From the NCBI GenBank assembly GCA_963805915.1, contig CAWDWD010000018.1, positions 17,737-81,736 on the forward strand: 64,000 nt of DNA, given 5' to 3'. The notes below the pieces were generated by a model, which ran no database searches, was not told where the DNA came from, and was given only the letters and a program-made list of their open reading frames with translations. Of the stretch, positions 1 through 64,000 are shown in pieces. The position numbers were made by a program, and so were the translations under genes. The stretch comes from an uncultured Alphaproteobacteria bacterium. GTDB taxonomy: Bacteria; Pseudomonadota; Alphaproteobacteria; Rhodospirillales; Defluviicoccaceae. Positions within the stretch are counted from its first letter, which is position 1, and each line of letters starts with the position of its first letter.

Positions 1-451
1 TGGCGGCGGCGAGGACGGCTTCGGCGTGGCCGGGAACCTTGACCTTGCGCCAGATCTCGCGAACGACGCCCGCCTCGTCGATGAGGAACGTCGCGCGCTC
101 GACGCCCATGTACTTTCTGCCGTACATGCTCTTTTCGACCCACACCCCGAACGCCTCGGCCAGCGTCTTGTCGACGTCGGAGATGAGCGGAAAATTGAGG
201 CCGTGCTTGGCCTTGAACTTGTCATGGCTGGCGACCGGATCGATTGAGACGCCAACGACGGCAACGCCGGCTGCCGAGAACTCATCAATCTTGTCGCGGA
301 AGGCATGCGCCTCCTTGGTGCAGCCCGGCGTGTCGTCCTTGGGATAAAAGTACAAAACGGTCATCCCGCGCAGATCAGCATCGGACATCGTCGCGCCGTT
401 GTCGGCGGGGAGTGAAAATTGGGGCACCGTATCCCCGATTGAAAGGCTCAT
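1..451 (-). CDS. bcp: thioredoxin-dependent peroxiredoxin (Bcp / AhpC-TSA family); C-terminal end cut by window edge
   Basis: My own minus-strand translation from the ATG at 451-449 reads MSLSIGDTVPQFSLPADNGATMSDADLRGMTVLYFYPKDDTPGCTKEAHAFRDKIDEF..., with the PGCT peroxidatic-Cys motif. The frame stays open to position 1, so it is absent from the ORF track. Confidence 0.8.
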   Translation of the reverse strand, partial: MSLSIGDTVPQFSLPADNGATMSDADLRGMTVLYFYPKDDTPGCTKEAHAFRDKIDEFSAAGVAVVGVSIDPVASHDKFKAKHGLNFPLISDVDKTLAEAFGVWVEKSMYGRKYMGVERATFLIDEAGVVREIWRKVKVPGHAEAVLAAA

Positions 452-527
452 AAGACAATTTCCCATCACTGTGTGCAGCCCGCCGATCAGGATACAGATC
501 CGTCCCGGCCATTGGATCACCCGCGCA

Positions 528-3500
528 TCATCCGCGATGCGGGGCGGCGCGCCCGGACCTGTCGCCGGCATCGTCCTCGCGTCCTGGATCCGCCTCGCCG
601 ACGACGTCGCGGAAATGGTCGAAGACCAGCAAAGCGATCTGTCTCATTCGAGGCTCCAGGGCATCGAAATCAAGCCCGCCGATGCCGCGGAGCGCCGCGC
701 GCAGAACCTTCGCGGTATGTTCCGCGATGACGCCAGCGGAACCGGGCGGCTCTCTCAGCGTCAGGCGCAGGCGAGCCTGAAGCTGCCGCCACAGGCCTAG
801 AGCATCGATCAGATCCTCGGCGATGTCGGCCGGCAAGGCCCGCGACGCGCTGAGTGCGACAAGCGCCTCCATGGTATTGGTCGCGAGCACGTCGGGACAC
901 CGCTGCGCGTCGCGCAGTTGCAGGTACTGGGCGATGAACTCGATGTCGACGAGGCCGCCGCGGACGTACTTCGCGTCCCACACGCACTCGGTGTGGTGCT
1001 CACGATCGATCCGCGCGCGCATGTCGGCGACATCGGCGCGCAGGGCGTCCGTGCCGCGCGGACGCGTCAGGATTCCGCGAATCGCCCTTTCGATCTCTCC
1101 GATCAGGGCCGGCGGCCCGGCGATCACCCGCGCGCGGGTCAGCGCCATCTGCTCCCAGGTCCAGGCATTTTCTTCGTGATAGCGCACGAACGAGGCGAAG
1201 CTGGTCGCTATGGGTCCGGCGTTGCCCGACGGCCGTAGGCGCATATCGACCTCGTACAGCCGGCCTTCCGCGGTCGGCGCGCTCACCGCGTTGATGAACC
1301 GCTGGCTTAGCCGGGCGAAGTACTGGCTGACGGCAAGCGGCCGCGATCCGTCGGAGACGACGCCGTCATCGGGCGTCGCGTAGATGAAGATGAGGTCGAG
1401 ATCGGACTTGACGGTCATCTCCCGGCCGCCGAGTTTGCCCATGGCAACGATCGCCATCCCAGACCCCTTCACCCGGCCATGCAACCTGGCGAATTCGGCT
1501 TCGACGTGGGGCAGCAGCCCACGCAATGAGGCGTCGGCGACGTTGCTCCAGGCGAGTTGCGCCTCGCTCACGTCAAGCAGGCGATTGAGGCTCTGAACGC
1601 CGACCTGGAAATTGCGCTCACCGGCCCACCGCCGCGCCGCGTCGAGAAGCTCTTCGGGATCCCGGGCGCGGGCCAGCGCGCCGTCGAGCTCGATCCGCAG
1701 ATCGGCGGCGGTCGGCGGCTCCTGGAAAAAATCCGCCGAAAGAACGCTTTCCAGCACCGCCGGACGCTGCGCCAGGGTCGCCGCCAAGTCCGGTGCGATG
1801 CCAATGATGTGGACCACCAGCTTGAGCAGCTCGGGGTTGGCGTGGAACATCGAGAACAATTGCACCCCCGCCGGCAGCCCGGTGAGGAACCGGTCGAACG
1901 TTACCAGCGTCGTATCGGCGTCGGGCGTATCGGCGAGTGCCAGCAGCAGAAACGGCATCAGTTCGGTCAACAGCTCGCGTGCCCGCGGGCTGCGCATCGA
2001 CCGGCAGCGGCCGTGATGCCAGCCGCGCACCGCCGCGTCGACCATCTCCGGCTTGGTGAAGCCCAGCCGCGCCAGCGTCGCCAGCGTGTCCGGATCCGGA
2101 TGGCCGCCGGTAAACACGAGGTTCCCGTCGATGTTCTCGGCGGTCAGGGGCGGCGCGTCCTCGAACAGATCGGCGTAGTGACTCTCGACGCGGCGCAGAT
2201 GGATCAGCAGTTCGGCGGCGAACGCGTCGGCGTCGGCAAAGCCGAGAAAGATCGCGAATGCCGCAAGGACCTTGGGATCCTCCGGCAGGGAGTGGGTCTG
2301 CTCGTCGTTGATCATTTGCAGGCGGTGTTCGACCCGGCGGAGGAAACGGTAGGTGTCGATCAGCTCGCCGGCGGCCTCGCCACCGATCTTGCCCGCGGTC
2401 GCCAGCCCCAGCAGCGTCTCGCAGGTGCCGGTCAGACGCAGCGCCGGAATCCGACCGCCCCAGATGAGCTGCTGCGTCTGGGCAAAGAACTCGATCTCGC
2501 GAATGCCGCCCCGGCCGAGCTTGATATTGTGCCCGGCGACGGCGATCTTGCCGCCGCCGCGGTGGGCGTGGATCTGGCGCTTGATCGAATGGACATCGCG
2601 AATGGCGGCGAAATCGAGATTTTTGCGCCAGATGAACGGGCGCAGCCATTCGAGAAAGCGCCAGCCCGCGTCGCGGTCGCCGGCGATCGGGCGGGCCTTG
2701 ATCATGGCCGCGCGTTCCCAGTTCTGGCCGAGTGTCTCGTAATAGACTTCGGCCGCCAGGACCGACATCGCCGGCGGCGTCGAGCCGGGATCCGGGCGCA
2801 GCCGGAGGTCGGTACGAAAGACGTAGCCGTCGGCAGTGCGGTGCGCCATGATTCGGATCAGGCCGCGAGCGAGGCGCACGAACCGGTTTTGCAGGTCGTC
2901 ACGCCGGGGCGTCGCGATGCACTCGGGGTCGTAGAACAAGATTAGATCGATGTCGCTGGAGTAATTAAGCTCGCCGGCGCCGAGCTTGCCCATGCCGAGC
3001 ACGATCAGGCCCGAGCCGACTTCGGGAGCGGCCGGGTCCGCCGGCTGGATGTCGAGCTGCTTCGCCAGTTCGCGGAGGAGAAAGGCGCAAGCGCAGCCCA
3101 GCGCGTCCTCGGCGAACCGAGAGAGCGCGGCGGTTACCTGTTCCACCGTCCATGCACCGGTGATGTCGGCGACCGCCGTCACCAGGGCCAGCTTGCGCTT
3201 TGCTGCGCGTAGCGCGCGCGACGGATCGCTTCCCGCCGCGGCGGTGGCGGCCGTCTCGGCGAGATCCCGCCTGATCGCCGCCAGCATCGCATCGGGACCG
3301 CCCGCGACCAGGCCCGCGAACCACGCCGGCTCGCGTTCGGCGAGGAACGTCAGATAGGGACTGTTGCCGAAAACCGCGTCGAACAGCCGCCGCGCCGAAG
3401 GCTCACCGACCAGTCTCGCCGCGGCAATACCAAGTGCATCGTCATCGGCAACCGCGACAGCGGAGGTCCACCGTTCAGTGCCGACCCGCGCGCGGTCGCG

Positions 3501-3557
3501 ATCGGCGGCGCGGGGAAGCCTGGCCTCGCAAGCTGTCAGCCAATTTGCCATGTTCAA
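528..3557 (-). CDS. glnE: bifunctional glutamine synthetase adenylyltransferase / adenylyl-removing enzyme
   Basis: 1009-aa ORF with two tandem nucleotidyltransferase halves (GMGKLGAGELNYSSDIDLILFY and AMGKLGGREMTVKSDLDLIFIY), as is typical of GlnE. Confidence 0.9.
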   Translation of the reverse strand: MNMANWLTACEARLPRAADRDRARVGTERWTSAVAVADDDALGIAAARLVGEPSARRLFDAVFGNSPYLTFLAEREPAWFAGLVAGGPDAMLAAIRRDLAETAATAAAGSDPSRALRAAKRKLALVTAVADITGAWTVEQVTAALSRFAEDALGCACAFLLRELAKQLDIQPADPAAPEVGSGLIVLGMGKLGAGELNYSSDIDLILFYDPECIATPRRDDLQNRFVRLARGLIRIMAHRTADGYVFRTDLRLRPDPGSTPPAMSVLAAEVYYETLGQNWERAAMIKARPIAGDRDAGWRFLEWLRPFIWRKNLDFAAIRDVHSIKRQIHAHRGGGKIAVAGHNIKLGRGGIREIEFFAQTQQLIWGGRIPALRLTGTCETLLGLATAGKIGGEAAGELIDTYRFLRRVEHRLQMINDEQTHSLPEDPKVLAAFAIFLGFADADAFAAELLIHLRRVESHYADLFEDAPPLTAENIDGNLVFTGGHPDPDTLATLARLGFTKPEMVDAAVRGWHHGRCRSMRSPRARELLTELMPFLLLALADTPDADTTLVTFDRFLTGLPAGVQLFSMFHANPELLKLVVHIIGIAPDLAATLAQRPAVLESVLSADFFQEPPTAADLRIELDGALARARDPEELLDAARRWAGERNFQVGVQSLNRLLDVSEAQLAWSNVADASLRGLLPHVEAEFARLHGRVKGSGMAIVAMGKLGGREMTVKSDLDLIFIYATPDDGVVSDGSRPLAVSQYFARLSQRFINAVSAPTAEGRLYEVDMRLRPSGNAGPIATSFASFVRYHEENAWTWEQMALTRARVIAGPPALIGEIERAIRGILTRPRGTDALRADVADMRARIDREHHTECVWDAKYVRGGLVDIEFIAQYLQLRDAQRCPDVLATNTMEALVALSASRALPADIAEDLIDALGLWRQLQARLRLTLREPPGSAGVIAEHTAKVLRAALRGIGGLDFDALEPRMRQIALLVFDHFRDVVGEADPGREDDAGDRSGRAAPHRG

Positions 3558-3649
3558 CCATCCTGCTTTGACGCAAACTGCTCGACCTGTCCGTCCGCCG
3601 TGGCGGCCCCGACGCGCCGTTTCCTCCTGTCATAAAGCCATCGAACCAG

Positions 3650-6600
3650 TTGCTCAAACGTACACTGCACTCGCTGTTCTATGTTTTGACCGGCATCGCC
3701 GTCGCGGTGCTGATTGCCTGCGCCTTGGCGGCGTGGCGGCTGTCCCAGGGGCCGGCGTCTCTGGCCTGGGCGGTGCCGAGCGTCGAATATCTCATAAACC
3801 GAACCAGCCAAGTCTTCAGCTATGACATCGACGATATTATCGTCTCGTGGGAGGGCTGGTCAGAGGGGCTGGATGTCCGCTTTGTCGGCGTTAGCGTCAG
3901 TGATCGGGATCGCCAGCCCGTCGCCCGGCTGCCGGAACTGTCGGTCGGGCTGAGCGCCGACGCGCTCCGCTCGCTGCGGCTGGCGCCGACCGAGATCCAT
4001 CTGTCCGCTCCGCGGCTCCGCCTCGTTCGCCGCACCAATGGCACACTTGAATTCGGTTTCGCCGAGAGCGAGGGCGGGACAACGCCGGTGCTGGATTTTC
4101 TCTCGGCCGCCCTGGCCGAGCCGCGTGATCCAAGCAACCCCTTCAGCTACCTCGAGAGCGTGACAATTTCCAACGGACGCTTCGTTTATCACGATCGCAA
4201 GCTCAACGCCTCGTGGCGCGGCCGCCTTTCAAACGCGCAATTGGTTCGTCATGACCGGCGCATGTCCTTCCAAGGTACGTTCGAGTTCTCGGCCGGCCAG
4301 GAGGTTGCCGGGCTGGAATTGCATGGTTCGTTGGATAGCTCGACCAAGACACTGGCGGCGCGCGCGACATTCCAGGGGTTTCGGCCCTCGGACTTTGCCC
4401 CCGTCGGGGCGGCCTTCGCTCCGCTCGCGGCCGTCGATGTGCCATTGGACGGCATTGTCTCGCTGGTCACCGACGACACCGGCACGCTGAAGCAGGCGGA
4501 CGTCGACGTCCGCGGCGGCAACGGGCGCCTGGCGCTGACCACCGAACTCGCCGGGCAACTTGGAGTGGCGCACGCGGCTCAGGAACTGGGCGTGCGGGCG
4601 GTGGATTTGGCCGGCCGTTACGACGCCGGCGCGGGTGATGTGGAGGTCCGCTCGTTCGCCGTCACGTTTGATGAAGGCACGACGCTTCGGGTGCCAGAGC
4701 CGCTCGACCAGGAGTTTCCGCTGGCCGCGATCAAGGGGCGAGGCGGCTACCGTATCGCCGACGACAGGATTAGCGTCGATGCCCTGAATCTGGATCTCGC
4801 CGGGCCAACCGTGAGTGTCGAAGGCCATGTCGACCAACTCAGCGCCGCGACGATCGGCGAGGCCGTCCTCAAGATCGGCCGGGTCAATGGCGACAGCTTG
4901 GCAACATACTGGCCAAAGATCGTCGCCCCGGGAGCGCGCAAGTGGTGCCTCGCCCACCTCTCCGGCGGAGCGCTGGTGCAGGGCGAGGTTCGCCTCGCCT
5001 TTGCCCCCGCCGCCGGCAGCCTTGACGTAACGGAGCTGAACGGGACGATGAAGGCGGCGGGCGTGACGGTGGACTATCTGCCGCCGGCGCCGCCGGTGCG
5101 CAATGCCGCGGCGACGGCGAGCTTCAATCTGCGCCGGTTCGATCTCGCCATCACCAGGGCCGAAGCGGGCGGGTTGACGCTGAGCGACGGCTCCGCCGTC
5201 ATTCCCGACCTCGACGTGCCGGTGTCTCACCTGAACCTGGATCTTGGCCTGAAAGGGCGGGTGCCCGATGTATTGACCTTTCTTGCCGGCGAGCCCTTCG
5301 GGTTTACCAAGGACATCGGCTTCGACCCTAGGGAAACCCGCGGCAATGCAACCGCGCGGCTGCGGCTCGGGTTGCCGCTGGTCGAAGATCCGGAAATCAA
5401 GGACATGACGCTGGCTGCCACCGCCGACGTCAGCGACCTCTACATTACCGGCGCGCTTCTCGGCGGCGACGTGACAAGCGGCAATTTGCACATCTCGCTC
5501 GACGACAAGGCCATGGACATCGTCGGCCAGGCAGCCTTCGAGAACGTGCCGGGGCGGGTCGCGTGGCATGAGAACTTCGCCGGCAAGCCACGCTTCGTTC
5601 GCCAAATTGATGTGGCCTTTCCGGCTCTGCGCGCGGCGACCTTGCGCAAGATCAAGCCGGAGGTCATCGCCATCGTCGAACAATGGGTCAAGGGCCCCGT
5701 CGGCGCCAAGGCCCGGGTTACCTTTCGCAGCGAGCGCGATATCGTTTTCGATGCCGATGTCGATGGCACGAACACGGCAATGGTTTTTCCCAGCCTAGGC
5801 TGGACCAAGGCACGCGGGCAGCGTGCGTTCGCTCACGTGCGTGGACGACTGGCCGGCGACCACCTCGTCGAAATCGCTCCGGCGTCGCTCTCGGCCGCCG
5901 GGTTGGAGGCCGCCGGCTCGGCGAAGTTCGGTCGAGACGGCGGGCTCGAGAGAGCGATCGTCGATCATCTCAAAAGCGGCAAGACCGACAGCTCGGCAAT
6001 CCTGACCCTGATGCCGGACACGGGCTGGGATTTGACCATCGGTGGCGCCGGCCTCGATCTCGGGCCGGCAATTCGGGAGGTTACTGGCGAGGGCGATGGC
6101 GGAGGCAAGACCGGAGCCGATACTCATTTTGACACATTTACCTTTTCCGCCGATCTCGATCGGTTGTGGCTGGGCAGCAAGACACCTATCCAGGCCGTCA
6201 CCGGCACGGTCGTTCGCGACAAGAAAACCTTCGCACTCGTTCAGCTCGCGGGCGTGGTCGGTCAGGGCGATCCGGTCACCGTTGACATCGGTCCCGGGTC
6301 GCCGGGCCCGCGGACGCTGCGCATCCGCGCCGAGGACGCCGGCTCGGGCTTGCGCGCGCTCAACATCTTTTCGGATATGGTTGGCGGCAAGCTGAGGGTC
6401 GACGGAACGTTCGACGATACCCGGCCGGACGAGCCCCTCGAAGGGACACTGAAGACAAAGAACTTCCGCATGATTCGCCAGCCGATCCTGGCGCGAATCC
6501 TCAATGTCATGGCGCTAACGGGAATTCTTGACCTCCTGCGCGGCGAGGGCATCGCGTTTTCGACTTTGGATGTTCCTTTTACCTTTCGCGACGGCATCCT

Positions 6601-6967
6601 CGATCTCACCGAGGCCAAAATGCACGGCAACTCCATGGGCATCACCGCGTCGGGGACCTACAACGTCAATAAGGACCTGATCGACATCAGGGGCACCCTG
6701 GTCCCGTTCTATTTCATCAACTCGCTGTTCGGCCGGCTGCCGATCATCGGCCGCCTGTTCAGTGGCGGGGAGAGGGGCGGCGGCCTCTTCGCCGCGCGCT
6801 ATTCGGTCACCGGAAATGCCGACGATCCGGACATCTCCGTCAACCCGATCAGCGCGCTGGCGCCGGGCGTCCTTCGCAACCTCTTTGGGCTTTTCGACGG
6901 CTCGCCCAACTCCACCAGCGGCACTCCGCGCATCGCGCCCGAACCGCAGCCTCGGCACAGCCCGTAA
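3650..6967 (+). CDS. AsmA-family / DUF3971 (YhdP-like) large envelope protein
   Basis: 1105-aa ORF with a TTG start and an N-terminal TM anchor (LFYVLTGIAVAVLIACALAAW), followed by a long beta-rich body. The C-terminal segment resembles AsmA-like C-terminal regions. Confidence 0.6.
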   Translation: MLKRTLHSLFYVLTGIAVAVLIACALAAWRLSQGPASLAWAVPSVEYLINRTSQVFSYDIDDIIVSWEGWSEGLDVRFVGVSVSDRDRQPVARLPELSVGLSADALRSLRLAPTEIHLSAPRLRLVRRTNGTLEFGFAESEGGTTPVLDFLSAALAEPRDPSNPFSYLESVTISNGRFVYHDRKLNASWRGRLSNAQLVRHDRRMSFQGTFEFSAGQEVAGLELHGSLDSSTKTLAARATFQGFRPSDFAPVGAAFAPLAAVDVPLDGIVSLVTDDTGTLKQADVDVRGGNGRLALTTELAGQLGVAHAAQELGVRAVDLAGRYDAGAGDVEVRSFAVTFDEGTTLRVPEPLDQEFPLAAIKGRGGYRIADDRISVDALNLDLAGPTVSVEGHVDQLSAATIGEAVLKIGRVNGDSLATYWPKIVAPGARKWCLAHLSGGALVQGEVRLAFAPAAGSLDVTELNGTMKAAGVTVDYLPPAPPVRNAAATASFNLRRFDLAITRAEAGGLTLSDGSAVIPDLDVPVSHLNLDLGLKGRVPDVLTFLAGEPFGFTKDIGFDPRETRGNATARLRLGLPLVEDPEIKDMTLAATADVSDLYITGALLGGDVTSGNLHISLDDKAMDIVGQAAFENVPGRVAWHENFAGKPRFVRQIDVAFPALRAATLRKIKPEVIAIVEQWVKGPVGAKARVTFRSERDIVFDADVDGTNTAMVFPSLGWTKARGQRAFAHVRGRLAGDHLVEIAPASLSAAGLEAAGSAKFGRDGGLERAIVDHLKSGKTDSSAILTLMPDTGWDLTIGGAGLDLGPAIREVTGEGDGGGKTGADTHFDTFTFSADLDRLWLGSKTPIQAVTGTVVRDKKTFALVQLAGVVGQGDPVTVDIGPGSPGPRTLRIRAEDAGSGLRALNIFSDMVGGKLRVDGTFDDTRPDEPLEGTLKTKNFRMIRQPILARILNVMALTGILDLLRGEGIAFSTLDVPFTFRDGILDLTEAKMHGNSMGITASGTYNVNKDLIDIRGTLVPFYFINSLFGRLPIIGRLFSGGERGGGLFAARYSVTGNADDPDISVNPISALAPGVLRNLFGLFDGSPNSTSGTPRIAPEPQPRHSP

Positions 6968-6971
6968 AAGG

Positions 6972-6997
6972 ACGCGCCGCTTCCTTAAGCGGCGGCG
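6972..6997. terminator. bidirectional hairpin between convergent genes
   Basis: CGCCGCTT-cctt-AAGCGGCG (6975-6994) is an 8-bp GC-rich stem. It lies between the stop of the AsmA-like gene and overlaps the stop of the hemerythrin gene. Confidence 0.45.
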
Positions 6998-7416
6998 TGA
7001 GTGGACAGCCTTTCCAGGTAGGGCCTTAGTTTCATGTCGTCGCCGAGGACATGCTGGAGCAGCCAGCCCGAGAGAAAATCGTAAAAGCCGTGCATGTCGA
7101 ACTCGTCGGGCGCGGCGCGGAAGGCCTGGCGGCGCTCCCACATCTTTTCCGCTAGCCAGCGGTGCGCGGCACGGTGCGCGGCGAAATCCGGGTAGTCGCT
7201 GCGCTCCATCAACATTTCTTCGCGGGCAAAATGGGTCTCTGTGTAGTCTACCAACTCGTCGAGTACGCTGGCGACGCCGCACCTGTCATCCCCCGCCATG
7301 ACCGTGTAGTGCAGGCAGTTCAGCAGGCCGACCAGCTTTTTGTGGTCGGCATCGATCGCGGGGATCCCCAACTGCATTGCCGATTGCCAACGGAGAACTG
7401 TCACCCTCTCCTCCAA
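6985..7416 (-). CDS. bacteriohemerythrin-family protein
   Basis: 143 aa. LGIPAIDADHKKLVGLLN ... HFAREEMLM ... HRAAHRWL gives the His/Asp-rich hemerythrin metal-ligand pattern. Confidence 0.8.
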   Translation of the reverse strand: MEERVTVLRWQSAMQLGIPAIDADHKKLVGLLNCLHYTVMAGDDRCGVASVLDELVDYTETHFAREEMLMERSDYPDFAAHRAAHRWLAEKMWERRQAFRAAPDEFDMHGFYDFLSGWLLQHVLGDDMKLRPYLERLSTHAAA

Positions 7417-7534
7417 ATCATTACGCTGGGGCTTATACTCCCCTAGGCTGATATGCTAGCCGAGCCGTTCGGTAAATACAAAGCCGTGCGCGCATAGCTG
7501 CTGTGCACAAATTGCGGATCAGGCTTTTCCAGCC

Positions 7535-8791
7535 TCAGCCGACCCGCAGCAGCGCATGCCGCTTCTTGCCCACGGACAGCTTGATTACGCCGTCGCCATC
7601 GAGATCGGCGGCGGTGATCGCGCGGGTTTCGTCGGTGACCGCTTCATTGTTCACGCGCGCGCCGCCGGCCTTGATCATCCGCCGCGCTTCGCTGTTGGTC
7701 GCGACTAGGCCGGCGCGGCGGAAGGCCTCGATCGCGGCGAGTCCGCCGTCAAGTTCGTCGCGCCCGACAGTGACGGTGGGCAGGTCTTCGCCCGCGGCGC
7801 CGGCGGAAAAGGTCCTGCGCGCGGTCTCGGCCGCAGAGGCGCGCGCCTTCTCGCCATGGCATAGCCGGGTCGCCTCGTCGGCGAGCACGGCCTTGGCCTC
7901 GTTGATGGCCACGCCTTCGCGCGCTTCCAACTCGGCGATGGTTGCCAGCGGCAGTTCGGTGAACAACCGGAGGAAATGGCCGACATCCGCGTCCTCCGTA
8001 TTGCGCCAGTATTGCCAGTAGTCGTAGGGCGACAGCATATCGGCGCTGAGCCAGACCGCGCCAGCGGCGGTCTTGCCCATCTTCGCGCCCGACGCGGTGG
8101 TGAGGAGCGGCGTGGTCAGGCCGAACAGCGATCGGCCATCGACGCGCCGCGCAAGCTCGATCCCGCCGACGATGTTCCCCCACTGGTCCGAGCCGCCCAT
8201 CTGCAGGACGCAATCGCGCCCACGGGCCAGCTCGAGAAAATCATAGGCCTGCAGGATCATATAGTTGAATTCGAGGAAGCTGAGTGGCTGTTCGCGCTCC
8301 AGCCGCAGCTTCACCGAGTCGAAGCCGAGCATCCGGTTGATCGAGAAGTGCCGGCCGTAGTCGCGCAGGAACTCGATGTAGGCAAGGCCGTCGAGCCAGT
8401 CGGCGTTGTTGACCATGACCGCGTCGGTCGGCCCGTCGCCGAAACGGAGATAGCGCGAGAACACCCGGCGGATGCCGGCCATGTTAGCGGCGATATTGGC
8501 GTCGCTCAGCAGCATCCGCGCCTCGTCGCGGCCCGTCGGGTCACCGATCTTGGTCGTGCCGCCGCCCATCAGCACGATCGGCTTGTGGCCGGCGCGCTGG
8601 AACGTCCGCAGCAGCATGATCGAGACCAGGCTGCCGACGTGCAGACTGGGCGCGGTGCAGTCGAAGCCGATATAGCCGACCAGCGGCGGGCCGGCGGCAG
8701 CGGCCGCGTCGACCTGGCCGAGATCGGTGCACTGGTGAAGGAAGCCGCGCTCGACGACGGTCTGAACGAAGCTGGAACGATGGGAGGTCAT
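7535..8791 (-). CDS. tyrS: tyrosine--tRNA ligase
   Basis: Class I signatures are present: a HIGH-like SLHVGSL and KMSKS-like KMGKT. There is a C-terminal S4-like domain. I placed the start at the internal ATG ([23 protein letters not shown]) rather than at the ORF-track start. Confidence 0.88.
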
Positions 8792-8898
8792 GGTGTGAAC
8801 TGCCGTGGCTCGCGGAAATGACGTATGATGCCGGCGAATGCGGGACCGCACCCGCTTGCCGCGCAACTGAAAGTGGACTGATCAGCCGGATGGTTAGC

Positions 8899-10114
8899 AT
8901 GACCGCGAGCAACCAACAACGCATACAACAACGCATAGAGGTCGACGACGACCCAACCGCCGAGCTCGCCCGGGGACCGGCGGCGCGGCCGCTGGTCGCG
9001 ATCGGGCTGATGAGCGGGACCTCGCTCGACGGCATCGACGCGGCGCTGATCACGACCGACGGCGAACGCGTAACGAAGTTCGCCGCCGCCGCGACCGTGG
9101 CGTATCCGCCTGAGTTCCGCGCCCGGTTGCGTCGGCTCCTCGGCCGCGCGCCGCGGCCGGAAGACGCCGAGGTCATCGCCGAGCTGACCGACCGCCACGC
9201 CGACGCGGTCGCGCGTCTGCTCATGCTTGCCGGGCCGCGAGGCGGGCGGGATCGATGTCATCGGCTTTCATGGCCAGACCGTGCTCCACCGCCCGGACGC
9301 GGGCGAGACCATTCAGATCGGCGACGGCCGCCGTCTGGCGACCAGAACCGGCATCGCCGTGGTCGAACAGTTCCGCGCCGCCGACGTCGGCGCCGGCGGC
9401 CAGGGCGCCCCGTTCGCGCCGCTCTACCACGCAGCACTGGCGCGCGAGCTGGCCAAACCGGTCGCGATCGTCAATATCGGCGGCGTCGCCAATGTCACCT
9501 GGATCGGCCCCGCCGAGGCGGGCAGCGAGCGTGGCGGCGAAGCGCCGGTGCTGGCCTTCGACACCGGGCCGGGGAACGCCCTGATCGACGACTGGGTCGC
9601 GGCAAGGCAGGGCCTAGCGATGGACGAGGACGGCCGCCTCGCCGCCGCCGGCCGCGTCGACGAGGCTTTGCTCGAAATCTTGCTCGCCCATCCCTACTTC
9701 GCGGCGACACCGCCGAAATCCCTGGACCGGGAAGACTTCGCGGGCGCGCTCGACACCCTTGCGCCGTTGGCCGCAGCCGACGGTGCGGCGACGTTGAGCG
9801 CGTTGACCGCGCGCAGCATCGCCGCCGCGCGCGCCTTCATGCCGGCGGCGCCGGCAAGGTGGCTCATCTGCGGCGGCGGCCGGCGCAACCCGGTCCTGCT
9901 TGCCCAACTGGCTGACGCCGTGGCCGCGCCGGTCGCCGCCGTCGAGACAGTCGGCTGGCGCGGCGACTCGCTGGAGGCTGAGGCCTTCGCCTTTCTTGCC
10001 GTGCGGTCGCTGAAACGTCTGCCGCTGAGCTTGCCGACCACGACCGGAGTCGCCAAACCGCTCACCGGCGGCGTACTCCGTCGCCCATGTCAGAACCAAT
10101 CGGCATGTTCTTAG
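8899..10114 (+). pseudogene. anmK: anhydro-N-acetylmuramic acid kinase, reading frame broken once (about 9232)
   Basis: The N-terminal ATP-binding motif IGLMSGTSLDGIDAALI lies in the frame of ORF 8818. The remainder (GIDVIGFHGQTVLHRP...GGGRRNPVLL) lies in the frame of ORF 9227. Deleting one G from GGG at 9232-9234 gives a continuous ...LLMLAGREAGGIDVIGFHGQ. Confidence 0.8.
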
Positions 10115-10118
10115 CGTC

Positions 10119-10439
10119 GTGGCGTGGCTAATCCTGATCACCGCGGGGCTGTTCGAGGTCGGCTGGGCGGTCGGGCTGAAGTACACCGAAGGCTTCACGC
10201 GCCCGGGACCGACGGCATGGACCGTCGCCAGCATGATCGTCAGCCTCGCTTTGCTCGGGCTCGCGCTCAAATCGCTGCCCCTCGGGACGGCCTACGCGGT
10301 GTGGACCGGAGTAGGCACCGTCGGCACCGCCATCGCCGGGATCATCTTGTTCGCCGAACCGGCCGAGGCGGGGCGCCTCGTCTGCATCGGCTTGATCGTA
10401 GCCGGCATCGTCGGGCTCAAGCTGGTCTCGGCCCCTTGA
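10119..10439 (+). CDS. sugE: SMR-family small multidrug/guanidinium exporter (SugE/Gdx-like)
   Basis: 106 aa with 4 TM segments. The conserved Glu sits in TM1 ([15 protein letters not shown]). GTG start. Confidence 0.85.
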
Positions 10440-10524
10440 AGCGGTGCTGCTTCGCGTGGATGGTTGGACGCGCCGGCCGCACGTGGCCCCATTTTCCGGA
10501 TCGGACCTTAAAGGGAGTGCAAGC

Positions 10525-11028
10525 ATGAAAAAATCCAGGGCCGTCCGGCTCGTTCTCCTCGGCGGCGCCGGGGCAGCGCTCGCGGCTTGCGATCAGGCGC
10601 CGCCGCCGGACGCGCGGTTCTATACCAATGCCGCCGAGTGCGCGCCCATCCAGGGCGAGGCAGCCTGCGAGCAGGCGTTCGCCGAAAGCAAGGCGGACTT
10701 CGCCGCCGAGGCGCCGCAATTCGCCCGCAAGGAGGAATGTGAAGCCGAGTTCGGCGCCGGCAACTGCGAGACCCGCGCCTCGGGCTCGGGCGGCGGTTTC
10801 TTCATGCCGATGATGATGGGCTACATGCTGGGCAGCGCGTTCCGCCAGCCGGTCTATCGCGGTCCCGACAACAGCGCGATGGTGCGCACCGGCGGCTCGT
10901 CATATTCGGTCGGCCGCTTCAATGGTATCGGCCGGGCCGCGGCCTTTCAGCCGGGGCAGGTCACCCGGGTCCAGCGCGGCGGCTTCGGCTCCACCGCGTC
11001 TTCGTATCGTTCCTCGGCGGGAGGCTGA
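10525..11028 (+). CDS. DUF1190 (YgiB/YjfM-like) lipoprotein
   Basis: MKKSRAVRLVLLGGAGAALAAC gives a lipobox. The pattern Y.N...C...C..AF...AP.F....EC.AEFG.G.C and the C-terminal RGGFGS match my memory of E. coli YgiB. Confidence 0.7.
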   Translation: MKKSRAVRLVLLGGAGAALAACDQAPPPDARFYTNAAECAPIQGEAACEQAFAESKADFAAEAPQFARKEECEAEFGAGNCETRASGSGGGFFMPMMMGYMLGSAFRQPVYRGPDNSAMVRTGGSSYSVGRFNGIGRAAAFQPGQVTRVQRGGFGSTASSYRSSAGG

Positions 11029-11032
11029 GCCC

Positions 11033-12163
11033 ATGCGGCGCCTGGCGACGCCGCCGCGCCCCGATTGGCGCGAGCACGTCGAGCGCGATCTCGGCTTTGC
11101 CTTCCATACAATCGACGATGCGCCCTACTGGGACGAGACGGCCTGCTACGCGTTCACCCCGATCGAGGTGGACGAGTTGGAAGCCGCCACCGGCGAGCTT
11201 GAGCAGATGGCGCTTGAGTTGGTCGACCGGGTGGTCCGGCGCGGCGACGAGGCCTACGACCGGTTGCGGATCCCGCCCGCCGCCCGCGCCGCCGTCGATC
11301 GAAGCTGGACCTTGGGCGAGAAGAATCTCTACGGCCGGTTCGACCTGCGCTATGACGGCATCACGCCGCCGGTTCTCCTGGAATACAACGCCGACACGCC
11401 GACCGCGGTGTTCGAGGCGGCCGTCGTCCAATGGGATTGGCTGGAGACGCTGTGGCCGGGGCGCGACCAGTTCAACTCTATTCACGAGAAGCTGATCGAG
11501 GCCTGGCGGAACTTCGGCCTGGGCGGAGTGCGGCTATACTTCAGCGCGGTCGGGGATCATGCCGAGGACGCCGGCACGATCGACTACCTGCGCGACACCG
11601 CGATCCAGGCCCGGCTTGCCACCGAGCGCATCGCCATCGAGGACATCGGCTGGGACGGCCGGCGTTTTCTCGACCTGGATGACCGGCCGATTGAAGCAAT
11701 CTTCAAGCTCTATCCGTGGGAGTGGATCGTTGGCGAGGAATTCGGCCAGCCGCTGCTTTCGGGCGCGGCGCAGGTGATCGAGCCGGCTTGGAAGATGGTG
11801 CTGTCGAACAAGGCGGCGCTGGCGTTGTTGTGGGAGATGGCGCCGGGCCACCCGAACCTGCTGCCCGCGGCTCTCGAACCGGGATTCATCGACGGCCCGG
11901 TGGTGCGCAAACCAATCTTCGGCCGCGAGGGCGCCAACGTCCGGGTCAGTGACGCCGGGCGTACCCTGGCCGAATCCGACGGCCCCTACGGCACGGAGGG
12001 CTTCATCTACCAAGCCCACGCGCCGCTCCCGGCCTTCGCCGGCAACTATCCCGTGCTCGGCTCGTGGGTGGTGGCGAGCGCGCCGGCGGGGCTCGGCGTC
12101 CGCGAGGACGACACCGCCATCACCCGCGATACCAGCCGATTCATACCGCACTATTTCGAGTGA
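11033..12163 (+). CDS. glutathionylspermidine synthase-like ATP-grasp protein (YgiC/YjfC family)
   Basis: 376 aa from the internal ATG (MRRLATPPRPDWREHVE...). It contains the family-typical LLEYNADTPT and YPWEW motifs. It directly follows the DUF1190 gene, as in the E. coli ygiBC/yjfMC pairs. Confidence 0.75.
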   Translation: MRRLATPPRPDWREHVERDLGFAFHTIDDAPYWDETACYAFTPIEVDELEAATGELEQMALELVDRVVRRGDEAYDRLRIPPAARAAVDRSWTLGEKNLYGRFDLRYDGITPPVLLEYNADTPTAVFEAAVVQWDWLETLWPGRDQFNSIHEKLIEAWRNFGLGGVRLYFSAVGDHAEDAGTIDYLRDTAIQARLATERIAIEDIGWDGRRFLDLDDRPIEAIFKLYPWEWIVGEEFGQPLLSGAAQVIEPAWKMVLSNKAALALLWEMAPGHPNLLPAALEPGFIDGPVVRKPIFGREGANVRVSDAGRTLAESDGPYGTEGFIYQAHAPLPAFAGNYPVLGSWVVASAPAGLGVREDDTAITRDTSRFIPHYFE

Positions 12164-12395
12164 AAAAACACTTGTCAGCCGGCAAATCGTTGCGTAAGGA
12201 CCGCTGCAGAATGGCCGGCAATTGATAATCAATCCAATAGAAATGCGTATCCGCCGACGGCCTTATTTCAAACGAGCAAGCGAAGCACAAAGTCCGCTTC
12301 ATCGTGAACGGCACGCGTAGGTCGCCGCGATCGCGACAAGATTAGACAAGATCGGAAGCTCGGCAAACGAGCTAAGTGCATTGGGGAGGGCCTGC

Positions 12396-13400
12396 ATGTT
12401 CGAGGACGTCGAGGTTACCCCACGCGCGGCCACGGAGGTCGTGTCGACTGGCCACCTGCCACAAAAAGATTTCGTCGCCAAGTCGGTGAGCGAGGCGTAC
12501 GAGCGCTACCGTACGCTCGACGACGGCGTCGTCGCGGATTACATCCCGGCCCTGGGCCGAACCTCGCGCGATCTCTTCGGTATTTCCATCGTCGGCGTCG
12601 ACGGCGCCGTCCAGACGATCGGCGACGCGGATCATGAATTCTCCATCCAGAGCATCTCGAAGCCCTTTGTCTTCGCGCTGATCTGCGAGGCGATCGGCGC
12701 CGAGCCGGCGCGCGAAAAGATCGGGGTGAACGCGACTGGGCTGGCGTTCAACTCGGTGATGGCGATCGAGCTCAACGCCGACCGGACGATGAATCCGATG
12801 GTTAACGCGGGAGCGATCGCGACAACCAGTCTGGCGCCGGGGGCTGGCGCCGAGGAGAAATGGCGCTTCGTCCGGGAAGGCTTGTCGCGATTCGCCGGAC
12901 GGGATCTCGAACTCGACGCCGAGGTGTACGAGTCCGAGGCGGCCACCAACCTGCGCAACCGCGGTATCGCCAAGCTGCTCGAAGGCTATGGCCGGATGTA
13001 TTTCGATGCGCTGGAGGCGACCGACGTCTACACGCGGCAGTGCTCGCTCAAGGTCTCGGCCAAGGACCTCGCGGTGATGGGGGCCACGCTTGCCGATGGC
13101 GGGGTCAACCCGCTGAGCGGGGAGCGCGTGATCGAGCCCGCGAACTGCAAGCGGGTCCTCGCGATCCTCGCGACCGCGGGACTTTACGAGCGCTCCGGCG
13201 ACTGGCTTTACGAGATTGGCCTGCCGGGCAAGAGCGGGGTCAGTGGTGGCATCGTCACCATTGCACCCGGCAAGGGTGGCCTTGGCGCCTTCGCGCCGCC
13301 TCTCGACGCCGCCGGCAACAGTGTCAAGGGCCAGCGGGTTACGAAGTATCTTTCCGAGCGACTCGGCCTCAACCTGTTCGCATCGAAGCCGGACCACTAG
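12396..13400 (+). CDS. glsA: glutaminase A
   Basis: FSIQSISKPFVF (Ser-x-x-Lys), NPMVNAGAI and LPGKSGVSGGI motifs are present. Confidence 0.88.
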   Translation: MFEDVEVTPRAATEVVSTGHLPQKDFVAKSVSEAYERYRTLDDGVVADYIPALGRTSRDLFGISIVGVDGAVQTIGDADHEFSIQSISKPFVFALICEAIGAEPAREKIGVNATGLAFNSVMAIELNADRTMNPMVNAGAIATTSLAPGAGAEEKWRFVREGLSRFAGRDLELDAEVYESEAATNLRNRGIAKLLEGYGRMYFDALEATDVYTRQCSLKVSAKDLAVMGATLADGGVNPLSGERVIEPANCKRVLAILATAGLYERSGDWLYEIGLPGKSGVSGGIVTIAPGKGGLGAFAPPLDAAGNSVKGQRVTKYLSERLGLNLFASKPDH

Positions 13401-13478
13401 GGCGAAGCCGCAAATCAGTCGCCGACATTACGGTGAACGAAACCGAGCGGGAACCTTTTCACAGAGAGGGACATCACG

Positions 13479-15173
13479 ATGACGACTGCAAGCGCCTCGC
13501 CCGTGGCGGCGCCCGACGCCGAGGTGCGCGAATCTTGGACACCCATGATCGCCATAGCGCTTGGCCAGGCGATCATGTCGTTCAATGTCGCGGCCCTGCC
13601 CGTTTCGATGAGCGGGATGGTGGCGAGCTTCGGGGTGCCGCCGACCACGGTCGCCACCGGTATCGTGATGTACTCGCTCGCCGTCGCCGGCCTGGTGATG
13701 CTGGGCGCGAAGCTCAGCCAGCGTTTCGGCGCGACGACGATGTTCCGCATTGTCGTCGCGATCTACGCCGTCGCCCAGACGCTGATGACCTTCAGCCCCA
13801 ACGCCACGATCATGCTGACCGCGCAGGGGCTTTGCGGAATGGCGGCCGCGGTCATCGTGCCGTCGCTCGTCGCGCTGATCGCCAACCACTACCACGGCAC
13901 CCAGCAGGCGACGGCCGTCGGCGCCCTGGGCTCGGCGCGCGCCGGCGCCAGCGCGGCGGCATTCCTGATCGGCGGCGTGCTCGGCACATTCATCGGCTGG
14001 CGCCCGGTCTTCGGCATCCTCATCGCGGTCTCCGGCATTGTTTTCCTTCTAAGCTTCAAGCTCAAGAAGGACGAGGGCCGGCCCGAAGTCCAGATCGACG
14101 CCATCGGGGTCGTGCTCGCGGCGGCGGCAATCATCCTGATCAGCTTCGGCTTCAACAATCTCAACCGCTGGGGCCTTGGGGTGGCCGGGCCCGGCGCGCC
14201 GTTCGACATTCTCGGGCTGTCCCCGGCGCCGGTGATGATTGTCGCCGGGATCATTCTCCTCCAGTGCCTGATCGCTTGGTGCCGGAAGGTGGCGGCCGCC
14301 GGCAAGACGCCGCTCCTGGATCTTCGCGTGCTGATGTCGCCAACGGAGCGGGCGGCCGTCTATGCTATGTTCGCCGTCGTTGCGCTGGAGGCGGCGCTCA
14401 ACTTCTCGGTGCCGCTCTACATTCAGATCGTCCAGGGTCGCACGCCGCTGGCAACGGCGATCGCGATGATGCCGTTCAACCTGACGGTGTTCTTTACCGC
14501 CATCCTGGTCGTGCGGCTCTACAAGACCTTGACGCCGCGCCAGATCGGGCGCGCCGGATTTATCGTCTGTACCGTCGCCCTGCTTTGGCTTGCATTCGTG
14601 ATTCGCAATGAGTGGACGGAGCTGCCCGTCCTCGTCGGGCTCTTTGTCTTTGGCCTCGGTCAAGGGGCGCTGGTGACACTGCTCTTCAACATCCTTGTTA
14701 CTGCGGCGCCGAAGGAGCTGGCGAGCGATGTCGGCTCGTTGCGCGGTACAACACAGAACCTTGCGGCCGCGGTCGGCACGGCGGTCGCCGGCGCGCTGAT
14801 GGTCGGGCTGCTCAGCACGGTTGTCGTACGCCACCTCGCCGAGAACCCGCGTTTTCCAGCCGAGATCCAGTCTCAGCTTAACCTCGACAGCATCAACTTC
14901 GTCAGCAACGACCAGCTGCTGACGATCATGGAAAGGACGACGGCGACGACGGCGCAGGTCGAAGAGGCGGTCCGCATCAACACCGAGGCGCGGCTGCGCG
15001 CCCTCAAGATCGGCCTGCTGATCATGGCTGGTCTGGCCGCACTGACGATCATCCCCGCCGGCCGGTTGCCGAACTATCGCCCCGGCGAGATCCCGGCCAA
15101 CCCGCCGCCGCCCTCCGCCGAGGAGGAAAGACGGCTGGCACGCGAAGCGGACGGCAGCGGAGCTTCGCGATGA
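13479..15173 (+). CDS. MFS transporter (14-TM, DHA2-like)
   Basis: 564 aa with many hydrophobic spans and MFS-type loops. The stop overlaps the next start (ATGA). Confidence 0.7.
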   Translation: MTTASASPVAAPDAEVRESWTPMIAIALGQAIMSFNVAALPVSMSGMVASFGVPPTTVATGIVMYSLAVAGLVMLGAKLSQRFGATTMFRIVVAIYAVAQTLMTFSPNATIMLTAQGLCGMAAAVIVPSLVALIANHYHGTQQATAVGALGSARAGASAAAFLIGGVLGTFIGWRPVFGILIAVSGIVFLLSFKLKKDEGRPEVQIDAIGVVLAAAAIILISFGFNNLNRWGLGVAGPGAPFDILGLSPAPVMIVAGIILLQCLIAWCRKVAAAGKTPLLDLRVLMSPTERAAVYAMFAVVALEAALNFSVPLYIQIVQGRTPLATAIAMMPFNLTVFFTAILVVRLYKTLTPRQIGRAGFIVCTVALLWLAFVIRNEWTELPVLVGLFVFGLGQGALVTLLFNILVTAAPKELASDVGSLRGTTQNLAAAVGTAVAGALMVGLLSTVVVRHLAENPRFPAEIQSQLNLDSINFVSNDQLLTIMERTTATTAQVEEAVRINTEARLRALKIGLLIMAGLAALTIIPAGRLPNYRPGEIPANPPPPSAEEERRLAREADGSGASR

Positions 15174-16150
15174 AGCCGCGCATCCTGGTCCTTTCGCTCG
15201 GTGGAACGATCACCATGGTGCCGAGCGCCGGTGTTGGCATCGCGCCGCTGCTCGGGGCTGGCGAGCTCGTCGCTTCTGTCCCGGCCTTGGCCGAGGTCGC
15301 CGAGATCGAGGCTGAGTCGCCCTTCCGCGTGGCCAGTCCATCCCTGAGCATCGTCAACCTGGTCGAGGTGGCGCAGCGGATCGAGGCCGCGTTCGCCGAC
15401 GGCGCCGACGGCGCCGTCGTCGTCCAGGGCACCGATACGATCGAGGAATCCGCCTTCATTCTCGATCTACTGGTTGCCGGCGAGCGTCCGGTGGTGGTCA
15501 CCGGCGCGATGCGCGGTGCCGACGCGCCCGGCGCCGATGGCCCGGCAAACCTTCTTGCGGCGGTTCGTGTGGCGGCGGCGCCCGAGGCGCTGGGGCTTGG
15601 CACGCTCGTCGTTCTGAATTACGCCATCCACGCCGCGCGTTTCGTCCAGAAATCGCATACCGCGCTGCCGTCGGCCTTCCTTTCGCCGCTTACCGGTCCC
15701 CTGGGCACGGTCATGGAAGGGCGTCCGCGCTTCTACGTCCGCACCGCCCGCAATCCCTGTCTCTCGGCGGCGGACGGCCCGCCCAGACCGGTCGCTCTGG
15801 TCAAGGCCGCCATGGGCGACGAGATGCATCTGTTCAGCGCGCTGGCCACCTTGGGCTGTTCCGGCGTCGTCATCGAGGCCATGGGCGCGGGTCACGTCCA
15901 TGTCGACGCGGTCCCGATCCTGGACGAACTCGCCACCCAACTCCCCGTAGTCCTGGCCTCGCGCGTCATGACCGGAGCGGTCTTCACCGATACTTACGGC
16001 TATCCCGGCGGCGAAATCGACCTGATCCGCCGCGGCCTGATCCCGGCCGGTTATCTCTCCGGGCTCAAGGCCCGCCTGCTCCTCGGCCTGGCGCTTAGGA
16101 CAACGCGCGACCGCCGCGCGATCGCCGACCACTTCGCCGTCTACAATTAG
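15170..16150 (+). CDS. L-asparaginase
   Basis: ILVLSLGGTITM (catalytic Thr motif), VVVQGTDTIEES and VVTGAMR motifs are present. Confidence 0.85.
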   Translation: MKPRILVLSLGGTITMVPSAGVGIAPLLGAGELVASVPALAEVAEIEAESPFRVASPSLSIVNLVEVAQRIEAAFADGADGAVVVQGTDTIEESAFILDLLVAGERPVVVTGAMRGADAPGADGPANLLAAVRVAAAPEALGLGTLVVLNYAIHAARFVQKSHTALPSAFLSPLTGPLGTVMEGRPRFYVRTARNPCLSAADGPPRPVALVKAAMGDEMHLFSALATLGCSGVVIEAMGAGHVHVDAVPILDELATQLPVVLASRVMTGAVFTDTYGYPGGEIDLIRRGLIPAGYLSGLKARLLLGLALRTTRDRRAIADHFAVYN

Positions 16151-16342
16151 CCGAAGACGCCAAGGCTTCCAGTCGATCACGGCTCGATGACGGTTCGATC
16201 GCGGGCGGTGACAGGGTGATCTGGCCTGCCTATGATGCCGGCCTCGACGCTTCGGCCGGAGGCCATGACCAGCCGCAAGCGACCGGTGGTCGGTGCTCGG
16301 CCGCCGGAGGCTCAAGACGCTCGAAGGCAGGGACCAGGCGCC

Positions 16343-17440
16343 ATGACCGTACACACCCCTACACCCAGCGACGAACGTACCGCCGTCATGATCTGCGGCC
16401 ACGGCAGCCGCTCAACCGCCGCGGTGCGGGAATTCAACACGCTTGCCGAACATCTTCGCCGGCGGTTGCCTGCTTACGACGTTGACAGCGGCTTTCTCGA
16501 ATTCGCCCGGCCGATGATCCGCGACGGCCTCGACGCGCTCCGCGATCGCGGCGCCGAGCGGATCTTGTGCCTGCCGGGAATGCTGTTCGCCGCCGGCCAC
16601 GTCAAGAACGACCTGCCCTCGGAGATCAACGCCTTCGCCGCCGAACACCCGGCGGTCGAGGTCAAGTACGGCCGTGAACTCGCGGTCGACACCAGGCTGC
16701 TGAGGGCTGCCAGCGAACGCATCGAGGCGGCCGAGCATGCCGCCGGCCGCAGCGTCGGCCGGAAGGAAACATTGCTCATGGTCGTCGGCCGCGGGACCAA
16801 CGATCCCGACGCCAATTCCAACGTCAGCAAGATCGCGCGGATGCTGTGGGAAGGCATGGGCTTCGGCTGGACCGAGGTCAGCTACAGCGGCGTCGCCTTT
16901 CCGCTGGTCGACGCCGGGCTCGCCCACGCGCTCAAGCTCGGCTATCGCCGCATCATTGTCTTTCCGTACTTCTTGTTCACCGGCATCCTGGTTGATCGCA
17001 TCTACGCCCACGCCGATGCCTGTCAGGCCAGCCATCCCGAGATTGAGATCGTCAAGGCCGGCTATCTCAACGACCACCCGCTGGTCATCGACACCTTCGT
17101 CGAGCGGGTCGGCGAGATGCTCACCGGCGCCAACCTGATGAACTGCCAGCTCTGCAAGTACCGCGAGCAGGTCTTGGGCTTCGAGAAGGACCAGGGCGCG
17201 CCCCAGGTCGGTCACCACTTCCATGTCCGCGGCATCGGCACCGACGGCGATCATGGTCATGGGCATGATCACGGGCACGAAGGCGGCCATTCGCACGACC
17301 ATGGGCATCGTCACGACCAGGAGGATGGCCACCACCACCATCACGGCCATCATCACGATCACGCCCACGCTCATGGCCATCGTCATGTATCATGGCCATG
17401 GCCATGCCGGCGCTTCGGACCAAGGCGAGGCGGCCGGTGA
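16343..17440 (+). CDS. cbiX: sirohydrochlorin cobaltochelatase, long CbiX form with His-rich tail
   Basis: Two CbiX-type halves (ICGHGSR..., MVVGRGTNDPDANS). An MNCQLCKY cysteine motif is followed by a long His/Asp/Gly-rich tail. The last ~15 codons look out of frame (see findings). Start placed at the internal ATG 16343. Confidence 0.8.
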   Translation: MTVHTPTPSDERTAVMICGHGSRSTAAVREFNTLAEHLRRRLPAYDVDSGFLEFARPMIRDGLDALRDRGAERILCLPGMLFAAGHVKNDLPSEINAFAAEHPAVEVKYGRELAVDTRLLRAASERIEAAEHAAGRSVGRKETLLMVVGRGTNDPDANSNVSKIARMLWEGMGFGWTEVSYSGVAFPLVDAGLAHALKLGYRRIIVFPYFLFTGILVDRIYAHADACQASHPEIEIVKAGYLNDHPLVIDTFVERVGEMLTGANLMNCQLCKYREQVLGFEKDQGAPQVGHHFHVRGIGTDGDHGHGHDHGHEGGHSHDHGHRHDQEDGHHHHHGHHHDHAHAHGHRHVSWPWPCRRFGPRRGGR

Positions 17441-17513
17441 CGGCGAGGCTCGACCGGCGACGGGCATGCCCGGCAAGAGCGCCGCCTGAGCGGGCCGCGC
17501 GGCGGCTAGGCCA

Positions 17514-19088
17514 GTGGTTTTCGACGCCTACGTCATGGTCGATTGGAGTGCCTCGAGCACGCCGAAGACCGGCGCGGATAGCATCTGGATCGGTGTTGCC
17601 GAGCGCCGCGACGGCGACGCCGGCGTGCGTCTGCTCAACCCGCCGACCCGCCACGCGGCGATGGAGCAGCTCGCCGATATCCTCAGCGACATGGTCGCGC
17701 GCGACCGGGTCGTTCTCGCCGGTTTCGATTTCGCCTTCGGCTACCCGGCCGGCTTCGCCCGCCAACTTCGCCCCACGGACGGCACCTGGCGCGGGGTTTG
17801 GAAGGAAATCGCCGGACGGGTCCGCGACGCCGGCGATAACGTCAACAATCGCTTCGAGGTCGCCGCCGCGTTCAACGAGACCGTATCCGGCGGCGCATTT
17901 CCGTTCTGGGGCTGCCCCGGCGCGGCCGCCGGGACGACGCTGACCAAGGCCCGGCCGGCGGGCTATGGCGAGGCGACCTTGCGCGAATACCGCCTTGCCG
18001 ATCGCGCCGCGAAGGGACCGCAGCCGGTATGGAAAATGGCCTATAGCGGGAGCGTCGGCGGCCAGACCCTGGTCGGCATCGCGGCACTCCAACGCTTGCG
18101 CCATCATCCCTGGATCGGCGATGTCGCCCGCGTCTGGCCGTTCGAGACCGGTCTTGTCGCGCTGGAGCGGCCCGGCGCCGGCGGCTGGCGGGTGCTGTTC
18201 GCGGAGATCTACCCCTCGGCGTTTCCGGTCGCGCACGAGCGCGACGCGGTCAAGGACGCGCGTCAGGTTCGCGGCACGCTCGACCACCTGATCCGGCTCG
18301 ATGACGCCGGCGGCCTTGCCGCGCTGTTCGCCGGTCCCGCCGGCCTTTCGCCCGAGGACCGCCGCCTCATCGAGACCGAGGAGGCCTGGATTCTCGGCAT
18401 CGAGACCATGGGCGGCGCTGCGCCATCCGCCGAGCCCGCCTCCTCCGGGCGCGGGCCTGGCGCCTACCAGTACATTCGTGACCCCGAAGAGATCTACCGG
18501 CTGTCGTTCGCGACCATTCGCGCCGAGATCGATCCGGGTGCGCTACCCGCCGACATCGACGCCGTCGCCGTCAGGGTCGTCCATGCCTGCGGGGATCCTC
18601 GCATCGTCGCCGATCTGGCGTTTAGCGCCGAGGCCGCCGCGCGGGGCCGCGCCGCCCTCGCCGCCGGCGCGCCGATCCTGGTCGATACCGAAATGGTCGG
18701 CGCGGGCATCATCCGCTCGCGGCTGCCGGCGCGAAACCGGGTGATCTGCACGCTCGCCGAGGCGGGCGTCACCGAGGCCGCGCGCGCGCTGGGCACAACC
18801 CGCTCGGCGGCCGCCGTCGATCGCTGGCGCCCGCATCTGGGCGGCGCCGTCGTTGCCATCGGCAACGCCCCGACGGCGCTGTTCCGCCTGCTCGAACTGC
18901 TCGACGAAGGCGCGCCCGCCCCGGCCCTGATCGTGGGCATGCCGGTCGGCTTCGTCGGCGCGGCGGAGTCGAAGGACGCGCTGATCGCCCACCTCGCCGG
19001 GGTGCCGTTCATCGCGGTGCGCGGGCGGCGCGGCGGCAGCGCCTTTGCCGCCGCCGCGGTCAACGCCCTGGCCGGCTCCGAATCATGA
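17514..19088 (+). CDS. cobH: precorrin-8X / cobalt-precorrin-8 methylmutase fused to an uncharacterised ~300-aa N-terminal domain
   Basis: The C-terminal ~210 aa are clearly CobH/CbiC (YQYIRDPEEIYRLSFATIRAE..., VHACGDP, IGNAPTALF, MPVGFVGAAESK). The N-terminal 300 aa (VMVDWSASSTPKTGADSIWIG ... AEIYPS) form no domain I can name. Confidence 0.75.
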   Translation: MVFDAYVMVDWSASSTPKTGADSIWIGVAERRDGDAGVRLLNPPTRHAAMEQLADILSDMVARDRVVLAGFDFAFGYPAGFARQLRPTDGTWRGVWKEIAGRVRDAGDNVNNRFEVAAAFNETVSGGAFPFWGCPGAAAGTTLTKARPAGYGEATLREYRLADRAAKGPQPVWKMAYSGSVGGQTLVGIAALQRLRHHPWIGDVARVWPFETGLVALERPGAGGWRVLFAEIYPSAFPVAHERDAVKDARQVRGTLDHLIRLDDAGGLAALFAGPAGLSPEDRRLIETEEAWILGIETMGGAAPSAEPASSGRGPGAYQYIRDPEEIYRLSFATIRAEIDPGALPADIDAVAVRVVHACGDPRIVADLAFSAEAAARGRAALAAGAPILVDTEMVGAGIIRSRLPARNRVICTLAEAGVTEAARALGTTRSAAAVDRWRPHLGGAVVAIGNAPTALFRLLELLDEGAPAPALIVGMPVGFVGAAESKDALIAHLAGVPFIAVRGRRGGSAFAAAAVNALAGSES

Positions 19089-20324
19089 CATCCCCGCCGT
19101 GGCTTACGGTCGTCGGGATCGGCGACGACGGCCTGGCGGGGCTGAGCCCGGCGGCGCGCGCGCTGGTGTCCACGGCCGAACTTCTCGTCGGCGGCGAGCG
19201 CCACCAGGCGATGGTCGCCGAAACATCCGCCGAGCGGCTGACCTGGGCCGCCGGGCTCGACACCGCCATGGATGTGATCGCCCGGTGGCGCGGTCGCCGG
19301 GTCGTGGTGCTGGCCACCGGCGATCCGATGTGGTTTGGCGGCGGCGCCAACCTGTCGCGTCGGTTCTCCCCGGCCGAAATGCGGGTGCTGCCGGCGCCCG
19401 GCGCTTTCAGCCTGGCCGCAGCGGCGATGGGCTGGCCGCTCGGCGAGGTCGAGATGCTCACCGTCCACGGCCGGCCGCTGGCAACGCTCAACCTGTTCAT
19501 CCGTCCGGGGGTGAGGATGCTCGTTCTCAGCCGCGACGGCGACACGCCGAGCGAGGTCGCGGCGCTACTGACGGCGCGTGGCTTCGGACCGAGCGCCATC
19601 AGCGTGCTTGAGCATCTTGGGCGGACCGCGAGAACGACGCTTCGACGGCGTGGCCGAGAGCTGGAACCAGCAGCGCCGCGCCGATCTCAACACCCTCGCC
19701 ATCGACTGCCGGCGCGGGACCGTCGGCGCGCATCCTGTCCGCCGGTCCGGGCCTGCCCGATGACGCGTTCGACCACGACGGCCAACTGACCAAGCGCGAG
19801 GTCCGCGCGCTCAGCGTCGCGGCACTCGCGCCGTTGCCGGGCCAGCTCCTGTGGGACGTCGGCGCCGGCGCCGGTTCGGTCGCGATCGAGTGGCTTCGCC
19901 TGACGCCACGGACCCGGCCGGACGGACGGGCGCGCGGCGCGGGCCATTGCCATCGAGCGCGACGCCGGGCGCTGCGCCATGATCGCCGCCAACGCCGCCA
20001 GCCTCGGCGTGCCCCAGCTCGAGGTCATCCACGGCGAGGCACCGGACGCGCTCGTCGGACTGGACCCGCCGGACAGCGTCTTCGTCGGCGGCGGCGACTG
20101 CCCGCGCCGGCCTGCTTGAAGTCTGCTGGCGGGCGATGGTCTCGGGCGGCCGCCTCGTCGCCAACGCCGTCAGTCTCGAAGGCGTCGCCCGGCTGATCGA
20201 TTTCCACGCCGGCCACGGCGGCGAACTGACCCGCCTGGCGGTCTCCCGCGCCGAGGCGGTCGGCCGCTTCACCAGCTTTCGGCCGATGATGGAGGTCGTT
20301 CAGTACACCGGTGTAAAGTCATGA
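19085..20324 (+). pseudogene. cobL: precorrin-6Y C5,15-methyltransferase (decarboxylating) CbiE/CbiT fusion, reading frame broken four times
   Basis: Recognisable CobL segments sit in successive frames.
- WLTVVGIGDDG...VLEHLG
- [23 protein letters not shown]
- [29 protein letters not shown]...[17 protein letters not shown]
- [10 protein letters not shown]...VFVGGG
- [21 protein letters not shown]...RPMMEVVQY. Confidence 0.8.
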
Positions 20325-22879
20325 GCGGAACCCTCTACGGCCTGGGCATCGGTCCGGGCGATCCCGACCTCATCACCATCAAGGCAAAAGCACTGCTGGC
20401 ATCCGTTCCGGTTATCGCCTATCCGGCGCCCGAGGGCGGCGACAGTCTGGTCCGCGCGATCGCCGATCGGCACATCCCGGCGGGGCGCACCGAAATCGTC
20501 ATCTCGACGCCGATGCTCGCCGGCCGCTTTCCCGCCCACGATGTCTACGACCGCTACGCGGCGGTGATCGGTCAGCACCTCGATGAGGATCGCGATGTCG
20601 CCGTTCTGTGCGAGGGCGATCCGTTCCTCTACGGCTCGTTCATGTACCTCCATGACCGCCTGTCTGGGCGCTACCCGTGCGTGGTCGTGCCCGGCGTCTC
20701 GTCGCTCGGCGCGGTCGCCGCCGCGGCCGGGGTACAACTCGCCTCGCGCGACGAGGTCCTCAGCGTTTTGCCCGCGACCATTCCCGAAGACGAGCTCGAA
20801 GCGCGGCTCGCGCTCGGCGACGCCGCCGCCATCATGAAGGTCGGCCGTCATCTGCCGAAGGTCCGCCGGGTGCTGACACGGCTCGGGCTCGCCGACGACG
20901 CCCGCTATGTCGAACGCGCGACCATGACCGGCGAACGGGTTCTGCCGCTCAACGCCCCCGAACTCGGCACCGCGCCCTACTTCTCGATGATTCTGGTGCG
21001 GCGAGCGGCGTCGAGATCGCGCCCGCCCCTTGCCGAAAAGCCGGCCACCGCACTGCCGGTGGGCGCGGCGCTGGTCGCCCTGTCGCCGGGCGGTGCGGAG
21101 CTGGCAAGACGATTGCAGCCGATCCTGCCGCAAAGCCGGGTCCATGGCCTCGCCGGGCGGGCCGACGGCGCCGACGAGTGCTTTGCCGAGACGGTAGCGC
21201 ACCTGCGCGCGCTCTTTGCCGCCGGCACGCCGATCGTCGGCATTTGCGCCGCCGGGATTCTGATCCGCGCGCTCGCGCCGGTTCTCGCCGACAAGACCAG
21301 CGAACCTCCGGTGGTCGCCGTTGCGGAAACCGGCACCGCCGTGGTGCCTTTGCTCGGCGGCCATCATGGCGCCAACCGGCTGGCGACGGCCATTGCCACC
21401 GCCACCGGCGGCACTGCCGCCGTCACCACCGGCGGCGACGTCCGCCTTGGGCTCGCGCTCGACGACCCGCCACCCGGCTGGCGGGTCGCTAATCCGTCGG
21501 CGGCAAAGACTATCGTCGCAGCGCTGCTCAGTCATCGCCCGGTACAGCTTTCGGTGGCCGCCGGGGACGGCTCCTGGTTGCGCGCGGCGAACGCGCCCTT
21601 CGCCGATGCCGCGACCGCCGGGCAGGCCGCCTTGCGCGTCCGCGTCACCGACCGGCGGACCGAGGCCTCGGCGACGACCCTTGTTCTGCATCCGCCGGTT
21701 CTGGTGGTCGGCGTCGGCTGCGTCCGGGGCGCGGCGGACGGCGAGGTCATCGCTTTGGTCGAGAACACGCTGGCGGCGCATGGTTTAGCCGCCGGCGCGG
21801 TCGCCTGCGTCGCCTCGCTCGATCTCAAGGCCGACGAGCCCGCCGTTCATGCTGTTGCCGCCGGCCTTGGCGTGCCCGCCCGGTTCTTTACCGCCGAGGA
21901 GCTCGAACGCGAAGCGCCACGGCTGGCCAATCCGTCCGACGTCGTCTTCGCCGAGGTCGGCTGCCATGGCGTCTGCGAGGGCGCGGCCTTGGCCGCCGCC
22001 GGGGCGGACGCGACCTTGTTCGTCGCCAAGACCCGCTCGGCCAACGCCACCTGCGCGGTCGCGCGGGCGCGCTTCGACATCGACGCCGGCTCGGTCGGCC
22101 GGCCGCGCGGTCGGCTCAGCGTCGTCGGCATCGGTCCCGGCCAGCGCGCGTGGCGAACGCCCGAGGTCAGCGCCGCGCTGAGCGAGGCGTCCGATGTGGT
22201 CGGTTACGGGCTTTACCTCGAGCTGATCGTCGATCTTCTCGGCGGCAAGCGCTGCCACACCTCGAACCTGGCGGAAGAGGCCGAGCGCGTCCGCCTCGCC
22301 CTCGACTTGGCCTCCGAGGGCCGCAGGGTCTGCCTCGTCAGTTCCGGCGACGCCGGGATTTACGCCCTGGCGAGCCTCGTGTTCGAGCTGCTCGACCGCG
22401 AGAACCGGCCGCAGTGGAACCGGGTCGAGATCATCGTCGCGCCCGGGGTCTCGGCGCTGCAGGCCGCGGCCGCGCGGATCGGTGCCCCGCTTGGCCACGA
22501 CTTCTGCACCATATCGCTCTCCGATCTGCTGACACCGCGCGAGGAGATCGAGCGCCGTCTGGCCGCCGCCGGCGCCGGCGATTTCGTAGTCGCGCTGTAC
22601 AATCCGGTCTCCAAGCGCCGCCGCGATTTGCTGGTCTCGGCGCGTGAGATCTTGTTGCGCCATCGCGCGGGCGACACCCCCGTCGTGCTCGCGCGCAATC
22701 TCGGCCGCGACGGCGAGCGGCTGGAGGTGATTACCCTGGCCGAGCTCGCGCCCGAGCGCGCCGATATGCTGACGGTCGTTCTTATCGGCAATCGGCAAAC
22801 CCGCCTCATCACGAGGGGCATGAGCCGCTGGGTCTATACGCCGCGCGGCTATGAGCGAAAGCTGGAGGCGGCGCCGTGA
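20321..22879 (+). CDS. triple fusion: precorrin-2 C20-methyltransferase (CobI/CbiL) + CbiG + precorrin-3B C17-methyltransferase (CobJ/CbiH)
   Basis: A single 852-aa ORF.
- aa 1-~235: LYGLGIGPGDPDLITIKA...APYFSMILV (CobI).
- Middle: VALSPGGAELARRL...VVPLLGGHHGAN...VGVGCVRG (CbiG).
- C-terminus: LSVVGIGPGQRAWRTPE...SSGDAGIYA...YNPVSKRR (CobJ). Confidence 0.8.
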   Translation: MSGTLYGLGIGPGDPDLITIKAKALLASVPVIAYPAPEGGDSLVRAIADRHIPAGRTEIVISTPMLAGRFPAHDVYDRYAAVIGQHLDEDRDVAVLCEGDPFLYGSFMYLHDRLSGRYPCVVVPGVSSLGAVAAAAGVQLASRDEVLSVLPATIPEDELEARLALGDAAAIMKVGRHLPKVRRVLTRLGLADDARYVERATMTGERVLPLNAPELGTAPYFSMILVRRAASRSRPPLAEKPATALPVGAALVALSPGGAELARRLQPILPQSRVHGLAGRADGADECFAETVAHLRALFAAGTPIVGICAAGILIRALAPVLADKTSEPPVVAVAETGTAVVPLLGGHHGANRLATAIATATGGTAAVTTGGDVRLGLALDDPPPGWRVANPSAAKTIVAALLSHRPVQLSVAAGDGSWLRAANAPFADAATAGQAALRVRVTDRRTEASATTLVLHPPVLVVGVGCVRGAADGEVIALVENTLAAHGLAAGAVACVASLDLKADEPAVHAVAAGLGVPARFFTAEELEREAPRLANPSDVVFAEVGCHGVCEGAALAAAGADATLFVAKTRSANATCAVARARFDIDAGSVGRPRGRLSVVGIGPGQRAWRTPEVSAALSEASDVVGYGLYLELIVDLLGGKRCHTSNLAEEAERVRLALDLASEGRRVCLVSSGDAGIYALASLVFELLDRENRPQWNRVEIIVAPGVSALQAAAARIGAPLGHDFCTISLSDLLTPREEIERRLAAAGAGDFVVALYNPVSKRRRDLLVSAREILLRHRAGDTPVVLARNLGRDGERLEVITLAELAPERADMLTVVLIGNRQTRLITRGMSRWVYTPRGYERKLEAAP

Positions 22880-23676
22880 GCGTTCATTTCATCGGCGCCG
22901 GTCCAGGCGCGCCCGACCTGATCACGGTGCGCGGCCTGAATGCGATCCGCCGCTGCCCGGTGGTACTCTACGCCGGCTCGCTGGTCCCCGCCGAAGTGGT
23001 CGCCGAGGCGCCGGCCGGCGCTCGGGTCATCGACACCGCGCCGCTCAACCTCGACCAGATCGTCGCCGAAATGAAGCGCGCCAATTCCGCCGGTTTTGAC
23101 GTCGCGCGAGTCCACTCCGGTGATCCGTCGCTCTACGGCGCCATCGCCGAGCAGATGCGCCGGCTCGACGGCCTTGGCATCGACTACGACATCATTCCGG
23201 GTGTCCCCGCCTATGCCGCGGCGGCGGCGATCCTCAAGTGCGAATTTACGCTTCCCGAGGTCAGCCAATCGCTGATCCTGACCCGGACCGCGACGAGAAG
23301 CTCGGCGATGCCGCCTGGCGAGGAGCTGGCCGCCCTGGGTGCCAGCCGGGCGACGCTCGCCATTCACCTTTCGATCACCAACCTCGCCAAGGTCGTTCGC
23401 GATCTCGTGCCGCACTACGGCGCCGATTGTCCGGTCGCTGTCGTCTACCGGGCGAGCTGGCCCGACGAAATGGTGCTGCGCGGGACGCTTAGCGACATCC
23501 GCACCAAGGTCAAAGCCGCCGGCATCACCCGCACGGCCCTGATCATCGTTGGTCGGGTCTTGAGCGGGCGGGCGTTTTCCGATAGCCGCCTCTACGCCGC
23601 CGACCATCACCACATCCTCCGCCCCCCCGTTCGCACCGCCGGCAACGACGCCGCCGGCAACAACGACGGCGCTTAA
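22876..23676 (+). CDS. cobM: precorrin-4 / cobalt-precorrin-4 C11-methyltransferase
   Basis: VHFIGAGPGAPDLITVRG, LYAGSLVP and VHSGDPSLYGA motifs. The start overlaps the upstream stop. Confidence 0.88.
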   Translation: MSVHFIGAGPGAPDLITVRGLNAIRRCPVVLYAGSLVPAEVVAEAPAGARVIDTAPLNLDQIVAEMKRANSAGFDVARVHSGDPSLYGAIAEQMRRLDGLGIDYDIIPGVPAYAAAAAILKCEFTLPEVSQSLILTRTATRSSAMPPGEELAALGASRATLAIHLSITNLAKVVRDLVPHYGADCPVAVVYRASWPDEMVLRGTLSDIRTKVKAAGITRTALIIVGRVLSGRAFSDSRLYAADHHHILRPPVRTAGNDAAGNNDGA

Positions 23677-23710
23677 GCTTGAAATGCTTGCCAGGCCGCG
23701 CCAACCTTGC

Positions 23711-23732
23711 CTGAGCAGCATGAAATGCTCAG
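23711..23732 (+). terminator. hairpin downstream of cobM
   Basis: CTGAGCA-gcatgaaa-TGCTCAG is a 7-bp stem followed by an A/T-rich ATTAATCTCATT. It lies 35 nt after the cobM stop. Confidence 0.3.
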
Positions 23733-23735
23733 ATT

Positions 23736-23776
23736 AATCTCATTCGCCGCTGGCGCATTCTCGGTGAAGCCGAACA
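23736..23776 (+). repeat. 41-nt remnant copy of the 3' end of an mntA-like gene
   Basis: It matches 24133-24173 (the real mntA 3' end) at 38 of 41 positions. In frame it reads NLIRRWRILGEAEQ, against NPIRRRRILGEAEQ in mntA. Confidence 0.7.
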
Positions 23777-23874
23777 AGAGACGTTCAGAACGTCTAATTC
23801 GTGCTGCCACATCCCAACCCGTCAATCGGCGTCGCAGGCGGGCGCCTCTGTAAACGGTCTTAAGAGGACGATTA

Positions 23875-24189
23875 ATGCATCCCCTGCTGTTGAAGCATCA
23901 AAGTGCCGTAGCGGAGTTGTGCCGCCGCCATGGCGTGCGCCGGCTAGATGCCTTCGGCTCGGCGGTTCGTGGCAATGATTTCGACCAGGCCCGCAGTGAC
24001 GTGGATTTCCTGGTGGAGTTCGGTGCTGAAACCGACGATCTCGGCGCTTTTCTCGACTTCAAGGAGGCGCTGGAAGCGCTGCTTGACCGCCCCGTCGACC
24101 TCGTCGATCGCCAAGCCGTGGAGTTAAGCCGCAATCCCATCCGCCGCCGGCGCATTCTCGGTGAAGCCGAACAGATCTACGCCGCCTAG
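23875..24189 (+). CDS. mntA: MNT-type nucleotidyltransferase antitoxin (MntA)
   Basis: 104 aa. The GSAVRGNDFDQARSDVDFLVEF minimal nucleotidyltransferase motif (GS...D.D) is present. Confidence 0.85.
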   Translation: MHPLLLKHQSAVAELCRRHGVRRLDAFGSAVRGNDFDQARSDVDFLVEFGAETDDLGAFLDFKEALEALLDRPVDLVDRQAVELSRNPIRRRRILGEAEQIYAA

Positions 24190-24192
24190 AAA

Positions 24193-24534
24193 ATGGCCGA
24201 GCACGACGCGGCGCTGATCCTCGACATGGCACTTGCGGCGCGCGACGCGATAGGCTTCGTGGCGGATTTGGACGAACCGGCGTTCCTTGCCAGCCGCTTG
24301 CATCAAAATGCGGTAATCCATTCCCTCGCGGTGATTGGCGAGGCGGCGGGCAAGGTTTCGCCAGACTTCCGTGCCGCCCATCGCGAGATTCCTTGGCGCG
24401 ACATTACCGGTATGCGCCATCGGCTGATCCACGGCTATGCCGAGGTGCGGCTGGATATGGTCTGGGCCGTGGTCAAGGGACGACTGCCGTTCCTGCTTAA
24501 GGCTCTGGCCCCATGCCTGCCAAGCGGGGTCTAA
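24193..24534 (+). CDS. hepT: HEPN/DUF86 toxin (HepT)
   Basis: 113 aa. The RHRLIHGY (R-x4-H-x-Y) HEPN motif is present. It starts 4 nt after mntA. Confidence 0.85.
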   Translation: MAEHDAALILDMALAARDAIGFVADLDEPAFLASRLHQNAVIHSLAVIGEAAGKVSPDFRAAHREIPWRDITGMRHRLIHGYAEVRLDMVWAVVKGRLPFLLKALAPCLPSGV

Positions 24535-25295
24535 ACCATTAGCCGCGATCCCAGCCAGGCGATGGCGGCCTCGACGGTTTCGACCCGATCGCCCGGCGGC
24601 GGCGTGGGCCGGCGGATCATGATCACGCTTACGCCGAGGGAGCGCGCGGCGGTTAATTTGGCCTCGGCGGGTCCGCCGCTTTGCTTGCTGACCAGGGTGT
24701 CGATGCGGTTTTCGGCCAACAGCGCCTGTTCGGCCTCGACGGTGAACGGCGGCCGGCCGATGATGGTTTTGTAGGCGGCGAGCGGCAACGGCGCGGGTGC
24801 CGGCTGGAGCAGCCGAACCAGGAACCAATTGCCGTTCAACTTCGCGAAGGCGTCAAGATCGCCAGGTCCGGTGGTCAAAAAGATCCGCCGGCCGGCGGTC
24901 TCGACCATGCCCGCTGCCGCTGCGAAGTCGGCGGCCTCGCGCCAGTCATCGCCCGGTTGCGCCCGCCACGACACGCGGAGCAGCTTCAGCCGGGGAACGC
25001 CGGTTTGCGCGCAGGCGGCGGCGGCGTTGGCGGCGATGGTCGCGGCGAACGGGTGGGTCGCGTCGACGACGAGGTCGATCCGCTCGCGGTGAAGATAGGC
25101 GGCGAGCCCGCCGGCGCCGCCGAACCCGCCGATCCGCACGCTGCCCGCGATGGCTCCGGGCGCGGCGGTTCGCCCGGCGAGCGACGTGACAATCTCAAGG
25201 CGGGGCGCGAAGCGGGCGATGGCGGCGCGGGCCAGAGCGGCCGCCTCGCTGGTGCCGCCGAGGATCAACAGCCGCGCTGGCCACACTTCAGGCAT
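24531..25295 (-). CDS. cobK: precorrin-6A / cobalt-precorrin-6A reductase
   Basis: From the internal ATG it reads MPEVWPARLLILGGTSEAAALA...VSKQSGG, typical of CobK/CbiJ. Confidence 0.85.
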   Translation of the reverse strand: MPEVWPARLLILGGTSEAAALARAAIARFAPRLEIVTSLAGRTAAPGAIAGSVRIGGFGGAGGLAAYLHRERIDLVVDATHPFAATIAANAAAACAQTGVPRLKLLRVSWRAQPGDDWREAADFAAAAGMVETAGRRIFLTTGPGDLDAFAKLNGNWFLVRLLQPAPAPLPLAAYKTIIGRPPFTVEAEQALLAENRIDTLVSKQSGGPAEAKLTAARSLGVSVIMIRRPTPPPGDRVETVEAAIAWLGSRLMV

Positions 25296-26406
25296 CGAAA
25301 CCGGCGTGGCCGACGAGCCCGCCGGAACGATCGAAGACGACGATCTCGACTTCGCCGCTCTTGTCCATCGCCGCGCGCGCGATCGCTTTTGCTTGCGCGG
25401 CGACCGCGTCGGCGAGCGGCAGGCCCAGCGCGGTCGCGCCGGCCAGGACCTGGGCTGCGGTGTTGGCCGTCCGCGCCTCATCGACCAAACCCGGCGGCGC
25501 GTCAAGGGTTGCCAGCAGCGCCGCCAATTTCGCCATATCCACCCGCGACTTGGCGGAGTGGAGGAAGAGGTGGCCCTGCGCCAGCTTGACGAGCTTGGCG
25601 AAGCCGCCGGCGATACTCAGGCGCGCGACCGGGTGACGGCGAAGGTACTTGAGCGTGCCGCCGACGAAATCGCCCATGTCGATCAGCGCCGCGTCGGGCA
25701 GATTGTAAAGGCGCTTGACCGCGGCCTCGGAGGTGCTGCCGGTGGCGGCGGCGAGATGGCCTAGCCCGGCGGCGCGGGCGACATCGATACCCCGATGAAT
25801 TGAGTGGATCCAAGCGGCGCAGGAAAATGGAACGACCACCCCGGTCGTTCCCAGGATCGACAGGCCGCCTTTGATCCCGAGCCGGCCGTTAAGCGTTTTT
25901 GCCGCCAGCGCTTCGCCACCGGGAACTGAAATGGTGATCACCACGTCGCCGCCGGCGCCGTAAGTCGCGGCGATGGTCTCGATCGCCGTTCGGATCATCG
26001 CCCGCGGGCTGGAATTGATCGCGGGCTCGCCGACCGCCAGCGGCAGGCCAGGCAGGGTGACGGTGCCGACGCCCGGACCGGCGCGAAAGACAACGCCGCT
26101 GCCCGCCGGCCCCATCGCCACGGTGGCGATAATCTCGGCGCCATGGGTCACGTCCGGGTCATCACCGGCATCCTTGATGACGCCGGCGGTGACGCTGTCG
26201 GCATCGCGACGGCGAGTGGCGATGGCGAGCGTCGCCGTGCCCCCGCGCGGCAGCGCGACACTGACGGTTTCGGGAAAAGCAGCGCTCAGCAGCGCCCGGT
26301 AGGCCGCGGCGGCCGCGGCGGTGGCGCAGGTGCCGGTTGTCCAACCCTTGCGCAGGACGGTCCTGGGGGGCGTCTCGGGGGGTGTCTCGGGAAGCGTCTC
26401 GTCCAT
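25288..26406 (-). CDS. cbiD: cobalt-precorrin-5B (C1)-methyltransferase
   Basis: LRKGWTTGTCATAAAAAAYRAL and GLSILGTTGVVVPFSCAAW motifs. The stop overlaps the cobK start by 8 nt. Confidence 0.88.
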   Translation of the reverse strand: MDETLPETPPETPPRTVLRKGWTTGTCATAAAAAAYRALLSAAFPETVSVALPRGGTATLAIATRRRDADSVTAGVIKDAGDDPDVTHGAEIIATVAMGPAGSGVVFRAGPGVGTVTLPGLPLAVGEPAINSSPRAMIRTAIETIAATYGAGGDVVITISVPGGEALAAKTLNGRLGIKGGLSILGTTGVVVPFSCAAWIHSIHRGIDVARAAGLGHLAAATGSTSEAAVKRLYNLPDAALIDMGDFVGGTLKYLRRHPVARLSIAGGFAKLVKLAQGHLFLHSAKSRVDMAKLAALLATLDAPPGLVDEARTANTAAQVLAGATALGLPLADAVAAQAKAIARAAMDKSGEVEIVVFDRSGGLVGHAGFDA

Positions 26407-26546
26407 GAGCCGATTGTAGCCGCGCGATGCGCCGCGGAGATGGCTAAATTTGACAGCGGCGGGGTTTCGACCGTATGTCATAGAGGATTGTGCGCGCGCG
26501 AAGCCGGTTCGCCGGACGACCGGTCCGGATGGCGCAACGGTTTGTA

Positions 26547-27317
26547 ATGGATCTCGACGCAACGATTTTTGAACTCCTTGGCGCCGCCGCCGTCGAATGC
26601 CACACCGTGGTGACGACCAACGGCGGGTTGCTGACCAGCCTGTTTGCAGCCGGTCTGCTCGGCAGCATGACCCACTGTGTCGGAATGTGCGGGCCGTTTG
26701 TCATCGGCCAGCTCGTCGCCCGGCTCGAGGCCCGGCCGGCCGCCGAAATGCGCGAGTTCCACCGCCTCGCCGGCGCGGCGCTGGCGCCCTATCACCTTGG
26801 CCGGGCGACCACCTACGCCGGGCTCGGCGCCGTGGCCGGCGGTCTCGCTGGCGGGCTGATGGACCTCGCCGGCCTGAAGTGGCTGTCGGCGCCCCTGCTC
26901 GGTTTGGCGGCGCTGTTCTTCGCTGGGTACGCCCTGCAGCGGCTGGGCGTCGTCATGCCTTGGCTCGGCCGGGGCGGCGAAAGCTGGTGGTCACGTCATG
27001 TCGGTGGACTGGCCCGCCCACTGTTCACCCGTCCCGTCGGCTGGCGCGGCTACGCGCTCGGCTTGGCGCTGGGATTCATTCCGTGCGGCCTGCTCTACGG
27101 CGCGTTGGCAGCGGCGGCGGCGAGCGGCGGGCCGCTGTCCGGCGCCATCGGCATGGTTGCCTTCGCCGCCGGGACGGTGCCGGCGCTGATTGCCGTCGGC
27201 CTCGCCGGTCACATCGCCGGGCGCACCTGGCAGCCACTGGCCGGCCGCCTGATGCCCGCGTTCATGCTGCTCAACGCCATCGCGCTGACCTACCTCGCGT
27301 GGCGAACAGTGGCGTGA
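26547..27317 (+). CDS. TauE/SafE-like (DsbD_2-type) membrane protein
   Basis: Multi-TM protein with a THCVGMCGPF cysteine motif in TM1. It lies upstream of sco. Confidence 0.6.
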   Translation: MDLDATIFELLGAAAVECHTVVTTNGGLLTSLFAAGLLGSMTHCVGMCGPFVIGQLVARLEARPAAEMREFHRLAGAALAPYHLGRATTYAGLGAVAGGLAGGLMDLAGLKWLSAPLLGLAALFFAGYALQRLGVVMPWLGRGGESWWSRHVGGLARPLFTRPVGWRGYALGLALGFIPCGLLYGALAAAAASGGPLSGAIGMVAFAAGTVPALIAVGLAGHIAGRTWQPLAGRLMPAFMLLNAIALTYLAWRTVA

Positions 27318-27349
27318 GCGGAAGGCAACATTGGAGATAAGGAAAGCAC

Positions 27350-28015
27350 GTGGATAAGAGGAAACAAGACCGCTCGCAGGGCTCGCCGCAGGCCTCATCC
27401 AAGCCTTTCGGCGGGATCTTGATCGCCTTCGCCATCGCAGCACTTCTTGTCGTCGCCTATTACGCCGGCCGCCACTATTTCGCGCCCGTCGGCAGCCGGA
27501 CCGCCGCGCTGAGCTCGACGACCAACAGCGCCGATATCGGCGGGCCGTTCAGCCTCGTCGACCAGGACGGCAAACCGGTGACGGAGGCCGACTACAAGGG
27601 CCGTTACATGCTGGTCTACTTCGGCTTTACCTATTGCCCCGACGTCTGCCCGACCTCGCTCGCGCGCAACGTTCATGCGCTCGACCTGCTCGGCCCCGCG
27701 GGCGACAAAATTCTGCCAATCATGATCAGCATCGATCCGGAGCGCGACACGCCCGAGCATCTCAAGGAGTACGTCGGGCTGTTCAGCCCGCGGATGGCCG
27801 GCCTGACCGGCACGCCCGAACAGGTTGCCGCGGCCGCCAAGGTCTACCGGATCTACTACGCCAAGGTCCCGGACCCCAAGGATCCCGGCCACTACACCAT
27901 GGATCACACCTCGATCACCTACCTGATGGGGCCCGACGGCCGCTTCGTCCAGCATTTCCGCCACGATCTGGCGCCGGACGAGATGGCGGCGCAGTTGCGC
28001 GCGATCCTCGGCTAA
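27350..28015 (+). CDS. SCO1/SenC-family copper chaperone
   Basis: An N-terminal TM segment, then the thioredoxin-fold motif FGFTYCPDVCP (CxxxC) and the distal His in HYTMDHTS. Confidence 0.85.
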   Translation: MDKRKQDRSQGSPQASSKPFGGILIAFAIAALLVVAYYAGRHYFAPVGSRTAALSSTTNSADIGGPFSLVDQDGKPVTEADYKGRYMLVYFGFTYCPDVCPTSLARNVHALDLLGPAGDKILPIMISIDPERDTPEHLKEYVGLFSPRMAGLTGTPEQVAAAAKVYRIYYAKVPDPKDPGHYTMDHTSITYLMGPDGRFVQHFRHDLAPDEMAAQLRAILG

Positions 28016-28038
28016 CGGACAGGTGGGCTGGACGATCG

Positions 28039-29361
28039 GTGGCGGCCGGCCTGATCATCGCCGCCCCCGCGTCGGGGAGCGGCAAAACGGTCTTCACCCT
28101 CGGCCTGCTGCGGCATCTGGCGCGACGCGGGGTCGCGGTCGCCTCGGCCAAAGTCGGACCAGACTACATCGACCCGGCGTTTCACGCGGCCGCCAGCGGA
28201 CGGCCCTGCATCAACCTCGACCCATGGGCGATGCGCCCGGAGATGCTTGCCGCCGCCGCCGTCCGGCTCCGTTCGGCCGCCGATTTGGTCATCTGCGAAG
28301 GCGTCATGGGGCTGTTTGACGGCGCCACCGCGACGGCGGGCTCGACCGCCGATCTCGCCGCCGGCCTCGACTGGCCGGTGGTTCTGGTCGTCGACGCCCA
28401 CGCCCAGGCGGCCTCGGCGGCGGCGGTTGTGCGCGGGTTCGCCAGCCACCGGCCGGATGTCACCGTCGCCGGTGTCGTCTTCAACCGCATCGGCAGCGAG
28501 CGACACGCAGCCGTGATTCGCGAAGCCTGCGCGCTGGCACTGCCAGAGGTCGCCGTTCTCGGCTGCCTGCCGCGGGCGGACGACCTGATCCTGCCCGAAC
28601 GCCACCTCGGATTGGTGCAGGCGCGCGAACACGAAGGCCTCGATGCCTTCCTCGATCGCGCCGCGGAAGCGATCGACGCTCACGTCGACGTCGACGCCCT
28701 CATCGGACTGGCCCAAGCTGGAAAAACGACAGGTGTTACCGGAACCCGATGGCCGATCCCGCCGCTCGGCCAGCGCATCGCCGTCGCCGACGATGCCGCG
28801 TTCGCCTTTCGCTATGCCCTCGTGATCGACGGTTGGCGGGCGGCTGGCGCCGAGATCGCGCCGTTTTCGCCGCTCGCCGGCGAACCTCCGGACGAACTCG
28901 CCGACGCGGTCTATCTGCCCGGCGGCTATCCGGAGCTACACGCCGGCCGGCTCGCCGGCAATGTGCGCTTTCTCGCCGGGTTGCGGGCCGCCGCCGGCCG
29001 GGGCGCGGTAATCCTTGGCGAGTGCGGCGGCTACATGGTTCTTGGTCATGGCCTGGTCGACAGCGACGGCGCGCGCCATCCGATGGCCGGACTTCTCGCG
29101 GTCGAGACCTCCTTCGCCGGGCGCCGGCTGCACCTCGGCTACCGCCGCGTCGCTTTGGCCGCCGACACCCCACTGGGGCAGCACGGCGCCGCCTACCGCG
29201 GTCACGAGTTCCACTACGCCCGGACGCTGAGCGAAGGCCCCGGCACGCCGCTGTTTCACGCCGCCGACGCCACCGGCCACAGCCTTGGAATCACCGGCCT
29301 CGTCGCAGGCAGCGTCATGGGCTCGTTCATCCACCTCGTCGATCGCGAGGGCGTCGGCTAG
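28039..29361 (+). CDS. cobB: cobyrinate a,c-diamide synthase
   Basis: P-loop IIAAPASGSGKT. C-terminal glutamine amidotransferase motifs ILGECGGYMVLG and GHEFHY. GTG start inferred at 28039. Confidence 0.82.
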   Translation: MAAGLIIAAPASGSGKTVFTLGLLRHLARRGVAVASAKVGPDYIDPAFHAAASGRPCINLDPWAMRPEMLAAAAVRLRSAADLVICEGVMGLFDGATATAGSTADLAAGLDWPVVLVVDAHAQAASAAAVVRGFASHRPDVTVAGVVFNRIGSERHAAVIREACALALPEVAVLGCLPRADDLILPERHLGLVQAREHEGLDAFLDRAAEAIDAHVDVDALIGLAQAGKTTGVTGTRWPIPPLGQRIAVADDAAFAFRYALVIDGWRAAGAEIAPFSPLAGEPPDELADAVYLPGGYPELHAGRLAGNVRFLAGLRAAAGRGAVILGECGGYMVLGHGLVDSDGARHPMAGLLAVETSFAGRRLHLGYRRVALAADTPLGQHGAAYRGHEFHYARTLSEGPGTPLFHAADATGHSLGITGLVAGSVMGSFIHLVDREGVG

Positions 29362-29490
29362 ACCCAGCGCCGGATTGTCTTCGCGAATCCCTGCGAACCG
29401 CGAGCGTTGACGCAGCCGGCCAAATGCCGCCACATTCGGAACGAACACGCGGTCGCTGCTCTGGTGGCCACGAGCGAGGAGAAAGCGACC

Positions 29491-29979
29491 ATGACCACGG
29501 CGGAGCCGTGCCCGACAAAATCTGCACCCGAGTTGGAACTCGAGTTGGAGCCGGAATATTGGAAGCGGCGCCCGCTGGCGGAGATGAGCCGGGCGGAGTG
29601 GGAGGGCCTGTGCGACGGCTGCGGCAAGTGCTGCCTGGAAAAGCTGGAGGATGCCGACACCGGCGAAATCAGCCACACCAACGTCGCCTGCCGGCTGCTC
29701 GATGTCGGGACCTGCCGGTGCACGCGTTACGCCGAGCGCCGGCGCTACGTGCCCAATTGCGAAGCGCTGACGGCCGAGAAGATTCTTTCGCTGAGCTGGC
29801 TGCCCTCGACATGTGCTTATCGCCTGCTTGCCAAGGGCGAGGACCTGCCGGACTGGCACCATCTCATCTCGGGCGATCCGGAGCTTGTTCACCGGGTCGG
29901 CGCCTCGGTGCGCGGCCGGGCGATCCCGGAGGTCCGCGCCGGTCCGCTCGAACATCATATTGTCACCTGGCCGGCTTGA
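29491..29979 (+). CDS. ycgN: YcgN-family (UPF0260) cysteine-cluster protein
   Basis: LCDGCGKCCLEKLED...VACRLLDVGTCRCTRY. The start at the ATG is preceded by GAGGAGAAAG. Confidence 0.8.
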   Translation: MTTAEPCPTKSAPELELELEPEYWKRRPLAEMSRAEWEGLCDGCGKCCLEKLEDADTGEISHTNVACRLLDVGTCRCTRYAERRRYVPNCEALTAEKILSLSWLPSTCAYRLLAKGEDLPDWHHLISGDPELVHRVGASVRGRAIPEVRAGPLEHHIVTWPA

Positions 29980-29994
29980 AAGGCGACCGTCGCG

Positions 29995-30949
29995 ATGGCT
30001 CCCGAGTTCCTCAACTCCCCAATCCACCGCCGCCGCCGGACCCGGTGGCGTTTTCGCCGCTGTTCTCACTCCGCTACGGGACGATCTATCCGTGGACCAC
30101 GCGCTGTTTGCGCGTCATTGCCAGTGGCTGCTCGATTATGGCTGCGACGGGCTATCGATCCTGGGTACGACCGGCGAGGCCAACTCGTTTTCCGTCGCCG
30201 AGCGCATTGAGATCCTCGACCGGCTGGTCGCGGCTGGCATCCCGGCGGACCGCCTGCTGCCGGGGACCGGCTGCTGCGCCATCCCCGATACGGTCGCGCT
30301 GTGCCGCCATGCGACGGCGCACGGCGTCGCCGGCATCCTCGTGCTGCCGCCGTTCTACTATAAGGCGGTCAGCGACGGCGGCGTCTTCGCCGCCTACAGT
30401 GACGCCATCGAGCAGGTCGGCGACGACCGGATGCGGGTATACCTCTACCACTTTCCGCAAATGTCCGGCGTCGGCCTGAGCCAACCACTGATCGGCCGGC
30501 TGATCGAACGCTATCCCGCCACGATCGCGGGGATGAAGGACAGCTCCGGCGATCTCGCCAACATGGTTGGCGCGGCCCACGCGTTTCCCGGGTTTCGCGT
30601 GTTCTCCGGCTCGGACGAGTTTCTTCTTGCGCTGTCGCGCGAGGGCGGCTCGGGGTGCATCACCGCCGTCGGCAACGTTACCAGCGCACTTGCCGCGGAG
30701 ATATTGGCGGCGCGCGGCAAGGGCAATGACGCAGCGGCGGAAAGCGCCCAGAGCCGCCTGTCAGCGATCCGCAAGACCATCTCGGCGTATCCGCTGAGCG
30801 CGGCGCTCAAGCAGATTATGGCCGACCATAGCGGAGTCGACAGCTGGCTCAACATCCGCCCGCCGCTGACCCGGCTCGCCGCCGCCGATGCCGCCGCGCT
30901 GGCCTCCGCGCTCGACCGCCTCGCCTTTGCCCCGCCGCCCGTTGGTTAG
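29995..30949 (+). CDS. DapA-family (dihydrodipicolinate synthase/N-acetylneuraminate lyase-like) aldolase; 5' end apparently frameshifted
   Basis: The body GVFAAVLTPL...GLSILGTTGE...HFPQMSGV...GMKDSSGD is in frame 2. That frame has no ATG/GTG/TTG after the ycgN stop. The only nearby ATG (29995) is in frame 1. Confidence 0.65.
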
Positions 30950-30974
30950 TATTGGCGCGGCCACGAAAAACAAG

Positions 30975-31685
30975 GTGATCCAGCGGCGGACCAGTCTGAG
31001 CGCGGACCTCGTGGTCGACAACCAATCGATGGCGCTGACGGTGCGCCGCCATCCACGCGCGCGGCGGATGACCCTCCGTCTTGCCGTCGATAGTGACGGT
31101 GTCATCGTGACCATCCCGGCGAACGCCCCATTCGCGGCCGGAGTAGAGCTAGCGCGGCGCAGTACCGGCTGGATCGCTCGCCGACTATCGGCGCGGCCGG
31201 AGCGGGTGGCTTTCATCGACGCCGCGGTCATTCCGTTGCGCGGGACCGGCCATCGAGTTCGCCACCAACCCGGCCAGCCCGGCGGCGTAGTCGTCGAGGG
31301 CGGCCAGCTCCTTGTCGGTGGCGCCGCGAGCCAACTCGGCCCGCGCCTTGAGGCGTGGCTGCGTGAGCAGGCTCGTGGCGATCTGACAGCGGAGGCAACG
31401 GCCATGGCTCCGCGCTTGCGGCGAATGTATGGGCGCATTGGCGTTCGTGACCCCCGCTCGCGCTGGGGATCGTGTGCCGCCAGCGGCAACCTGTCGTTTT
31501 CGTGGCGGCTGATCCTCGCGCCGCCGCCGATCTTGACCTATGTGGTCGCTCACGAGCTCGCGCACCTGGTCGAACGCAATCACGGCCCTCGGTTTTGGGC
31601 GATCGTCGGCACGCTCGTTGACGACACCGCCGGGGTAAGGGCCTGGCTCCAGCGTCACGGCCCCGCTCTGCACCGTTACGGCTGA
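30975..31685 (+). CDS. M48-family (YgjP/DUF45-like) zinc metallopeptidase
   Basis: VVAHELAHLVERNHGPRFW (HExxH plus downstream N/H). The start is uncertain (GTG 30975 or ORF start 30888). Confidence 0.75.
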   Translation: MIQRRTSLSADLVVDNQSMALTVRRHPRARRMTLRLAVDSDGVIVTIPANAPFAAGVELARRSTGWIARRLSARPERVAFIDAAVIPLRGTGHRVRHQPGQPGGVVVEGGQLLVGGAASQLGPRLEAWLREQARGDLTAEATAMAPRLRRMYGRIGVRDPRSRWGSCAASGNLSFSWRLILAPPPILTYVVAHELAHLVERNHGPRFWAIVGTLVDDTAGVRAWLQRHGPALHRYG

Positions 31686-31719
31686 AGCGGGCTGACAGCG
31701 GGCCGAGAGCTCAGCGAAA

Positions 31720-32196
31720 TCATCGCAGCACCGGATCGGACACCGCAGCGTCCAGCAACATTCCTAGGCGCGCCGCCGCGGTTCGGGCAAAGCGCAAGGT
31801 AAGCGCCTTGCGTCGCGCGGCGGCCAGCGGCGCGGTCGCCATCGGCGCGCGGACGATCGCGCCGCCATAGGCATCGTCGACGATCACGCCAGCGTCCGCG
31901 GGCAGTGCGTCGAGCGGAAAAGTGGCCGGGATCGCGAAGGTAAAGCGGTCGCACGAGGCGAGGTATTCGGGCCACTTGTCATCGGCGCGATAGTCGGCGA
32001 GCGATGACTTGACCTCGACGATGAGAATGCCGCCGCGGCGGTCGAGCGCGAAAATGTCGGGCCGGCGCGCGTTGCTCAACGGCAGTTCGCACAGGGTGCG
32101 ATAACCGTGGTCGGCAAGCATCCGGCATACTCCGCGCGTCAGACGTCGACCATCCACCTCGTTGCGGTCGCTATCGTTCACTGTCTGTTCGAACAC
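31720..32196 (-). CDS. mmcB: MmcB-family DNA repair protein (PD-(D/E)xK nuclease-like)
   Basis: 158 aa. RRPDIFALDRRGGILIVEVKSSLADYRAD is a PD...E.K-type motif. Confidence 0.65.
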   Translation of the reverse strand: MFEQTVNDSDRNEVDGRRLTRGVCRMLADHGYRTLCELPLSNARRPDIFALDRRGGILIVEVKSSLADYRADDKWPEYLASCDRFTFAIPATFPLDALPADAGVIVDDAYGGAIVRAPMATAPLAAARRKALTLRFARTAAARLGMLLDAAVSDPVLR

Positions 32197-32235
32197 GCCT
32201 CTTTTTACGAGGCGGCGAACAGCGAAACAAGCCTT

Positions 32236-32266
32236 CCTTTCGCCAAACCGGGCCTTTCGCCAAACC
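32236..32266. repeat. tandem 14-bp direct repeat in the mmcB/yjbQ divergent intergenic region
   Basis: CCTTTCGCCAAACC occurs at 32236-32249 and again at 32253-32266. Confidence 0.8.
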
Positions 32267-32305
32267 AGGGTTGGCGGCTATGCGTGATAGCGCTAACTTC
32301 GCGCC

Positions 32306-32725
32306 ATGAGACAGGTGCAAGACATCATCCGGTTCGAGACCGACGGCCAAGGCCTCTACGAGGTAACCCACCAGGTACAACGATGGCTGGTCGAACAGGA
32401 GATCGATACCGGGCTACTGACGATCTTCTGCCGCCACACCAGCGCTTCGCTGACCATTCAGGAAAACGCCGATCCGGACGTGCGCCGCGATTTACTCGAG
32501 TTTTTCAAGCGGATCGCCAACGAAGATCCGTCGCTCTACCGGCACAGCAGCGAAGGACCGGACGATATGCCGGCGCACATTCGCGCCGCGCTGACGGCGG
32601 TCAGCCTCTCGGTTCCGGTTTCAAGCGCTCGTCTCGCGCTTGGCTCCTGGCAGGGCCTGTTTCTGTTCGAGCACCGAACCTCGCCCCTTGTTCGTACCCT
32701 TCTCCTTCACCTGATCGGCGAGTAG
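32306..32725 (+). CDS. yjbQ: YjbQ-family (UPF0047) protein
   Basis: LLTIFCRHTSASLTIQENADPDVRRDL and GPDDMPAHI motifs. Confidence 0.82.
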   Translation: MRQVQDIIRFETDGQGLYEVTHQVQRWLVEQEIDTGLLTIFCRHTSASLTIQENADPDVRRDLLEFFKRIANEDPSLYRHSSEGPDDMPAHIRAALTAVSLSVPVSSARLALGSWQGLFLFEHRTSPLVRTLLLHLIGE

Positions 32726-32795
32726 ACTGGTCCCCTTCCCCCCTCATCAAGCTTAGGTTAGGGGGCGGGAGCCGGTCCAGGCGAGGGAGAGCGGC

Positions 32796-33227
32796 ATGTC
32801 AGTCGGTAACAATGGGCGGTTTGGCGAAAACCCTGCCCAAGCCGGTCGCGAGAAGATCGATTCCGAGCATCATGTCCAGGTCGGCCTACTCTATGCCCTG
32901 CGCGAGGCGGTGAAGTTGGGGCAATCGGAAAACGTCCATGATCTTCTCGACCGCCTCGTCGACTACAGCACAATTCATTTTGCCTCCGAGCAACTGCTGA
33001 TGCGGCTTTACCAGTACGATGACTTTGAAGGCCACATGGCCGAGCACGAGCGGATGATCGAGCAGTTGCTGGACTTGCGGGCGCGGCAACAGGCTGGGGA
33101 AATGTTTGCCGTCGAGCATGGCCTTGATGAACTCGACGTCGGGATCCTGAGCCACATCCGCGGCGCGGACCGCTACCTCGGCCGGTATCTCGCGGGGCTT
33201 GCCGAAAGCGCGGCGCGCCAACGCTGA
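32796..33227 (+). CDS. bacteriohemerythrin-family protein
   Basis: IDSEHHVQVGLL...HFASEQLLM...HMAEHERMI. Confidence 0.7.
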   Translation: MSVGNNGRFGENPAQAGREKIDSEHHVQVGLLYALREAVKLGQSENVHDLLDRLVDYSTIHFASEQLLMRLYQYDDFEGHMAEHERMIEQLLDLRARQQAGEMFAVEHGLDELDVGILSHIRGADRYLGRYLAGLAESAARQR

Positions 33228-33360
33228 CGGGATTGTCGCCGCTGGCTGATCCGCGCGCAAAAGAATACTGGCCAACGCCTTTGCTGTTCGCCATCATCAC
33301 TGGATCGCCTGAAGAGAACAACGACGGAGCAAACTTGTCAAAACGGGTGGGAGAAGAACG

Positions 33361-34002
33361 ATGAGTGAAGGCGATTCAGCCTTACCGGCGCTTGGGACGA
33401 CCCGTGAGGCGGTTGGCGTTTTTCCGTCCTGGACATCGTTGCAGGGCGCGGTCGATGAACTGCTGAGTTCCGGGTTCGATCGCTCCGAGTTAAGCCTTCT
33501 CGCCAGCCAGAAGATCGTCGAGGAGAAGCTTGGGCATCTTTACGACAAGATTAGCGAGCTTGAAGACGATGCCGCAGTGCCGCGCGCGGCCTTCGTCGGC
33601 CGCGACTCGCTGGTCGAGGGTCGCACCGGCATGATCGGCGGCCTCGCCTACATCGGCGCAATGGCCGCCGTCGGCGCCGTGGTCGCGTCCGGAGGAACCC
33701 TTGCCGCCGTCATCGCCGCCGCAGCCGTCGCCGGCGGTTCGGGTGGCTTGCTCGGTACAATGGCGGCGCGTTGGCTCGGCCGTGACCGGGCCAAGGAGAT
33801 GCAGGCTCAGATCGACATGGGTGGGCTTCTGCTCTGGGTCAGGCTCCGCGACGGCGCCCACGAAGAGCGCGCGGTCGCGGTCCTCAACAGGCATGCCGCC
33901 GGCGACGTCCATGTCCACAACCTGGCACGCGGCGACGCTCCCGAGCTGGACCCGCTGTCCGGCTGGCAGCCGGACCCGTTCCTGCCGCGCGCGCGGGTTT
34001 AG
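33361..34002 (+). CDS. hypothetical membrane protein with Gly/Ala-rich TM segments
   Basis: 213-aa ORF with a central GGLAYIGAMAAVGAVVASGGTLAAVIAAAAVAGGSGGLLG segment. I recognise no family. Confidence 0.5.
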   Translation: MSEGDSALPALGTTREAVGVFPSWTSLQGAVDELLSSGFDRSELSLLASQKIVEEKLGHLYDKISELEDDAAVPRAAFVGRDSLVEGRTGMIGGLAYIGAMAAVGAVVASGGTLAAVIAAAAVAGGSGGLLGTMAARWLGRDRAKEMQAQIDMGGLLLWVRLRDGAHEERAVAVLNRHAAGDVHVHNLARGDAPELDPLSGWQPDPFLPRARV

Positions 34003-34050
34003 CGCTTCGTCCAGCCCCGACACGCGCCAGTCGAAACGCTTCGGCGATAA

Positions 34051-34362
34051 CTATGCAGACAGTGCGGATCGCTTGTCCGAGGTGAGGACGGTTTCGACCT
34101 CGACGAGCTGGCGCAGGCTTTCCGCGATGCGCTCGCGCAGAGGCTGATCGAGACCGGCGACCTGAAGGTCGATGTGAAGATCCTCGCCCCGGGCGCCGCA
34201 CACGGTGCTGTAGCATTGACTGGGCAGGATTCCGCGCTTGGCAAAAATCCCAAAGACCCGCGCCATGACGTTGACCTCGGCGACGGCGGCCACGGAAAAG
34301 CAGGAAACCCGTTGGGCCAGTGCCGCATTCCGTACGGCGCTATCGTTGTCGGAAAATGACAT
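34051..34362 (-). CDS. hypothetical small protein (ACT-domain-like)
   Basis: 103-aa ORF. Its beta-alpha-beta-like pattern resembles a small regulatory ACT domain. This is a weak call. Confidence 0.4.
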   Translation of the reverse strand: MSFSDNDSAVRNAALAQRVSCFSVAAVAEVNVMARVFGIFAKRGILPSQCYSTVCGARGEDLHIDLQVAGLDQPLRERIAESLRQLVEVETVLTSDKRSALSA

Positions 34363-34549
34363 GGAAGCATACTTTCAATCGTGGAGTAATTACAGGAGGC
34401 GGATGATCCCGGCCCTCAAAAGAGAGCCGGGCCTGTAATCAGCCGCCGCACGCCAACGATCGAAAGCTTGCTCATGACGCCGTCGCTTACGCCCGGCGGG
34501 GCGGCCGGTCAAGGTTCAAACTTGGGGAGCGATAGGCGGAGAAGCTTTT

Positions 34550-36835
34550 TTGTACCTCCGCTACCTGGCGATTTGCGAAACGTCTTCGTATATGCGGCAG
34601 TGTCGGATGAGCATGGGAAAGGCTGCCGTGGCGAACAGGGACGCTTGCCTAGCTTCGGGCGCCGCGCCGGCGAAGCAACCCAATTGCGACGAACCGCCAG
34701 GGTCCGTAGGTCTCGGTTTGTTTGCCGAGCAAATGCTCAGGCAGGCGGCCGAGCCTGTTGTGGCGTGCGACGCTGCCGGCACGCTGATCTTGGTGAACGA
34801 CGCGGCCCGGCGCCTCGCGCGGCTCGATCTCGAAGGCAAGACCTTGGCCGAGGCCGGCTTGGTCTGGGGCGATTTGTATGAGCACGGTCAGCGGGTCGCG
34901 GCTACAAAGCTTCCGCTCCAGTCCGCGTTGCGCGGCGAAACCCAGATCGGCCGCGAGGTGCAGCTGGTGCGCCGCGACGGCATTGTCCAAACCCTGCTGA
35001 TCAGCGCCGCGCCGGTGCTTGAGAATGGCAGGGTCGTCGGCGCGATCGCCAGCTTGTCCGAAATTACCGGTTTCAGGAAAAGCGAGGAGCGCTACCGCGC
35101 GCTGGTCGAGGCGGTGCCGATCGGTGTGATCCGCAGCGACATCCATGGCAGAATTCTCGACGCCAATGATGCTTTCTTGAGCATGATACGCTTCAGTCGC
35201 GAGGATCTGGAGGCGGGGCTGATGCAATGGCGAGTACTCACGCCGCCCGAATTTCTTGCTCGCGACGAAGCGGCCATCGCCGAGGCCACCGCAATGGGGC
35301 GATGCGCGCCGTATGAGAAGGCTTTCATCCGCAAGGATGGGGTGCGCGTCCCGGTCCTTATCGGCTACACCTTGGTCGGGCCGAAGCGCGAGGAAGCAAT
35401 TGCTTTCATCCTCGATCGGACCGAGCACAAGGCAGCCGAGGATGCGCTGCGTGCGAGTGAACAACGTCTGCGCGACTTGCTCGACAATCTTTTCGCGTTT
35501 GTCGGCATCCTCGATCTCGACGGTGTCTTACGGTGGGCCAACCGGTCGCCGCTCGAGGCCGCCGGGCTGACGCTCGAGGATGTGCGCGGCAAGCGCTTCG
35601 AGGACGCCTATTGGTGGTCCTATGATCCGATCGTCCAGGCGCGGATCGCGTCGGCCGCCGAACACGCGGCGCAAGGACATCCGTCGCGGTTCGACATCGA
35701 CGCGCAAATGGCGGGCGGACACATGAGGACCATTGACTTCATGATCGCACCCTTGCGCAACGCCGAAGGAGCCATCACTCACCTCATTCCTTCCGCTGTC
35801 GACGTCACCGAGCGCAAGGCCACCGAGAAAGCTCTGCGCAACAGCGAGGCGCGGTTGCATATGGCCCAGGACGCCGGCGGGATCGGCGTCTGGGATTGGG
35901 ACCTTGTCGCCGATTTGGCAACATGGTCGGACTCGTTCTGCTGCCTGATTGGGCTTCAGCCGTCGCCGGGGCCTAGCCAAGTCGAAGACTTTTTTTCCGC
36001 GGTTCATCCAGAGGATCGCGAGCCCGTTCGTCATCAGGTCGAGCGCGCCTTGGACAGCGGAACCTACCGCAGCGAATACCGCGTCATCCTGCCCTCGGGC
36101 GAGATCCGCTGGGTCGTGGCCCAGGGCGAGACCATAACCGACGGCGAAGGCCGCGCGGTGCGCATGATCGGCGTCGCCTATGACGTCACGGCGCAACACA
36201 GCCTGCTGGAGCATAAGGAGTTCATGCTTCATGAGGTCAACCACCGGGTCAAGAACAGCCTCCAGCTCGTCTCCAGTCTATTGAACCTGCAACAGAGCAC
36301 GCTGGAAAGCGCAGAGGTGCGCTCGCATCTGATCGAAGCCGATCGGCGGATTCTCGCCATCGCGAAGATCCACGAGCATCTGTACCGCGGGGCTGGCCCT
36401 GCGAATAAAATTGAGTTTGCCGGCTATCTCCGCGATCTCTGCGCCGAGCTGGAAGACACCATCGCCGGCGGCCGTGTTATCCGCATCGTTGTCGAGGCCG
36501 AGTCGCTCGAACTACCAACCGACCAAGTCATTTCGCTCGCTCTCATCGTCAATGAGCTGGTCACCAACGCCGCGAAATACGCATTCGAGGAGCGCGCCGG
36601 CGGGCGGATTGGGGTGAGCTTCGGAGCCGGGCCGGACGGATACTACCGACTGGTTGTCGATGACGACGGCTGTGGCTTGTCGGGCGGATTTAACGTCGAG
36701 GATAGCGGCGGCCTGGGGATGAAGGTCATCGTCGGCCTGGTCCGTGGCATGGACGCCAAGTTAGAGATCGGCGTGTCCGACGAGGGGGCATCGTTTATCA
36801 TCACGCTCGGCAAGCAGCCCGGGGGCGAGGCTTAG
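34550..36835 (+). CDS. multi-PAS sensor histidine kinase (HisKA_2/HWE type)
   Basis: Several PAS-like repeats, then the H-box HEVNHRVKNSLQLVSSLLNLQ and an ATPase region NELVTNAAKYAF...DDDGCGL...GLGMK. The true start is probably an internal Met. Confidence 0.8.
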   Translation: MYLRYLAICETSSYMRQCRMSMGKAAVANRDACLASGAAPAKQPNCDEPPGSVGLGLFAEQMLRQAAEPVVACDAAGTLILVNDAARRLARLDLEGKTLAEAGLVWGDLYEHGQRVAATKLPLQSALRGETQIGREVQLVRRDGIVQTLLISAAPVLENGRVVGAIASLSEITGFRKSEERYRALVEAVPIGVIRSDIHGRILDANDAFLSMIRFSREDLEAGLMQWRVLTPPEFLARDEAAIAEATAMGRCAPYEKAFIRKDGVRVPVLIGYTLVGPKREEAIAFILDRTEHKAAEDALRASEQRLRDLLDNLFAFVGILDLDGVLRWANRSPLEAAGLTLEDVRGKRFEDAYWWSYDPIVQARIASAAEHAAQGHPSRFDIDAQMAGGHMRTIDFMIAPLRNAEGAITHLIPSAVDVTERKATEKALRNSEARLHMAQDAGGIGVWDWDLVADLATWSDSFCCLIGLQPSPGPSQVEDFFSAVHPEDREPVRHQVERALDSGTYRSEYRVILPSGEIRWVVAQGETITDGEGRAVRMIGVAYDVTAQHSLLEHKEFMLHEVNHRVKNSLQLVSSLLNLQQSTLESAEVRSHLIEADRRILAIAKIHEHLYRGAGPANKIEFAGYLRDLCAELEDTIAGGRVIRIVVEAESLELPTDQVISLALIVNELVTNAAKYAFEERAGGRIGVSFGAGPDGYYRLVVDDDGCGLSGGFNVEDSGGLGMKVIVGLVRGMDAKLEIGVSDEGASFIITLGKQPGGEA

Positions 36836-36850
36836 CGCGTCCTCGCGGCT

Positions 36851-37261
36851 TTAGCCGAGACCTCGGCAATAATTATGATCATAATTGCGTTGACGAGTGT
36901 CGTCCGCCTCGGCGCTCTCGATGTCGCCGTGCTCGTTCTCATGGTTCAATGCCGGGGTTGGATTGCGAGCATGATCGTCATCATGGTGGTCAACACCGAT
37001 CGGATTGACAGCGTTTCGCTCAAGGCCCTCGTCAGCCGGGCCCCCGCACGGGTCCCGGCGCGATCCACCGCTGGTCGAGCCATCGTGTTCTTCCCCAACC
37101 TCTCGCTTCGGCTGTTGGGCTTCCTCCACGGAGAGGTCTGAAGTGGCGACTTCGACCTTTTGAACTTCGGCTGTCGCATCCTCGGGCGCGGGATCGACCG
37201 ATTCTGGTTTCACTTCCAGCTTGATTTTGCTCGGCGAAGGTTTGGTCACGGCGGCGGCCAC
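36851..37261 (-). CDS. acidic low-complexity ORF overlapping the 3' end of the ParA-like ORF (separate gene or displaced ParA C-terminus)
   Basis: 136 aa with a GTG start. By eye its codon usage looks more coding-like than the overlapping Arg-rich tail of ORF 37032..38051. Confidence 0.4.
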   Translation of the reverse strand: MAAAVTKPSPSKIKLEVKPESVDPAPEDATAEVQKVEVATSDLSVEEAQQPKREVGEEHDGSTSGGSRRDPCGGPADEGLERNAVNPIGVDHHDDDHARNPTPALNHENEHGDIESAEADDTRQRNYDHNYCRGLG

Positions 37262-38051
37262 GGTCGCGCTTGCCGTCGACGCTCGAAATGATGAAGCTCA
37301 CGAGCTGCTCGATCTCTTTGTGCGCGGCCGAGCGCGGCGCGAACTCGCCGACCCACTGCCCGTGGTCGAAGGCGTAGACGAAAGCCGAGCGCATCCCGAT
37401 GGGCGGCGAGATGGGCTCGCCGAACTGCTCGTACAGCGACATCTTGCGCGCGATCGCCGTCCGCCGGTCGAGCCGGTTGGGAACGATGATGCTCCGGGGC
37501 TTATCGCTGCGGCGGATCTGCCTGGTTTTCTGCACTAGGTTGATGAAGGCCGAAGTCGAGTGGATATCCACGCCGCTGGGGTTGACCGGAACCAAAATCA
37601 TGTCCGAGATCGCCGCCACCGCCGCGAGCGAATACTCAAGGCCCGGCGGGAGGTCGATAACAACCGACGGATTCTTGTCAGCGAGCATGCGGATCTGGGT
37701 AACCCACATTAAGCCCGGATGGCGTTCCTCCGGTTTGGCCTCATGGAGTACGCGCGAGGTCACGCGAATGCCCAGAGAACCGGCCTCCGCCCACTTCAAC
37801 GCCGTCGCCTGGCGATCGGCGTCGACAAGAATGGTGTCAATGCCGGTGCGCGCGCGGATGGCGCAAGCGAGATTGACGGCGATGGTGCTCTTGCCGGCGC
37901 CGCCCTTGAGGTTGCTGACTGAGATTATTCGAGGAATCACGATGGGGCGTTCACATTCCAGAGGCAGAGGCGGGGCCTGATGCCCGCCTTTACTAGCCGA
38001 CGACCCTAGCAGATATTCCCCCAATTGGGCACTATAAAGGCGGTCGTGCAC
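37032..38051 (-). CDS. orphan ParA/MinD-family P-loop ATPase
   Basis: Deviant Walker A SNLKGGAGKST and VDADRQ. The recognisable domain ends near EIEQLVSFIISS (about 37290). The likely real start is the GTG at 37940 (MIPRIISVSNLKGG). Confidence 0.7.
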   Translation of the reverse strand: MHDRLYSAQLGEYLLGSSASKGGHQAPPLPLECERPIVIPRIISVSNLKGGAGKSTIAVNLACAIRARTGIDTILVDADRQATALKWAEAGSLGIRVTSRVLHEAKPEERHPGLMWVTQIRMLADKNPSVVIDLPPGLEYSLAAVAAISDMILVPVNPSGVDIHSTSAFINLVQKTRQIRRSDKPRSIIVPNRLDRRTAIARKMSLYEQFGEPISPPIGMRSAFVYAFDHGQWVGEFAPRSAAHKEIEQLVSFIISSVDGKRDRGRRRDQTFAEQNQAGSETRIGRSRARGCDSRSSKGRSRHFRPLRGGSPTAEARGWGRTRWLDQRWIAPGPVRGPG

Positions 38052-39331
38052 TATCTTGTCACCAAAACAGCGCGAAAGTCGTTGACGTTGGTGCGGGTCG
38101 GTCCGGTAACGATCAGATCACCGACAGCCGAAAATAGTCGGTAGCTGTCGTTTTCGGCCAGCATCGTCTTTGCGTTAAGTCCGATCGCTGTCGCCCGGGC
38201 CAAGCTGTCGGGGCGGATGATGGCCCCCGCATTTTCTTCGATGCCGTCGATGCCGTCAGTATCGGCTGCGAGCGCCCATACTCTCGGATGACCATCGAGG
38301 GCGACCGCGAGGCCCAGCAAGAACTCGCCATTGCGCCCGCCACGACCGTCGCCGCGGATGGTCACGGTCGTCTCCCCTCCGGAAAGAATGACACACGGCG
38401 GCGCGGCCGGTTGCCCGTGAAGTGCCGCCTGCTTGGCTATCCCTGCATGGACCAGGGCAACATCGCGGGCTTCGCCCTCAATCGCATTACCTAGTATCAA
38501 CGGCCGGTAGCCGGCTGCCTCGATAACAGACGCCGCTGCTTCAAGCGCGTCTTGTGGCGTCGCAACCATTTCGATGCGGCTGTTGGCGAGACGCGCGTCT
38601 CCCGGCTTCGGTGTCTCGGCCGCATCACTTTCCAGGTGGGCGCGAACCTGCGCCGGAACGTCGAGGCGGTACTTGTCGATCACCGCTACCGCGTCCTTCG
38701 ACGTAGTCGGATCGGCGACGGTCGGCCCCGAGGCGATCACCGAGGGATCGTCGCCGGGAACGTCGGAAATCAAAAGAGCGACCACCGGCGCCGGCGCCGC
38801 CGCTGCGGCCAGCCTGCCGCCCTTGATTGCGGAGAGGTGCTTGCGAACACAGTTGATCTCGGCGATCGTCGCTCCGCACTTGAGCAATCCTCTGGTCACG
38901 TTCTGCTTGTCGGCCAGGGTGAGGCCCGGCGCCGGAAGGGCCATCAGCGCCGAGCCGCCGCCGGAGATCAGACACAACAGGAGATCGTCGGGGCCGAGAC
39001 CGCCGGCGAGCGCAAGAATCCGCGCCGCGGCGCTTTGGCTGGCCTCGTCGGGATTGGGATGAGCGGCTTCAATTACCTCGATGCGATCGGTCTTGAGCCC
39101 ATGATTGTAGCGGGTCACAACCAGCCCGGAAAGCTCGCCGGTCCACCCCTGCTCGACCACGGTGGCCATGGCCGCCGCCGCTTTGCCGGCGCCGACGACA
39201 ACGGTGCGCCCGCGCGGCGGCGGCGGCAGGTGGGCGATGATTTTGTCCGGCGCGCGGGCGGCATCGACGGCGGCGGCAAAGGCCCGGCGAAGTACGGTTT
39301 CGGGGTCACCGCGGGAGAGTTCGGCCGACAT
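38051..39331 (-). CDS. glycerate 2-kinase (DUF4147/MOFRL, TtuD type)
   Basis: GRTVVVGAGKAAAAMA, ISGGGSAL and ILSGGETTVT motifs. The start ATG overlaps the gntP stop (TAATG). Confidence 0.8.
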   Translation of the reverse strand: MSAELSRGDPETVLRRAFAAAVDAARAPDKIIAHLPPPPRGRTVVVGAGKAAAAMATVVEQGWTGELSGLVVTRYNHGLKTDRIEVIEAAHPNPDEASQSAAARILALAGGLGPDDLLLCLISGGGSALMALPAPGLTLADKQNVTRGLLKCGATIAEINCVRKHLSAIKGGRLAAAAAPAPVVALLISDVPGDDPSVIASGPTVADPTTSKDAVAVIDKYRLDVPAQVRAHLESDAAETPKPGDARLANSRIEMVATPQDALEAAASVIEAAGYRPLILGNAIEGEARDVALVHAGIAKQAALHGQPAAPPCVILSGGETTVTIRGDGRGGRNGEFLLGLAVALDGHPRVWALAADTDGIDGIEENAGAIIRPDSLARATAIGLNAKTMLAENDSYRLFSAVGDLIVTGPTRTNVNDFRAVLVTR

Positions 39332-40677
39332 TACAGCACAACCATGCTGACGATCCAAACGGCGGTTGCGGCGACCACGCCCTCGACCAGCGTGCCGACG
39401 GTCTGAAGCTTGTAGCCTGTCGGCGGATCCATGTTGGAGAACTGGGTGACGACCCAGAAGAAGCTGTCGTTGGCGTGGGAGACCACCATCGCGCCGGCGC
39501 CGATGGCGACGACGACCAGCGCTTTGGCCGTGTCGCCGTCGAGGCCAAGCGAGGCGAGCAGCGGCGCCATCAGGCCGGCGGTCGTGATGATCGCAACGGT
39601 CGACGAACCCTGCGCCGTCTTGATCCCCGCCGCGATGAAAAACGGCAGGAGGATGCCGATCCGGGTGTCGGCGAGGGTCTGACCGACGACGGTGGCGATG
39701 CCCGAGTTCTGCAGGACCTTGCCGAAGGCGCCGCCGGCGCCGGTAATGATGATGATGGTCGCGGCGGCGAGGATGGCCTCGCCAACCCAGCCCTTGTCGG
39801 CCAGCATCGAGCGCTCGAGCTTCTTCGGCAGCAGCATCGCCAGGCCGACGCCGATAAGCAGCGCGACCACCGGCTGACCGATGAAGCCAAGGGCCGCATA
39901 GACCTGCGACTGGCCGAACGGCTTGGTCGGAAACTCAGCGATCGAGCGCAGGACGATTAGCACGATCGGGATTAGGATCGGCAGCAGCGATTTTACGGGC
40001 CCTGGGCTGTCGGCAGTCAATGGCGGCGGCGGACTGTCGGTGACGCCCTCGGTCAGGGCGTCGGGGGAAACGTAGATGCGGCTGGCGACGGTGACGGCGA
40101 AGACCCAGCCGGCGAAGCAGGCGATGGCCGCGATCAGCAGCCCCCACATGATGACAAGGCCGAGATCGGCGCCAATGATGCCGGCCGCGGCGATCGGTCC
40201 CGGCGTCGGCGGCACCATCGTGTGCGTCGCGTAAAGGCCGAGGCTCAGTGCGATGGCGGTGGTCGCGAGCGAAATGCCGGCGCGCCGGGTCAGCGCCTTG
40301 TTGAGCGCCGAAAGAATGACAAAGCCGGAATCGCAAAACACCGGGATCGAGACGACGAAGCCCATGATCGACATGGTCGCGGGAACATTCCGCTCGCCCG
40401 TCACCTTCAGGATGCTCTCGGCCAGCCGGTAGGCCCCGCCCGATTTCTCCAGGAACGTGCCGATGATGGATCCGGCGAGAATGACAATGCCGATGTAGCC
40501 GATCGTCCCGCCGAAGCCATCATTGACGGACTTGACGACATCGGCGAGCGGCATACCCGAGAAAATGCCAAAGCCGAACGCCGTGATCAGCAGCGCCAGG
40601 AACGGATGCATCCCAAGCCGGGCAGTCGCGAAGATGATAAAGGCAATGGCAACAAGCAGCAGAACGACGAGCAGCAT
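39331..40677 (-). CDS. GntP-family permease
   Basis: 448-aa polytopic protein. The N-terminus LLITAFGFGIFSGMPLADVVKSVNDGFGGTIGYIGIVILAGSIIG is typical of gluconate:H+ symporters. Confidence 0.8.
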   Translation of the reverse strand: MLLVVLLLVAIAFIIFATARLGMHPFLALLITAFGFGIFSGMPLADVVKSVNDGFGGTIGYIGIVILAGSIIGTFLEKSGGAYRLAESILKVTGERNVPATMSIMGFVVSIPVFCDSGFVILSALNKALTRRAGISLATTAIALSLGLYATHTMVPPTPGPIAAAGIIGADLGLVIMWGLLIAAIACFAGWVFAVTVASRIYVSPDALTEGVTDSPPPPLTADSPGPVKSLLPILIPIVLIVLRSIAEFPTKPFGQSQVYAALGFIGQPVVALLIGVGLAMLLPKKLERSMLADKGWVGEAILAAATIIIITGAGGAFGKVLQNSGIATVVGQTLADTRIGILLPFFIAAGIKTAQGSSTVAIITTAGLMAPLLASLGLDGDTAKALVVVAIGAGAMVVSHANDSFFWVVTQFSNMDPPTGYKLQTVGTLVEGVVAATAVWIVSMVVL

Positions 40678-40821
40678 GGATGGCCCTCCCTGGCGGCCGC
40701 GTGTTGCGGCACGTTCTTGCGCTCCATGGAGTTGCTAACCGCGCATGGCCGCCAGGTCAACGGACCATTCCGTCCGCGTCAAAAACTCGGGTTCTCCGGC
40801 AGTGCCATCACTTTCGCGCTT

Positions 40822-42909
40822 TTAACCCGCTGGAGTCGGGCACGTGAGGAGCGGTTCGATCTCGATGGCGTTGATCATTGGCGCACCGTATTTGCCGGTG
40901 AAGCCGATGTCGATATGGCCGTCGCGAACGATTACGTCGTTAAACGTCTTGACGAGTGCCTTGCGGGCGCCGCCGGCTTCGTCGAACACGTCGAGGTCGG
41001 CGAGGATCCGATCTTCGACCGAGACCGAGAAAACCCGTTTGGCTTTCGCCGTGACGTCGGGCGAGGTCTCGGCAAAATGAAGCCGCACCGTGTAAATTCC
41101 CACCGGAATTGGAGCCGTATAACCGGCGACGCCCCAACGCTCCGTGCGGTAGATGCGCTCATCGTCGGCTCCGGCGATCCCAATCGAACCCCGGTCAACC
41201 GTTGATCCGCCGGAGAAGCCGTCATCGGCCGTCCATTGCCGTCCCAGGGCATCAGTATGTGTCTGGTTACTGCCAGCGTCGACGCGAAGCGGAAGAATAT
41301 TCTTGGCGACGTCCGTACCCGCCGAGGCTGGCAGGTCAGCGAAATCGGCATAGTGGTTGAAGTTTCGCGAAACCGATACGCCGTCCCATTGAACCGGTCT
41401 ATCGGTAATGTCGAGCAGGCCGTCACCCTGCCAGACGACATCGTCCTTGCTACCGTCGTGATCGAGGTCGCGCTTGACCACGAAGTGAGGGACCCCCAGT
41501 TCGGACAAGCTATAACTCGTCGAGGCCTGAACGGTTTCGAGGTCGTCCATGAAGGCTTGGCCGGCGGGCAGGGCAATCGGCCCCGTAGTTTTTCCGGCGA
41601 GCTCGACATAAAGATCCGCCGGCTCCTTCAGCAACGAGGTGATATAGATCCGGTCGGGGGGAAGCGCGCGGCCGGAAGTGCCAAGGATATCCGGCGTTGC
41701 ACTCTTGCAAAAGTCCCCAGTGGGAGCCGGCAGGTTGGCTGGATGTTGCCGGTAAGTCCACTCGATGGATTCGTTTTCGATTTCCGGCTTCTTGCCGCTC
41801 AGAAACCATTTGCTGAGCTCGCTGTCGAGCCGCCAGAACCCCCTGTGCGTCCAGTTCGAGACGCTATAGTTGTATTTGAAAAAGGGAAAAGGCGTCGTCG
41901 CTTTACGATACCAGGGGCGGTTCGGGTCCGGATCGAGCGCCGGACCGTGTATCGCGTCCTCGCCGTAATCCCCCCATAGGGTCAGCCAGACGTAGTCGAT
42001 TGACGTCGAGCCCAACCTCGAAAGCACCCCGCCTGGCAGCGCTGCGCGCCACGCTTTGACAAAGCCTTCAAACCCGTGGTGGAACATCATCGCGGGTCGC
42101 GTCGCCTTCGGAGTGGATGAGCAGGGCCCTGTCTTGCTGCAGTTGCTCGCGCGCGACGTGGGGATACCCGGCGAGAACGAGACCGCGTTGTTGTCCGCCA
42201 GAACCTTGATGTCTTGTTGGTTCTGGTGATGGGCTGGGTTACCACTAAAGAAATGATACCAGGAAAAGGGCACGCCGGCACTGGCGAACGGCTTCTTGCA
42301 GTTGCTCACCGCTTTATTGAAGGCACTTGCATTGCCCGGGTGAAAATATCCCCAGAAATGGGGTGTGCCCAGTCCTTCGTTCTTTATCGGGTTGATAATG
42401 TTGTTGAGGTAATACTGCGCGTCGCAACCGTGGGGGTTCCACGCGCCAATAATAGGCTTGCCTTCCTTGGTGCAATGCGTTCCGCTTCGGTCGGATTTGC
42501 GAAACACTTCGACGGCATCGGCCGATTGCCAGCCTAAATCATCATAAATCGGAAACTGGCAGAAGTCCGTGCCCGGATGCTCGTTATTGTATTCTTGGAC
42601 GGCGTCCGCGAAATATCCGATGCGCTGTATTCTTCCAAGACCGGGGAAAACATCGAGCGCCGCGACCCGAGCGCCGGCTTCTACCATGTTGCCGATGCTC
42701 TTTTTGTAGTTATCGATTAGCTCTCGAGCAGAATACTTGTTCAACTCCGGCGGGCACTGATCGACGTGATCCGGACAGTTCATGAACGTCATAACGACGA
42801 CCGCCCTGCGCGGCAGTTCCACTCTTGCATCAGCCGGGCTGGAATTAACGAAAGCCGCCCAGACGCCGCCGATGGCAAATATCGTTTTCAAAATTTGGGC
42901 TGGTTTCAA
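40822..42909 (-). CDS. secreted protein: GH71-like (alpha-1,3-glucanase-like) region + C-terminal malectin domain
   Basis: Signal peptide MKPAQILKTIFAIGGVWAAFVNSSPADA. LWGDYGEDAIHGP resembles the GH71 motif WNDYGESHYIGP. The C-terminal RIYRTERWG...VRLHFAE...INAIEIEP resembles malectin. Confidence 0.6.
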   Translation of the reverse strand: MKPAQILKTIFAIGGVWAAFVNSSPADARVELPRRAVVVMTFMNCPDHVDQCPPELNKYSARELIDNYKKSIGNMVEAGARVAALDVFPGLGRIQRIGYFADAVQEYNNEHPGTDFCQFPIYDDLGWQSADAVEVFRKSDRSGTHCTKEGKPIIGAWNPHGCDAQYYLNNIINPIKNEGLGTPHFWGYFHPGNASAFNKAVSNCKKPFASAGVPFSWYHFFSGNPAHHQNQQDIKVLADNNAVSFSPGIPTSRASNCSKTGPCSSTPKATRPAMMFHHGFEGFVKAWRAALPGGVLSRLGSTSIDYVWLTLWGDYGEDAIHGPALDPDPNRPWYRKATTPFPFFKYNYSVSNWTHRGFWRLDSELSKWFLSGKKPEIENESIEWTYRQHPANLPAPTGDFCKSATPDILGTSGRALPPDRIYITSLLKEPADLYVELAGKTTGPIALPAGQAFMDDLETVQASTSYSLSELGVPHFVVKRDLDHDGSKDDVVWQGDGLLDITDRPVQWDGVSVSRNFNHYADFADLPASAGTDVAKNILPLRVDAGSNQTHTDALGRQWTADDGFSGGSTVDRGSIGIAGADDERIYRTERWGVAGYTAPIPVGIYTVRLHFAETSPDVTAKAKRVFSVSVEDRILADLDVFDEAGGARKALVKTFNDVIVRDGHIDIGFTGKYGAPMINAIEIEPLLTCPTPAG

Positions 42910-42969
42910 CGCAAGTCTCTTTCCATGCGATAATGAAGGTAGGCAGGAAAAACAGCGCTACTCCAATAC

Positions 42970-42999
42970 GCGGGCGCCATATTACAAAATAGCGCCCGC
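42970..42999 (-). terminator. hairpin between the two malectin genes
   Basis: GCGGGCGC-(14 nt)-GCGCCCGC lies 36 nt downstream of the stop of gene 43035..44699. No clean U-tract follows. Confidence 0.35.
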
Positions 43000-43034
43000 T
43001 TGGCTAAAGCGCCTTGCTTAGTAGTACGCCACTT

Positions 43035-44699
43035 TTAGTTGGCTGGAGCCTGGCATATCAACACCGGCTCGATCTCGATGCCATTAATCATCGGCGCGCC
43101 AGCCTTGGCCTCGAACGAAATGTCGAGCTTTCCATCGGTGACAACAACGTTGGAAACTGCCTTGACAAGCGCCTTGCGGGGTCCGCCCGCTTCGGCGAAG
43201 ACATCAATGTCGTTAACCAGGTGTCCCTCGATGTCGGCGGAGAAGATTCGCTTGCCGGAAGTGTCCACGGCCGGGGATGTCTCGGCAAAGTGCAGCTTCA
43301 CGTTGTAACTGCCCATTGGCACATCCACCGAATAGCCGGTCATGCCCCACCGTTCGGTCTGGTAGATCCGGTCATCCTCGGTACCGCCGATCTCAATGGC
43401 ACCACGCTCGGCAAGGTTGCCGCCGACAAAGCCGTGGTCGGCACTCCATGTGCGCCCCTCGTTGTCCAAGAAATCCGCGTCGGAGCCGGATTGGATAAAG
43501 ATGGACTGAGGAAGATCCCGCTTCTCCTTCACCGAGATCCAAAATGTCTGGTCAATCGACAGGCCCGCGCTGTCGCTTGCCCGTACCGTGATGCGGTGGC
43601 GCGGCGAGGCCGCATAACTGAACGTCGCTTCAGGCGCAACCGTGATGCTTCCGCTCGCTGGGTCGATCGTAAAGAGGCCTTCGGCGTCGTCAACGAGCGT
43701 ATAAGTGAGCCTGTCCGCAGCGTCAGGGTCGGCAGCGAGCGCGGTTCCGACAACAGTTCCGGCGGCAGCATCTTCGGCGATCGAGTTTCCGTTCAAGAGG
43801 ATGGCCGTGGGGGCTTCGTTGATGTCCCCTAAATCAATGGCGAAGTCCTGGGTTGCCACGTTGCCCCTGGCGTCGACCGCGCTCACGGTAATCGAGTGGG
43901 TTGTCGCTGATTCGAAATCTAGTTCGGCATCCGGCGCTACAGTGATCCGTCCGCTTTCCGCATCGATGAGGAACCGATCGCCCGCGCTATCCGCAAGTGA
44001 ATAGGTGAGGACATCGCCGGCGGCGGCATCAACGGGAGCGACGACCCCAATCACGGTTCCGGCGGGAGAATTTTCCGCCACAAGGTGGCTCAGACGCAGA
44101 ACGGTCGGGTGCGCCTCGTGAACCTCAACAACTTCGATTGCGTTCACGAAACCGCCCACGCCCGTGAAGGTGATGTCGAGCTCACCATCGTCGACGACGA
44201 CATCGTCAAATGTTTTGACAACCGCCTTATGGCTGCCGCCGGTTTCCGCGAAGATATCGATGTCGGTGATCTTCTGATCCTCGACCGCTACGGTAAACAA
44301 ACGCTTGCCTGCAACATCAAATGACGTTTCAGCAAAATGGAGGCGAACGGTGTACTTTCCATTCGGAACCTTGATAATGTAACCGTCAAGTCCCCAACGC
44401 TCCGTCTGATAAAGGCGGTCATTGTCGGTTCCGGCGATTTCAACCGCGCCCCGATCGACAACCTGGCCGCCAACGAAACCAGCGTCCGCCCGCCAAAGCT
44501 GGCCTTGGGCATCGGTATAATCCTGGTTACTTCCGGCCTCGATCCGCAGCGGGAACGAAGGATCGAGGGGTGACTCGGTGGGGACCGGCGGCGGAGGCGG
44601 TGGCGTCAGCTGAGCCGCCGAAGCCGAGTGTACCGCCTCAAGAGCGATCGGCAAGGAAACGGCCATTGCCAAGGCAAATAGAATTTTGCTTTTAGACAT
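43035..44699 (-). CDS. secreted malectin - cadherin-like x2 - malectin protein
   Basis: A signal peptide, then a PPPPPP linker. There are two malectin-like domains (LYQTERWG...LHFAETS, RIYQTERWG...LHFAETS). They flank two ~95-aa cadherin-like repeats (LTYSLADSAGDRFLIDAESGRITV; LTYTLVDDAEGLFTIDPASGSITV). Confidence 0.7.
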   Translation of the reverse strand: MSKSKILFALAMAVSLPIALEAVHSASAAQLTPPPPPPVPTESPLDPSFPLRIEAGSNQDYTDAQGQLWRADAGFVGGQVVDRGAVEIAGTDNDRLYQTERWGLDGYIIKVPNGKYTVRLHFAETSFDVAGKRLFTVAVEDQKITDIDIFAETGGSHKAVVKTFDDVVVDDGELDITFTGVGGFVNAIEVVEVHEAHPTVLRLSHLVAENSPAGTVIGVVAPVDAAAGDVLTYSLADSAGDRFLIDAESGRITVAPDAELDFESATTHSITVSAVDARGNVATQDFAIDLGDINEAPTAILLNGNSIAEDAAAGTVVGTALAADPDAADRLTYTLVDDAEGLFTIDPASGSITVAPEATFSYAASPRHRITVRASDSAGLSIDQTFWISVKEKRDLPQSIFIQSGSDADFLDNEGRTWSADHGFVGGNLAERGAIEIGGTEDDRIYQTERWGMTGYSVDVPMGSYNVKLHFAETSPAVDTSGKRIFSADIEGHLVNDIDVFAEAGGPRKALVKAVSNVVVTDGKLDISFEAKAGAPMINGIEIEPVLICQAPAN

Positions 44700-44727
44700 A
44701 AAATACTAGCCTCTGATAAAGTAAATA

Positions 44728-44751
44728 TCCGATACGCTGAATCGTATCGGA
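44728..44751 (-). promoter_or_regulatory. perfect 9-bp inverted repeat just upstream of the malectin-cadherin gene
   Basis: TCCGATACG-ctgaat-CGTATCGGA. The loop carries a GANTC (GAATC) site. It lies 29-52 nt upstream of the ATG at 44699. Confidence 0.4.
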
Positions 44752-44969
44752 CGATGTGCAATTTATATTTGACAGGTGATTGCATGAGTAACCCGCGCAT
44801 AGCCGCGGCAGTCTTAAGCTCACTGCTGCGGTTCTGTCGCAGGGCAAGCCCCGATAAAATGGGGTGCCGGATTGTCAGAAATGTTAGTACGGAGACGGAA
44901 GTGCTCTCATCTCCCACCGAATCGATTACATCGGCGTAAGCGCTTATACTTTCTAGCGGACGTATATCA

Positions 44970-45338
44970 TCATTGTAATGCCGCCGATACTTTGCTCCGG
45001 TCCCGCGTCGCCTTCACGTATGCAATTTCACAGTGTTTGCTACAGTATGGCTTGCCTGTTGAAGCCGGATTGCCGCAAAAGTGGAATGTCTCTTCGCCTG
45101 GATCTCCCATTGGCCAGCTACACATTCCCGCCCGCAGGGCGTCGAGGCTGATGATTTCCGACGCTTCGGCCTTTTCGACAGCGACCCGCCGTTTCGCAAG
45201 CCCAAGCCGGTGGACCTTCCCAATCACCGCGTTCTTGGTAATGCCGAGGCGGCGGCCGATTTCACTCGTCGGCAACTCTTGGTTCCACAACGCTATCAGC
45301 GTGGCAATTCGCTCAGGTGTCCAGTCGCCGAGGCTCAT
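44970..45338 (-). CDS. gcrA: GcrA-family cell-cycle-type regulator (short, phage-borne form)
   Basis: WTPERIATLIALWNQELPTSEIGRRLGITKNAVIGKVHRLGL at the N-terminus and CSWPMGDPGEETFHFCGN...KPYCSKHCEIAY at the C-terminus. Confidence 0.85.
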   Translation of the reverse strand: MSLGDWTPERIATLIALWNQELPTSEIGRRLGITKNAVIGKVHRLGLAKRRVAVEKAEASEIISLDALRAGMCSWPMGDPGEETFHFCGNPASTGKPYCSKHCEIAYVKATRDRSKVSAALQ

Positions 45339-45629
45339 CGAAATTTCCTGACCGTTCCGTTACGCAGCGTGTCGACACCAGGGCAGAAAACGTTGCCCTC
45401 GGTTTGGAGCGCGATCGCTTCAATCACCTTCGCCGCTACGTATATCCCAGACTCGGGTCAGTTTCCACTACATATTGATCGTCACCGACATGTGAGGGAT
45501 CACGGCGTTTTATCTGCCACACCGAGTGGCCTTGTCTCGGCGAGAGCGGCCAGTCTGATCAGAATTGCGCCTGCACGAGCGTCAATTCGTTACAAATCGC
45601 CGCCTTGCCGCCGCCGGCCGAGTCGATCG

Positions 45630-47156
45630 CTACAGCGCGAAATCCCGTTCGGCCTCAAAGCAGGAGCCGCCACGCCAAGGCTTGCTTTGCGTGCTGGCTC
45701 GCCCTTGCCAAGTCTGCAATGGCAAGCGAACTGATTCGCTCAGCAGACATCCGGCGACCGCATCCAGCCCGTCGTCTCGACACTTACCTTTTCCAGGTCG
45801 CCATTCGCGCATCTCTTGAACGAATGGGGTATCGAACACGCCCTCATGAACGGCAAGCCGGCCCGCGGCCAGAACAGCGTCAAATGCTTCGAGGATGCGG
45901 ATATCCTTGCTCGTCCTGGAGGTATGTTCCAGAACGGCGCAGTTCAGGCCGCTCCGGCGGAGTTGCTGGCGCAACAAGCCCGTCAAAAAGCGCCCTATTC
46001 CGTTGGTTTCAACGGTCACCGCCGGCAAATGCAATTCACGAACGATCGAAGCAACCTGTCGGCATAGTTGGGTCGCCTCGTCGACGTCATCCGCCAGCAG
46101 TGGATCGTGAGTGATATACTCTATTCGATGCAGCCAGTATGAGCCGGACTCATCCGTGAAAACGGCTGCGACGACGCTCGAGTCGCCCGTATCCGGCGAC
46201 CCGTAGGAGGGGTCCCACCAGCAAGACACAGATACCAGACGGGCGCCGCCAAGTGTCAGTGTCGCCGTTCTGTTGCTCTCACGGTACACAAGGCGATGAC
46301 CGTAGGAGCGAAGCCGCTCGGGATCGAGCCGGCTATCGGTTAGGGGCCTAGCCTTCAGCATCATTTGACTTTGGAACTTCGCCGGACCCGTGGCTTCCAG
46401 CAATTCCTGGATTTTATCTTTGGGAAATCGCTCGGGCCAGGCACTCTCGCCGCGTTCAGTCAATATAGGTAATTCGAGACGACTGTAAGCGCCCAAAAAC
46501 GGAGCCTCTTCTCTCGAACCTATATTATCTTGTCTACGATATATGCTGTGATAACAATGCGGTGTTCCAATATACAGCTTCATCCCATTCGGAGAAAGAA
46601 CGTACGCGGACTCTTGTAGGCGCTCGCGAAGCGCATTTCTTTTTTGCGCCGTATCCGAGTTGTTCGGGACTTCGACATCGTCGCAGATCAAGACGTCGGT
46701 TCGTAAACCGGTAATGTTGGCCGCAATGCCCTTCGCTAGTACCGATGGATCCCTTAGCTCGGCGCGCCGCCTGACGATAAATCGATCGGCGGCCCAAACT
46801 TGATGTCTAGCCGGCCGCAGTGGCGCGGTCAGCGGATGGCACTCGATCAATCTTCGCACGTTTCGAACCATCGTTTTTGCAAGTGAAAAGTCCCCCGCCA
46901 TAACGAGGATTCGCAAGTCCGGGTCCTGGAGCAAGAGCCAGGCGCAAAACAACCCGACCACCGACGACTTACCCGAGTTGCGAAAAGCTAGAAGAACGAG
47001 TTCGCGGTCGCCTGCGATTAAGCGGTCGGACAACCACCGCGCCATCTTCAGGTGGATGTCTGGCGTCGTCTGATCCTGGAAATGATTCCAAATCCATACG
47101 AATTCCGGGAAAGTTACGGTTCTGGCCGTGGTGAGGCCTTGCAGCGGTACCGGCAT
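45630..47156 (-). CDS. terL: terminase large subunit, T7 gp19-like
   Basis: LVLLAFRNSGKSSVVGLFCAWLLLQDPDLRILVMAG and TDVLICDDVEVPNNSDT align with my memory of T7 gp19 ([21 protein letters not shown]...LKILIVSAS; ADIIIADDVEIPSNSAT). Confidence 0.88.
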   Translation of the reverse strand: MPVPLQGLTTARTVTFPEFVWIWNHFQDQTTPDIHLKMARWLSDRLIAGDRELVLLAFRNSGKSSVVGLFCAWLLLQDPDLRILVMAGDFSLAKTMVRNVRRLIECHPLTAPLRPARHQVWAADRFIVRRRAELRDPSVLAKGIAANITGLRTDVLICDDVEVPNNSDTAQKRNALRERLQESAYVLSPNGMKLYIGTPHCYHSIYRRQDNIGSREEAPFLGAYSRLELPILTERGESAWPERFPKDKIQELLEATGPAKFQSQMMLKARPLTDSRLDPERLRSYGHRLVYRESNRTATLTLGGARLVSVSCWWDPSYGSPDTGDSSVVAAVFTDESGSYWLHRIEYITHDPLLADDVDEATQLCRQVASIVRELHLPAVTVETNGIGRFLTGLLRQQLRRSGLNCAVLEHTSRTSKDIRILEAFDAVLAAGRLAVHEGVFDTPFVQEMREWRPGKGKCRDDGLDAVAGCLLSESVRLPLQTWQGRASTQSKPWRGGSCFEAERDFAL

Positions 47157-47161
47157 AAGGA

Positions 47162-47548
47162 TTATTGAAGAGAAAGTCCGGCGTCGCGAGCCCGCAGAAT
47201 GACGAGGTTCGACAAGAATGCCGAGAATGCGGGGCAGTCAACAAGCAGCTCTTCGACCCAGGCTTCACCGAGAAGCGGTTCCTCGGCAGCAGCGCTTAAT
47301 GCGGCTGGCGTCAAAAGCGGGCTATAGCAACGAGCCTTCCTAGCTCTTTGGCGCTCAATCTCCACTTGCTTGAGGGCCTCAAGGTCAACTTTATGCTGTA
47401 TAGCTATCGCAGTATCGCTAATGCTGCGCATTTTCTCGACCTGCGAGCAGCTGGCTAGGAGCACCATAAGCGTCAAGCTAACCGCCGTTGACATGATTCG
47501 TGTCGTTGCATCACCTTCAGTTTTGTTTAAGTAACCGCCCACCTGCAT
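47162..47548 (-). CDS. phage lipoprotein in the T7 gene 18.5/18.7 position (spanin-like candidate)
   Basis: Lipobox LMVLLASC, a charged helical middle and a hydrophobic C-terminal stretch (AFSAFLSNLVIL). AGGAGGTAAATG joins it to the upstream ORF. Confidence 0.5.
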   Translation of the reverse strand: MQVGGYLNKTEGDATTRIMSTAVSLTLMVLLASCSQVEKMRSISDTAIAIQHKVDLEALKQVEIERQRARKARCYSPLLTPAALSAAAEEPLLGEAWVEELLVDCPAFSAFLSNLVILRARDAGLSLQ

Positions 47549-47836
47549 TTACCTCCTACTTAAATCAGCTCTCGCTTCGTCAATAAGGGTCTCAACATCA
47601 ATATCTTGTTGTGTCAAATCTGCGCCAACACCTTGCGGAAAACGTTCGGCAAATCGATGCAATAGGATCATGTGGCTTAGCGCGGCGCGGCAGGCGGATT
47701 GCGCGCCCACGAAACCGTTGCAATCTTCCGGAAAAGCTTGCTCGACGCGCTTCATGTACTCTTTGAAGGCCATAAGCATTAAGAGAGACAAGCGATTTCC
47801 TATATAAACTGCAACCTTCTCATTGTTTTCAGCCAT
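47549..47836 (-). CDS. hypothetical phage protein in the T7 gene 18 position (small terminase candidate by position only)
   Basis: 95-aa ORF immediately upstream of the lipoprotein and TerL. I see no recognisable motif. Confidence 0.45.
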   Translation of the reverse strand: MAENNEKVAVYIGNRLSLLMLMAFKEYMKRVEQAFPEDCNGFVGAQSACRAALSHMILLHRFAERFPQGVGADLTQQDIDVETLIDEARADLSRR

Positions 47837-47877
47837 TTGTGATTATCCCGGAACACCACTTCAGATTAGACTTTCCA

Positions 47878-48405
47878 TCATAAACTGATAACGATGCTGT
47901 CGATAAATTTTATTATAAGTGGCGCCATTATTGCTATGAAGAGCGTGCCGAGTATGATGTATAATTTCCGCTCTGAGGCGAGTCTTGATATTTCTACTTG
48001 GCGTGCTATTTCTATCTTGCTACGGTCAATTTGTTCTTCATCTCTATGCTTGCGGAGGTTGTCAATAAATGTCGCGCCTTCCGCTCGAATTTCCTGCGCG
48101 ATATCCCTTTTTAGCTGACCTATGTCTTTTACAAGGTTGTTTTCCAATAGAGCCAAGTCTGCCGACAAACGAACGTGCCTGACTTCGAAATCTTTGTTCC
48201 GGATTGCAAGCTCGTCGGTTAGTTTCGAGTAATGCAATTTCAGCTGTTCAATTTCTACGGCATGGTGCCTGGTTGAGCTCGTTAGGCCGTTCCCAACTTT
48301 GGAAGATAGTGTCACAAACGCAACATGCAGCTCATCCATCTTGAGGAATACTCGATCCTGTAATTTCTCAAGTCGCTCGGTTCTCTTTTCCAGATCTAAA
48401 GACAT
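47878..48405 (-). CDS. coiled-coil protein with C-terminal TM anchor
   Basis: 175 aa. Heptad-like charged repeats, then YIILGTLFIAIMAPLIIKFIDSIVISL at the extreme C-terminus. It sits in the most AT-rich stretch of the window. Confidence 0.5.
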   Translation of the reverse strand: MSLDLEKRTERLEKLQDRVFLKMDELHVAFVTLSSKVGNGLTSSTRHHAVEIEQLKLHYSKLTDELAIRNKDFEVRHVRLSADLALLENNLVKDIGQLKRDIAQEIRAEGATFIDNLRKHRDEEQIDRSKIEIARQVEISRLASERKLYIILGTLFIAIMAPLIIKFIDSIVISL

Positions 48406-48432
48406 GAAGATATGTTCCGTGGGGAGCTTGCA

Positions 48433-48642
48433 CTAGCGCTTTGCAAGGCGCTTGTCCGCCACCGCGCGACCAAGCATGCCAACCGCAGCGCCAGCAACAG
48501 CCAGGAGCTGGAACACGGCGTCCGTCATGCTGTCCGGCTCGAGGTATAAAACATCAAACTCTCGAAGAGATATAACGATTACAGTGACGAGAGGGCCGAT
48601 GAAACCCTTTGACAGGTACCAAGGTTTAGAGCCATTCATCAT
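48433..48642 (-). CDS. holin-like small membrane protein
   Basis: 69 aa with two hydrophobic segments (GFIGPLVTVIVISL; AVFQLLAVAGAAVGMLG) and a basic C-terminal tail (DKRLAKR). It occupies a position like T7 gene 17.5. Confidence 0.5.
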   Translation of the reverse strand: MMNGSKPWYLSKGFIGPLVTVIVISLREFDVLYLEPDSMTDAVFQLLAVAGAAVGMLGRAVADKRLAKR

Positions 48643-48695
48643 AAAGTTCCTATTTGAGCATATCGCATTCTATATTCAGTACGAACCTCCGCTTA

Positions 48696-49142
48696 TTATT
48701 CTAATATATTGGCTTGGCGACCTGCTTGTTGGCCTATATTAAAGGCTGCCTGAGTACGATAGTCAGAGAGGTCCAGGAGGCTCTTCCGCCGCTGAGCCAC
48801 CAGTTGCTGTTGCACCTGGTCGATGCGGGACGCGTTGAGTTTTTGATTCTCCGCGGCGCCCAAAGTCGCTTCTTTGGCCAGGCCGGCCAGGACGGCTCCC
48901 GCGGAACCACCAGAGCCCAATCCCTGAGCAGCAAAACTCGCCTTCTGAGCGGCTAAGGCCTTGCGCAGTTTCTCACGACGAGATCTATCGTCAGCGGCTT
49001 CAACTAGTCTCATCTGGGCGATTCTTGCCTGCGCATCCGCTTTGGCGGCGTCGTGCGCGGCATCCGCCTGACGCTCTTGCTGCGCCGCGGTCATTCCCAT
49101 CTGAAGGGCGCTCAGCGCCGCGGCCGGGACAAAACCACCCAT
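48696..49142 (-). CDS. Ala/Gln-rich phage protein (internal virion protein candidate)
   Basis: 148-aa low-complexity helical protein directly after tail tubular B, where T7 has genes 13/14. AGGAGA lies 8 nt upstream of the ATG. Confidence 0.5.
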   Translation of the reverse strand: MGGFVPAAALSALQMGMTAAQQERQADAAHDAAKADAQARIAQMRLVEAADDRSRREKLRKALAAQKASFAAQGLGSGGSAGAVLAGLAKEATLGAAENQKLNASRIDQVQQQLVAQRRKSLLDLSDYRTQAAFNIGQQAGRQANILE

Positions 49143-49242
49143 GCGTGGGGTCTCCTATTAATTACTCGAGAATTTAAACGAGCCCTGTGTGCGGCGCACT
49201 GAAAGTAAAAGACGGCGCGCGCAAGGTAAAATGGTTAAGTTG

Positions 49243-51142
49243 TTAGTTGGCGCTGATTTCCGTCGCCACAGACAGGAGTGTAAAGGGCAGAGGCGACGCC
49301 TGAGCAATTCTCCAAAGGCTTTTGCTTGTGTCGCTCCGCCATCCATAACCCCGCACGGTTCGATCACCCGTGAAGAGGTGAGGCCTCTGATCAAGGACAT
49401 CGTCGCCCATTTTTCGGAACGGCACCTCCTTGAATCCGCGCCCCAGGTCCAGATTTAATGCCGCGGTTTCCAGGAAGCGGAAGGTCACCATGACCGGCCG
49501 AACACGGCTGCCTTGGCCTCCTGCCGCGGCGCCTCCGGAGGCTGGCGGTAGAGGCTCTACCACGTGGCTGAATTCAAGGCCGACAAGGACAGTGAACGCC
49601 GGTTCGCCGATTTCGACACTGGCGTATTCAACGACGGCCTTCGGCCGAACAATGCCGTCCGCAACGATAGCCACGACCTGGCCATCCAGGTGTCCAAGAC
49701 CGGCCCACGTCGATTGAGCCGAGGGTGAAGTGCCGATATAACCGCAGTCGACACCCAGTCGGCGGTCAAAGGCCTCGACAAGAAGTCCACCTATTCGCTC
49801 TACCATGACGAAAGTTTCGTCGCCGACCGTAGCGACGGAGCGGAAGGCACCGTTCGTGTCCTGAACCGTCCACGCACTGACCTGTTCATCACGATAAATC
49901 GTCAGGGTCGCCAAGGTCCCATTTGCCATCACGGCATGCAGGAGGCGCGAAGACTTGTCGATGTCCATATCAATCGGTTGATCTATAAGATGATCGGAAA
50001 GTAGAGCCAAGTCGGCCGCTTGGTAGGCAGCCTCGGTATCAGTAAACAGAAACTCTCGGATCTGGTTACCAGCTCTCGCCACAAACACGGTCGCGCCATC
50101 GACGTCCTTTGGCGGCACTGTCCGCGACACCGCCGAGCCCACGCGCGTCTGGCGGTGTAGCTGAATATTGACCGGAGTTCAGGGGCTCGCCGCTGACCAT
50201 CCACTCCGCGCCCGAGGTGAAGACCTGCAGGTGTCGTCCGGAAAAAACCGCTCGTATGGCGTTGACTTGATCGGACAATATGGCGAATTCGATGGACTCG
50301 TCGTTCAGTCCGTCGCCAAGATCGAAGTTGAATAACTTGGCGGTTTTTGATAGCCAAAGCCGATTGGGCAGATCCCGGGAACCGCCGACGACCAACCGGT
50401 CTTGGTGAAAACATACCGCTGTCGGCCAACCCCTCGCTGCCGAAAAGGCCGCCTCGGTCCAGTCCTTAGTCGCCTGAGTGGAGACAAGGGTTTCCTTGAC
50501 ATCAACGCGGGCCTGCGTCGGTGAAACAACCGCGGCGACCGCAACCTCTCGACCGGCGATGCGGAACCGCACTCCGATATGGTCCGGCAGGAACACGGGT
50601 TCAGTGGCCGTAACGATGATGCTGCCGCTGGTGCCGCTGGCCTGTAGCGTCGTTTGTTCGCCGGCAAACTTGTAGTGCGGTACGAGAAGCCGTCCGTCTC
50701 TATCCGAGAAAGTCCACTCGGAGACGAACCATTCAGCGTCAGTTTGGCGGGTTATAATCCGGGGAGGCACTTCCGGATGTACGACAAGGAGGGTGTCGGG
50801 GCTTTGCGTCCAATTGATCTGGTCCAACTGAGCGACCGACCATGGTGCTGCAAAATCGGCGACTCTGATCCCGTTGCGATACACATCAACGGCATGATCC
50901 GAGAACAGCAGAAGGTAGGCCTTTTCAGTGCTAAATTCGAACGCGACAAGCCGACCTGGTCCCCGCGCCGTATCGACAAAGCGCAGGCCAGGCCGGCGGG
51001 AAAGGCCTCCAGTCGGATGAATGAAGACGTTGCGTAACTTTGCCGCGCCGTTCTCGAAGGCCCGCAGGTCAGAGCGGCCGAGTAGCCGTGGCGAGAGCTC
51101 GCCCGCGGAAAAGTTCGTTTTCGCGGTTCTGATTCTCGCCAT
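49243..51142 (-). pseudogene. tail tubular protein B (T7 gp12-like), reading frame broken once near 50178
   Basis: ORF 50066..51142 carries RLWLSKTAKLFNF (T7: ILSRTAKYFNF). ORF 49243..50142 continues the protein. Deleting one A gives ...WMVSGEPLTPVNIQL... (T7: ...LTASGTLTSKSVEL...). Confidence 0.8.
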
Positions 51143-51744
51143 CAGTAACGACTTTCCACCAGACAGTAGTCCTGTATGCTTTGCGGCGTATCTTCCTGCG
51201 CGTCGATGAGTTTAGCGCCGCGTAGCTCGGCATCCGCGAGCTTATGCAAGCTCTCCCATCGAGACGTGCTGTCGGTTAACGGGATGCAAAACTCGGCCGC
51301 GAGATGCGTGATCAGCACTTTGCTGAAGAAAGGCGGGTCGTCGGCTTCGTTGGCCCGAAACACATAAGTCAGCACCACTTCGCCGGCGTTCGTATGTAAC
51401 CGTCCGTCGTACAGACGGTAGATCAGGCCAGCACCGCTCCCGCCAGCTCCCGCCGACAGAACCCGCAGGCAATCCGCTGGGAGCGCGAATGTGTTGACAA
51501 GGTCACTGTCGTCATTGACCGAAAGAGCAGCCAGCTTCTTCCGCGTCGTTGCGAAATTCCACGGATGTGCAGACAGCAGGCCGTCACGAACATAATCATA
51601 GAGATTTGCCGCGACGTCGGCTTCGGCCGTGCCGTCGTCAAGCGAACTGATGGTGCCTGCCCCAATTTTGAGAAGTGCCCTGGAGCATAGATCAATGCGG
51701 CTTAACGACACGAGGTCATCTCCCTTGTAATGATTCAAATGCAC
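51142..51744 (-). CDS. tail tubular protein A (T7 gp11-like)
   Basis: 200 aa. IDLCSRALLKIGAGTISSLDDGTAEADVAANLYDYVRDGLLSAHPWNFA parallels T7 gp11 [46 protein letters not shown]. Confidence 0.8.
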   Translation of the reverse strand: MHLNHYKGDDLVSLSRIDLCSRALLKIGAGTISSLDDGTAEADVAANLYDYVRDGLLSAHPWNFATTRKKLAALSVNDDSDLVNTFALPADCLRVLSAGAGGSGAGLIYRLYDGRLHTNAGEVVLTYVFRANEADDPPFFSKVLITHLAAEFCIPLTDSTSRWESLHKLADAELRGAKLIDAQEDTPQSIQDYCLVESRY

Positions 51745-51794
51745 GGGCGTGGGTACAACCGACTCTGCAGGCGAAGAAGTAGGTGCGCTCTACG

Positions 51795-52064
51795 TCAGTC
51801 CGAATTACTGGCGCCGACCGCGACCAAATCGGCCACGTCCACGCTGCCCGCGCCGGCGTTGCTGACCAGGAAAATTCCCGCCTGTGCGGAACCCGCGGTA
51901 TCAGTATTCGCCAGGATCATGTCGCCGGCGCGCACCACGTCGCTCGCGTCATTAAAATACCCTTGAGTATCGACCTCGATAGCGACGTCATTTGTTTTAT
52001 AGTGCCAAAGGGTGAAGCCATTGGCGTAAGCAAGAACACTAAGATCTTTTGAAGAATAGGACAT
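51795..52064 (-). CDS. small phage structural-region protein (possible capsid decoration protein)
   Basis: 89-aa ORF between the capsid and tail tubular A genes. No motif is recognised. Confidence 0.5.
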   Translation of the reverse strand: MSYSSKDLSVLAYANGFTLWHYKTNDVAIEVDTQGYFNDASDVVRAGDMILANTDTAGSAQAGIFLVSNAGAGSVDVADLVAVGASNSD

Positions 52065-52079
52065 TCTGTACGCTCCGGA

Positions 52080-52898
52080 TCAAGCTTCGCGGCAGGGCAT
52101 TGTCACGACGCCGGAGGCGTCGATCAGGCAGGCGCCCTGACTCATCATGTTGTTGACGAAGTGAGCGGCGCGATCGCCATGCCAGGTGATATCAGTGCTG
52201 ACGTCGGAGCCGACGGCGTGGGCAAGAGCGGTCTTGTGATACCAGAAGCAGGATCGGACGTCGGCAGCGATTGGGAGCGCCGAATGGGGAAGCCAGAGGG
52301 TTCCGAGCCATCGTTTGGCCTGGGTTCCCTTCCATGGGAGTTCGTCGTCACCAATGTAGTCGGCATTGCCGAACTCAGGGAGATTGAGAAGATCGCTCCA
52401 CTGCTTCCAACCAACGACGGCGTAGCGCTGGCCATCGTCCGGTACGTCGACCGCGCCAAGCGTCTCGAAAGCCGCTAGGACCTTCTCCTTGGTCAAACCG
52501 TCGGTATCGGCGCCGACGGTGACGCTGGCTTTCGCGAGCTGCTCGATGATCAGTTCGTCTGTCTTGCGGCCGAGTGCATAGGCACCGGCCTTGGCGACAA
52601 CCTGCTGCTCATTGATATTCGTCTTGAGCTCATCGAGCTTGTCGACCCAGTCGCCAGCGTAGAAGTCGTACAGCATGCACTCGATCGGTGTGTGGTCGAC
52701 GTTCATGACCGGAACCTTGCCGTGCCGCGCCTTGGTGCTGGCCGTCCCCTTGCCGATCCTCTGGAACGTCGTCGATGCCCCGGTTACGTTCTCCTTGGTA
52801 CGAACGGTCGGGCGAAGCTTAGATCCCATCTGCTGGTAATTGATGTGTACCAGTGCTTCAAAGTTTTTGATGAATGATTGCGGGACCGTAACAGACAA
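52080..52898 (-). CDS. major capsid protein (T7 gene 10 position)
   Basis: 272 aa. TTG start with AGGAGA 7 nt upstream. It follows the scaffold gene. The overall pattern is reminiscent of small HK97-fold capsid proteins. Confidence 0.7.
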   Translation of the reverse strand: MSVTVPQSFIKNFEALVHINYQQMGSKLRPTVRTKENVTGASTTFQRIGKGTASTKARHGKVPVMNVDHTPIECMLYDFYAGDWVDKLDELKTNINEQQVVAKAGAYALGRKTDELIIEQLAKASVTVGADTDGLTKEKVLAAFETLGAVDVPDDGQRYAVVGWKQWSDLLNLPEFGNADYIGDDELPWKGTQAKRWLGTLWLPHSALPIAADVRSCFWYHKTALAHAVGSDVSTDITWHGDRAAHFVNNMMSQGACLIDASGVVTMPCREA

Positions 52899-52952
52899 TA
52901 TCGTGTCTCCTAAATTGCACTCATTTGTGAATCACGATCGGCTTAAATAAAC

Positions 52953-52982
52953 GGGGCGTCGGCTACCGGTAGCCGACGCCCC
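52953..52982 (-). terminator. perfect 14-bp-stem hairpin between scaffold and capsid genes
   Basis: GGGGCGTCGGCTAC-cg-GTAGCCGACGCCCC. On the minus strand it is followed by GTTTATTTAA. Confidence 0.55.
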
Positions 52983-53031
52983 GAGGAGGAGCGGCGACCG
53001 ACGCGCTCACTCCTTGTCTCAATAAGGCGTT

Positions 53032-53766
53032 CTATTCGTCATAAATGCGCCGGAAACCTTCGCTGACTCGTCCAATGAAAGCTGCGTCCTGCTCACGCCA
53101 ATACTTTGGATCGCGCATCATCTGCTTCAGGTTAGCCTCGCTCAAAGGCTCATGAGCGGCTGAGCCGCCTCCCATCAACCTCGGTTCCTCGGCCGCCATC
53201 ATCTTGCGCATCGCCAGGACGCCCTCGCGCGAAGTCGCGAGTGCATCGAACACCGAAGCGGGAAGGTTGCCTCGGCCCCAAACGGCGATCTGGCGCGCGG
53301 CTTCCCGCCACTGATCCTCTCCGCCGAACTCCTGCCGGAGCTGGGCGATCTCCTTTTCGGCCTCGAACTCCGAAGCCACTTCGGCGACCATCGGCATCAA
53401 CTGCTTGGCGGCCAAGGTGTAGACCAGTTGAACCTGATCGCGGGTGAAGCCAGCCGCATGAAGCTGTTTGTTGATCTCGGGGTCGCTCTCGAAGAGCTCG
53501 TGTTCGACACTGATGTCGTAGTCGTCCGGGCCCGCGGGCACGCCCGAGCGCATTTCCCCCGCCGCACGCTGCAGTTCGAGGTAGGACGCGATCAGATCGT
53601 CGGTTCGGACGCATCCAGCGCTCTCGTCCCAGAATTGCTCCGGAACAGACTCCGGCCGCGACGCCGGATCAGCGTCGCCGGGAATGGTCCCTGCGAGGAC
53701 CAGTGGTTCGGAATCTGCTTCCGCCGAGACGCTCTCGTTATAGTCTCGCGGTGTGTTCTCGCTCAT
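53032..53766 (-). CDS. capsid scaffolding/assembly protein (T7 gene 9 position)
   Basis: 244 aa from the ATG at 53766 (GGAGAT 5 nt upstream). It is acidic and helical (MSENTPRDYNESVSAEADSEP...), between the portal and capsid genes. Confidence 0.65.
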   Translation of the reverse strand: MSENTPRDYNESVSAEADSEPLVLAGTIPGDADPASRPESVPEQFWDESAGCVRTDDLIASYLELQRAAGEMRSGVPAGPDDYDISVEHELFESDPEINKQLHAAGFTRDQVQLVYTLAAKQLMPMVAEVASEFEAEKEIAQLRQEFGGEDQWREAARQIAVWGRGNLPASVFDALATSREGVLAMRKMMAAEEPRLMGGGSAAHEPLSEANLKQMMRDPKYWREQDAAFIGRVSEGFRRIYDE

Positions 53767-53782
53767 GTGGATCTCCGGCGCG

Positions 53783-54076
53783 CTATTGGGACTGACTTGT
53801 TGCGTCGTTGCCGCGTCTGACCAAGCTTGCGATCCGGGCGAGAAGCTGTCTCTGGCCCTCGACATGACGCAACATCGCTTCCGATACCTCTGGCCCGAAT
53901 GTGCGTCCAAAGGCGATCGCTCGCAGATGTGCGAAGACCCGCCGACCGTCGGGGGTCGAGAAGCATCGAGCAAAGCTCGCCGCCACCTCGGTCCGCTCCA
54001 CGCGACCAATATCCTGGTCTATTGGGCCCCCAAGATCCGGACCAAATCCGGGCCATTCTTCATCCGTCGACGGCAT
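53783..54076 (-). CDS. small phage protein overlapping the portal stop
   Basis: About 97 aa (MPSTDEEWPGFGPDLGG...RRVFAHLRAIAFGRTFGPEVS...). GGAG lies 6 nt upstream of this ATG. Confidence 0.5.
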   Translation of the reverse strand: MPSTDEEWPGFGPDLGGPIDQDIGRVERTEVAASFARCFSTPDGRRVFAHLRAIAFGRTFGPEVSEAMLRHVEGQRQLLARIASLVRRGNDATSQSQ

Positions 54077-55619
54077 TGTCATCTCCGAGCTGCCTGTCAA
54101 TCTCCATAAGTCCGCCTAATCCGTTTAAAGCAGGGAGCCCGACGCCGAGCGGCATTGCCGGGGCGTCGCGGACAAGCTCGCCCGGCACGCCCAGCGCTTG
54201 CGCCAGCCAGCGCGTCGCGGCGCTCTGGTCTACCGCCGCCATGGCTTCCGCGCCGAGCGAGCGCACGGCATCGAGCCACAGCAAAGTGTTCTGAACACCT
54301 TGTTGCGCCTGGTAGCGGGCCTGCGGTGATCGGTACTCGATCGTGATCGTTCGGTTATCAAGCGGCAGATCGGGTATTTCGCCGCGGCGCGCGAGAATTG
54401 TCCGCGCGCGAACAATCAGCGGCGTCAACAACTCCGATTGGAGGCGGCCGTACGTCGCGCCTAAGAGGCGCGCCATTTCCGCCGCTCGCTCAAGAACTTC
54501 CGTTGCGGTCATACGCGGGCCGCTGACTTGGCCGAGCTGATCGACGAGCAAGGCCCTGCGGATGCGCGCGCGAACCTGATCGAGAACCAGTTCCGAAACA
54601 TCAAAGCGGCCAGGCGCTTCGAGGGGCGTCAGGCCGGCCGAACCGACCGCCTTCGGTATGATGGTTCCTGGAACCAGCTTGATGTTGGCCGGATTGATCA
54701 CGCCGTCGTCGTCGACCTGCCAGATGCCCGTCACGGCGATCGATGCGTTCTTCAGGACAAGCTCGACAACCTTATTCGCCGTCTTGATGTCCGGCAGCGC
54801 CTTCATGATCGGCGATCGGCCATAGCTTTCCCCAGGCGCCTTTGACCAACGAAAATTGATGAAAGGCGACGTCGAGAAGCGTCCTTCGCCAAGAACGAGC
54901 GGCTCTCGCGCACTGTTCGCATCGCTTTCGGCGACGGCAAGGTATGCGTACCCTTGGCCGTCTGGAACAACCGCTTCGATGACCGCTATGCTTGCCTCGT
55001 CATTATTTGGCGAGCCGACGAACCGTCCCAGGCCGTCGCCTCGCGGAAATCGCGCCACGACTTGGGCCGGCGTCAGGCGAGCGCGCCGGAACGTGGTGTC
55101 GAGGCGACCGGATGGCCCCTCCTCCAGCACGACCTGGGACATCGGCACGGCAGTAAAACGAAAGGCCGAGGCTTCCCACGTCCCCGCCTCCTCGAACATC
55201 AAGCAAGCGGTGCCAGCCGTGACCAGATCGAGGTAGCATTGGTGCGTCTCGACAACAAAGTTGGAACGATCGAAGTTCGACTGGACGACACGTGTCATGC
55301 GCTCTAGATCCGGCGCCAGCAATTGGCGCGTGGCGTCGTCCGCGTCCGGACCGACGCAGAAGCCGAACCAGGATGACCACGGCGGATTGAGCTGCGCCAT
55401 CAAGCTGGCCGCCAACTGATCGACAGCGTCCTGGGCCGTCGCATCAAACAACTTTTCGGTCTTTTTCTCCCCCGGCTGGGCTGATCGGATCACGCCGCCT
55501 CGCTGGGGAAGGGCATAGTCGTAACACTCCTGCCAGTGTGCCTCCCACGTTGTCCTGCGTTCGCGGGCCCGCGCGTAGCGCTGGACGACGTCGTTCGGGT
55601 TAAGCCGAGTCATGATCAT
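54060..55619 (-). CDS. portal / head-to-tail connector protein (T7 gp8-like)
   Basis: KAPGESYGRSPIMKALPDIKTANKV and MTATEVLERAAE...LQSELLTPLIVRA parallel T7 gp8 LDGESYGRSYIEEYLGDLRSLENLQ and VTAEEIRYVASE...LSQELQLPLVRVL. Confidence 0.88.
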   Translation of the reverse strand: MIMTRLNPNDVVQRYARARERRTTWEAHWQECYDYALPQRGGVIRSAQPGEKKTEKLFDATAQDAVDQLAASLMAQLNPPWSSWFGFCVGPDADDATRQLLAPDLERMTRVVQSNFDRSNFVVETHQCYLDLVTAGTACLMFEEAGTWEASAFRFTAVPMSQVVLEEGPSGRLDTTFRRARLTPAQVVARFPRGDGLGRFVGSPNNDEASIAVIEAVVPDGQGYAYLAVAESDANSAREPLVLGEGRFSTSPFINFRWSKAPGESYGRSPIMKALPDIKTANKVVELVLKNASIAVTGIWQVDDDGVINPANIKLVPGTIIPKAVGSAGLTPLEAPGRFDVSELVLDQVRARIRRALLVDQLGQVSGPRMTATEVLERAAEMARLLGATYGRLQSELLTPLIVRARTILARRGEIPDLPLDNRTITIEYRSPQARYQAQQGVQNTLLWLDAVRSLGAEAMAAVDQSAATRWLAQALGVPGELVRDAPAMPLGVGLPALNGLGGLMEIDRQLGDDNAVDG

Positions 55620-55800
55620 CCTTCGATTAGCGATTTCCGCCGAGGCGCCTCATAGGCGCGCAAAAAGCAGCGATCCACCGCATGGGTGCGTCACATCCGA
55701 TCGGAGCGGCTATTGTTCAGAAGTCGACGCAATGGCAGGATTTTAAGCCACATTGGGGTAGTGCTGGATACACGAACCCTGGTCGACGAGGAGAACTATA

Positions 55801-56256
55801 CTAGGTCATCAGACCTATGTCAAGGTTTTTAGTCTTATCCCTAAGCAGGTAGCTGTAGAGCTGCCATGGCGTCCGGATGCGTCTAGCGTGAATGCCAAGC
55901 ACGCGCTTTACGGCTTCGACACATGTAACCGGAGCCAGTGGTGCTATCTTTTCCGGCGCTGCTTGGACGATTGTTGCCACCGCCCTCACCCCCTGGCTCT
56001 CGTACCATTCGGAAAGCTGGACCGCGGTCACTCCGCAAACGAGGTTTATAGTCGTGCGATGCGAGAGCGGGTCGAGAATGACCCAACCGCCTGCCAAGCC
56101 GACCGCGACGAAACAATGGCGGAAGCCCGCTCGCAGGAACCGCAAGCATTTCAACTGAGTCGATCCGGCGAAGAGCACCAGCGCCGGCAGATCCTGCGGA
56201 GGTTGATGCGGCGCCGGCTGCCGCCCGCGCGGTCCGGCGGAGGCGCCGCCGTTCAT
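55801..56256 (-). CDS. hypothetical protein, second gene of the module (possible permuted papain-like hydrolase)
   Basis: 151 aa. A His-then-Cys arrangement (FRHCFVAVG...GWVILDP ... PVTCVEAVKRVLG) is suggestive only. It is ATGA-coupled to the upstream ORF. Confidence 0.5.
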   Translation of the reverse strand: MNGGASAGPRGRQPAPHQPPQDLPALVLFAGSTQLKCLRFLRAGFRHCFVAVGLAGGWVILDPLSHRTTINLVCGVTAVQLSEWYESQGVRAVATIVQAAPEKIAPLAPVTCVEAVKRVLGIHARRIRTPWQLYSYLLRDKTKNLDIGLMT

Positions 56257-56618
56257 TCAACAATGCCCTTCTCGCGAAGCGGGGTGGATAGCCGGTCGAT
56301 CGCTTCCTCCCAGAATTTGGCCGCGCGAGCCTGTTCGTCGCAGCGCGGGTCGGGCGTCTTCTGCAACAGCCCGTATTGGCCCAAGATACGGACGTGCGCC
56401 GGTCCGATCGTGCCGCTGCGCAGGAGCCTGTCGGCGGCGCGATAAACATCATCGGGGTCGCAAGGCCGCCCCGTTGAACCGGCGCAGGCCTCGATCCTGG
56501 CGCCTTCCCTGCGCACTTGCTGACAGCGGACAAACCAGAACCACGCAGCCTCGGCGCTTTCGAAAGCGGTTACGGGCTGGTCGGACATCGTTTTCGGGAT
56601 ATAGCGTTGACGAAGCAT
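56253..56618 (-). CDS. hypothetical protein, first gene of the module
   Basis: 121 aa. GGGGGAG lies 7 nt upstream of the ATG. It contains an AAWFWFVRCQ motif and I recognise no family. Confidence 0.55.
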   Translation of the reverse strand: MLRQRYIPKTMSDQPVTAFESAEAAWFWFVRCQQVRREGARIEACAGSTGRPCDPDDVYRAADRLLRSGTIGPAHVRILGQYGLLQKTPDPRCDEQARAAKFWEEAIDRLSTPLREKGIVE

Positions 56619-56636
56619 GGCGACGTTCTCCCCCTA

Positions 56637-56651
56637 GAACGTTAACAGAAC
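56637..56651 (-). promoter_or_regulatory. alphaproteobacterial-type SOS (LexA) box GAAC-N7-GAAC
   Basis: GAACgttaacaGAAC (GTTC-N7-GTTC on the coding strand). It lies between the predicted -10 element and the RBS of the first module gene. Confidence 0.55.
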
Positions 56652-56659
56652 ATTCGCCC

Positions 56660-56687
56660 ATCATATAGGATTTTTGCCCTTCGTCAA
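56660..56687 (-). promoter_or_regulatory. sigma70-like promoter of the phage-like operon
   Basis: The minus strand reads TTGACG (56687-56682), a 16-nt spacer, then TATGAT (56665-56660). Confidence 0.5.
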
Positions 56688-56747
56688 AGGGTCATATAGA
56701 AATATGTTCCTAGTGCAAGCCGTGCTTGCTTGTAAGACGATGTTCCC

Positions 56748-57380
56748 ATGCTGCAGCACGCGGAAATTTGGCGGGCTATTGATCTTCTCGCCAACCGGCG
56801 AGGTATGTCCCCTTCGGGGCTTGCGAAGCGCGCCGGCCTTGATCCAACCACCTTCAACAAAAGCAAAAGAATAACCAAGGATGGAAAGTTTCGCTGGCCG
56901 AGCACCGAGAGCATTTCGAAGATCTTGCACGCAAGCGGCGCGACGCTTGGCGAGTTCATGTCACTCGTGGATGAAGGCATAAGTTCGACCGTTTACCAGA
57001 AACTGCCGTTAATCGGTTTTGCTCAGGCTGGTAACGAGGGATACTTTGATGATGCCGGCTATCCGGCCGGGTCGGGGTGGGACGAAATCCTTTTTCCGGA
57101 TTCCAACGATCCGCATGCCTACGCCATTGAAATCAGCGGCGACAGCATGGAGCCGCTCTATCGTGACGGTGACGTCGTTATCGTTTCGCCGCAAGCCAAC
57201 CTCCGGCGTGGCGATCGGGTGATCCTTAAGACCCGCGACGGCGAGGTCCTGGCAAAGCTCCTGCGTCGGCGCACGGCTCATAAAATTGAGCTCCACTCAC
57301 TCAATCCGGCGCACGAGGATCGCTCCATCTCGGTGGAGAACGTCGAGTGGATTGCCCGCATCACCTGGGCCAGCCAGTGA
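56748..57380 (+). CDS. HTH (XRE/CI-type) + S24 peptidase autocleavable repressor
   Basis: N-terminal HTH (MSPSGLAKRAGLDPTTFNKSK). C-terminal S24 domain with catalytic-type Ser (EISGDSMEP) and Lys (RDGEVLAKLL). Confidence 0.85.
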   Translation: MLQHAEIWRAIDLLANRRGMSPSGLAKRAGLDPTTFNKSKRITKDGKFRWPSTESISKILHASGATLGEFMSLVDEGISSTVYQKLPLIGFAQAGNEGYFDDAGYPAGSGWDEILFPDSNDPHAYAIEISGDSMEPLYRDGDVVIVSPQANLRRGDRVILKTRDGEVLAKLLRRRTAHKIELHSLNPAHEDRSISVENVEWIARITWASQ

Positions 57381-57434
57381 CGATCGCATTCGCCAAGGAG
57401 ACGCGCGCTCCCGCCGATCGCGCTTGACAGTCAA

Positions 57435-57452
57435 ATAAGAATATATTCTTAT
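57435..57452. repeat. perfect 18-bp AT-rich palindrome
   Basis: ATAAGAATATATTCTTAT lies 55 nt after the repressor stop. TTGACA sits at 57424-57429. Confidence 0.8.
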
Positions 57453-57457
57453 GAAGG

Positions 57458-57847
57458 ATGCCTGTCGCGCGTCATCCCCTTTTTCCGCCCGTCATCGCGC
57501 GCGTAGACTTCTTGTTCGCCCGCTTCGACGGCCCCGTACCATCGCGCGTCTTGGCCGCGGCCGTCATCGGCGAGTCGCTCGCTATTTCACAGCGACATGC
57601 ATATAGCGGCGAGATCGATCGTTCGGCGTGCGATCTTGTAAAATCCATTTCGGCTGTACGCGGCCGCATGTCGAGGGCCGCGCGAAATACCTGCGTCAAG
57701 CTACCGCAACTTGATGAGCTTGTGCGCTGCCTTAGTTACTATCGTGATCTTGGGGTGAGCTTGACGGCATGTAGCCAAGCGGTGCCGGCTTTTAAAGCAA
57801 ACGGCCCTGGTCGCCGCGCGGCGCCGGCGCCGCCCGCGTTTTCGTAG
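57458..57847 (+). CDS. hypothetical ORF (doubtful)
   Basis: 129-aa ORF with no convincing RBS. Its 3' end overlaps the convergent xseA 3' end. Confidence 0.3.
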   Translation: MPVARHPLFPPVIARVDFLFARFDGPVPSRVLAAAVIGESLAISQRHAYSGEIDRSACDLVKSISAVRGRMSRAARNTCVKLPQLDELVRCLSYYRDLGVSLTACSQAVPAFKANGPGRRAAPAPPAFS

Positions 57848-59193
57848 CACCTCCCGACTTGGCCTTGACATCCACCGCTGCCTCACCGTCGACAAAGCGA
57901 AGATTAAGACGGTCACCGGGCGCGACAGCGTCAACTGTTGACACAGTGCGACCGCTCTTGGCGTAAGCCAGAATGAATCCACGCCGCAGCGTCCGCTGGT
58001 ACGAGCAACCCTCGATCAGGTCAGCGGCGCGCAGCAGTTGTTGCGATCGCTCGCGAACCATCCCATCGACAACGGAGCGCAGAAGACGGGACTCGGCGGC
58101 CACGCGGCCACGCTCGCGCTCAAGACGCTGGCCCGGACGGACCAGGCGCGCAGACTCCCGATGGACGAGGCCGCTCAGTCGGTTGAGGAACGCAACGAAG
58201 CTCAGCATCAGCCGCTCGGCGCGCTCGTCGAGACGCTGGCAGGTTCGCGCCGAGCAGATGCAATGGCTTCGGCAACCCCCTGGATAAACCCTCGATCCGC
58301 TCGCGGCGCTCGGCCGTCACCCGTAGAATGGCGTTGGCCAGACGCGTGTCGGCGCCGCGGACGTAGGTTAGCAATTGGATACGCACGGGAACCGCGATTT
58401 CGGCGGCCGCGCTCGGCGTCGGCGCTCGGCGATCGGCGGCGAAATCAATCAGAGTTGTATCGGTCTCGTGTCCGACCGCGGAAATAATGGGAATAGCGCT
58501 CCCGGCGGCGGCGCGGACAACGTTTTCCTCGTTGAAGGCCCACAGGTCTTCGAGGCTGCCGCCGCCGCGCGCGACGATGAGTAGATCGGGGCGCGGCGTC
58601 GACCCGCCGTCGGGCAGCCGGTTGAAGCCTTGGATGGCGGCGGCGATCTGCTCGGCGGCGCCCTGGCCCTGAACCTGAACCGGCCAAAGCAGAACGCGGC
58701 GCGGAAAGCGCTCTGCGAACCGGTGCAGGATATCTCGAAGAACGGCTCCCGTCGGCGAGGTGACGATGCCCACCAACCCCGGCAGGAACGGGAGCTTCCG
58801 CTTGCGGCTCTCGTCGAACAGCCCTTCGGCGGCCAACATCTTGCGACGGTCATCGAGCAGCTTGAGCAAAGCGCCCTGTCCCGCCAGTTCGATCGTCTCA
58901 ATCACGATCTGATATCTCGACCGGCTCGGAAAGGTCGTCAATCGCCCGCGCGCGATGACGTCCATGCCATCGGCGGGTCTGATCGCGAGTCGTGGGACGG
59001 AAATCCGCCAACACACCGCGTCGAGGACAGCGTCGGCGTCCTTCAAGGCAAAGTACATATGCCCTGAGGCTGCCTGCTTGAACCCGGAGATCTCGCCGCG
59101 AACCCGAATCTCGCCAAAGCCCTTCTCGACGTAATGCTTCAACGCCAAGGATAATGCCGAGACGGTCAGTATGGGCGGGTTGTTAACGGGCAT
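57792..59193 (-). pseudogene. xseA: exodeoxyribonuclease VII large subunit, reading frame broken once near 58238
   Basis: ORF 58120..59277 carries the N-terminal OB fold and catalytic region ([15 protein letters not shown]...VRGEISGF...SAVGHETD). ORF 57792..58208 carries the C-terminal part (SYQRTLRRGFILAY...LNLRFVDGEA). Confidence 0.8.
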
Positions 59194-59238
59194 CTCGGTG
59201 ATAGGATTGATGCGCATGCGGTGGGAGGGGACTTTTTC

Positions 59239-60513
59239 ATGAACGTGTTGGTCGTTGGCTCGGGTGGACGCGAGCACGCACTATGCTGGGCTATCGCCAA
59301 GTCCCCGCAGTGCGGGAAACTTTACTGCGCTCCCGGCAATGCCGGTATTGCCAGTGTCGCCGAGTGTATCCCCATCGCTCCCGGGCAGTTGAAGGAAATC
59401 GTCGATTTCGCCGTGACGCATTCGGTCGGTCTCGTCGTTATCGGTCCCGAGGCGCCGCTTGTCGCTGGTCTTACCGATCTGTGCGAGGCCTCGGGCCTGA
59501 CCGTGTTCGGTCCGTCCGCGCGGGCGGCAATTATCGAGGGCTCAAAAGGTTTTATGAAAGACCTGTGCGCGCGTTACGACATTCCTAGCGCGGCCTATGG
59601 ACGCTTCAATGAGCCCGAAGCCGCAAAGGAATTCATCCACCGTCACGGCGCGCCCATCGTCGTAAAAGCCGACGGTCTTGCCGCCGGCAAGGGCGTCATC
59701 ATCTGCCATAACGAAAACGAGGCTTTTGCCGCCGTAGACCATATCATGGTCGAAAGCGCCTACGGTGACGCCGGCGCGGAGGTCGTGATCGAAGAATTTC
59801 TCAAAGGCGAGGAAGCGAGTGTTTTTGTCCTTACCGACGGCGACACCATCGTGCCACTGGCCTCAGCCCAAGATCACAAGGCGGCGCACGACGGCGACGA
59901 AGGCCCCAACACCGGCGGCATGGGCGCCTACTCACCGGCTCTCGTGCTTGACGAGCCGTATACGCAAACCGTCATGGATCAGATCGTGCGGCCCGTAATC
60001 GACGCGATGAACGCCGAAGATCGGCGTTACAATGGCGTTCTCTACGCCGGCATCATGATTACGGCGGACGGGCCGAAAGTTCTGGAGTTCAACGCCCGGT
60101 TTGGCGATCCGGAGTGCCAGCCGCTGCTGATGCTGCTCAAATCCGACCTTCTCGAAGTGCTGCTCGCCTGCGCGCAAGGCCGCCTGCGCGAGGTCGAACT
60201 TGAGTGGCACGATGACGCGGCACTTGTGGTCGTCTTGGCGACGCGCGGCTATCCCGGATACTTCGCACCCGGCTCCGAGATCCGGGGGCTGGACGATGCC
60301 GCGGCGGTGGACGGCGTATGCGTTTTTCACGCAGCCACGGCTCGAGAAAACGGTCGTGTCGTCGCGACCGGTGGCCGCGTTCTGGGCGTGACTGCGCGGG
60401 CGCATACGGTCGAAGCCGCGCAGAAGCTCGCTTATCGCGCCGTCGACTTGATCGACTGGCCTGAGGGGTTTTGCCGCCGCGACATTGGCTGGCGCGCCTT
60501 TGCCCGATCGTAG
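59239..60513 (+). CDS. purD: phosphoribosylamine--glycine ligase
   Basis: [23 protein letters not shown]... plus ATP-grasp motifs. Confidence 0.9.
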
Positions 60514-60519
60514 TCCCGA

Positions 60520-60972
60520 TCAAGGCCGCCGGGCATGAAAGAACTCCCGCATCATCTGCTCGCCCGCTAACTGGGCGATCCCTCCGTAGACCTCGGGTCG
60601 ATGGTGGCAGGTTCGTTGGACGAAAAACCGCGGACCATGCTCGACCCCGCCCCCCTTGGGATCGTACGCGCCAAAGTAGACGCGCCTGATGCGGGCAAAC
60701 GAAATTGCGGCGGCGCACATTAAGCACGGCTCAAGAGTCACGTACACATCAAATCCCACCAGCCGCGGCGTCAAACGCCGCCGGGCGGCGTCGCGCAAGG
60801 CCAGCACTTCGGCGTGCGCCGTTGGATCGTTCAACTCCTCGGTGCGGTTGCCCGCGGCGGCCAGCACGATCGTGGACGCCGGATCAACGATCACCGCGCC
60901 AACCGGGACCTCGCCGCGTTTCATTGCCAGCCGCGCCTCATCGAGCGCAATTTGCATATAGTTGCGCGCCAT
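60520..60972 (-). CDS. tadA: tRNA adenosine(34) deaminase
   Basis: HAEVLALRDA and TLEPCLMCAAAI zinc-binding CDA motifs. Start placed at the internal ATG (MARNYMQIALDEA). Confidence 0.88.
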   Translation of the reverse strand: MARNYMQIALDEARLAMKRGEVPVGAVIVDPASTIVLAAAGNRTEELNDPTAHAEVLALRDAARRRLTPRLVGFDVYVTLEPCLMCAAAISFARIRRVYFGAYDPKGGGVEHGPRFFVQRTCHHRPEVYGGIAQLAGEQMMREFFHARRP

Positions 60973-61055
60973 GCCCGCACCGGGGATCGCGCACTGGCCT
61001 CCTTCAACCAAGCGTCAACCCGCTCCATTGAAAGCCCATGTTTGCGGTCGGCGGA

Positions 61056-61622
61056 TTACGACTGCTGCCTGACCTCGGCTTGCCAGCGCAGAACCGTTTC
61101 GCGCAGGGATTCAAACTGCTCGCCCACGTGCTCACCGAACAACGGATCTTCCTGATCGACCATCCGTGCGTCGAGCTCGGCCCAATCCTCCGGCGATAGA
61201 ATTTTCAGTGCCGCAGGAAAGAAATCACGCTCTTCCATTTCAATGTGCTTGAGCTGGAGATCGATGAACCTATGGGCCCATCGCTTGAATGACTCGCGCG
61301 GGACCTGGGCTTCGTCGAGCACAGCGCGCACCCCGGCGGCAAGTTCTCGGCTGCGCGCGCCGAGTTCCTCGTGCTCGACCTGAATATCGCCAATTCTCTC
61401 GGCGGTCGCAGGATCGCGCTCGCGCAATCTGGCGTAGATCAGATTTTCTTTGGGATGATGGTAGAGGTCGGGATAGCCCAAAAAATAGTCGATGACACTC
61501 TCGATAATGTCGTAGTCGGGCGAGCCGGCTTCCTCGAACTCCTTGACGTGCCATTCCAGCGTCTTGATGAGGGTGATGATATTGGCATGCTCCCGGCGAA
61601 GCGCGTTAATGATATCGGCCAT
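61056..61622 (-). CDS. hemerythrin HHE cation-binding domain protein
   Basis: 188 aa. RREHANI...HHPKEN...VEHEELG...KHIEMEERDFFP. Confidence 0.7.
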   Translation of the reverse strand: MADIINALRREHANIITLIKTLEWHVKEFEEAGSPDYDIIESVIDYFLGYPDLYHHPKENLIYARLRERDPATAERIGDIQVEHEELGARSRELAAGVRAVLDEAQVPRESFKRWAHRFIDLQLKHIEMEERDFFPAALKILSPEDWAELDARMVDQEDPLFGEHVGEQFESLRETVLRWQAEVRQQS

Positions 61623-62089
61623 GTTCTATTCCTTGTCCCGGCACCTCAGCCCGCCCACCGTAGCGCTTCCCGCCGCCGCGCGCACTGTCGGCCTAGCACA
61701 AGCTCGTTAAGGTTTCTACGGTTTTCAGGCAAGACATGTGCCAGCGCCGGAAGAACAAAATGAACAAATTGGAAAGCGGAGGAGTGCGGCACGAACCAGC
61801 GATGCGAAGCTTCGAATGGGAGGCCGCATGCCTTGGCCATGACGAAACGTTGCGCTACATTCCGGCGTGCATATTCCGATCCAGGAGCGGTCTCTGCCCG
61901 CCTCTGAGCCGGGCAATTCTCCCAACAGGGGCGGTGCGTTCCCCACTGGTAAGCCTGAACGGCGATGGTAAATGAATGTCAGATGGCGGCGCTGAAAGCT
62001 TTCGTTACCGCACGACACGGGTCGTAACAGTGCTCGGACGCTTGGCGTTCATCGCCGGCGTCACGGTGGTCACGGTACTCTGAGGCTTG

Positions 62090-62386
62090 ATGCCGGCGGA
62101 CATGCTTCCGCCTGTCCCAATATGGGATAAGCTCGCCCATTTCGTGGCGTACGGAATGCTCGCGACAGCCGGCGGTATCGGTTATCCTGAACGCCGTGCG
62201 CGACTTGCAATCGTTCTTTTCCTCCTCGCACTCGGCATCGGTATAGAGTTCGCCCAGAGCTTGGTTCCCGGTCGTGACGGTAGCCCCATGGACATGGTCG
62301 CCAACTTTACCGGAGTCCTGATCGGCATTTCCGCAGCAACGCTGTTGTCCGCCGTACTGCCCCGCGCGCGCATTGCCAAAGCTTGA
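62090..62386 (+). CDS. VanZ-family membrane protein (N-terminal TM lies upstream of an in-frame TGA)
   Basis: PIWDKLAHFVAYGML...GIEFAQSLVPGRDGSPMDMVAN is typical of VanZ. See the finding on the in-frame stop at 62081. Confidence 0.65.
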   Translation: MPADMLPPVPIWDKLAHFVAYGMLATAGGIGYPERRARLAIVLFLLALGIGIEFAQSLVPGRDGSPMDMVANFTGVLIGISAATLLSAVLPRARIAKA

Positions 62387-62511
62387 CCGGCTTTGCGGTA
62401 GTTGTCGTATCACTTCCGAGCCCGTGCTCCGCTACTTGGCTGAACACGGGCTCGGATTTGGCGTTACGACTTATGGACGTTTGTCACCGGCGCCGAGCGC
62501 CGGCCGTGTGC

Positions 62512-62700
62512 TTAGAAGCTCCAGGGATCACAAGGAGCAAGCAGCGGCGCGTCGGCTTCATCACCCAACTCAAAGATGTCTGACGCCGGGCGCTCGCCGA
62601 CGACACCATCGGATGCCCGGGACATGAACGAATCCGGGACCACTGCGTAAAATACAGGGTCGACAGGCCCGCTCTCCATGCTGTAGAAAAGTATGTTCAA
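62512..62700 (-). CDS. small hypothetical ORF
   Basis: 62 aa with a TTG start and GAAGGAG 9 nt upstream. No family is recognised. Confidence 0.3.
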   Translation of the reverse strand: MNILFYSMESGPVDPVFYAVVPDSFMSRASDGVVGERPASDIFELGDEADAPLLAPCDPWSF

Positions 62701-62843
62701 GTTTCGATACTCCTTCAGCTATTCTACTGTTCGAAAGTTGGAGCAAACCGGGGTGATGGCGTCGCCCCGGCTTGTTCGCGATCGCCATTTGGCCAGCCAC
62801 ACCCCTAAAGTCAAGCGAGCCCGTTACGACAGTGGCTCTGGCA

Positions 62844-62852
62844 CCCCCCCCC
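62844..62852. repeat. C9 homopolymer tract in apparently non-coding DNA
   Basis: Nine consecutive C residues counted directly in the sequence. Confidence 0.9.
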
Positions 62853-63180
62853 GCCCGTCGTCTTCCAGCGCTGCCGCCTCGCAAGGAAGGTAGCTTATTC
62901 AACGCGATAGAACTCCTTTTCGATTTCGTTCCGACCCTCTTACCGTTAGAATGCAGGCCGGCGGACGGGCTCTCGTGTGACAAGTTTGCCACCAGCCCGC
63001 TGGTCACCTGCCATTTCAGCAAGATATATGCCACCCGCTGGCATCCACGATGATCGTAAGGCGCGTGGCGCCTTCGCGTCTCGAGGCCGCGGACGCCGGT
63101 AACTTAACACGGCAGGTTCGTGACCCGCCGTCGCAAACCGGACAATCGAACAAGGCGTGCTTGCCGCCGGCTCCCTGGGG

Positions 63181-64000
63181 CTAAAGAAACAAAAAGCTCA
63201 GCCCAATGACCGCGCCGGACCAGATGAGGGCGACCGTGCAGTAACCCATGATGTCGCGGATGCCGAGGCCGGCAATGGCCAGCAGCGGCAATGCCCAGAA
63301 TGGCTGGATCATGTTGGTCCAGGCATCGCCGAACGCGATCGCCATTGCCGCGCGGGCCGCGGGTACCCCGAGCGCCTCCGCCGCCGGCATGACGATCGGC
63401 CCCTGGACGGCCCATTGGCCGCCGCCCGAGGGTACGAAGATGTTGACTACGCCGGCACTCACAAAGGCGAACAACGGGAATGTTTGCGCCGTCGAGATGT
63501 CGACGAACCATTGCGAGATCGAAGCCGCTAGCCCCGACTTCACCATCATCCCCATAATCCCGGCGTAAAGCGGAAACTGCAGGACGATACCGCCGGCGCC
63601 CCGGATCGCCTGGTTCAGCGCGCTCAGATAGTTGGCCGGCGTCCAATGCAGAAGGACACCGAGGATCAGGAAGATGAAGTTGACGCTGTCGAGACCCAAC
63701 GTGCCGCCCCCGACGAAGAAGTACGCGAGATAGGCGACGCCCATCGCGCCGAGAACGAGAGACAGCAGCGGGCTGTTTTCGAGCCGTTCGGCCGGCGTGT
63801 GGACAACCGGATCGGGAGCCGCCTTGCCGTGTTCGGCGACGAGGTCGCGGTCGATCTCGATGACATGCTCGGCTTTCGGGTGCATCGCCCGGTTGAGCAG
63901 CGGCAACGTGACGAAAAGCACAAGCACCGGGATCAACGTTGGCCAACTGAAAATCGTCTCGCCCACCGGGATGGCCACGCCGCCGGTCAGCTTGGCCAGG
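63181..64000 (-). CDS. atoE: short-chain fatty acid transporter (AtoE-like), N-terminus beyond window edge
   Basis: Polytopic protein (FVPSGGGQWAVQGPIVMPAAEALG...AFGDAWTNMIQPFWALP). The frame stays open upstream of the ORF-track start to position 64000. Confidence 0.6.
   Translation of the reverse strand, partial: LAKLTGGVAIPVGETIFSWPTLIPVLVLFVTLPLLNRAMHPKAEHVIEIDRDLVAEHGKAAPDPVVHTPAERLENSPLLSLVLGAMGVAYLAYFFVGGGTLGLDSVNFIFLILGVLLHWTPANYLSALNQAIRGAGGIVLQFPLYAGIMGMMVKSGLAASISQWFVDISTAQTFPLFAFVSAGVVNIFVPSGGGQWAVQGPIVMPAAEALGVPAARAAMAIAFGDAWTNMIQPFWALPLLAIAGLGIRDIMGYCTVALIWSGAVIGLSFLFL

Follow-up and report, generated by a model that had tools for sequence, protein, structure and literature searches.

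Gene content of the locus

The locus lies within a 64-kb stretch of DNA, here called the window, and occupies window positions 44,727–57,380, a unit of 12.7 kb in which 16 minus-strand genes follow the order of the T7 late region and are accompanied by a divergent S24 repressor gene (Table 1). The genes belong to the phage head, short-tail, DNA-packaging and lysis classes. This gene order was recognized in the first-pass annotation, the genes that it named have strong profile support at their positions, and the peptide motifs that it quoted are present in the translations. It also described replication, integration, gp15/gp16 core, tail-fibre and recognisable endolysin genes as missing, and none was found within the 64-kb window; a tRNA, att-like direct repeats, an integrase, a primase/replicase and an excisionase were likewise not found there. 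The low-GC island around the locus starts at ~40.8 kb, not at 44.97 kb, and also includes two secreted malectin/cadherin/GH71 proteins. In the window's clade, the GC content of the element is 4–9 points under that of its flanks.

Table 1. Genes and regulatory features of the locus, in window coordinates.
Feature	Positions	Strand	Evidence
CI/LexA-like repressor, S24 autopeptidase domain, 210 aa	56748..57380	+	PF00717 E = 9e-25; HTH_26; phrog_4
Divergent regulatory region	56619..56747	-	promoter scan and SOS-box search
p121, first gene of operon	56253..56618	-	intact in 48 loci
p151, conserved, phage origin	55801..56256	-	intact in 52 loci
Portal (T7 gp8-type head-to-tail connector)	54060..55619	-	PF12236 E = 3e-136; phrog_332
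Bbp19-like small protein	53783..54100	-	orthologues carry PF25181
Scaffold (T7 capsid assembly protein)	53032..53766	-	PF05396 E = 9e-18
Strong GC-rich hairpin, 14-bp stem, between scaffold and capsid genes	52952..52983	-	terminator-like scan
Major capsid protein, 272 aa	52080..52898	-	PF19821 E = 1e-79; phrog_3437
p89, small conserved protein 3' of capsid gene	51795..52064	-	phrog_18004 E = 3e-22
Tail tubular protein A (gp11-like)	51142..51744	-	phrog_394 E = 3e-45; PF17212 weak
Tail tubular protein B (gp12-like), frameshifted	49243..51142	-	phrog_376, both halves, E = 2e-77 and 2e-51
p148, Ala/Gln-rich, 148 aa	48696..49142	-	phrog_418 E = 0.003
p69, putative holin-like protein	48433..48642	-	translation: two hydrophobic segments, basic C-terminus
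p175, coiled-coil, C-terminal membrane segment	47878..48405	-	translation
p95	47549..47836	-	phrog_31793 (unknown function)
p128, lipoprotein, lipobox LLASC	47162..47548	-	translation; conserved in 15 loci
Large terminase (T7 gp19-type)	45630..47156	-	phrog_38 E = 1e-75; PF22530 weak
GcrA-like protein, 122 aa	44970..45338	-	PF07750 E = 2e-31
Terminator-like hairpin, end of unit	44727..44752	-	terminator-like scan

The portal protein is 65–85% identical to many Rhodospirillales proteins and 35% identical to its counterpart in Pelagibacter phage Hodr. Between the portal and scaffold genes sits the gene for the Bbp19-like protein, of which a 96-aa Hodr protein is a homologue. The real scaffold gene is the one listed in Table 1, and its relatives are 239–257 aa long. 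Capsid identity across genera is 70–85%, and p89 is present in 78 loci and has a homologue directly after the capsid gene of Hodr. Because it fills the same slot after tail tubular B as in T7 and Hodr and has weak profile matches, including one of its Shumkonia orthologue to PF24072, p148 is probably a gp14-like internal virion protein. The large terminase shares no more than 30% identity with its counterpart in any GenBank phage, and p95, which is conserved immediately upstream of it across lineages, is a candidate small terminase by its position in the T7 gp18 slot.

Tail tubular B is split in the window into ORFs at 49243–50142 and 50066–51142 by one extra A at 50178–50179 (+1 frameshift), and deletion of this A in silico gives a 632-aa ORF resembling those of relatives. 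The lesion is either very recent or a sequencing error, since both halves are otherwise undamaged. With tail tubular B frameshifted and no fibre or recognisable endolysin gene, the window copy may not work by itself; its clade may have fibre and endolysin genes elsewhere in the genome.

The remaining small genes are less easily assigned. The membrane segments and position of p69 suggest a holin-like protein, and the position of p128 suggests a spanin-like one; neither has a match in profile searches. The p175 gene occurs only in the window's clade and has no family match. The p121 family, with 112 matches that are all unnamed, seems to be restricted to the element. The AlphaFold2 model of p121 has a four-helix fold (pLDDT 83) with no significant match in the PDB and only a weak likeness to the Q21 antiterminator (TM 0.43–0.48, E > 2), and p121 is possibly a regulator. 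The p151 model (AlphaFold2 pLDDT 84) matches uncharacterised phage proteins in BFVD (E = 5e-8) and has no match in the PDB.

Regulatory features

The repressor gene adjoins the structural operon in 51 loci. In 52 orthologues of its product, the residues for autocleavage do not vary: these are the Ala-Gly cleavage site, Lys170 and the GDSMEP serine. The protein scores under the LexA equivalog cut-off. In the divergent regulatory region, the promoter scan identifies a sigma70-like promoter composed of TTGACG (56687–56682) and TATGAT (56665–56660) separated by 16 nt. Downstream of this promoter is an exact SOS box, GTTCTGTTAACGTTC (56651–56637), with the pattern GTTC-N7-GTTC, matched against the alphaproteobacterial LexA (SOS) box consensus (PMC9578287). 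The region further contains the conserved motifs GGGAACAT and CTAGGAACAT. Only three exact SOS boxes are present in the 64-kb window, the operon box among them, and a second is positioned at the 5' end of an MmcB-like gene; in Caulobacter, mmcB is SOS-regulated. Across relatives, an SOS box at the same offset is found in 22 of 49 related intergenic regions, compared to 0.15 expected, and the exact box is absent from the other 27 loci.

The first-pass annotation proposed host-type stress control and named a divergent S24 repressor and a GcrA-like protein as the only regulators. Both proteins are confirmed by domain matches, and the conserved LexA box at the operon promoter directly supports the proposal. 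The operon looks to be controlled by SOS/LexA together with the CI-like repressor. A GcrA gene is found at the same position in 18 of 84 mapped loci, and many loci end before that position.

Distribution, chromosomal position and selection

Species-representative genomes contain the module at 506 loci or more. Among the best 80 of these, with capsid identity of 70–85%, nearly all are labelled as Rhodospirillales or unclassified Alphaproteobacteria, representing at least 10 genera that include Azospirillum, Defluviicoccus, Terasakiella and Caenispirillum. A few metagenome bins with the module carry other taxonomic labels. Gene order is constant among the mapped relatives, and the core genes are intact with few exceptions: capsid in 83/83 complete loci, tail tubular B in 70/73 other loci, terminase in 56/62 and portal in 52/59. 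The late-gene-only layout, with no integrase or replicase, is also found in relatives with long contigs, and no integrase or replication genes were seen in relatives, either in three precomputed Pfam tables or by homology to two phages. Other lineages add T7-type tail fibres, with enzymatic domains, and an endolysin, and the absence of fibre and endolysin is a trait of the window's clade only; gp15/gp16 are absent from all lineages compared. Some relatives have lost, split or interrupted genes (L012 and L015 are without tail tubular B, genes are split in the A. lipoferum group, and L010 contains an IS), and decay is therefore ongoing in places.

The chromosomal position is conserved as well. 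The xseA/purD flank is common to the window and five related loci (six records), four of the five also having the downstream malectin genes. In 26 of 48 loci from several genera, the left flank contains lysS, a class IV aminotransferase gene or both, in some cases together with ubiD, and housekeeping genes directly flank the locus in more than 40 genomes. Every element gene has an omega (dN/dS) of about 0.05–0.25, values that are rough because dS is saturated. The dN values of capsid (0.09), portal (0.15) and repressor (0.13) put the element level with the flanking purD (0.14) and xseA (0.19). Pairwise identities of element proteins and of adjacent host genes are correlated (Pearson 0.65–0.98) with equal mean divergence, and the GC content of the element follows that of the host over a range of 0.47 to 0.71 (r = 0.91). 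The test set beforehand asked for intact, syntenic orthologues that share the chromosomal position and evolve under purifying selection. Such orthologues are found, five of them with the xseA/purD flank, and hundreds more loci across Rhodospirillales have the late-gene-only layout. The element is ancient, chromosomally fixed in Rhodospirillales and vertically inherited, and has been domesticated.

Relation to free phages and mobile elements

All 185 viral-database matches are contigs of 25 kb or less, none of phage-genome size, and IMG/VR lists many copies as proviral regions of 12–25 kb. No copy was found on 72,556 plasmids. The closest phages (~34–35 kb) share virion genes only, and their gp15/gp16-like and early genes have 0 matches in ~165 related loci. 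In the Pelagibacter podophages Hodr (OQ414635) and HTVC024P (MW273920), at 31–45% identity to the element, and in the T7 late region, the same order is observed: portal, small protein, scaffold, capsid, small protein, tubular A, tubular B, gp14-like protein and, where present, fibre. As in T7, the terminase ends the module. Hodr and HTVC024P differ in size (34–35 kb) and in carrying early, replication and recombination genes and large internal virion proteins, for which neither the window nor ~165 related loci have homologues. The capsid resembles that of phages packing ~34 kb, and the whole 12.7-kb locus may therefore fit into the head, unlike in classical GTAs (gene transfer agents), which speaks against a GTA.

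A proposed gene transfer agent and alternative explanations

We propose, with a probability of roughly 0.55, that the locus encodes a particle of podovirus descent, domesticated and induced by the SOS response, that functions in the manner of a gene transfer agent (GTA). We found no publication describing the element. As it is ancient, fixed, kept intact and wired to the DNA-damage response, it is a strong candidate for a new, independently evolved GTA. The first-pass annotation had suggested a GTA-like, domesticated locus; the domestication is shown, and the packaging and transfer of host DNA are inferred. The ancestor would be a podovirus with structural genes of the T7 type, of which the host retained the half for virion formation, packaging and lysis after the replication and integration genes and the large ejection proteins gp15/gp16 were lost. 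Without damage, host LexA would occupy the GTTC-N7-GTTC box immediately 3' of the -10 element in the operon's one promoter, and the CI-like repressor of the element would act as a second lock. Upon DNA damage, active RecA would trigger self-cleavage of LexA and the S24 repressor, and the ~11-kb operon would be transcribed by host RNA polymerase. Proheads would be assembled from the scaffold, portal and capsid proteins, and the T7-type terminase would fill them with whatever DNA is available, presumably host DNA because the element is unable to excise or replicate. Tubular proteins A and B and the gp14-like protein would close the short tail, the holin- and spanin-like proteins would aid release, and the particles would then act as a GTA. 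With gp15/gp16 lacking, DNA delivery would probably reach the periplasm only, as with the GTA of Rhodobacter capsulatus (RcGTA).

The evidence from conservation, selection and SOS control applies equally to an SOS-induced defective-prophage particle kept for a use other than transfer, either as a PBSX-like killer or for altruistic lysis that releases DNA or public goods, where capsids would fill with host DNA without productive delivery. The lack of gp15/gp16 in all lineages, and of the fibre in the window's clade, fits poor adsorption or no injection. Nevertheless, the portal, the terminase and both tubular proteins (A and B) are under purifying selection, as are the enzymatic-domain tail fibres of other lineages, which argues for a complete DNA-carrying, cell-binding particle, and RcGTA transfers DNA although it has no trans-envelope channel. 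We consider a non-transfer use unlikely.

It is doubtful that the locus is a functionless prophage remnant, in this genome or generally, that is slow to decay. The tail tubular B frameshift, the missing fibre, endolysin and core genes, the lower GC relative to the flanks, and the frameshifts, deletions or IS insertions in some relatives would all be accounted for. However, at least 10 genes are intact at 60–85% identity across genera with omega near 0.1, which is beyond neutral decay; the two halves of tail tubular B show no other damage, and many split genes come from metagenome-assembled genomes, where indel errors are plausible. For the family as a whole, the omega values and the intactness of core genes contradict this explanation, and the strain-specific decaying prophage that served as the initial null is refuted at that level.

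A helper-dependent, capsid-forming (PICI-like) satellite that borrows replication, fibres or lysis from a helper phage was also raised initially. A late-gene-only module with its own repressor, the lack of fibre and endolysin in the window's clade and the many proviral copies in IMG/VR are consistent with such an element. This alternative is unsupported and quite improbable because an integrase, replicase and att site are lacking and the position is fixed; primase and excisionase genes are also missing from the window and from among those observed in relatives, the element has diverged in step with its neighbouring genes and adapted its GC to each host, it has its own tail-tube genes, which capsid-forming satellites are not known to have, and it was never found on plasmids. 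Finally, a complete but unconventional small temperate podovirus, with early genes elsewhere in the genome or supplied by the host, is very improbable: temperate phages typically have a CI-like repressor and divergent promoters, and the conserved p121 and p151 could hide novel functions, but at 121 and 151 aa these two proteins fall short of the size of a replicase or integrase, housekeeping genes lie directly at both sides in the more than 40 genomes, no viral-database contig is of phage-genome size, and inheritance is vertical.

Comparison with known systems

The proposed GTA has a close parallel in the RcGTA type of R. capsulatus and Caulobacter (Rhodogtaviriformidae). Each consists of head, tail and packaging genes clustered on the chromosome, has no replication or integration genes, is inherited vertically in an alphaproteobacterial clade under purifying selection, and is controlled by host regulators. 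In both, accessory genes such as fibres and lysis genes may be located outside the main cluster, and neither has a trans-envelope DNA ejection channel. Their ancestors are unrelated: RcGTA descends from an HK97-like siphovirus whose prohead protease and tape measure are both absent from the element, which instead has T7-type portal, scaffold, capsid and tubular proteins A and B. RcGTA is controlled by CtrA, GafA and quorum sensing, whereas the element looks to be under SOS/LexA and a CI-like repressor. The head of the element is probably larger, and its GTA activity is predicted.

PBSX of Bacillus is similarly a chromosomally fixed, DNA-damage-inducible and non-self-propagating particle set that packs host DNA, but it is a myovirus-like killer particle of unrelated sequence from another phylum. 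Capsid-forming PICIs (cf-PICIs) share small loci with capsid, portal and terminase genes under a repressor, but are mobile, with an integrase, att sites and a replication module that the element lacks, and use helper tails, while the element has its own tail tube and a conserved position. The Dd1 particles of Desulfovibrio desulfuricans are short-tailed and podovirus-shaped, and the Dd1 genes are poorly defined. To our knowledge, T7-type tubular proteins are found in neither Dd1 nor BaGTA of Bartonella. Both differ from the element in hosts and gene sets, and BaGTA is coupled to run-off replication. Dd1 and BaGTA are themselves independently evolved GTAs, and domestication has occurred several times (PMC11841831).

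Gene content and surroundings of the element

The element comprises 16 co-directional minus-strand genes (44,970-56,618) and one divergent plus-strand gene that encodes the repressor. Profile searches agree with the first-pass annotation on the portal, scaffold, capsid, tail tubular A and B, terminase, GcrA-like protein and S24 repressor; to that list a Bbp19-like gene has to be added, and the scaffold gene proper is delimited as shown in the table. The gp8-type portal, gp9-type scaffold and HK97-fold capsid follow one another in the order of a T7-type virion, and both T7-type tail tubular proteins (gp11 and gp12) are present in the window.

Features of the element and its surroundings, in window coordinates
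Feature	Position	Strand	Basis or remark
Repressor	56,748-57,380	+	HTH + S24 peptidase, PF00717
Sigma70-like promoter, TTGACG-16-TATGAT	56687-56660	-	Promoter scan, repressor-p121 intergenic region
Putative SOS box, GTTCTGTTAACGTTC	56651-56637	-	Nine bases downstream of the sigma70-like promoter
Portal (gp8-type)		-	PF12236, E = 3e-136, above cut-off
Bbp19-like gene	53783-54100	-	Between portal and scaffold
Scaffold (gp9-type)	53032-53766 (gene proper)	-	PF05396, above cut-off
Major capsid, 272 aa, HK97-fold		-	PF19821, E = 1e-79, above cut-off
Tail tubular A (gp11)		-	phrog_394
Tail tubular B (gp12), frameshifted in the window		-	phrog_376
Large terminase		-	phrog_38, E = 1e-75
GcrA-like protein		-	PF07750
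Two secreted proteins	40822-42909, 43035-44699	-	Sec signal peptides; malectin, cadherin-like and GH71-like domains; inside the low-GC island
Second exact SOS box	32176-32190		At the 5' end of an MmcB-like gene (31720-32196, -; PF06319, DNA repair)

Several small proteins, named here by their length in amino acids, complete the set. An Ala/Gln-rich protein of 148 aa is weakly gp14-like in profile searches. Translation of p69 gives two hydrophobic segments and a basic tail, which makes it holin-like, and p128 carries a lipobox (LLASC). In the T7 map, gp18 (small terminase) and gp18.5/18.7 (spanins) directly precede gp19, and by position p95 and p128 would fill these slots. The first two genes of the operon, p121 and p151, give confident AlphaFold2 models. 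Neither model has a significant match in the PDB (Foldseek), and sequence searches of NCBIfam, PADLOC and the PDB were empty for both, while the p151 model matches only uncharacterised phage proteins in BFVD. On the other strand, a 129-aa ORF lies 3' of the repressor (57458-57847, +) and may be co-transcribed with it; it is kept only in the window's clade, at 36-41% identity, and has no family match.

The element sits among ordinary host genes, with gntP, a MOFRL-family gene and a ParA-like gene on one side and xseA, purD, a deaminase gene and a hemerythrin-domain gene on the other. The ParA/MipZ-type ATPase gene (37032-38051, -) stands alone between the MOFRL-family gene and a PAS/HWE histidine kinase gene, and no partner parB was seen near it. 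GC reaches 0.70-0.735 at 17000-23000, unusually high relative to the rest of the window, and a low-GC island (0.50-0.60 against 0.62-0.70 outside) begins at about 40.8 kb. Within this island, the two malectin proteins have a 143-nt internal repeat in common. Malectin genes also lie 3' of GcrA in the four closest relatives that reach far enough (L003, L006-L008). These proteins were considered as replacement receptor-binding proteins and rejected, since both have a Sec signal peptide and neither has a phage profile match.

Distribution and conserved layout of the family

Rhodospirillales genomes and metagenomes are rich in portal homologues of 65-85% identity, and a capsid alignment scan over one genome per species recovered 506 related loci. 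Among the best 80 of these 506, which were the loci inspected, capsid identity is 70-85% and the labels are nearly all Rhodospirillales or unclassified Alphaproteobacteria, with a few metagenome bins otherwise; genera include Defluviicoccus, Azospirillum (many species), Terasakiella, Magnetovibrio, Caenispirillum, Rhodovibrio, Telmatospirillum and Roseomonas. The viral-contig database gave 185 matches, every one on a contig of 25 kb or less, and no record in the plasmid collection carries the element.

When the window's proteins are mapped on all loci, gene order is constant. Three long-contig contexts have the same layout as the window, with host genes on both sides: a divergent repressor, two small genes, portal, Bbp19, scaffold, capsid, an 89-aa gene and tubular A, followed by tubular B (intact, 631-635 aa), the gp14-like gene, small genes, terminase, sometimes Hydrolase_2, and then GcrA. 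Mapping detected the terminal GcrA in 18 of 84 loci; many of the 84 stop short of that position. ORFs in these loci were chosen by conservation, because a GC3-based gene caller missed low-GC genes, and this choice let in some antisense ORFs in high-GC loci. The capsid is intact in 83/83 loci scored, tail tubular B in 70/73, the terminase in 56/62 and the portal in 52/59. Intact, syntenic copies in other genomes, on which the first-pass annotation had made its candidate GTA-like locus depend, thus exist, with the core genes whole in almost all related loci.

The variable parts lie at defined places. The interval separating tubular B from the terminase encodes T7-type tail fibres or tailspikes in Azospirillum, Terasakiella, Magnetovibrio and other lineages; these show a PF03906 N-terminal domain, a pectate-lyase fold or a Peptidase_G2 chaperone domain. 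On the 3' side of the terminase many lineages have a Hydrolase_2-like gene and small membrane proteins. The fibre is missing from both the window's clade and the Defluviicoccus clade, and the hydrolase from the window's clade; the first-pass annotation had likewise noted that there is no tail fibre, and profile searches detect no gp17-type fibre in the window. In Azospirillum (L037, L053, L060, L082 and others), a host-type GGDEF-EAL signalling gene of ~780 aa interrupts the structural operon between scaffold and capsid; Terasakiella loci have Sel1-repeat and peptidoglycan-binding genes in similar positions.

Vertical inheritance and selection

The nearest relatives, L003-L008, are six records representing five distinct loci (L004 duplicates L003), and all six have the window's xseA/purD flank. 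Farther afield, the repressor is bordered by lysS and/or a class IV aminotransferase gene, with or without ubiD. This arrangement is found in 26 of 48 loci, which range from Defluviicoccus through Azospirillum to Terasakiella and Telmatospirillum, and points to one old insertion site. Between the window and L003-L008, dN is 0.09 for the capsid, 0.15 for the portal and 0.13 for the repressor, compared with 0.14 for the flanking purD and 0.19 for xseA; omega is 0.05-0.25 for every element gene, values that are rough because dS is saturated. Purifying selection at a shared chromosomal position, the other point raised at first pass, is therefore also found.

Across loci, pairwise identity of element proteins tracks that of the neighbouring host gene (Pearson 0.65-0.98), and mean divergence is equal for the two (for example, 67% for portal and 67% for lysS). 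The GC of the element follows that of its flank from 0.47 to 0.71 (r = 0.91). Pairwise identity, GC, dN/dS and flanks thus agree on long-term vertical inheritance under purifying selection within the host clade, as expected of a GTA. A neutral, decaying prophage cannot produce this selection, co-divergence and GC pattern, and we regard the element as very probably domesticated.

Promoter, SOS box and repressor

The 129-bp intergenic region between the repressor and p121 is conserved across genera and, in the window, contains a sigma70-like promoter with an SOS box just downstream. The Caulobacter SOS box is GTTC-N7-GTTC (PMC9578287, Table 1). Three exact boxes of this form occur in the 64-kb window, where about two are expected by chance; the promoter box, however, recurs at the same offset in 22/49 related loci, against 0.15 expected from shuffles. 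A second exact box lies at the MmcB-like gene, and mmcB is SOS-regulated in Caulobacter, so that this box serves as a probable internal positive control for the LexA motif in the window's organism. The shared offset and the box at the MmcB-like gene together make the promoter box meaningful, and the host-type stress control suggested at first pass gains a likely basis in a conserved LexA box at the operon promoter. Control by a host regulator, a further GTA feature, would be exerted through this box.

The repressor itself has the features of the CI/LexA-type autocleaving family, namely an HTH domain, an S24 domain, an Ala-Gly site and a Ser-Lys dyad. The Ala-Gly site, catalytic Ser and Lys are kept in 52/52 orthologues, and the HTH region is highly conserved. 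Its identity as the host LexA was rejected, with a TIGR00498 score of 30.6 against an equivalog cut-off of 111. Two conserved motifs, GGGAACAT and CTAGGAACAT, may be repressor operators.

The operon shows further signals. A second promoter-like site is found 5' of the portal gene, and the scan placed a terminator-like hairpin 3' of GcrA. A very strong hairpin between scaffold and capsid (52952-52983; 14-bp stem, 11 G-C pairs) could attenuate transcription or stabilise the mRNA and thereby set the ratio of capsid to scaffold.

Proposed mechanism and alternatives

Taken together, the comparisons show a late-gene-only podovirus module that is fixed in the chromosome and under selection, with a putative LexA box and a predicted autocleavable repressor. 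DNA damage would de-repress the operon and lead to its transcription by host RNA polymerase. The T7-type terminase would then fill proheads with host DNA, because the locus is unable to excise or amplify, and a short tail of tubular A, tubular B and the gp14-like protein would be added. Release would follow through the holin- and spanin-like proteins, with lysis functions that are presumably located elsewhere in this clade. More speculatively, since gp15/gp16 have been lost in every lineage, DNA may be delivered to the recipient periplasm only. RcGTA also delivers its DNA to the recipient periplasm only.

That the element makes DNA-carrying particles acting as a GTA has, judged from genomic data, close to even odds. 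Our fuller reading, at a probability of roughly 0.4, is that the Rhodospirillales have a GTA of their own, derived from a podovirus with a T7-type virion and domesticated independently before the order diversified; it would be SOS-induced via LexA and a captive CI-like repressor, would package host DNA and would hand it over in the periplasm for competence-type uptake. To our knowledge, the Rhodospirillales lie outside the clade known for RcGTA-like clusters. One GTA criterion, that the DNA pieces are too small to encode the agent, may fail here, as is hinted by the resemblance of the capsid to those of phages packing 34 kb.

A PBSX-like killer particle or an altruistic-lysis particle fits the same data as transfer of host DNA does. 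For the family, the data contradict a functionless remnant. The window copy could be one, since it has no fibre or endolysin and its tail tubular B is cut by a single extra A (50178-50179); removal of this A in silico recovers an ORF of 632 aa whose full length aligns with relatives. Local decay inside the family also appears to have occurred elsewhere, with tail tubular B cleanly lost in two related genomes (L012, L015) and an IS transposase after tail tubular B in another locus (L010, 4634-5605). In the A. lipoferum group (L048, L063-L066, L071, L077, L080, L083), the genes from capsid to terminase are intact, and the 10 kb upstream contain no repressor, portal or scaffold, as if the element had been split or half lost.

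A phage satellite, which would borrow functions of a helper, is unlikely. PICIs and cf-PICIs carry an integrase with att sites and a primase or replicase, whereas profile searches found no integrase or replication genes in the window, and its only direct repeats are those of the malectin domains, with none att-like. The window also has no tRNA genes and no Rfam match. Among the genes of relatives examined, through precomputed Pfam tables of three contexts and homology to two phages, no integrase or primase/replicase was seen. The element, moreover, has a fixed position, vertical inheritance and its own tail tube. It holds phage-derived structural and packaging genes in the chromosome that are unable to replicate or excise alone, which is again a feature of GTAs.

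An unconventional complete phage is very unlikely. As the first-pass annotation had noted, the ORFs of 44.9-57.4 kb, between housekeeping flanks, include no integration gene and none of the single-subunit RNA polymerase, DNA polymerase and primase-helicase by which Autographiviridae are recognised, and the weak gp14-like protein is all of the gp14/gp15/gp16 core found in the window.

Comparison with known systems

The nearest cultured phages are the Pelagibacter podophages Hodr (OQ414635) and HTVC024P (MW273920), of 34-35 kb. They have in common with the loci only the portal, Bbp19-like protein, scaffold, capsid, p89-like protein, tubular A and B, fibre and one small protein. The window and ~165 loci gave no homologue of the phages' large internal virion proteins (783-1247 aa), in keeping with the early remark that gp15/gp16 equivalents are lacking, and the same holds for their early, recombination and replication genes. 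Against GenBank phage terminases, that of the element reaches 30% identity at most.

The element is a possible source of the particles of Azospirillum sp. B510 and A. lipoferum; in the original study these particles were reportedly long-tailed, which counts against it. Mitomycin C particles with ~10 kb of DNA in both organisms were interpreted as GTA (PMC2818188, PMC3899980). The genome paper on B510 reports that no prophage-like region of ~10 kb was found (PMC2818188); RcGTA-like genes in prophage B510PP01 were put forward in a later comparative study (PMC3899980).

Only a handful of GTA lineages are known, and new ones are hard to recognise because detection rests on similarity to RcGTA (PMC11841831). 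In our literature searches, no paper described a T7-type GTA or reported this element from Rhodospirillales, and neither Rhodospirillales nor podovirus-type GTAs come up in the paper on viriform classification. If the proposed reading is correct, Alphaproteobacteria would have two large families of particle loci inherited vertically, the second with another viral ancestor and a DNA-damage trigger, and the domestication of phages into DNA-carrying particles would be recurrent. The two families would then offer a natural comparison for essential features, such as loss of replication or of the ejection channel. Carriers are cultivable and genetically tractable, including Terasakiella, Caenispirillum, the plant-growth promoters in Azospirillum and the wastewater bacterium Defluviicoccus vanus. 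Intact loci are present in Terasakiella pusilla DSM 6293 (L068), Caenispirillum salinarum AK4 (L076), Azospirillum soli and A. brasilense (L037, L082) and D. vanus Ben 114 (L018). The element also marks hundreds of entries listed as 'proviruses' in viral databases as probably non-viral.

The head-tail genes of RcGTA specify an HK97-type capsid with a prohead protease and a tape measure. Neither of the latter is found in the window, where every profile match is T7-type, and by its proteins the element is unrelated to RcGTA in ancestry; by function, it would group with GTAs and viriforms.

Follow-up and report, generated by a model that had tools for sequence, protein, structure and literature searches.

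Genes flanking the divergent region

The window, that is, the whole stretch of 64,000 nucleotides that was analysed, belongs to a genome of 3.5 Mb (23 contigs, 65% GC) and contains a 129-bp gap between two divergent start codons, ATG 56618 on the minus strand and ATG 56748 on the plus strand. The gene on the plus strand (56748-57380) encodes a 210-aa CI/PrtR-like repressor composed of an HTH and a Peptidase_S24 domain. The Peptidase_S24 domain was assigned with PF00717 (E 8.7e-25, residues 87-205) and with phrog_4, 'transcriptional repressor' (1e-30), and the N-terminal HTH of the Cro/CI type with HTH_26 (residues 12-76, E 2e-4), whose score of 22.0 bits lies exactly at the cut-off of 22; this N-terminal region was highly conserved among the homologues. 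When the protein was compared with the PDB sequences, no match was obtained at 1e-3. Residues A94-G95, S133 (in GDSM) and K170 were invariant in 70 homologues, and by motif, as expected for the LexA and lambda CI type, we take A94-G95 to be the cleavage site and S133/K170 to be the Ser/Lys dyad of a self-cleaving repressor. Only two S24 proteins were found in the genome, namely LexA and the repressor at 56748-57380.

On the minus strand, the first gene (56253-56618) encodes a 121-aa four-helix protein (AF2 pLDDT 83.5) and the second (55801-56256) a 151-aa protein in which H47, C48, C112 and E114 are invariant (AF2 pLDDT 79.1). Neither protein matched any family in Pfam, PHROG, NCBIfam or PADLOC, and no Foldseek match at E below 0.3 was obtained with their AF2 models against PDB and BFVD; the resemblances of the 151-aa protein to cysteine peptidases were all non-significant. 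These two genes are followed on the same strand (45630-55619) by T7-like late genes recognised with Pfam and PHROG, that is, portal, scaffold, major capsid, tail tube A, tail tube B, small ORFs and large terminase, and two malectin-domain proteins are encoded after the large terminase. The tail tube B gene was found to be split over two ORFs, so the cluster may be partly decayed and its switch may control a defective element. Over 41-57.5 kb of the window, the GC content is 50-60%, down from about 65%.

When 401 genomes of the order were sampled, 226 were found to have a homologue of the 121-aa protein, almost always in one copy, and the arrangement of a divergent repressor facing the 121-aa, 151-aa and portal genes was kept in 63 of 80 named loci. 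Synteny with xseA was found to hold within the genus only, which gives no ground for assuming a fixed chromosomal site of the cluster. Nothing was found in the literature on a T7-like domesticated cluster in Rhodospirillales.

Elements of the 129-bp control region

The minus-strand promoter of the 121-aa gene, here named P1, was predicted from a -35 element TTGACG (56687-56682), a 16-nt spacer and a -10 element TATGAT (56665-56660), with a scan score of 10/12; the scan gave two promoter-like sites in 600 bp as compared with 0.3 expected. Its transcription start was placed at 56653, at an A lying 7 nt past the -10 element which is invariant in the genus alignment. The candidate LexA operator (SOS box), GTTCtgttaacGTTC, occupies 56651-56637 on the minus strand, which corresponds to about +3 to +17 of P1, and reads GAACGTTAACAGAAC on the plus strand (56637-56651), so that it is a GTTC-N7-GTTC direct repeat in one orientation and GAAC-N7-GAAC in the other. 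The box is followed by 2 nt, the ribosome-binding site GGGGGAG (56634-56628), 9 nt and the ATG. The initial annotation had described the same order of promoter, box, GGGGGAG and ATG 56618, together with two copies of an 8-mer and a hairpin, and all of these were recovered at the same positions. It had set the box immediately after the -10 element, which needed correction since eight bases (gggcgaat) lie between the two. As the box begins 8 nt past the predicted -10, it overlaps the site where polymerase would be expected to sit on P1.

The 8-mer TCATATAG was located twice by the repeat finder, at 56661-56668 and 56692-56699, and the hairpin CCCTT-cgtca-AAGGG lies at 56677-56691. Alignments did not bear out the importance given earlier to the hairpin and to the upstream copy of TCATATAG, since neither is conserved even within the genus. 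The repeat finder also gave two copies of ATGTTCC (56704-56710 and 56740-56746). Adjoining the start codon of the repressor gene, a conserved block GGGAACAT(T/C)GTC was recognised by k-mer counts in 64 regions and by alignments; it lies at 56739-56747, runs on to 56736 and is possibly an autoregulatory site or a leaderless mRNA start. Two further candidates were discarded. An RBS hairpin, ACGTTCT/AGAACGT, had a folding energy no better than that of shuffled sequences (z = 0.5), and a plus-strand promoter-like sequence inside the box, TTAACA-18-TAGGAT, was taken as chance because it relies on the non-conserved spacer of the box.

The LexA operator of this genome and of the order

The LexA site published for alphaproteobacteria is GTTCN7GTTC/GAACN7GAAC (PMC6473078 among the sources), and the initial annotation had taken the repeat before the 121-aa gene as such a site. 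In order to compare it with the SOS genes of the same genome, the upstream regions of these genes were inspected. The lexA gene (contig C23, start 162993) carries a perfect site, GAACCAAACTAGAAC, about 160 nt upstream, as well as a second site with one mismatch, and imuA (contig C7; NF033429 at 3e-23), which is followed by a Y-family imuB, carries GAACATAACAAGAAC 26 nt before its start. No upstream box was detected at one mismatch or fewer for recA, for the divergent uvrA-ssb pair or for dinB of this genome, so the SOS regulon is small here. Thus, of the genes proposed earlier for such a scan, lexA and imuA gave the expected box and recA and uvrA did not; LexA control of SOS genes in this genome is thus backed by a motif for lexA and imuA only. 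A sequence GAAC-N7-GTAC was seen at about -110 of recA in other genera of the family, with nothing at that place in this genus, and the GAAT-N7-GAAT of this genome was rejected because it is not conserved.

Across the order, GAAC(C/T)AAA(C/G)TAGAAC was found upstream of lexA in 29 of 30 sampled loci drawn from many families, which identifies the motif as the LexA operator of this lineage and upholds the earlier assignment. The likeness of the box before the 121-aa gene to these operators is not confined to the half-sites, as its flanks, (a)TGTTC ... GTTC(c/t), and its T-rich spacer match those of the operators before lexA and imuA, both in this genome and in the order.

Conservation of the box at P1

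By number alone, the motif does not exceed chance. The window has 3 copies of GAAC-N7-GAAC where 2.19 are expected, and as many were reached in 39 of 100 shuffles, which is not significant. The genome holds 125 copies, a number similar to that of other non-codon-phased spacings, and over the whole genome the N7 spacing was not enriched over N6, N9, N10 or N12. A modest enrichment was seen genome-wide for intergenic sites with an AT-rich spacer (20 against 3-11), the genome-wide counts being made with gene calls from a crude GC3-based caller. A functionless box that arose by chance would agree with these numbers, since about two bare motifs are expected in every 64-kb window.

On the other hand, the comparison of orthologous loci gave a different result, and it is because its position is conserved there that the box stands above chance. 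An exact, gene-oriented GTTC-N7-GTTC was found before the 121-aa gene in 30 of the 63 loci with an adjacent repressor, with 28 distinct box sequences and common flanks aATGTTC ... TTT GTTC(c/t); it was present in five of five loci of the same genus and in none of 17 loci without an adjacent repressor. The majority consensus of 61 aligned regions keeps aatGTTC....t.tGTTC. When an 8-nt positional window was applied over the 63 loci, about 0.01 boxes were expected and 30 were seen, although the related genomes compared are not independent samples. Boxes numbered 66 over 579 kb of related loci, and the two promoters of the cluster accounted for 46 of these.

The distance from the first T of the -35 element to the start of the box was 34-36 nt in 24 of 31 sequences (the 30 loci and the window), with a range of 25-37 nt, whereas the distance from the box to the ATG varied from 15 to 81 nt in the same sequences, so the box is tied to the promoter and not to the RBS or the ORF. 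The TTGAC of P1 was found in 54 of the 63 S24-adjacent loci, and both TTGAC and TA..AT were invariant in the genus alignment. In that alignment of six sequences, 58 of the 129 intergenic columns were invariant; all eight half-site bases were among them and all seven columns of the box spacer were variable. Given that 45% of the columns are invariant, a crude probability of about 3e-5 was obtained for eight specified invariant and seven variable columns. The invariant blocks of the genus were GGGAA.AT.GTC.TAC, GCACTAGGAA.AT, TTGAC, TCCTATA..AT, the A 7 nt past the -10, GTTC, GTTC and GGGGGA, the first two of them being operator-like and the last belonging to the RBS. With half-sites held constant amid otherwise variable columns, 28 different spacers in 30 orthologous loci at a fixed distance from the -35 element, and a box placed at the other promoter of the cluster in another lineage (described below), we regard a chance origin as highly improbable. 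The earlier statement that the position of the box would block initiation agrees with these data, for the position is conserved and locked to P1 at about +3 to +17 of the predicted start. About half of the orthologous control regions are without the box, so it is dispensable.

The restriction of the P1 box to loci with an adjacent S24 gene (30 of 63 against 0 of 17) could also mean that the direct repeat is bound by the S24 repressor, or by some other regulator of 11-bp-phased repeats, its likeness to an SOS box being coincidental or mimicry. Such a reading gains from the conserved blocks near the repressor gene, which hold GGAACAT/ATGTTCC, similar to a half-site of the box. The flanks and T-rich spacer shared with the lexA and imuA operators of the genome and the order argue against it, as does the HTH of the S24 protein, which is of the Cro/CI type and not the winged helix of LexA. 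Moreover, the S24 gene is present in 33 loci that have no box, and in Thalassospira a box is kept at the second promoter even in loci where no S24 gene is adjacent. We therefore consider binding of the repeat by a protein other than LexA very unlikely, and LexA is retained below as the probable ligand of the box.

Candidate operators of the S24 repressor

The two copies of TCATATAG had been read earlier as overlapping the -10 elements of two divergent promoters. They are better explained by two palindromes of 16 bp that resemble TAGG-N8-CCTA. In our interpretation, each copy consists of the right arm of one of these two P1-proximal candidate operators plus TATGA. The first palindrome, O_P1 (AAGGGCAAAAATCCTA on the gene strand, 56666-56681), differs by one mismatch from TAGG-N8-CCTA, lies in the spacer of P1 and abuts its -10 element; its AGG...CCT flanking is conserved in related loci. 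The second, O_3 (TAGGAACATATTTCTA on the gene strand, 56697-56712), also with one mismatch, lies 31 bp away and overlaps both a possible -35 element of the promoter of the repressor gene and gCACTAGGAAcat, a block that is among the most conserved parts of the intergenic region.

Perfect TAGG-N8-CCTA sites are rare, with only four in the 3.5-Mb genome, one of which lies in the spacer of the second promoter. Within the 18-kb element, sites with at most one mismatch were found at 55802 (second promoter), 56666 and 56697, and one more was found inside a gene. From their sequence and placement, these palindromes are putative operators of the HTH/S24 repressor. Their spacing is not uniform across families, differing by 1 bp (N7) in some. 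The arms of the palindrome at the second promoter, TAGGTC/GACCTA, recur in a 17-bp palindrome, TAGGTCA-N3-TGACCTA, of which about 30 copies are scattered over this genome and none was found in 898 kb of related loci; these copies may be sites of a different factor, which is a caveat for the operator assignment. The LexA box (56637-56651) and O_P1 (56666-56681) would both fall within the footprint expected for polymerase on P1.

A second promoter before the portal gene

The initial annotation had placed the box before the operon of the particle genes. This was correct for the first promoter, but a separate and stronger promoter, P2 (TTGACA-17-TATAGT, 55823-55795, minus strand), was found. It overlaps the last part of the 151-aa gene and lies 175 nt upstream of the portal start. 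P2 was predicted with a scan score of 11/12, above that of P1, and its spacer holds a perfect 16-bp palindrome, TAGGTCTGATGACCTA (55817-55802). No LexA box was found at P2 of this genome, so in this genome LexA would directly gate the first promoter only. A P2-like TTGAC promoter was present in 48 of 58 related loci, and TAGG-N8-CCTA-like palindromes overlap the P2 spacer or -10 in many related loci. Comparison within the genus showed covariation between the inner bases of the two arms of the P2 palindrome (TC/GA, CC/GG, TT/AA).

The 16 Thalassospira-type loci have no box at P1. Instead, an identical GTTCTTGATTTGTTC was found before the portal gene in these loci, over the -35 element of a promoter TTGATT-17-TATAAG, which indicates that LexA control has been kept in different families and placed at different promoters. 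A GC-rich terminator with a stem of 10-12 bp follows this box and promoter in Thalassospira by about 45 nt. Considering all 59 sequences (58 related loci and the window), a terminator after P2 was detected in 28 and was strong in about half of those 28; the stems of 10-12 bp belong to Thalassospira and a few others, and in this genus the terminator is weak or absent.

The existence of P2 as a separate promoter opens the way to a cascade in which LexA is the sole sensor of damage, the S24 repressor stays uncleaved in vivo, and the 121-aa protein, the 151-aa protein or both either counteract this repressor as an antirepressor or serve P2 by antitermination or activation. The first two LexA-gated genes do encode small conserved non-structural proteins, the terminator found after P2 in 28 of the 59 sequences would call for an antiterminator, and antirepressors under LexA control are documented (PMC3121763). 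Against this, the cleavage residues are invariant in the 70 S24 homologues, which argues that cleavage is used, and P1 itself has an S24-type palindrome. Furthermore, neither small protein could be linked to any regulator by fold or family, and the P2 terminator is weak or absent in this genus. On balance such a cascade, the main rival of the reading given below, appears to us unlikely.

A probable two-repressor switch

The observed features, namely the sequence elements, their conservation, the fixed position of the box and its identity with the lexA and imuA operators, are most readily accounted for if the 129 bp between the divergent genes act as a DNA-damage switch with two repressors, in which LexA and the S24 repressor would occlude P1 and both would be opened after damage; we consider this reading likely. 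Double control by these two proteins had been suggested before, and it is supported by the conserved box and the invariant cleavage residues, with the restriction that direct gating by both would concern the first promoter only.

The assignment of each protein to its site, the transcription starts, the cleavage of the repressor and the inducibility of the cluster are predictions of the following mechanism. Host LexA would occupy the GTTC-N7-GTTC repeat, which covers about +3 to +17 of P1, and the CI-like S24 repressor would occupy the palindromes at 56666-56681, in the P1 spacer, and at 56697-56712, 31 bp upstream. On DNA damage, activated RecA would promote the self-cleavage of LexA and probably that of the S24 repressor too. 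With both locks open, P1 would fire and lead to the 121-aa and 151-aa proteins, plus any read-through. The portal-to-terminase genes would use their own promoter P2, which has an S24-type palindrome and would thus carry a single lock. The particle genes proper would then be held mainly by the S24 repressor in this genome, LexA being a second lock on P1 only. As judged from these sequences, DNA damage probably turns the cluster on.

The presence of a LexA site together with a cleavable CI-like repressor leads to a testable prediction, namely that the T7-like cluster of Rhodospirillales is silent until DNA damage occurs, and mitomycin C or UV would be the condition under which particles could be seen, whether the cluster is a gene transfer agent, a bacteriocin-like killer or a relic. 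The distribution of the box, which is in fixed phase on P1 in some families, at the other promoter in Thalassospira and absent elsewhere, also offers a natural experiment in regulatory evolution. We can propose only tentatively, and with more doubt than confidence, a wider combination in which an undescribed, host-kept T7-like (podovirus-derived) particle machine has been inherited across Rhodospirillales, different lineages have independently put one or the other promoter under LexA, and P2, after which a strong terminator stands in many lineages, is licensed by the 121-aa and 151-aa proteins as regulators of a new kind (antirepressor or antiterminator).

Comparison with known systems

The control logic is already known from PrstA of CTXphi, from the pyocin repressor PrtR and from LexA-gated antirepressors. 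In work of 2005, Quinones, Kimsey and Waldor reportedly found that a LexA site and operators of RstR share PrstA of CTXphi and that SOS induction is needed to open it. PrstA of this phage of Vibrio cholerae is held jointly by host LexA and the phage repressor RstR (work cited in PMC4439123). The locus described here would resemble CTXphi in having a host LexA site and the candidate operators of the element's own repressor at one promoter of a divergent region. It differs in that RstR is not known as a self-cleaving protein of the S24 type, whereas the second repressor here looks RecA-cleavable. The LexA site of the present locus has the direct-repeat form of alphaproteobacteria and is placed over the predicted start point. 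Furthermore, CTXphi is a filamentous phage, and the present element is a cluster of T7-like late genes with wide inheritance in an order.

The R- and F-type pyocins of Pseudomonas aeruginosa are silenced until damage by PrtR, a CI-like HTH/S24 repressor that is cleaved on RecA activation. The likeness to this system lies in a chromosomal repressor of the same type which, by its sequence, would stand over a domesticated phage-derived particle cluster. The pyocin repressor controls the activator gene prtN, and no LexA box is known to be involved at that promoter. Here, in contrast, LexA would itself add a second lock directly, and nothing like the activator PrtN was recognised.

Antirepressors controlled by LexA are known from the Gifsy prophages and, as Tum, from coliphage 186 (PMC3121763). 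As in these phages, a LexA box stands directly before small phage genes here and would tie induction to the SOS response; the phage repressor there is uncleavable and is inactivated by a LexA-gated product, whereas the cleavage residues are kept in the repressor described here. The gene transfer agent clusters of the RcGTA type are siphovirus-like, and no divergent S24 repressor is known to be involved in them. Links of LexA to such agents are described for Rhodobacter capsulatus and Dinoroseobacter shibae, with the alphaproteobacterial GTTC/GAAC LexA motif predicted at genes of an RcGTA-type cluster (PMC6473078). The cckA promoter of R. capsulatus, which is not part of its GTA cluster, has a LexA site (PMC6473078), so that LexA is considered to act by an indirect route at least in part. 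The likeness of these clusters to the one described here is that a GTTC/GAAC LexA motif accompanies a domesticated phage-like particle cluster in both.

Extent of the LexA regulon and other intergenic elements

The LexA regulon looks reduced in the source genome, because recA, uvrA-ssb and dinB were all found without a LexA box. For recA (C22:161100-161460 in the whole genome, G000), the absence of a LexA-like box applied to the source genus, with loci L143-L172 compared; in most other genera of the family, GAAC-N7-GTAC was kept at about -110. Perfect boxes with a T- or A-rich spacer were located at C22:31255, 86 nt upstream of a class II ribonucleotide reductase gene, and at C22:98338, 67 nt upstream of mraZ; these two genes are possible further LexA targets.

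About 30 copies of a 17-bp palindrome, TAGGTCA-N3-TGACCTA, were also found in G000, every one of them intergenic and often in tandem pairs spaced by 22 bp, a third GGGTCA lying close by (for example C6:3349/3371, C7:112489/112511, C10:146317/146339 and C23:165872/165894). Related loci totalling 898 kb yielded no copy. Either a REP-like element or the sites of some regulator could account for the palindrome.

State of the particle cluster

The tail tube B homologue (49243-51142) was present as two overlapping ORFs, corresponding to positions 1-205 and 398-710 of phrog_376. Such a split, caused by a frameshift or by misassembly, matters for the question whether the cluster works in the source genome. 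In the 151-aa protein (55804-56256), residues H47, C48, C112, E114, K117 and R118 were invariant, and its only Foldseek likeness, to cysteine peptidases (UCH family, 3kw0), fell short of significance; the protein may thus be a permuted papain-like enzyme and not a regulator.

Repressor start and the portal-gene promoter

The highest conservation in the control region was seen in the block GGGAACAT(T/C)GTC (56736-56747; 42-52 of 64 loci), which directly adjoins the start codon of the divergent repressor gene; its ATGTTCC recurs at 56704-56710. No Shine-Dalgarno sequence precedes this codon and T(G/A)TA(A/T)G lies just upstream of the block, together suggesting a leaderless or near-leaderless repressor mRNA, which can be likened to the leaderless-type mRNA of lambda cI from PRM.

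Ahead of the portal gene, a sigma-70-like promoter (TTGACA-17-TATAGT, 55795-55823) overlapping the end of the 151-aa gene scored 11/12, stronger than P1, the LexA-boxed promoter heading the cluster. Its spacer contains a perfect 16-bp palindrome, TAGGTCTGATGACCTA; promoter and palindrome were kept in related loci, and the palindrome arms covary inside the genus. In Thalassospira-type loci (L057, L072, L077, L084, L088, L095, L099-L101, L106, L108, L110 and L112), the -35 of the portal-gene promoter is covered by an identical LexA box, GTTCTTGATTTGTTC, about 900-1000 nt past the 121-aa gene start, and a GC-rich intrinsic terminator of 10-12 bp follows ~45 nt downstream. This promoter-then-terminator layout resembles lambda PR'-tR' and, by that analogy, suggests antitermination in these loci.
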